Shown here one piece after another: positions 1 through 49,610 of a stretch of 49,610 nt of DNA; positions within the stretch are counted from its first letter, which is position 1; each line of letters opens with the position of its first letter. The position numbers and the translations under genes are program-made. This stretch comes from Escherichia coli. Lineage in GTDB: Bacteria > Pseudomonadota > Gammaproteobacteria > Enterobacterales > Enterobacteriaceae. The notes under the pieces are model-generated. The model had not been told where the DNA came from. It searched no databases and worked only from the letters and a program-made list of their open reading frames with translations. The stretch lies in the NCBI RefSeq assembly GCF_003334305.1, contig NZ_QOWS01000028.1; one strand, written 5' to 3'.

Positions 1-153
<153 letters not shown>

Positions 154-183
154 TGGATGGCTTGCTGCGACGAACACCAACCC

Positions 184-1050
184 TTACCCCTGACGCTTAT
201 CTTCCGTATTCGTCTCGAAATCACTGGCGTCATGGCGCTCATGCAACTGCTCATTCAGCGGTCCGTTGGTGCGGTTAACAATACGCCCACGTTTCACCGC
301 CGGACGTTCGCCTACTTCTTTCGCCCAGCGTTGTACATGCTTATAACTGCCCGCATCAAGAAACTCTGCGGCATCATACACGCCGCCTAACACCACATTG
401 CCAAACCACGGCCAAATCGCCATATCCGCAATGGTGTACTCATCGCCCGCAATAAACTTATGCTGCGCCAGTTGCTTATCCAGCACGTCGAGCAGACGTT
501 TGGCTTCCATGGTAAAGCGGTTGATGGCGTACTCAATTTTCATCGGCGCGTAATGGTAAAAGTGACCAAAACCACCGCCGAGGAACGGTGCCGCGCCCTG
601 TAACCAGAACAGCCAGTTCATCGTTTCAGTACGCTTTGCCAAATCCTGCGGCAGGAAGTAGCCAAATTTCTCCGCCAGATAAAGCAGGATCGAACCAGAT
701 TCAAACACGCGGATCGGCGGATTATGCGTATGATCGCGCAGCGCCGGGATCTTCGAGTTTGGGTTCACTTCGACAAAGCCGCTGGAGAATTGATCGCCAT
801 CGCCAATACGAATCAGCCAGGCGTCGTACTCTGCACCAGTAACGCCCAGCGCCAGCAGCTCCTCAAGCATAATCGTTACTTTCTGACCGTTCGGCGTTCC
901 CAGCGAATAAAGTTGCAATGGGTGTTTGCCAACGGGCAGCGTTTTTTCATGCGTCGGACCAGAAACCGGGCGATTGATATTGGCGAACGCGCCGCCAGCG
1001 GATTTATCCCACGTCCAGACTTTCGCGGGCTGATAAGTATTGTCTGTCAT
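184..1050 (-). CDS. yghU: Glutathione S-transferase-like protein YghU (288 aa)
   Basis: ORF 184..1098; product from MTDNTYQPAKVWTWDKSAGG matches remembered YghU. Start trimmed to the ATG at 1050 (cat at 1048-1050 on + strand). Confidence 0.92.
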   Translation of the reverse strand: MTDNTYQPAKVWTWDKSAGGAFANINRPVSGPTHEKTLPVGKHPLQLYSLGTPNGQKVTIMLEELLALGVTGAEYDAWLIRIGDGDQFSSGFVEVNPNSKIPALRDHTHNPPIRVFESGSILLYLAEKFGYFLPQDLAKRTETMNWLFWLQGAAPFLGGGFGHFYHYAPMKIEYAINRFTMEAKRLLDVLDKQLAQHKFIAGDEYTIADMAIWPWFGNVVLGGVYDAAEFLDAGSYKHVQRWAKEVGERPAVKRGRIVNRTNGPLNEQLHERHDASDFETNTEDKRQG

Positions 1051-1254
1051 AGTGAGTTGCCTTCTGAGTGGTAGTGTTGAAGCAGTGTAGCAGGTCACTT
1101 GCTGTACAGAATGTGAATTTTTTAACCCTTTGCGCCAGCCGCTGCGATGAGGTGTATGATTAGTCTGACCTCTGTCCGGTTAATGTCGCTGAGCAGGTAA
1201 TCAGAGCACAACAATTACGCCAACTGCTTAGGTTGTATTGTTAAAGGTAAAGTG

Positions 1255-3114
1255 ATGAGCAAAGGAACGACCAGCCAGGATGCCCCGTTCGGGACATTAT
1301 TGGGCTACGCCCCAGGTGGGGTAGCAATCTACTCTTCAGATTACAGTTCTCTCGATCCGCAGGAATACGAAGATGACGCCGTATTCCGTAGCTATATCGA
1401 CGACGAATATATGGGCCACAAGTGGCAATGCGTTGAATTTGCTCGCCGTTTTCTCTTTCTGAATTACGGTGTGGTCTTTACTGACGTGGGTATGGCGTGG
1501 GAGATTTTCTCGCTGCGCTTCCTGCGAGAAGTGGTTAATGACAACATCCTGCCATTGCAGGCATTTCCTAACGGCTCGCCGCGTGCGCCGGTCGCGGGTG
1601 CGCTTCTTATCTGGGATAAAGGCGGTGAATTTAAAGACACTGGCCATGTCGCCATCATTACCCAATTGCATGGCAACAAAGTCCGTATTGCGGAACAGAA
1701 CGTGATTCATTCCCCGTTGCCGCAAGGGCAACAGTGGACGCGTGAGCTGGAGATGGTGGTCGAAAACGGCTGCTATACCCTGAAAGACACTTTTGATGAC
1801 ACCACCATTCTGGGCTGGATGATCCAGACGGAAGATACTGAATACAGCTTACCGCAGCCGGAAATTGCAGGCGAGCTGCTGAAAATCAGCGGAGCGCGCC
1901 TGGAAAACAAAGGCCAGTTTGACGGTAAATGGCTGGATGAAAAAGATCCGCTGCAAAACGCCTATGTGCAGGCCAACGGTCAGGTGATCAATCAGGATCC
2001 TTATCATTACTACACCATTACCGAGAGTGCCGAGCAGGAGCTAATTAAAGCCACCAACGAGCTGCACCTGATGTATCTTCACGCAACCGACAAGGTGCTG
2101 AAAGATGACAACCTGCTGGCGCTGTTCGACATCCCGAAAATCCTCTGGCCACGTTTGCGTCTCTCCTGGCAGCGTCGCCGTCACCATATGATCACCGGTC
2201 GTATGGATTTCTGCATGGATGAGCGTGGTCTGAAGGTTTACGAGTACAACGCCGACTCTGCCTCATGTCATACCGAAGCGGGCTTGATCCTCGAACGTTG
2301 GGCGGAGCAGGGCTATAAAGGCAACGGCTTCAATCCGGCGGAAGGGCTGATTAACGAACTGGCTGGTGCCTGGAAACACAGTCGTGCACGTCCGTTTGTC
2401 CATATCATGCAGGACAAAGATATCGAGGAAAACTATCACGCGCAGTTTATGGAGCAGGCGCTGCACCAGGCGGGCTTTGAAACGCGTATCTTGCGCGGGC
2501 TGGATGAACTGGGCTGGGATGCTGCCGGGCAACTGATTGATGGGGAAGGACGGCTGGTTAACTGCGTGTGGAAAACCTGGGCGTGGGAAACCGCGTTTGA
2601 TCAGATTCGTGAAGTTAGCGACCGTGAGTTTGCTGCGGTGCCAATCCGTACCGGTCATCCGCAAAACGAAGTGCGTCTTATCGACGTATTGCTGCGCCCG
2701 GAAGTGCTGGTCTTTGAGCCGCTGTGGACGGTGATCCCCGGCAACAAAGCGATTCTGCCGATCCTCTGGTCGCTGTTCCCGCACCATCGTTACCTGCTGG
2801 ATACCGATTTCACTGTTAATGATGAACTGGTGAAAACAGGTTACGCAGTGAAACCGATCGCCGGTCGCTGTGGCAGCAATATCGACCTCGTCAGCCATCA
2901 TGAAGAGGTGCTGGACAAAACCAGCGGTAAATTTGCCGAGCAGAAAAACATCTATCAGCAACTGTGGTGTTTGCCGAAAGTGGACGGTAAATACATTCAG
3001 GTATGTACCTTCACCGTTGGCGGCAACTACGGTGGGACGTGTTTGCGCGGTGATGAATCACTGGTCATCAAAAAAGAGAGTGATATTGAACCGTTAATTG
3101 TGGTGAAAAAGTAA
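1255..3114 (+). CDS. gss: Bifunctional glutathionylspermidine synthetase/amidase (619 aa)
   Basis: ORF 1252..3114; translation MSKGTTSQDAPFGTLLGYAPGG... matches remembered Gss. ATG at 1255 preferred over the in-frame GTG at 1252; purine-rich RBS aaaggtaaag upstream. Confidence 0.96.
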   Translation: MSKGTTSQDAPFGTLLGYAPGGVAIYSSDYSSLDPQEYEDDAVFRSYIDDEYMGHKWQCVEFARRFLFLNYGVVFTDVGMAWEIFSLRFLREVVNDNILPLQAFPNGSPRAPVAGALLIWDKGGEFKDTGHVAIITQLHGNKVRIAEQNVIHSPLPQGQQWTRELEMVVENGCYTLKDTFDDTTILGWMIQTEDTEYSLPQPEIAGELLKISGARLENKGQFDGKWLDEKDPLQNAYVQANGQVINQDPYHYYTITESAEQELIKATNELHLMYLHATDKVLKDDNLLALFDIPKILWPRLRLSWQRRRHHMITGRMDFCMDERGLKVYEYNADSASCHTEAGLILERWAEQGYKGNGFNPAEGLINELAGAWKHSRARPFVHIMQDKDIEENYHAQFMEQALHQAGFETRILRGLDELGWDAAGQLIDGEGRLVNCVWKTWAWETAFDQIREVSDREFAAVPIRTGHPQNEVRLIDVLLRPEVLVFEPLWTVIPGNKAILPILWSLFPHHRYLLDTDFTVNDELVKTGYAVKPIAGRCGSNIDLVSHHEEVLDKTSGKFAEQKNIYQQLWCLPKVDGKYIQVCTFTVGGNYGGTCLRGDESLVIKKESDIEPLIVVKK

Positions 3115-3129
3115 TACATGTTGTAGCAA

Positions 3130-3164
3130 CCCCGTACTGATTATGAAGAATAATCAGTACGGGG
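3130..3164 (+). terminator. Candidate terminator hairpin after gss
   Basis: 14-bp perfect stem ccccgtactgatta / taatcagtacgggg with 7-nt loop, followed by AT-rich sequence but no clean T-run. Confidence 0.5.
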
Positions 3165-3405
3165 ATTAATCAAAATATTCAATATTTATATATTCCAATA
3201 TTTATTCATTTCATATGTGAATATATTAACCAGTGGAATACCTGTGTTTTGATTATTTCTAAAGATTTTGAATGAATGCTTATTGTCTGATACACAAGAA
3301 ATAACACTCTTTTTATCGTTAAAAGATGATATTTCACTTTGCCCACGCCGTGAAAGTCACTGATAATGCGTCCGTTCGTAAATTCAAAATGGCGTAATCT
3401 AATAT

Positions 3406-4905
3406 ATGCTAAATTTATTTGTTGGCCTTGATATATATACGGGGCTTTTGTTATTACTTGCTCTGGCATTTGTGTTGTTCTACGAAGCAATCAATGGTTT
3501 TCACGACACGGCGAACGCGGTGGCAACCGTTATTTATACTCGTGCCATGCAGCCGCATCTTGCGGTAGTAATGGCGGCGTTTTTTAACTTTTTTGGCGTG
3601 TTATTGGGCGGACTTAGCGTTGCCTATGCCATTGTCCATATGTTACCAACCGATTTGTTGCTGAATATGGGGTCAACCCACGGTCTGGCGATGGTCTTTT
3701 CCATGCTGCTGGCGGCGATTATATGGAACCTGGGGACGTGGTTCTTCGGTTTACCGGCCTCCAGTTCGCACACCTTGATTGGTGCGATTATCGGCATCGG
3801 TTTAACCAACGCGCTGTTAACCGGCTCATCGGTGATGGATGCGTTAAACCTGCGTGAAGTGACCAAAATTTTCTCCTCGCTGATTGTTTCCCCTATCGTC
3901 GGCCTGGTCATTGCGGGAGGCCTGATATTCCTGCTGCGACGCTACTGGAGCGGGACGAAAAAGCGTGACCGTATTCACCGCATTCCGGAAGATCGCAAAA
4001 AGAAAAAAGGCAAACGTAAACCGCCATTCTGGACGCGTATTGCGCTGATTGTTTCCGCTGCGGGCGTGGCGTTTTCGCACGGCGCGAACGACGGGCAGAA
4101 AGGGATCGGCCTGGTGATGCTGGTACTGGTGGGGATTGCCCCTGCTGGCTTCGTCGTCAATATGAACGCGTCCGGCTATGAAATTACCCGTACTCGCGAT
4201 GCCGTCTCCAACTTCGAACACTATCTGCAACAGCATCCTGAACTGCCGCAGAAGTTGATTGCGATGGAACCTCCATTGCCTGCGGCATCGACTGATGGCG
4301 CGCAAGTAACAGAGTTTCACTGTCATCCGGCAAATACCTTTGATGCGATTGCGCGCGTTAAAACGATGCTGCCAGGCAATATGGAAAGTTACGAGCCGTT
4401 AAGCGTGAGTCAGCGCAGCCAGCTGCGCCGCATTATGCTGTGCATCTCTGATACCTCCGCGAAGCTGGCGAAACTGCCAGGCGTCAGTAAAGAAGACCAG
4501 AACCTGCTGAAAAAACTGCGCAGCGATATGTTAAGCACCATTGAGTACGCTCCGGTGTGGATCATCATGGCGGTAGCACTGGCGCTCGGCATTGGCACCA
4601 TGATTGGCTGGCGTCGTGTAGCGATGACCATCGGTGAGAAGATTGGTAAGCGCGGCATGACGTATGCGCAAGGCATGGCGGCACAAATGACGGCGGCAGT
4701 GTCTATCGGTCTTGCCAGTTATATTGGGATGCCCGTCTCCACAACACACGTCCTCTCGTCTGCAGTTGCAGGGACGATGGTGGTGGACGGCGGTGGGTTA
4801 CAGCGTAAAACGGTAACCAGCATCCTGATGGCATGGGTATTTACTTTACCGGCGGCGATTTTTCTTTCTGGTGGGCTGTACTGGATAGCATTGCAGTTGA
4901 TTTAA
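3406..4905 (+). CDS. pitB: Low-affinity inorganic phosphate transporter PitB (499 aa)
   Basis: Full-length ORF; [39 protein letters not shown]... matches the Pit family / remembered PitB; multiple hydrophobic segments. Confidence 0.96.
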
Positions 4906-4914
4906 CCTTCCTGA

Positions 4915-4951
4915 AAATGCCCGGTCCTGGCGATCGGGCATTTCCATTTTT
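4915..4951. terminator. Bidirectional rho-independent terminator between convergent pitB and yghT
   Basis: Stem aaatgcccg / cgggcattt (4915-4943) with 11-nt loop, followed by ccatttttg; the A-run on the 5' side serves the opposite strand. Confidence 0.6.
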
Positions 4952-4953
4952 GA

Positions 4954-5646
4954 CTAGTGATAACCACGCGCGGTCATAAAATCCGTAATCGCTTTTTCTG
5001 CATCAACCAACACCTGTTCCAGTGGCTGATTGGCATCGATATCAACCAGTTGTGCACCACCAAAGGTTAACTGTGGCGTTATGGCAATCTTCCTCGCCAG
5101 CGATTCCCGTTTATGGTCGGGTTTACGTGCACAGGCAACTTCAAGGTCAACATTGAGTTTGATGACCAGATCAGGCTTATGGCTCGCCATCCAGTGAAAC
5201 GCTTTACGTTCCTGGCTTGCCAGCCATGAGACAAAACGACCACCTTCAACGTTAGGTGGGAACACCGTACCATCGTAAGCGCCAGGAATTTGGTCCTGAG
5301 GATAACGGTCGGTTAGAACAATTAACCCGCGACGACGACAGGCAAGCATATGACGAAAGCGCAGTAAGCGACGGGCGACAAACGCTGTAATTACCAGCGC
5401 CGGAACTGGTCCTGGCAATTTTTTTGCTGTTTTCACCTGATTTCGTTCAATTGTTTTATGTAAGGATTTTCCCATCAACGGTAATTTTGTCACTGCACGA
5501 CCGACATTTCCGGCTTGTTTTCCTAAATGAACTCTTTCGGCAGCACCATATTTTTCGACAACGGTAATGAGATGTTCACACACCGTTGACTTGCCTGAAC
5601 CATCGCTACCAATAACGGCAATTAATGGAGGTGTTATTGACTGCAT
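4954..5646 (-). CDS. yghT: P-loop ATP-binding protein YghT (230 aa), thymidylate-kinase-like
   Basis: Walker [10 protein letters not shown] near N-terminus and a DRYP motif ([12 protein letters not shown]) reminiscent of the TMK DRY motif; length matches remembered YghT. Confidence 0.88.
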
Positions 5647-5819
5647 GAATATATCCTTAAATTTAAATATCCATCCAAAATATTTATTTGGTTAATATGT
5701 TTTTATGAAAGCGTAATTCAGGTCAATGTCACAATTAACCATTGTCACAATAAGGTTGAACGGATATTCTGAGCACGGACCACGTAATATTCAATACATT
5801 ATTTACTGCCGGGTTTTTC
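5647..5819. promoter_or_regulatory. AT-rich divergent intergenic region (yghT <-> yghS)
   Basis: 173-bp AT-rich spacer between divergently oriented genes; no specific -10/-35 assigned. Confidence 0.4.
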
Positions 5820-6533
5820 GTGAATCAACGTGATATGTCAATAATTAATTCCACGCCAGTGCGTGTTATTGCCATTGTAGGATGTGATGGTTCAGGTAAA
5901 TCGACCCTCACGGCTAGCCTGGTAAATGAACTGGCAGCAAGAATGCCAGCAGAACACATTTATCTCGGGCAATCGTCCGGGCGAATTGGCGAATGGATTT
6001 CACAGCTCCCTGTTATTGGCGCACCTTTTGGGCGTTATTTGCGAAGTAAAGCGGCACATGTGCACGAAAAGCCCTCAACACCGCCTGGCAATATTACTGC
6101 TCTGGTTATCTATCTGCTTTCCTGCTGGCGGGCGTACAAGTTTCGCAAAATGTTGTGTAAAAGCCAGCAAGGCTTTCTGCTCATCACCGACCGCTACCCG
6201 CAGGTTGAAGTGCCGGGTTTTCGCTTTGATGGCCCGCAATTGGCAAAAACCACGGGCGGTAACGGTTGGATAAAAATGTTAAGGCAGCGCGAGCTGAAGC
6301 TGTACCAATGGATGGCATCTTATTTGCCCGTATTGTTGATTCGTCTTGGCATTGATGAACAAACCGCGTTTGCGCGTAAACCTGACCACCAACTGGCAGC
6401 GTTACAGGAAAAAATCGCCGTTACGCCGCAACTGACATTCAATGGCGCAAAGATCCTTGAACTGGATGGGCGACACCCCGCCGATGAAATTCTGCAAGCG
6501 TCACTACGCGCAATTCACGCCGCGCTTTCCTGA
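5820..6533 (+). CDS. yghS: P-loop ATP-binding protein YghS (237 aa), paralog of YghT/YghR
   Basis: Walker A GCDGSGKST plus DRYP motif (LLITDRYPQVE). GTG start at 5820; alternative ATG at 5835. Confidence 0.86.
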   Translation: MNQRDMSIINSTPVRVIAIVGCDGSGKSTLTASLVNELAARMPAEHIYLGQSSGRIGEWISQLPVIGAPFGRYLRSKAAHVHEKPSTPPGNITALVIYLLSCWRAYKFRKMLCKSQQGFLLITDRYPQVEVPGFRFDGPQLAKTTGGNGWIKMLRQRELKLYQWMASYLPVLLIRLGIDEQTAFARKPDHQLAALQEKIAVTPQLTFNGAKILELDGRHPADEILQASLRAIHAALS

Positions 6534-6564
6534 TCACCAAAATGGATAGGGGATGATTTAACGA

Positions 6565-7323
6565 ATGGATGCACTACAAACTCAAACTGTTAATAGTACA
6601 ACCGCGCCGCAGCCCAACTACATTCCGGGGCTGATTGCGGTGGTCGGGTGTGATGGCACCGGTAAATCCACACTGACCACCGACCTGGTGAAATCGCTGC
6701 AACAACACTGGCAAACCGAGCGGCGCTATCTGGGGCTGCTCTCCGGCGAAGACGGCGACAAAATCAAACGATTGCCGTTGGTTGGCGTCTGGCTGGAACG
6801 GCGACTGGCGGCCAAATCCTCGAAAACCCAAAGCATGAAAACCAAATCTCCGGCGCTATGGGCGGCGGTGATTATGTACTGCTTCTCGCTGCGAAGAATG
6901 GCGAATCTACGCAAGGTTCAGCGACTGGCGCAAAGTGGCGTTCTGGTGGTCAGCGATCGCTTCCCGCAGGCTGAAATTTCGGGCTTTTATTATGATGGAC
7001 CGGGGATTGGCGTCGAACGTGCGACCGGGAAAATCAGCATGTTTCTGGCGCAGCGCGAACGGCGTTTATACCAACAAATGGCGCAATATCGCCCGGAATT
7101 AATTATTCGCCTGGGCATTGATATTGAGACTGCCATCTCCCGCAAGCCTGACCATGACTATGCCGAGCTGCAGGACAAAATCGGCGTCATGTCGACGATT
7201 GGCTATAACGGCACAAAAATTCTTGAGATTGATTCCAGAGCGCCCTACAGCGAAGTGCTGGAACAGGCACAGAAGGCGGTTTCTCTGGTTGCCATCGTTT
7301 CTGACCGCCGAAGTTTAACTTAA
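6565..7323 (+). CDS. yghR: P-loop ATP-binding protein YghR (252 aa), paralog of YghS/YghT
   Basis: Walker A GCDGTGKST plus DRFP motif (VVSDRFPQAE); same architecture as the two preceding genes. Confidence 0.88.
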   Translation: MDALQTQTVNSTTAPQPNYIPGLIAVVGCDGTGKSTLTTDLVKSLQQHWQTERRYLGLLSGEDGDKIKRLPLVGVWLERRLAAKSSKTQSMKTKSPALWAAVIMYCFSLRRMANLRKVQRLAQSGVLVVSDRFPQAEISGFYYDGPGIGVERATGKISMFLAQRERRLYQQMAQYRPELIIRLGIDIETAISRKPDHDYAELQDKIGVMSTIGYNGTKILEIDSRAPYSEVLEQAQKAVSLVAIVSDRRSLT

Positions 7324-7368
7324 GGCTGGCGGGATACTTTTTACTATCAACGATAAGGTCAGGCTGAA

Positions 7369-8718
7369 TTGGCGGGTTTTAACATCAAACATTGGTTTGC
7401 AGATGGCGCGTTTCGCACCATTATTCGCAATAGCGCCTGGTTAGGCTCCAGTAATGTCGTGAGCGCCTTGCTGGGTCTGTTGGCGCTCTCGTGTGCCGGT
7501 AAAGGGATGACGCCCGCCATGTTTGGCGTACTGGTGATTGTGCAATCGTACGCCAAGTCGATCAGCGATTTTATTAAGTTTCAGACATGGCAACTGGTGG
7601 TTCAGTACGGAACGCCAGCCTTGACCAACAATAATCCGCAGCAATTTCGCAATGTCGTCTCATTTTCCTTCTCGCTGGATATCGTCAGCGGCGCGGTGGC
7701 GATTGTCGGCGGCATTGCCTTACTGCCATTCCTTTCCCATTCATTAGGTCTGGATGACCAAAGCTTTTGGCTGGCGGCGCTGTATTGCACGCTCATTCCT
7801 TCAATGGCTTCCTCCACGCCGACCGGCATTCTGCGTGCGGTAGATCGCTTCGATTTAATTGCTGTACAGCAGGCGACGAAACCTTTTCTGCGCGCAGCGG
7901 GGAGCGTCGTAGCCTGGTATTTTGACTTTGGTTTTGCGGGTTTTGTTATTGCCTGGTACGTGTCGAATCTGGTTGGCGGCACCATGTACTGGTGGTTTGC
8001 AGCGCGCGAATTACGCCGCAGAAATATCCATAATGCCTTCAAATTGAATCTGTTTGAGTCTGCCCGACACATCAAAGGCGCGTGGAGTTTTGTCTGGTCA
8101 ACCAACATTGCCCACTCCATCTGGTCGGCGCGTAACTCGTGCAGCACAGTGCTGGTGGGGATCGTGTTAGGACCCGCTGCCGCCGGGTTATTTAAAATCG
8201 CCATGACATTCTTCGACGCCGCCGGAACGCCAGCGGGTTTGCTGGGTAAAAATTTTTACCCAGAGGTGATGCGTTTAGATCCGCGCACCACCAGACCGTG
8301 GTTGTTAGGTGTGAAGTCCGGTTTACTGGCGGGCGGAATCGGTATTCTGGTGGCGCTCGCGGTGTTTATCGTCGGCAAGCCGCTCATTTCGCTGGTGTTT
8401 GGCGTTAAGTATCTCGAAGCGTATGACCTGATTCAGGTGATGCTGGGCGCAATTGTGATTTCGATGCTGGGCTTCCCTCAGGAGTCATTGCTATTGATGG
8501 CGGGAAAACAGCGCGCTTTTCTCGTGGCGCAAACCATCGCCTCAATCGGCTACATCGTATTGCTGTTCATGTTCTGTCATCTGTTTGGTGTGCTGGGAGC
8601 AGCGTTTGCTTACTTCGGTGGGCAATGTCTGGACGTGGCGCTCTCGTTAATTCCAACCTTAAAGGCATTTTTTCAGCGCCATTCCTTGCTTTATAACGCA
8701 GCCGGAGAGAAATCCTGA
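7369..8718 (+). CDS. yghQ: Polytopic membrane protein, flippase-like (polysaccharide/lipid exporter family), YghQ
   Basis: 449-aa ORF with many hydrophobic helices; remembered as yghQ. TTG at 7369, so the true start is uncertain. Its stop (8716-8718) overlaps the next ATG (8718-8720). Confidence 0.78.
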   Translation: MAGFNIKHWFADGAFRTIIRNSAWLGSSNVVSALLGLLALSCAGKGMTPAMFGVLVIVQSYAKSISDFIKFQTWQLVVQYGTPALTNNNPQQFRNVVSFSFSLDIVSGAVAIVGGIALLPFLSHSLGLDDQSFWLAALYCTLIPSMASSTPTGILRAVDRFDLIAVQQATKPFLRAAGSVVAWYFDFGFAGFVIAWYVSNLVGGTMYWWFAARELRRRNIHNAFKLNLFESARHIKGAWSFVWSTNIAHSIWSARNSCSTVLVGIVLGPAAAGLFKIAMTFFDAAGTPAGLLGKNFYPEVMRLDPRTTRPWLLGVKSGLLAGGIGILVALAVFIVGKPLISLVFGVKYLEAYDLIQVMLGAIVISMLGFPQESLLLMAGKQRAFLVAQTIASIGYIVLLFMFCHLFGVLGAAFAYFGGQCLDVALSLIPTLKAFFQRHSLLYNAAGEKS

Positions 8719-9542
8719 TGATGAGAAAATATTTCCCGCTTGAGGCGAGCGAGCGTCTATTTGTTGCGATTGAAGAAGATGATGTCGTTGATGCACAGGT
8801 TAGTTTGCCGCCGACTATTGCACTAAGTTGTACCACCGAAATCATTCATGATAATTACGCGTTATGCCTGCAATTCTGGCTCAATGGCGTTGATCGTCAG
8901 GAATTACTGCGTTTAGTTCGCAAACAAGCCAAAGGCGATGAGCTGACTGCTGATGAGCGCAAACAATTTAAATACATGCGAGCGCGCTACAAGCACCTGC
9001 GTTTTGCGCAACGGCTGTATTTAAAGAAGCATCAGGCCGGATTTTTATTCGGCAAAACGACCGTTTTTCTGGGGCGTTTTCAGGACGGCTTTCGTAACGG
9101 TAAGAAAAATATTGTGTCGTATTACGGCAACCTGTTACGGATTTATTTAAGCTCTCCGGTCTGGTCGTTGGTGAACTATTCATTACGCCATAGCCAGTTA
9201 GAAAGCGTAAGCAGTTTTATTGCCTATCGGCAAAAGCAAATGCATACCCTGAAAGAGATTATTGCCAAACCGCGACTAACCGGCAGGGAATTTCATGATG
9301 TGCGAAAAATCATCAGCCAACAGGTTTCTTATTACGACACCTTAAGATCGCTTGATCCTGAAAATAAAGAGGCGTTACAGATTTCCCGTTTCCTCGCCGC
9401 CATTAATGGCCTGATGGGAGATAAACACGACGACATGGTGGCGGATGATATGGAAAACCGCCAGTCGTATGATGCACCGGTGGCGCTGGATAGCGATATT
9501 CGCCAGCGCTTAGAGCTGCTGATTTCGCGTTTTCCGCTATAA
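8718..9542 (+). CDS. Hypothetical soluble protein (274 aa)
   Basis: Intact ORF, translationally coupled to yghQ (ATGA overlap); no motif I can name; basic, Lys/Arg-rich. Confidence 0.6.
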   Translation: MMRKYFPLEASERLFVAIEEDDVVDAQVSLPPTIALSCTTEIIHDNYALCLQFWLNGVDRQELLRLVRKQAKGDELTADERKQFKYMRARYKHLRFAQRLYLKKHQAGFLFGKTTVFLGRFQDGFRNGKKNIVSYYGNLLRIYLSSPVWSLVNYSLRHSQLESVSSFIAYRQKQMHTLKEIIAKPRLTGREFHDVRKIISQQVSYYDTLRSLDPENKEALQISRFLAAINGLMGDKHDDMVADDMENRQSYDAPVALDSDIRQRLELLISRFPL

Positions 9543-9550
9543 CCGGAGCA

Positions 9551-10114
9551 ATGATGTCATCTCGTTTGATTATTGCGCTGATTATCATGCTTTTAGCCCC
9601 GGGTGTGCAGGCACACAATTTCGTCACTGGCAAAACGGTTACCCCTGTTTATATCCAGGAAGGCGGCGAGCTGCTTCTGAATAGCGACGACGAAATTCAC
9701 TACCAAAAGTGGAACAGCACACAATTAGCGGGAAAAGTCCGCATTATTCAGTATATCGCCGGGCGTAAGTCGGCGAAGAAAAAGAACTCACTGTTAATTA
9801 AAGCGGTTGAAGCGGCAAACTTTCCGCAGGATCGTTTTCAGCCCACCACCATTGTGAACACCGATGATGCCATCTTTGGTACTGGCTATTTTGTTGTTGG
9901 CAAAATCGAAAAAAATAAACGCCGCTATCCGTGGGCGCAATTCATTATTGACGGCAATGGACAGGGACGCGTTGCCTGGCGCTTGCCGGAGCAGAGTTCA
10001 ACCATTCTGGTGCTGAATAAAGCCGGGCAAATTCAGTGGGCAAAGGACGGCAGCCTGACGCCGGAAGAGGTAGATCATGTCATTGCGCTGGCGCAGAAAC
10101 TGATCAATGAATAA
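9551..10114 (+). CDS. Secreted/periplasmic hypothetical protein (187 aa) with N-terminal signal peptide
   Basis: MMSSRLIIALIIMLLAPGVQA|HNF looks like a Sec signal peptide with an AxA-like cleavage site; ggag RBS 8 nt upstream. Confidence 0.65.
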   Translation: MMSSRLIIALIIMLLAPGVQAHNFVTGKTVTPVYIQEGGELLLNSDDEIHYQKWNSTQLAGKVRIIQYIAGRKSAKKKNSLLIKAVEAANFPQDRFQPTTIVNTDDAIFGTGYFVVGKIEKNKRRYPWAQFIIDGNGQGRVAWRLPEQSSTILVLNKAGQIQWAKDGSLTPEEVDHVIALAQKLINE

Positions 10115-10144
10115 AAAATTCAAAGGATTGAGGGCGTTAGTGAG

Positions 10145-30800: not shown

Positions 30801-32421
30801 CCTGAACTGCTACGCCAATGATGCCTATGCAGGCGGCACCAAGTGTTCTGCAGATCTGAAAAAATCGCTGGTCGATAACAACATGATCTACGGTGACGGT
30901 AGCAGCAAAGCGGGCATGATGAACCCGAGCTACCCGCTCAACTATATGGAAAAACCGCTGACACGCCTGATGCTGGGCCGTTCCTGGTGGGATCTGAACA
31001 TCAAAGTTGATGTCGAGAAGTATCCGGGAGCAGTATCGGAAGAGGGACAGAACGTTACTGAAACCATCAGCCTGTACTCGAATCCGACCAAATGGTTTGC
31101 AGGTAACATGCAGTCAACTGGCCTGTGGGCACCGGCTCAGAAAGAGGTCACCATTAAGTCCAATGCGAACGTTCCTGTGACCGTCACCGTGGCGCTGGCT
31201 GACGACCTGACCGGAAGAGAGAAGCATGAAGTTGCGCTGAACCGTCCGCCAAGAGTGACTAAAACGTACTCTCTGGACGCTAGCGGTACGGTGAAGTTCA
31301 AGGTGCCTTACGGTGGCCTGATTTATATCAAGGGCAATAGCTCTACCAATGAATCTGCCAGCTTCACCTTTACTGGTGTGGTAAAAGCACCGTTCTATAA
31401 AGACGGCGCATGGAAAAACGATCTGAACTCACCGGCTCCGCTGGGTGAGCTGGAATCAGACGCTTTCGTTTATACCGCACCGAAGAAGAACCTGAATGCC
31501 AGCAATTACACTGGCGGACTGAAGCAATTCGCTAACGATCTGGACACCTTTGCCAGCTCGATGAATGACTTCTACGGTCGTGATGAAACGAGCGGTAAGC
31601 ACCGGATGTTTACCTATAAAGCATTGACGGGACATAAACATCGTTTCACAAACGATGTGCAGATCTCCATCGGTGATGCGCACTCGGGTTATCCGGTAAT
31701 GAACAGCAGCTTCTCGACGAACAGCACCACGCTGCCGACGATGCCGCTGAACGACTGGTTGATCTGGCACGAAGTAGGGCACAACGCCGCAGAAACGCCG
31801 CTGACTGTACCGGGTGCAACTGAAGTCGCTAACAACGTGCTGGCGCTGTACATGCAGGATCGTTATCTCGGCAAGATGAACCGTGTCGCTGACGATATTA
31901 CCGTTGCGCCGGAATATCTGGAGGAGAGCAACGGTCAGGCATGGGCACGCGGCGGTGCGGGTGACCGTCTGCTGATGTACGCGCAGCTGAAGGAATGGGC
32001 AGAGAAAAACTTTGATATCAAGAAATGGTATCCAGAAGGTGAATTGCCTAAGTTCTTCAGCGATCGTGAAGGGATGAAAGGCTGGAACCTGTTCCAGTTG
32101 ATGCACCGTAAAGCGCGCGGCGATGACGTTGGTGACAAGACCTTTGGTGGCAAGAATTACTGTGCTGAATCCAACGGTAACGCTGCTGACACGCTGATGC
32201 TGTGTGCATCCTGGGTCGCTCAGACGGATCTTTCGGAGTTCTTTAAGAAATGGAATCCGGGCGCGAATGCTTACCAGTTGCCGGGAGCGACGGAGATGAG
32301 CTTCGAAGGCGGTGTGAGCCAGTCGGCGTACAACACGCTGGCGTCACTCAATCTGCCGAAACCGAAGCAAGGGCCGGAAACCATTAACAAGGTTACCGAG
32401 TATTCGATGCCTGCTGAATAA
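27856..32421 (+). CDS. sslE: SslE/YghJ secreted lipoprotein, M60-like zinc metalloprotease (mucinase), about 1521 aa
   Basis: Lipobox LLAGC|DGGG, Pro-rich PEPTP linker, zincin motif HEVGH at nt 31768-31782; translation aligns with remembered YghJ. ATG at 27856 preferred over the TTG at 27838. Confidence 0.95.
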   Translation: MNKKFKYKKSLLAAILSATLLAGCDGGGSGSSSDTPPVDSGTGSLPEVKPDPTPNPEPTPEPTPDPEPTPEPTPDPEPTPEPEPEPVPTKTGYLTLGGSLRVTGDITCNDESSDGFTFTPGDKVTCVAGYNTTIATFDTQSEAARSLRAVEKVSFSLEDAQELAGSDNKKSNALSLVTSMNSCPANTEQVCLEFSSVIESKRFDSLYKQIDLAPEEFKKLVNEEVENNAATDKAPSTHTSPVVPATTPGTKPDLNASFVSANAEQFYQYQPTEIILSEGRLVDSQGDGVVGVNYYTNSGRGVTGENGEFSFSWGETISFGIDTFELGSVRGNKSTIALTELGDEVRGANIDQLIHRYSKAGQNHTRVVPDEVRKVFAEYPNVINEIINLSLSNGATLGEGEQVVNLPNEFIEQFKTGQAKEIDTAICAKTDGCNEARWFSLTTRNVNDGQIQGVINKLWGVDTNYKSVSKFHVFHDSTNFYGSTGNARGQAVVNISNAAFPILMARNDKNYWLAFGEKRAWDKNELAYITEAPSLVEPENVTRDTATFNLPFISLGQVGEGKLMVIGNPHYNSILRCPNGYSWNGGVNKDGQCTLNSDPDDMKNFMENVLRYLSDDKWTPDAKASMTVGTNLDTVYFKRHGQVTGNSAAFDFHPDFADISVEHLSSYGDLDPQEMPLLILNGFEYVTQVGNDPYAIPLRADTSKPKLTQQDVTDLIAYLNKGGSVLIMENVMSNLKEESASGFVRLLDAAGLSMALNKSVVNNDPQGYPNRVRQQRATGIWVYERYPAVDGALPYTIDSKTGEVKWKYQVENKPDDKPKLEVASWLEDVDGKQETRYAFIDEADHKTEDSLKAAKEKIFAAFPGLKECTNPAYHYEVNCLEYRPGTGVPVTGGMYVPQYTQLSLNADTAKAMVQAADLGTNIQRLYQHELYFRTNGRKGERLSSVDLERLYQNMSVWLWNDTSYRYEEGKNDELGFKTFTEFLNCYANDAYAGGTKCSADLKKSLVDNNMIYGDGSSKAGMMNPSYPLNYMEKPLTRLMLGRSWWDLNIKVDVEKYPGAVSEEGQNVTETISLYSNPTKWFAGNMQSTGLWAPAQKEVTIKSNANVPVTVTVALADDLTGREKHEVALNRPPRVTKTYSLDASGTVKFKVPYGGLIYIKGNSSTNESASFTFTGVVKAPFYKDGAWKNDLNSPAPLGELESDAFVYTAPKKNLNASNYTGGLKQFANDLDTFASSMNDFYGRDETSGKHRMFTYKALTGHKHRFTNDVQISIGDAHSGYPVMNSSFSTNSTTLPTMPLNDWLIWHEVGHNAAETPLTVPGATEVANNVLALYMQDRYLGKMNRVADDITVAPEYLEESNGQAWARGGAGDRLLMYAQLKEWAEKNFDIKKWYPEGELPKFFSDREGMKGWNLFQLMHRKARGDDVGDKTFGGKNYCAESNGNAADTLMLCASWVAQTDLSEFFKKWNPGANAYQLPGATEMSFEGGVSQSAYNTLASLNLPKPKQGPETINKVTEYSMPAE

Positions 32422-32422
32422 C

Positions 32423-32535
32423 CCGGATAAGGCGTTCACGCCGCATCCGGCATGAAATAAGGCGCACCGGGTTGCGCCAGCTTATCGGGCCTGGAGGAAA
32501 GCCATATGGCATACACCTGCAGGCCCGCATCCGGC
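32423..32535. repeat. REP/BIME palindromic units between sslE and pppA
   Basis: ccggataaggcgttcacgccgcatccgg and gcaggcccgcatccggca match the REP consensus; extragenic. Confidence 0.75.
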
Positions 32536-32560
32536 AAGTTACAACAAACAACCTTTAACC

Positions 32561-33370
32561 ATGCTTTTTGATGTTTTTCAGCAATACCCCGTGGCGATGC
32601 CCATACTGGCTACCGTCGGAGGATTGATCATCGGCAGTTTTTTGAATGTGGTGATTTGGCGTTACCCCATCATGCTGCGCCAACAAATTGCGGAGTTTCA
32701 TGGTGAAATGCCGAGTGCGCAGTCAAAAATAAGCCTTGCGCTACCGCGTTCGCACTGCCCACATTGTCAGCAGACTATCCGCGTTCGTGACAATATTCCG
32801 CTGCTCTCCTGGTTGATGCTCAAAGGGCGCTGCCGCGACTGTCAGGCGAAAATCAGCAAGCGTTATCCGCTGGTGGAGTTATTGACGGCACTCGCTTTTT
32901 TGCTGGCGAGTCTGGTCTGGCCGGAAAGTGGATGGGCGCTGGCGGTGATGATATTATCCGCCTGGCTGATTGCCGCGAGCATCATCGACCTCGATCACCA
33001 ATGGCTGCCCGATGTTTTTACTCAGGGCGTATTGTGGACGGGACTAATTGCGGCATGGGCGCAGCAGAGCCCGCTCACGCTACAAGATGCAGTCACCGGC
33101 GTCCTGGTGGGGTTTATCACTTTTTACTCTCTGCGCTGGATAGCCGGAATAGTTCTGCGTAAAGAAGCATTAGGCATGGGCGATGTATTATTGTTCGCTG
33201 CGTTAGGTAGTTGGGTGGGGCCGTTGTCGCTACCCAATGTTGCTTTAATCGCCTCATGCTGCGGCCTGATATATGCCGTTATTACAAAAAGAGGATCAAC
33301 CACACTGCCTTTTGGACCGTGTTTAAGTCTGGGCGGTATAGCAACAATTTATCTACAGGCATTGTTTTAA
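32561..33370 (+). CDS. pppA: Prepilin peptidase (GspO-type) PppA (269 aa)
   Basis: Polytopic; tetracysteine CPHC...CRDC zinc motif typical of type IV prepilin peptidases; matches remembered PppA. Confidence 0.93.
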
Positions 33371-33435
33371 TGATAACAACGTCATTATCAAAGTGACATT
33401 TTAACTCTTATTAATAACCTTAGAGATTATTTACC

Positions 33436-33846
33436 ATGTCGATAAAACAAATGCCAGGGAGGGTATTAATATCGCTATTGTTGAGCGTTACAGGATTATT
33501 AAGTGGCTGTGCCAGCCATAATGAAAATGCCAGTTTACTGGCGAAAAAACAGGCGCAAAATATCAGCCAAAACCTGCCGATTAAATCTGCGGGATATACC
33601 TTAGTGCTGGCACAAAGTAGCGGCACGACGGTAAAAATGACCATTATCAGCGAAGCGGGGACTCAGACCACGCAGACGCCTGACGCCTTTTTAACCAGCT
33701 ATCAACGACAAATGTGCGCTGACCCAACGGTGAAATTAATGATTACCGAGGGAATTAATTACAGCATAACGATTAATGATACACGTACAGGTAACCAGTA
33801 TCAGCGGAAACTGGATCGTACCACCTGTGGAATAGTCAAAGCATAA
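33436..33846 (+). CDS. yghG: YghG lipoprotein, T2SS-beta pilotin (GspS-beta), 136 aa
   Basis: Lipobox LLSGC|ASH; position between pppA and gspC as in the K-12 yghG locus. Confidence 0.8.
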   Translation: MSIKQMPGRVLISLLLSVTGLLSGCASHNENASLLAKKQAQNISQNLPIKSAGYTLVLAQSSGTTVKMTIISEAGTQTTQTPDAFLTSYQRQMCADPTVKLMITEGINYSITINDTRTGNQYQRKLDRTTCGIVKA

Positions 33847-33863
33847 CGTCGGGTAGATATAAA

Positions 33864-34823
33864 TTGGCGCGGGTTGTTTTTCGTGACGCACGAATTTATC
33901 TCATTCAATGGCTGACAAAAATTCGTCACACTCTTAACCAGAGACAATCTTTTAATACAGACAAAGAGCATCTGCGAAAAATTGTACGCGGGATGTTCTG
34001 GCTGATGCTGCTTATTATTTCTGCAAAAGTGGCGCATTCACTCTGGCGCTATTTCTCCTTTTCTGCGGAATATACGGCTGTTTCCCCATCGGCGAATAAA
34101 CCGCCCCGTGCGGATGCAAAAACGTTCGATAAAAATGACGTGCAATTAATCAGCCAGCAAAACTGGTTTGGCAAATATCAGCCCGTCGCCACGCCGGTAA
34201 AACAACCCGAACCTGTGCCTGTGGCAGAAACGCGTCTTAATGTGGTGCTGCGCGGGATTGCCTTTGGTGCCAGACCCGGCGCGGTTATTGAAGAAGGCGG
34301 TAAACAGCAGGTCTATTTGCAGGGTGAAACGCTTGGCTCGCACAATGCGGTGATTGAGGAAATCAATCGCGACCATGTGATGCTGCGCTATCAGGGAAAA
34401 ATAGAGCGCCTGAGCCTGGCTGAAGAGGAGCGTTCCACTGTTGCCGTGACCAACAAAAAAGCTGTCAGTGACGAAGCAAAGCAAGCTGTTGCTGAGCCTG
34501 CTGCCAGTGCGCCAGTTGAGATCCCGACTGCCGTGCGTCAGGCACTGGCGAAAGATCCGCAGAAAATTTTTAACTATATCCAGCTTACGCCTGTGCGTAA
34601 GGAGGGGATTGTCGGTTATGCAGTGAAGCCGGGGGCAGATCGTTCTCTGTTCGATGCCAGCGGTTTCAAGGAAGGCGATATCGCCATTGCGCTAAATCAG
34701 CAGGATTTCACTGATCCACGAGCAATGATTGCTCTGATGCGGCAGTTACCTTCAATGGATTCCATTCAACTTACGGTTTTACGCAAGGGTGCGCGCCACG
34801 ACATTTCCATCGCGCTGCGCTAA
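33864..34823 (+). CDS. gspC: T2SS inner-membrane protein GspC
   Basis: Single TM segment (MFWLMLLIISAKVAHSLW) followed by a periplasmic domain. 5' end uncertain: the ORF track begins at a TTG at 33864, and the first ATG (33993) seems too far in. Confidence 0.75.
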   Translation: MARVVFRDARIYLIQWLTKIRHTLNQRQSFNTDKEHLRKIVRGMFWLMLLIISAKVAHSLWRYFSFSAEYTAVSPSANKPPRADAKTFDKNDVQLISQQNWFGKYQPVATPVKQPEPVPVAETRLNVVLRGIAFGARPGAVIEEGGKQQVYLQGETLGSHNAVIEEINRDHVMLRYQGKIERLSLAEEERSTVAVTNKKAVSDEAKQAVAEPAASAPVEIPTAVRQALAKDPQKIFNYIQLTPVRKEGIVGYAVKPGADRSLFDASGFKEGDIAIALNQQDFTDPRAMIALMRQLPSMDSIQLTVLRKGARHDISIALR

Positions 34824-34852
34824 CCGCATTTAATCCAGGAGAATCATTCATC

Positions 34853-36913
34853 GTGTTTTGGCGTGATATTACGTTGTCGGTCTGGCGTAAGAAGACAACT
34901 GGCCTCAAAACAAAAAAGCGTTTACTGCCGCTGGTGCTGGCAGCGGCATTATGCAGTTCACCGGTCTGGGCGGAAGAAGCCACTTTCACCGCTAATTTTA
35001 AAGATACCGACCTGAAATCGTTCATCGAAACCGTCGGCGCTAACCTTAATAAAACCATCATTATGGGGCCGGGCGTACAGGGGAAAGTGAGTATTCGCAC
35101 CATGACCCCGCTCAATGAACGCCAGTATTACCAGCTATTCCTTAACCTGTTGGAAGCACAGGGGTATGCCGTCGTACCGATGGAAAACGACGTGCTGAAG
35201 GTGGTGAAATCCAGCGCTGCGAAAGTCGAGCCGCTGCCGCTGGTCGGTGAAGGCAGCGACAACTACGCGGGCGATGAAATGGTCACCAAAGTAGTGCCGG
35301 TACGTAATGTGTCGGTACGCGAGCTGGCACCGATTCTGCGCCAGATGATCGACAGCGCAGGCTCAGGCAACGTTGTTAATTACGATCCCTCCAACGTGAT
35401 TATGCTCACCGGACGCGCCTCCGTTGTGGAGCGCCTTACGGAAGTGATCCAGCGCGTGGATCACGCGGGTAATCGCACCGAAGAGGTGATCCCGCTGGAT
35501 AACGCCTCGGCTTCGGAAATCGCCCGCGTGCTGGAAAGCCTGACGAAAAACAGCGGCGAGAACCAGCCAGCGACGCTGAAATCTCAAATTGTCGCCGACG
35601 AACGCACCAACAGTGTGATTGTCAGTGGTGACCCGGCCACGCGGGACAAAATGCGCCGCCTGATCCGTCGGCTGGACTCAGAAATGGAACGCAGCGGCAA
35701 CAGCCAGGTTTTCTATCTCAAATACAGCAAAGCCGAAGATCTGGTCGATGTGCTGAAGCAGGTCAGCGGCACGCTCACGGCGGCTAAAGAAGAGGCGGAA
35801 GGCACGGTCGGTAGCGGGCGTGAGATTGTATCCATCGCCGCCAGCAAACACAGTAATGCCCTGATTGTAACCGCACCGCAGGACATCATGCAGTCGCTGC
35901 AAAGCGTGATTGAACAACTGGATATTCGCCGTGCTCAGGTGCACGTCGAGGCGTTGATCGTGGAAGTTGCCGAAGGTAGCAATATCAACTTCGGCGTGCA
36001 GTGGGCGTCGAAAGATGCCGGATTAATGCAGTTTGCTAATGGTACGCAGATCCCTATCGGTACGCTGGGGGCAGCCATTTCTCAGGCGAAACCGCAGAAA
36101 GGCTCGACGGTGATCAGTGAAAACGGCGCTACCACCATTAATCCGGATACCAACGGCGATCTCTCCACACTCGCCCAGCTTCTTTCTGGATTTAGCGGTA
36201 CGGCGGTTGGCGTGGTGAAAGGCGACTGGATGGCACTGGTGCAGGCGGTTAAAAACGACTCCAGCTCGAACGTTCTCTCCACGCCGAGCATCACTACGCT
36301 GGACAACCAGGAAGCCTTCTTCATGGTGGGCCAGGACGTTCCGGTATTAACCGGCTCTACCGTTGGCTCCAATAACAGCAATCCTTTCAATACAGTAGAA
36401 AGGAAAAAAGTCGGCATCATGCTGAAAGTCACGCCGCAGATTAACGAAGGTAACGCGGTACAGATGGTGATTGAGCAGGAAGTCTCGAAGGTGGAAGGAC
36501 AGACCAGCCTCGACGTGGTGTTTGGTGAGCGCAAACTGAAAACCACCGTGCTGGCTAACGATGGTGAGCTGATTGTGCTTGGTGGTCTGATGGACGATCA
36601 GGCGGGAGAAAGCGTGGCGAAAGTGCCGCTGCTGGGCGATATCCCATTGATTGGTAACCTGTTTAAATCGACGGCGGATAAAAAAGAAAAACGTAACCTG
36701 ATGGTGTTTATCCGTCCGACCATTCTGCGTGACGGTATGGCGGCAGACGGCGTGTCGCAGCGCAAATATAACTATATGCGCGCCGAACAGATCTATCGTG
36801 ATGAGCAAGGTTTAAGCCTGATGCCGCACACCGCGCAGCCGGTACTGCCAGCGCAAAATCAGGCTCTACCGCCGGAAGTTCGTGCGTTCCTTAATGCCGG
36901 GAGAACGCGTTAA
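34853..36913 (+). CDS. gspD: T2SS outer-membrane secretin GspD (686 aa)
   Basis: GTG start with aggag RBS; signal peptide; secretin C-domain motifs ([14 protein letters not shown]). Confidence 0.93.
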
Positions 36914-38406
36914 TGGTGCCTGTAGCACAGGAAACCACCGCTAACACCGTGCGTCTGCCCTACAGTTTCAGCCGTCGGTTTAGCCTGGTGGCATGGTGCG
37001 AAGCGTCGCTGGAGATCCTCCATGTTCATCCGTTGTCGCTCTCTGTTTTGCAGGAGCTGCAGCGGGGGCTGAACGCGCCCTTTACGCTGCGGCAAATCGA
37101 CGAAGCCGAATTTGAACAGCGGCTGAATGCGGTCTGGCAGCGGGACTCTTCCGAGGCTCGCCAACTGATGGAAGATCTCGGTTCTGCCGAGGACTTTTTT
37201 ACCCTCGCGGAAGAACTGCCGGAAACGGAAGATCTGCTGGAAAGCGACGACGATGCGCCGATCATCAAACTGATCAACGCCATGCTGGCAGAGGCAATCA
37301 AAGAAGGCGCTTCGGATATCCACATTGAGACGTTTGAAAAGAGTCTGGTGATCCGTTTTCGTGTTGACGGCACATTACATGAAATGCTGCGTCCGGGGCG
37401 CAAACTGGCCTCGCTGCTGGTGTCGCGTATCAAGGTGATGGCGCGGCTGGACATTGCCGAAAAGCGCGTGCCGCAGGATGGACGTATTGCGCTGTTGCTG
37501 GGCGGCCGGGCGATTGACGTGCGTGTCTCCACCATGCCTTCTGCCTGGGGCGAGCGCGTGGTGCTGCGACTGCTGGACAAAAACCAGGCCCGCCTGACGC
37601 TGGAGCGTCTGGGGCTTAGCCAGCAACTGACAGTGCAGTTGCGCCAGCTGTTACACAAACCGCACGGCATCTTTCTGGTGACGGGACCGACGGGTTCCGG
37701 CAAAAGCACCACGCTGTACGCCGGATTGCAGGAGCTGAACAACCATTCGCGCAACATTCTCACGGTTGAAGACCCCATCGAATACATGATTGAAGGGATC
37801 GGTCAGACGCAGGTTAACACCCGCGTCGGCATGACCTTCGCCCGTGGCCTGCGCGCGATTTTGCGTCAGGACCCGGATGTGGTGATGGTCGGTGAAATCC
37901 GCGATACCGAAACCGCAGAAATCGCCGTCCAGGCTTCACTTACCGGACACCTGGTCCTTTCCACGCTGCATACCAACACAGCGGTGGGGGCGATCACACG
38001 TTTGCAGGATATGGGCGTGGAGCCTTTCCTGCTCTCTTCCAGTCTGACGGGCGTGATGGCGCAGCGACTGGTTCGCACGCTGTGTCCCGACTGCCGCCAG
38101 CCCGCACCAGCCACTGACGAAGAAAAACGCCTGCTGGGAATTACCGACGCCCGTACCGTCACTCTGTACCATCCACAGGGCTGTCCCGCCTGTAATCACA
38201 AAGGTTTTCGCGGACGGACTGCCATCCATGAGCTGATCGTGGTGGATGCCACATTGCGTGATTTGATCCACCGTCAGGCCGGGGAGCTGGAGCTGGAACG
38301 TTATGTCCGACAACACTCTGCGGGTATCCGCAGCAACGGCATTGAGAAAGTGCTCGCCGGAGAAACCTCTCTCGATGAAGTTCTGCGGGTAACCATGGAG
38401 GCGTAA
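36913..38406 (+). CDS. gspE: T2SS ATPase GspE (497 aa)
   Basis: Walker [10 protein letters not shown], tetracysteine CPDC...CPAC zinc motif; ATGA-coupled to gspD. Confidence 0.95.
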
Positions 38407-39629
38407 TGGCACTGTTTTACTATCAGGCGCTGGAGCGTAATGGTCGCAAAACCAAAGGTATGATTGAGGCGGATTCCGCGCGTCATGCCCGCCAGTTGTT
38501 GCGCGGTAAAGAGCTTATCCCCGTGCATATTGAAGCCCGGATGAATACTTCGTCAGGGGGGATGTTGCAGCGTCGGCGGCACGCACATCGTCGCGTGGCG
38601 GCGGCAGATCTTGCGCTGTTCACGCGCCAACTGGCAACGCTGGTACAGGCAGCAATGCCGCTGGAAACCTGCTTACAGGCGGTCAGTGAGCAAAGTGAAA
38701 AACTGCATGTAAAAAGCCTCGGAATGGCGCTGCGCAGCCGGATTCAGGAAGGTTACACCCTGTCGGACAGCCTGCGCGAACATCCCCGCGTCTTTGATTC
38801 TCTGTTTTGTTCGATGGTTGCTGCCGGAGAAAAATCCGGGCATCTCGACGTGGTGCTTAATCGCCTGGCAGATTACACCGAACAGCGACAGCGCCTGAAA
38901 TCACGTCTATTGCAGGCCATGCTCTATCCGCTGGTTCTGCTGGTGGTGGCAACGGGCGTAGTCACTATTTTGCTGACGGCAGTGGTGCCGAAAATCATCG
39001 AACAGTTTGATCATCTCGGACACGCGCTACCCGCCTCAACCCGCACGCTTATTGCCATGAGCGACGCGTTACAGGCCAGCGGCGTTTACTGGCTGGCGGG
39101 ATTGCTGGCGCTTCTGGTGCTGGGGCAACGGCTACTTAAAAATCCTACTATGCGCCTGCGCTGGGATAAAACCGTGCTGCGTCTGCCCGTGACAGGGCGT
39201 GTTGCGCGCGGGCTGAATACGGCGCGTTTTTCCCGCACCTTAAGCATCCTCACCGCCAGCAGTGTTCCGCTACTGGAAGGTATTCAGACCGCTGCCGCTG
39301 TGTCGGCAAATCGCTATGTCGAACAACAACTACTGCTGGCGGCAGATCGCGTCCGCGAAGGAAGCAGTCTGCGCGCCGCGCTGGCGGAGTTGCGCCTGTT
39401 CCCCCCGATGATGCTGTACATGATCGCCTCCGGCGAACAGAGCGGCGAACTGGAAACCATGCTTGAGCAGGCCGCTGTTAACCAGGAACGGGAATTTGAT
39501 ACCCAGGTGGGGCTGGCGTTGGGGCTGTTTGAGCCTGCGCTGGTGGTGATGATGGCGGGCGTGGTGCTGTTTATTGTCATCGCCATCCTCGAGCCGATGC
39601 TGCAACTGAATAATATGGTTGGAATGTAA
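38406..39629 (+). CDS. gspF: T2SS inner-membrane platform protein GspF (407 aa)
   Basis: Two repeated GspF domains with TM segments; coupled to gspE. Confidence 0.93.
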   Translation: MALFYYQALERNGRKTKGMIEADSARHARQLLRGKELIPVHIEARMNTSSGGMLQRRRHAHRRVAAADLALFTRQLATLVQAAMPLETCLQAVSEQSEKLHVKSLGMALRSRIQEGYTLSDSLREHPRVFDSLFCSMVAAGEKSGHLDVVLNRLADYTEQRQRLKSRLLQAMLYPLVLLVVATGVVTILLTAVVPKIIEQFDHLGHALPASTRTLIAMSDALQASGVYWLAGLLALLVLGQRLLKNPTMRLRWDKTVLRLPVTGRVARGLNTARFSRTLSILTASSVPLLEGIQTAAAVSANRYVEQQLLLAADRVREGSSLRAALAELRLFPPMMLYMIASGEQSGELETMLEQAAVNQEREFDTQVGLALGLFEPALVVMMAGVVLFIVIAILEPMLQLNNMVGM

Positions 39630-39645
39630 TTTACGGAGTTATCAC

Positions 39646-40101
39646 ATGAATTCGTTATCCCGCACACAAAAACCACGGGCAGGTTTTACCCTGCTGGAAG
39701 TGATGGTGGTGATTGTTATTCTTGGCGTCCTGGCAAGTCTGGTGGTGCCTAACCTGTTGGGCAACAAAGAGAAAGCCGATCGGCAAAAAGCCATCAGCGA
39801 TATCGTGGCGCTGGAAAACGCACTGGATATGTACCGACTGGATAACGGGCGTTATCCGACCACAGAACAGGGGCTTGAGGCGCTGATCCAGCAGCCAGCC
39901 AATATGGCGGACTCCCGCAACTACCGTACTGGTGGATACATTAAACGACTGCCAAAGGATCCGTGGGGCAATGATTATCAGTATCTCAGTCCGGGTGAAA
40001 AAGGGCTGTTTGATGTTTATACCCTGGGGGCGGATGGTCAGGAAAACGGGGAAGGCGCTGGCGCAGATATCGGTAACTGGAATTTGCAGGAGTTTCAGTA
40101 A
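39646..40101 (+). CDS. gspG: Major pseudopilin GspG (151 aa)
   Basis: ORF trimmed to MNSLSRTQKPRAGFTLLEVMVVIVILG (prepilin cleavage motif G|FTLLE); ggag RBS upstream. Confidence 0.93.
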   Translation: MNSLSRTQKPRAGFTLLEVMVVIVILGVLASLVVPNLLGNKEKADRQKAISDIVALENALDMYRLDNGRYPTTEQGLEALIQQPANMADSRNYRTGGYIKRLPKDPWGNDYQYLSPGEKGLFDVYTLGADGQENGEGAGADIGNWNLQEFQ

Positions 40102-40104
40102 GCA

Positions 40105-40668
40105 GTGCCTGAACGCGGATTCACACTTCTGGAAATCATGTTGGTGATTTTCCTTATCGGCCTTGCCAGTTCGGGCGTGGTACAGACGTTTGCGACCGAT
40201 TCTGAACCGCCCGCGAAAAAAGCGGCACAGGATTTTCTGACTCGCTTTGCGCAGTTTAAGGACAGGGCAGTGATTGAAGGGCAGACACTCGGTGTGCTAA
40301 TCGACGCGCCTGGCTATCAGTTTATGCAGCGTCGTCAGGGGCAGTGGTTGCCCGTTTCCGCGACCCGGTTATCGGCACAGGTTACGGTGCCAAAACAGGT
40401 GCAGATGCTGTTACAACCCGGAAGTGATATCTGGCAGAAGGAGTATGCGCTGGAGCTGCAACGTCGTCGCCTGACGCTGCACGATATTGAACTGGAGCTG
40501 CAAAAAGAGGCGAAAAAGAAGACGCCGCAGATCCGTTTTTCGCCTTTTGAACCCGCCACGCCGTTTACGCTGCGCTTCTACTCGGCGGCGCAAAACGCAT
40601 GTTGGGCGGTAAAACTGGCGCACGATGGCGCGTTATCCCTCAATCAATGTGATGAGAGGATGCCATGA
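40105..40668 (+). CDS. gspH: Minor pseudopilin GspH
   Basis: GTG start; N-terminal RGFTLLEIMLVIFLIG prepilin motif. Confidence 0.88.
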   Translation: MPERGFTLLEIMLVIFLIGLASSGVVQTFATDSEPPAKKAAQDFLTRFAQFKDRAVIEGQTLGVLIDAPGYQFMQRRQGQWLPVSATRLSAQVTVPKQVQMLLQPGSDIWQKEYALELQRRRLTLHDIELELQKEAKKKTPQIRFSPFEPATPFTLRFYSAAQNACWAVKLAHDGALSLNQCDERMP

Positions 40669-41036
40669 AGCGCGGATTTACCTTGCTGGAAGTGATGCTC
40701 GCGCTGGCGATTTTTGCGCTGGCTGCCACGGCGGTGTTACAGATTGCCAGCGGTGCGCTGAGTAATCAGCAAATTCTTGAGGAAAAAACGGTAGCGGGCT
40801 GGGTGGCTGAAAACCAGACCGCGCTGCTCTACCTGATGACCCGCGAGCAGCGGGCGGTCAGGCAGCAGGGCGAGAGCGATATGGCAGGAAGCCGCTGGTA
40901 CTGGCGAACCACACCGCTGAGTACAGGCAACGCGCTGCTCCAGGCGGTGGATATTGAAGTCAGCCTTCACGAAGACTTTTCGTCGGTGATTCAGTCACGA
41001 CGCGCCTGGTTTAGCGCCGTGGGAGGCCAACAGTGA
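40665..41036 (+). CDS. gspI: Minor pseudopilin GspI
   Basis: MKRGFTLLEVMLALAIFALA prepilin motif; ATGA-coupled. Confidence 0.9.
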   Translation: MKRGFTLLEVMLALAIFALAATAVLQIASGALSNQQILEEKTVAGWVAENQTALLYLMTREQRAVRQQGESDMAGSRWYWRTTPLSTGNALLQAVDIEVSLHEDFSSVIQSRRAWFSAVGGQQ

Positions 41037-41632
41037 GAAGGACTCGCGCTGGTTTCACGTTACTGGAAATGTTGGTGGCAATTGCCATTTTTGCCTCGCT
41101 GGCACTGATGGCGCAGCAGGTGACTAACGGCGTCACGCGCGTGAATAGCGCCGTCGCCGGACACGATCAAAAACTAAACCTCATGCAGCAAACGATGAGT
41201 TTTCTGACCCACGATCTGACCCAAATGATGCCGCGTCCGGTAAGAGGCGATCAGGGCCAGCGTGAACCAGCGTTACTGGCTGGCGCTGGCGTGCTGGCGT
41301 CTGAGAGTGAAGGAATGCGTTTTGTGCGCGGCGGTGTGGTTAACCCGTTGATGCGTCTGCCGCGCAGTAATCTGCTCACCGTCGGTTACCGCATTCATGA
41401 CGGTTATCTCGAACGGTTAGCCTGGCCGCTGACCGATGCCGCAGGCAGCGTGAAGCCGACAATGCAAAAGTTGATTCCGGCCGATTCGCTCCGTTTGCAG
41501 TTCTACGACGGCACGCGCTGGCAGGAGAGCTGGTCGTCAGTACAGGCGATCCCTGTGGCGGTACGCATGACCCTGCATTCGCCGCAATGGGGCGAGATTG
41601 AACGCATCTGGTTGTTACGCGGGCCGCAATAA
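41033..41632 (+). CDS. gspJ: Minor pseudopilin GspJ
   Basis: RAGFTLLEMLVAIAIFASLA prepilin motif. Confidence 0.9.
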   Translation: MRRTRAGFTLLEMLVAIAIFASLALMAQQVTNGVTRVNSAVAGHDQKLNLMQQTMSFLTHDLTQMMPRPVRGDQGQREPALLAGAGVLASESEGMRFVRGGVVNPLMRLPRSNLLTVGYRIHDGYLERLAWPLTDAAGSVKPTMQKLIPADSLRLQFYDGTRWQESWSSVQAIPVAVRMTLHSPQWGEIERIWLLRGPQ

Positions 41633-41634
41633 TC

Positions 41635-49610: not shown

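Follow-up and report, generated by a model that had tools for sequence, protein, structure and literature searches.

YghT, YghS, and YghR of Escherichia coli, three paralogs with a thymidylate kinase fold, are candidate head-group kinases of a sphingolipid locus

In lipid A biosynthesis, the 4'-kinase LpxK is a P-loop enzyme that acts at the cytoplasmic face, where it phosphorylates a precursor of an outer membrane lipid ahead of the flipping and Lpt export steps, and the phosphates of lipid A are later edited by PAP2 enzymes (LpxE/LpxF) and LmtA. [quoted passage not shown] The Caulobacter sphingolipid locus also contains a MOP-type flippase, CC_1166 (PMC11324152), and Caulobacter LptF2/G2, which bind the housekeeping LptB, have been implicated in sphingolipid transport (bioRxiv 10.64898/2026.04.12.717747). 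Export of anionic sphingolipids by LptF2/G2 is established in this genus, and such outer membrane lipids influence its sensitivity to polymyxin, its resistance to detergent, and its virulence (PMC11324152). Here, we analyze yghT, yghS, and yghR, three genes that adjoin a sphingolipid-type locus in a stretch of E. coli DNA of 49,610 nucleotides (the window).

Gene content of the locus

The T-type gene yghT (positions 4954 to 5646, minus strand; 230 amino acids [aa]) was recognized by its open reading frame (ORF), motifs, and RefSeq name, and the S-type gene yghS (5820 to 6533, plus strand; 237 aa) by its ORF, BLASTP, motifs, and RefSeq annotation; the R-type gene yghR (6565 to 7323, plus strand) encodes 252 aa. 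The original prediction described three tandem genes flanking a lipid locus. The tandem order holds for yghS and yghR, which share a strand, but yghT is divergent from them across a 173-bp spacer, and all three genes are grouped at a single end of the lipid locus instead of on either side of it.

Downstream of yghR lies yghQ (7369 to 8718, plus strand), which encodes a MOP/Wzx-family flippase-like membrane protein (NCBIfam MOP flippase family, E value of 2.6e-8) labeled “lipopolysaccharide biosynthesis protein” in RefSeq. Its stop codon overlaps the start (TGATG) of a gene annotated as hypothetical (8718 to 9542, plus strand), whose 274-aa product fits the CHAD domain (PF05235), with a two-lobed helical fold and conserved basic and histidine residues. 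There follow a YtfJ-family gene (9551 to 10114, plus strand; TIGR01626, 212 bits, above its cutoff), the product of which has an N terminus that by eye resembles a signal peptide, the lptF paralog lptF2 (10145 to 11215, plus strand; TIGR04407, 319 bits), and the lptG paralog lptG2 (11212 to 12291, plus strand), an ORF with a mapped RefSeq annotation. The seven genes from yghS to lptG2 are co-oriented in the window, with gaps of at most 45 bp.

The ceramide genes proper, all as annotated in RefSeq, comprise spt for serine palmitoyltransferase (12326 to 13498), acpR for a specialized acyl carrier protein (13498 to 13746), a cerR-like gene for an NAD-dependent epimerase/dehydratase-family reductase (13778 to 14692), and aasR for a fatty acyl-AMP ligase or acyl-AcpR synthetase (14689 to 16410), all on the minus strand, together with yghO (16781 to 17923, plus strand) for a candidate N-acyltransferase of the bacterial ceramide synthase type. 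The spt ortholog of E. coli BL21 forms 3-oxo-sphinganine, as do E. coli Spt, AcpR, and AasR together; the BL21 counterpart of the cerR-like gene (ECD_02852) is a proposed keto-sphinganine reductase, and yghO/ECD_02850 is listed as “aca” (acpR, aasR, and these assignments, PMC9386255).

CpgB resembles the E. coli trio in belonging to a proteobacterial sphingolipid locus and in catalyzing the step that the trio might perform. However, the domain of CpgB is of the DAG-kinase/LCB5 type and carries a GGDG ATP motif (PMC10331486), whereas the three E. coli proteins have a P-loop and a thymidylate kinase (TMK) fold and lack GGDG; they are therefore not homologs of CpgB. Nor are they homologs of other genes of the Caulobacter locus, none of which is TMK-like (CC_1167 is CDP-glycerol glycerophosphotransferase-like, and CC_1166 is the flippase). 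Conversely, the annotation of the E. coli-type locus holds no recognizable counterparts of the other cpg head-group genes, and annotation and profile searches revealed no recognizable nucleotidyltransferase, CDP-alcohol transferase, or glycosyltransferase in it.

Across 5,426 complete E. coli genomes, yghT, yghS, and yghR are present in 4,605 (about 85%) and the whole adjacent sphingolipid-type locus in 4,056 (75%), so that about 550 genomes retain the kinase genes but not a complete lipid locus; BL21 and UTI89 are among the strains in which the locus is intact. A literature search on the function of the three genes or the E. coli sphingolipid head group returned screen listings and regulon tables only, and no paper describing the lipid of the E. 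coli locus or its head group was found. Knockouts of yghQ, yghR, yghS, and yghT in a K-12 background, which lacks the lipid genes, gave no phenotype in one silkworm screen (PMC9278758).

Fold and acceptor site of YghT, YghS, and YghR

With all six frames of the 49.6-kb window translated, G.DG.GK[ST]T matches at only three sites, one per kinase gene. The Walker A motifs are GSDGSGKST at residue 13 of YghT, GCDGSGKST at residue 21 of YghS, and GCDGTGKST at residue 28 of YghR, followed by DRYP at 113, DRYP at 124, and DRFP at 131, respectively. The resulting spacings of 100, 103, and 103 residues bear out the predicted pairing of G[CS]DG[ST]GKST with DR(Y/F)P at similar distances, and a third motif, RKPDH, is common to all three proteins (at 174, 186, and 193). 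Pairwise BLASTP alignments showed 37% identity for YghT/YghS (E value of 6e-54), 34% for YghT/YghR (1e-47), and 44% for YghS/YghR (1.5e-62), and the three-way alignment contains 55 invariant columns. The three proteins are thus paralogs whose similarity is far beyond chance, in agreement with the triplication proposed from the motifs (34 to 44% identity, E values of 1e-47 to 1e-62).

All three lack a membrane segment (maximum Kyte-Doolittle 19-residue mean, 1.35) and, with catalytic residues kept in all types, look like soluble, cytoplasmic, catalytically competent proteins. An ABC transporter ATPase, already disfavored by the original prediction, was rejected: neither LSGG nor [LIVMFY]SGG[QE] occurs in any of them, Pfam ABC_tran covers the P-loop only (residues 8 to 41, approximately; E values of 0.013 to 0.053), and the fold matches are kinases. 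It had been left to structure prediction to choose between a TMK/dNK-like fold and other P-loop kinases, and TMK proved the closest, being the best fold match as well as the best profile match; all three proteins have the three-dimensional TMK/NMP-kinase fold. The TMK-like, polyphosphate-using P-loop kinase PPK2 (polyphosphate kinase 2) was rejected, with no Pfam PPK2 match and a structural score clearly below that of TMK. The TMK hallmarks (an acidic P-loop of the form GxxGxGK[ST]T, a DR[YH] motif, and a LID arginine) have counterparts in all three proteins, namely, G[CS]DG[ST]GKST, DR[YF]P, and RKPDH, which align with D15/K19, D96-R97-Y98, and LID R143 of human TMPK.

Beyond this shared core, the proteins depart from TMK. 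They are 16 to 19% identical to TMK (PF02223, TIGR00041), and Pfam and NCBIfam yielded sub-threshold TMK and generic P-loop matches only: TIGR00041 scored 25.8 bits for YghT, 24.5 for YghS, and 32.0 for YghR against a curated cutoff of 83.25, PRK07933 scored at most 26 against a cutoff of 193, and Pfam Thymidylate_kin gave no match with an E value below 0.01 (best i-Evalue, 0.011). Similarly, a PDB sequence search with a profile of the three paralogs gave only marginal TMK matches (E value of 0.003), which cover no more than the P-loop and DRY regions. Two insertions, of roughly 10 and 17 residues and with a family-specific LP[LV]xG, remodel the acceptor lobe, and the family, maintained as three fixed paralogs within a lipid/transport operon, has its own DR[YF]PQ and RKPDH motifs; the acceptor-side DR[YF]PQ and the LID Arg are invariant in it. 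Of the human TMPK residues F42, R45, and F72, which contact TMP in the published structures, the first two correspond to L56 and L59 (hhalign) and the position of F72 varies across the family, while R76 aligns with a conserved arginine, R111. Because of the low TIGR00041 scores, the lack of a Pfam match with an E value below 0.01, and the nonconservation of F42, R45, and F72, these proteins are, as judged from their sequences, very unlikely to be true dTMP kinases, the TMP site being absent.

Relatives and gene neighborhoods

To place the trio in a wider context, we inspected 10 kb on each side of the match in 80 related loci, which are the best-scoring of 321 relatives and are therefore biased toward close relatives of YghR. 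All three types were found in 60 of 78 loci from alpha-, beta-, and gammaproteobacteria and Myxococcales (R, S, and T in 56; R, S, and two T in 4 more), and the order S then R is kept in nearly all 78. Orthologs could be assigned cleanly, with median bit-score margins of 37 to 64 outside Enterobacterales, and T-type orthologs from other proteobacterial classes are 50 to 58% identical to YghT. By these sequence comparisons, the triplication is ancient.

The association of the kinase genes with the SPT-like operon, suggested earlier as a check across Enterobacterales, was seen as physical linkage in long enterobacterial loci, where spt (29/29), cerR (29/29), and aasR (28/29) lie within 10 kb. 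Among 23 long nonenterobacterial loci, spt occurs within this distance in 9, including those of Rhodanobacter, Luteibacter, Sulfuritalea, Methylotenera, and Rhodocyclaceae, so that physical linkage of the trio to spt and other ceramide genes is conserved across taxa. Many of the other 14 belong to Sphingomonadales or Acetobacter, which produce sphingolipids although the genes for them are scattered. Of 43 nonenteric loci, 41 have one or more lipid or envelope partners.

Within the best 80 of the 321 relatives, the YghQ-type flippase was the most frequent neighbor (60 loci), and yghO was found in 26, an OlsC/LpxO-like acyl hydroxylase in 18, and the YtfJ-family gene in enterobacterial loci only. 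In analogy to the LpxK system, enzyme types that edit lipid A phosphates adjoin the trio outside Enterobacterales: an LmtA-like methyltransferase (TIGR04571, lipid A 1-phosphate O-methyltransferase; E value of 1e-31) in 16 of the 80 loci, its ORF abutting the T-type kinase gene with overlapping or adjoining ends, and LpxE-like, LpxF-like, and undecaprenyl-diphosphatase-like PAP2 phosphatases in 20 and 9 of them. A DAGK-type kinase with GGDG lies beside the trio in 4 of the same 80 loci; if this kinase is a CpgB-like ceramide kinase, calling the trio “the” ceramide kinase would be too simple. Only 2 of the 80 contain a CDP-alcohol phosphatidyltransferase motif, and just one of these two ORFs resembles a membrane protein.

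Among more distant relatives of the kinases, fusions occur to MOP flippases (P0216 and P0261), to a GT4 glycosyltransferase (P0251), or to an uncharacterized N-terminal domain. Another relative, P0168, has a Polysacc_synt flippase on one side and GT4/Wzy_C genes on the other, within a Wzx/Wzy polysaccharide cluster that includes a sulfotransferase. These fusions and the Wzx/Wzy setting argue that the ancestral partner was a flippase or a glycan pathway rather than sphingolipid as such. In many 500-aa relatives, the N-terminal domain spans about 260 aa and has an invariant G..D.D that recalls nucleotidyltransferases; given that it has no Pfam match and no PDB sequence match (best E value of 1.2), we treat this assignment as tentative. 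Kinship of the domain with the CHAD-like protein was ruled out (hhalign probability, 0.1%). Likewise, a 249-aa P-loop protein beside one fused homolog (in locus L082) reached 17 bits in hmmsearch, which makes it a very distant relative at most, and hence provides no evidence for a general multiparalog rule.

Candidate substrates and regulatory region

Since the three genes travel with sphingolipid synthesis and export genes, their products probably phosphorylate a lipid head group, with a sphingolipid head group rather than nucleotides as the probable acceptor. We give a probability of roughly one-half (0.5) to the reading that YghT, YghS, and YghR together phosphorylate the head group of an anionic sphingolipid, as parts of an ancient module of kinases, YghQ, and the CHAD protein that is attached to a proteobacterial locus for ceramide synthesis and Lpt-like export. 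Spt, AcpR, AasR, CerR, and YghO would deliver ceramide at the inner leaflet, and the kinases would use ATP to place a phosphate either on the ceramide hydroxyl or on a phosphate that is there already, in the manner of TMK acting on dTMP. The paralogs could each carry out a distinct, nonredundant step, or the three could form a hetero-oligomer. YghQ would then flip the anionic phospho-sphingolipid, LptF2/LptG2 would extract it in the direction of the outer membrane, and in other taxa PAP2 phosphatases and the LmtA-like phosphate methyltransferase might trim or cap it in the periplasm. The parts of this scheme that we infer are the lipid as acceptor, how many phosphorylations take place and in which order, and what YghQ and the CHAD protein do. 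The MOP flippase family otherwise handles pyrophosphate-linked lipids, and it is tempting to speculate, although we consider this improbable, that the kinases work in series (ceramide to Cer-P, Cer-PP, and Cer-PPP), at least two steps being TMK-style transfers onto phosphate, with the CHAD protein binding the oligophosphate and passing the lipid to YghQ and with PAP2 and LmtA-like enzymes trimming or capping it periplasmically elsewhere.

Alternatively, the trio might phosphorylate a soluble head-group precursor (a sugar, polyol, or glycerate-like acid) that, once activated, is passed to ceramide or another lipid; in this case, the kinases would never act on the lipid. Small soluble acceptors are the classical ligands of the TMK/dNK fold, the three proteins are soluble, and a kinase with a nucleotidyltransferase, as the G..D.D domain of many relatives might provide, is a standard activation pair, with a precedent in the phosphoglycerate activated by CpgD (PMC12275187). 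Yet this domain matched nothing in the Pfam and PDB sequence searches, the E. coli-type locus has no recognizable nucleotidyltransferase, CDP-alcohol transferase, or glycosyltransferase for the hand-on, the CDP-alcohol phosphatidyltransferase motif is limited to 2 of the best 80 loci, and the LmtA-, LpxE-, and LpxF-like neighbors are all lipid-phosphate enzymes, which makes a soluble precursor possible but unlikely. We are more doubtful that the trio and YghQ serve a polyprenyl-phosphate-linked glycan or another envelope glycolipid, with the ceramide genes nearby merely because they share an envelope island. The frequency of the flippase (60 of the best 80 loci), its RefSeq label, the MOP and GT4 fusions, the polysaccharide setting of P0168, and the retention of the kinases by K-12-like strains after loss of the lipid genes would all fit such a role, but the locus in the window lacks a glycosyltransferase, an initiating transferase, and a polymerase, and synteny with spt, cerR, and aasR across three proteobacterial classes is hard to ascribe to chance. 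Moreover, the presence of CC_1166 in the Caulobacter sphingolipid locus (PMC11324152) makes a MOP flippase itself a feature of such loci.

The lack of a dedicated ATPase for LptF2/G2 in the locus, with the kinase genes co-oriented with and closely spaced to the transporter genes, could suggest that the trio are noncatalytic or regulatory NTPases, i.e., nucleotide switches or energizing subunits for YghQ or LptF2/G2. This is very unlikely, as they have neither an ABC signature nor an ABC fold, Caulobacter LptF2/G2 bind the housekeeping LptB, and an invariant DR[YF]PQ and LID Arg are typical of phosphotransfer to a second substrate, not of simple hydrolysis. Finally, the TMK-like fold, profile, and P-loop, DR[YF], and LID motifs, together with the RefSeq annotation of yghS and yghT as dTMP kinase, would suit genuine nucleotide kinases (for dTMP, another NMP, or a deoxynucleoside) that supply nucleotides locally. 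E. coli, however, already has an essential tmk elsewhere. With TIGR00041 scores of 24.5 to 32 bits against 83.25, nonconserved F42/R45/F72 positions, two insertions in the acceptor lobe, existing yghR, yghS, and yghT knockout strains (PMC9278758), and three paralogs conserved across classes in a lipid/transport operon, which would be unexpected for nucleotide salvage, we regard this role as extremely improbable.

If the three proteins are head-group kinases, they would constitute a second route to anionic bacterial sphingolipids, evolutionarily independent of Caulobacter CpgB/CpgA/CpgC/CpgD, give a testable function to three long-standing unknown E. coli “y-genes,” and correct a widespread “dTMP kinase” annotation. 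Given the effects of anionic sphingolipids in Caulobacter on polymyxin sensitivity, detergent resistance, and virulence (PMC11324152), this could be relevant to commensal and pathogenic Enterobacterales. Were the serial oligophosphate scheme true, the product would represent a class of outer membrane sphingolipid that is highly anionic and new to the literature, serving as an LPS-like surface lipid in most E. coli.

The AT-rich region between the divergent yghT and yghS (5647 to 5819, 173 bp) presumably is regulatory; the GC content is 0.40 in the bin from 5501 to 6000, versus about 0.52 around it. A scan for promoters and terminators gave no more matches than expected from shuffled sequence, the one σ70-like match (5742 to 5770) not being above chance. 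In a published regulon, yghS is listed among the genes of SlyA (PMC5797941), as one whose expression rises when SlyA is overproduced, which suggests that expression of the locus is poor in the laboratory. The only candidate that resembles a genuine terminator is a hairpin between the convergent pitB and yghT (4915 to 4943).

Fold and family membership of the YghT, YghS and YghR trio

The ORFs of yghT (-), yghS (+) and yghR (+) were recovered within 4954-7323 of the window, where the original prediction had placed them as thymidylate-kinase-like paralogs. As it described, all three proteins share the Walker A motif G[CS]DG[ST]GKST (at residue 13 in YghT, 21 in YghS and 28 in YghR), followed at similar spacing by DR[YF]P (100, 103 and 103 residues further on, respectively); a third common motif, RKPDH, lies about 60 residues beyond DR[YF]P. 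Pairwise BLASTP comparisons (34 to 44% identity over ~218 residues, E values of 1e-47 to 1.5e-62) bear out the proposed paralogy; aligned together, the three proteins share the same residue at 55 columns. An LSGGQ-type signature is indeed absent from all three proteins, and reading them as ATPases is unlikely. None of the three sequences contains a hydrophobic stretch of membrane-spanning length.

The trio matches at best generic P-loop families in Pfam and scores 24.5 to 32 bits against the NCBIfam dTMP kinase model TIGR00041, compared with a curated cutoff of 83.25 bits. Given this shortfall, RefSeq/PGAP probably over-annotates yghS and yghT in naming them “dTMP kinase”; yghR is called “hypothetical” or “nucleoside/nucleotide kinase family protein.” When the family profile was compared with that of human TMPK (a sequence identical to PDB 2xx3), the two matched with a probability of 96% over 189 columns, and the P-loop Asp and Lys, the D-R-[YF] triad and the LID Arg were aligned. 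Orthologs of YghT, YghS and YghR (T, S and R types) show little or no variation at these residues, so that all three paralogs look catalytically competent. F42 and R45 of human TMPK align to Leu in the family and the F72 position is variable, all three being TMP-contacting positions of the human enzyme; two insertions, moreover, remodel the acceptor lobe relative to the human enzyme. Judged from these alignments, the trio would work like TMK-type phosphotransferases yet, since the TMP-contacting positions are unconserved and the acceptor lobe is remodeled, would fall outside the dTMP kinases, a function that we consider unlikely. While a TMK-fold P-loop kinase is an already known kind of enzyme, this family and its fixed three-paralog architecture are undescribed in the literature searched.

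Distribution of the paralogs and layout of the locus

Searching 1.84 billion representative proteins with a profile returned 2,158 relatives at an E value of ≤0.001. When a single genome of each GTDB species was scanned, the best 80 of 321 relatives gave 80 loci, in 78 of which every kinase ORF was typed by best hit. The three ortholog types are distinct, being 45 to 63% identical to the E. coli proteins in the sampled loci, with median bit-score margins of 37 to 64 outside Enterobacterales. The full trio was present in 60 of these 78 loci, 56 with one of each type and 4 with R, S and two T genes. S followed by R in tandem is almost universal, with T usually divergent and upstream. Sampled taxa included Enterobacterales, Xanthomonadales (Rhodanobacter, Luteibacter), Sphingomonadales, Acetobacter, Myxococcales and Betaproteobacteria (Sulfuritalea, Gallionellaceae, Methylotenera, Nitrotoga, Rhodocyclaceae). 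Retention of the three paralogs as a set over this range suggests that each has a role of its own: they might catalyze successive steps, use different acceptors or form a hetero-oligomer.

The window is a segment of the E. coli chromosome, and its queried 2.6 kb is 100% identical to strains such as FORC_041, whose RefSeq gene order is yghU, gss, pitB, yghT (-), yghS, yghR, yghQ, a hypothetical protein, a YtfJ-family protein, LptF and LptG paralogs, then on the - strand spt, an acyl carrier protein, an NAD-dependent epimerase-family gene and a fatty acyl-AMP ligase, and finally yghO and the glc operon. The kinase genes were predicted to be in tandem and to flank the lipid locus; they sit at one end of it, and only yghS and yghR are in tandem, yghT diverging from them across a 173-bp spacer (5647-5819). 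In the window, yghS, yghR, yghQ, the gene for a 274-amino-acid CHAD-fold protein (8718-9542), the ytfJ-like gene, lptF2 and lptG2 all run in one direction, separated by ≤45 bp, and the yghQ stop overlaps the start of the CHAD gene (TGATG). The spacer is strongly AT-rich (GC of 0.40 in the surrounding 500-bp bin). As yghS figures in a list of genes that SlyA overexpression up-regulates (PMC5797941), the locus may be kept silent in laboratory culture. In the gap that separates pitB from the convergent yghT, a GC-rich hairpin with a 12-bp stem and T tracts (4915-4943) looks like a bidirectional intrinsic terminator.

Among 5,426 complete E. coli genomes, the kinase region is present in 4,605, and ≥80% of the neighboring 11-kb lipid locus (7300-18500) in 4,056; ~550 keep the kinases without an intact lipid locus. 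In one listed genome, that of strain HT-946, an IS5 element separates a partial yghQ from yghO, pointing to an insertion sequence-associated deletion.

Genomic partners and candidate function

In E. coli BL21, Spt, AcpR and AasR jointly form 3-oxo-sphinganine, with yghO and the epimerase-family gene proposed as partners in ceramide formation (PMC9386255). Caulobacter builds its head group with the ceramide kinase CpgB, which has a DAG-kinase fold with a GGDG motif (PMC10331486), along with CpgA, CpgC and CpgD (PMC11324152, PMC12275187); none of its sphingolipid genes is TMK-like. LptF2/G2 of the Caulobacter locus are implicated in sphingolipid export via the housekeeping LptB (bioRxiv 10.64898/2026.04.12.717747). 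The E. coli-type locus, in contrast, is without recognizable cpg-type genes in RefSeq annotation. Our literature search turned up no functional work on YghR, YghS or YghT; mentions of their genes were restricted to a knock-out screen (no phenotype) and the SlyA regulon (PMC5797941). Nor did it find a description of the association of the kinases with a MOP flippase and CHAD protein, or of the linkage to sphingolipid genes.

Clustering of all ORFs in the 80 loci (best 80 of 321 relatives) identified the YghQ-type MOP flippase in 60, the CHAD protein in 50, Spt in 47, the CerR-like reductase in 45, AasR in 41, LptF2 and LptG2 in 33 and 32, and the YghO-like acyltransferase in 26. The original prediction proposed to check co-occurrence with the spt operon across Enterobacterales; in terms of physical linkage, among loci of at least 18 kb in this sample, spt lies within 10 kb of the kinases in 29/29 enterobacterial and 9/23 other loci. 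At least one lipid or envelope partner occurs in 41 of 43 non-enteric loci. Outside Enterobacterales, the kinase genes are interleaved with four further families, all of lipid-acting types and three of them of types that act on lipid phosphates: a membrane methyltransferase (16 loci; best NCBIfam match LmtA, the Leptospira lipid A 1-phosphate O-methyltransferase, E value of 1e-31), two PAP2 phosphatase families (20 and 9 loci; best matches LpxE-like and undecaprenyl-diphosphatase/LpxF-like) and an OlsC/LpxO-like acyl 2-hydroxylase (18 loci). In many cases the LmtA-like gene adjoins the T-type kinase gene or overlaps it (e.g., loci L045, L049 [2905-3648], L053, L056 [7067-7807] and L062), with one or two PAP2 phosphatases alongside.

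In the best-supported reading, to which we give a probability of about 0.5, the trio serves as a module for head-group phosphorylation in the E. coli-type sphingolipid pathway, analogous but not homologous to the CpgB route. The trio would make a phosphorylated, anionic sphingolipid, which YghQ would flip and LptF2/G2 would then export. For three widespread E. coli genes of unknown function, this would provide a hypothesis on an uncharacterized outer-membrane lipid that can be tested directly. That phosphates are added to ceramide stepwise, as an oligophosphate head group that the CHAD protein would read, is a long shot.

Two alternatives draw on the same data. The kinases could act on soluble head-group precursors, which we regard as unlikely but the stronger of the two, or, less probably still, the trio could be linked to flippases or glycans rather than specifically to sphingolipids. 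Several features qualify the head-group reading and leave both alternatives some weight. The proteins are soluble; some distant relatives carry an additional N-terminal domain, others are fusions with a MOP flippase (P0216, P0261) or a GT4 glycosyltransferase (P0251), and another belongs to a Wzx/Wzy polysaccharide cluster; some E. coli genomes keep the kinases without an intact lipid locus; and in four loci a GGDG[TS] protein of ~350 amino acids is right beside the trio (L014, 8059-9120; L042, 2670-3809; L043, 5378-6421; L081, 15113-16144). This motif is typical of DAG-kinase/LCB5-type lipid kinases such as CpgB, so both kinase types can coexist. The neighboring lipid-phosphate enzymes count against the first alternative, and the linkage to spt against the second.

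Many distant family members (P0162, P0168, P0170, P0173, P0183) are ~500 amino acids long, with an extra N-terminal domain of ~260 residues that holds invariant K, G..D.D and D..G motifs and had no match in Pfam and PDB sequence searches. Within the window, the CerR-like ORF, when called mechanically from a GTG start (13778-14902, -, 374 amino acids), overlaps the upstream ligase gene by ~210 bp; RefSeq places this epimerase-family gene at 13778-14692 (304 amino acids), and translation probably does not cover the long N-terminal extension. Beyond the downstream end of the glc operon, a 1,527-amino-acid ORF followed by a run of co-oriented ORFs (27838-44325) may correspond, by size and order, to yghJ/sslE and a type II secretion operon.
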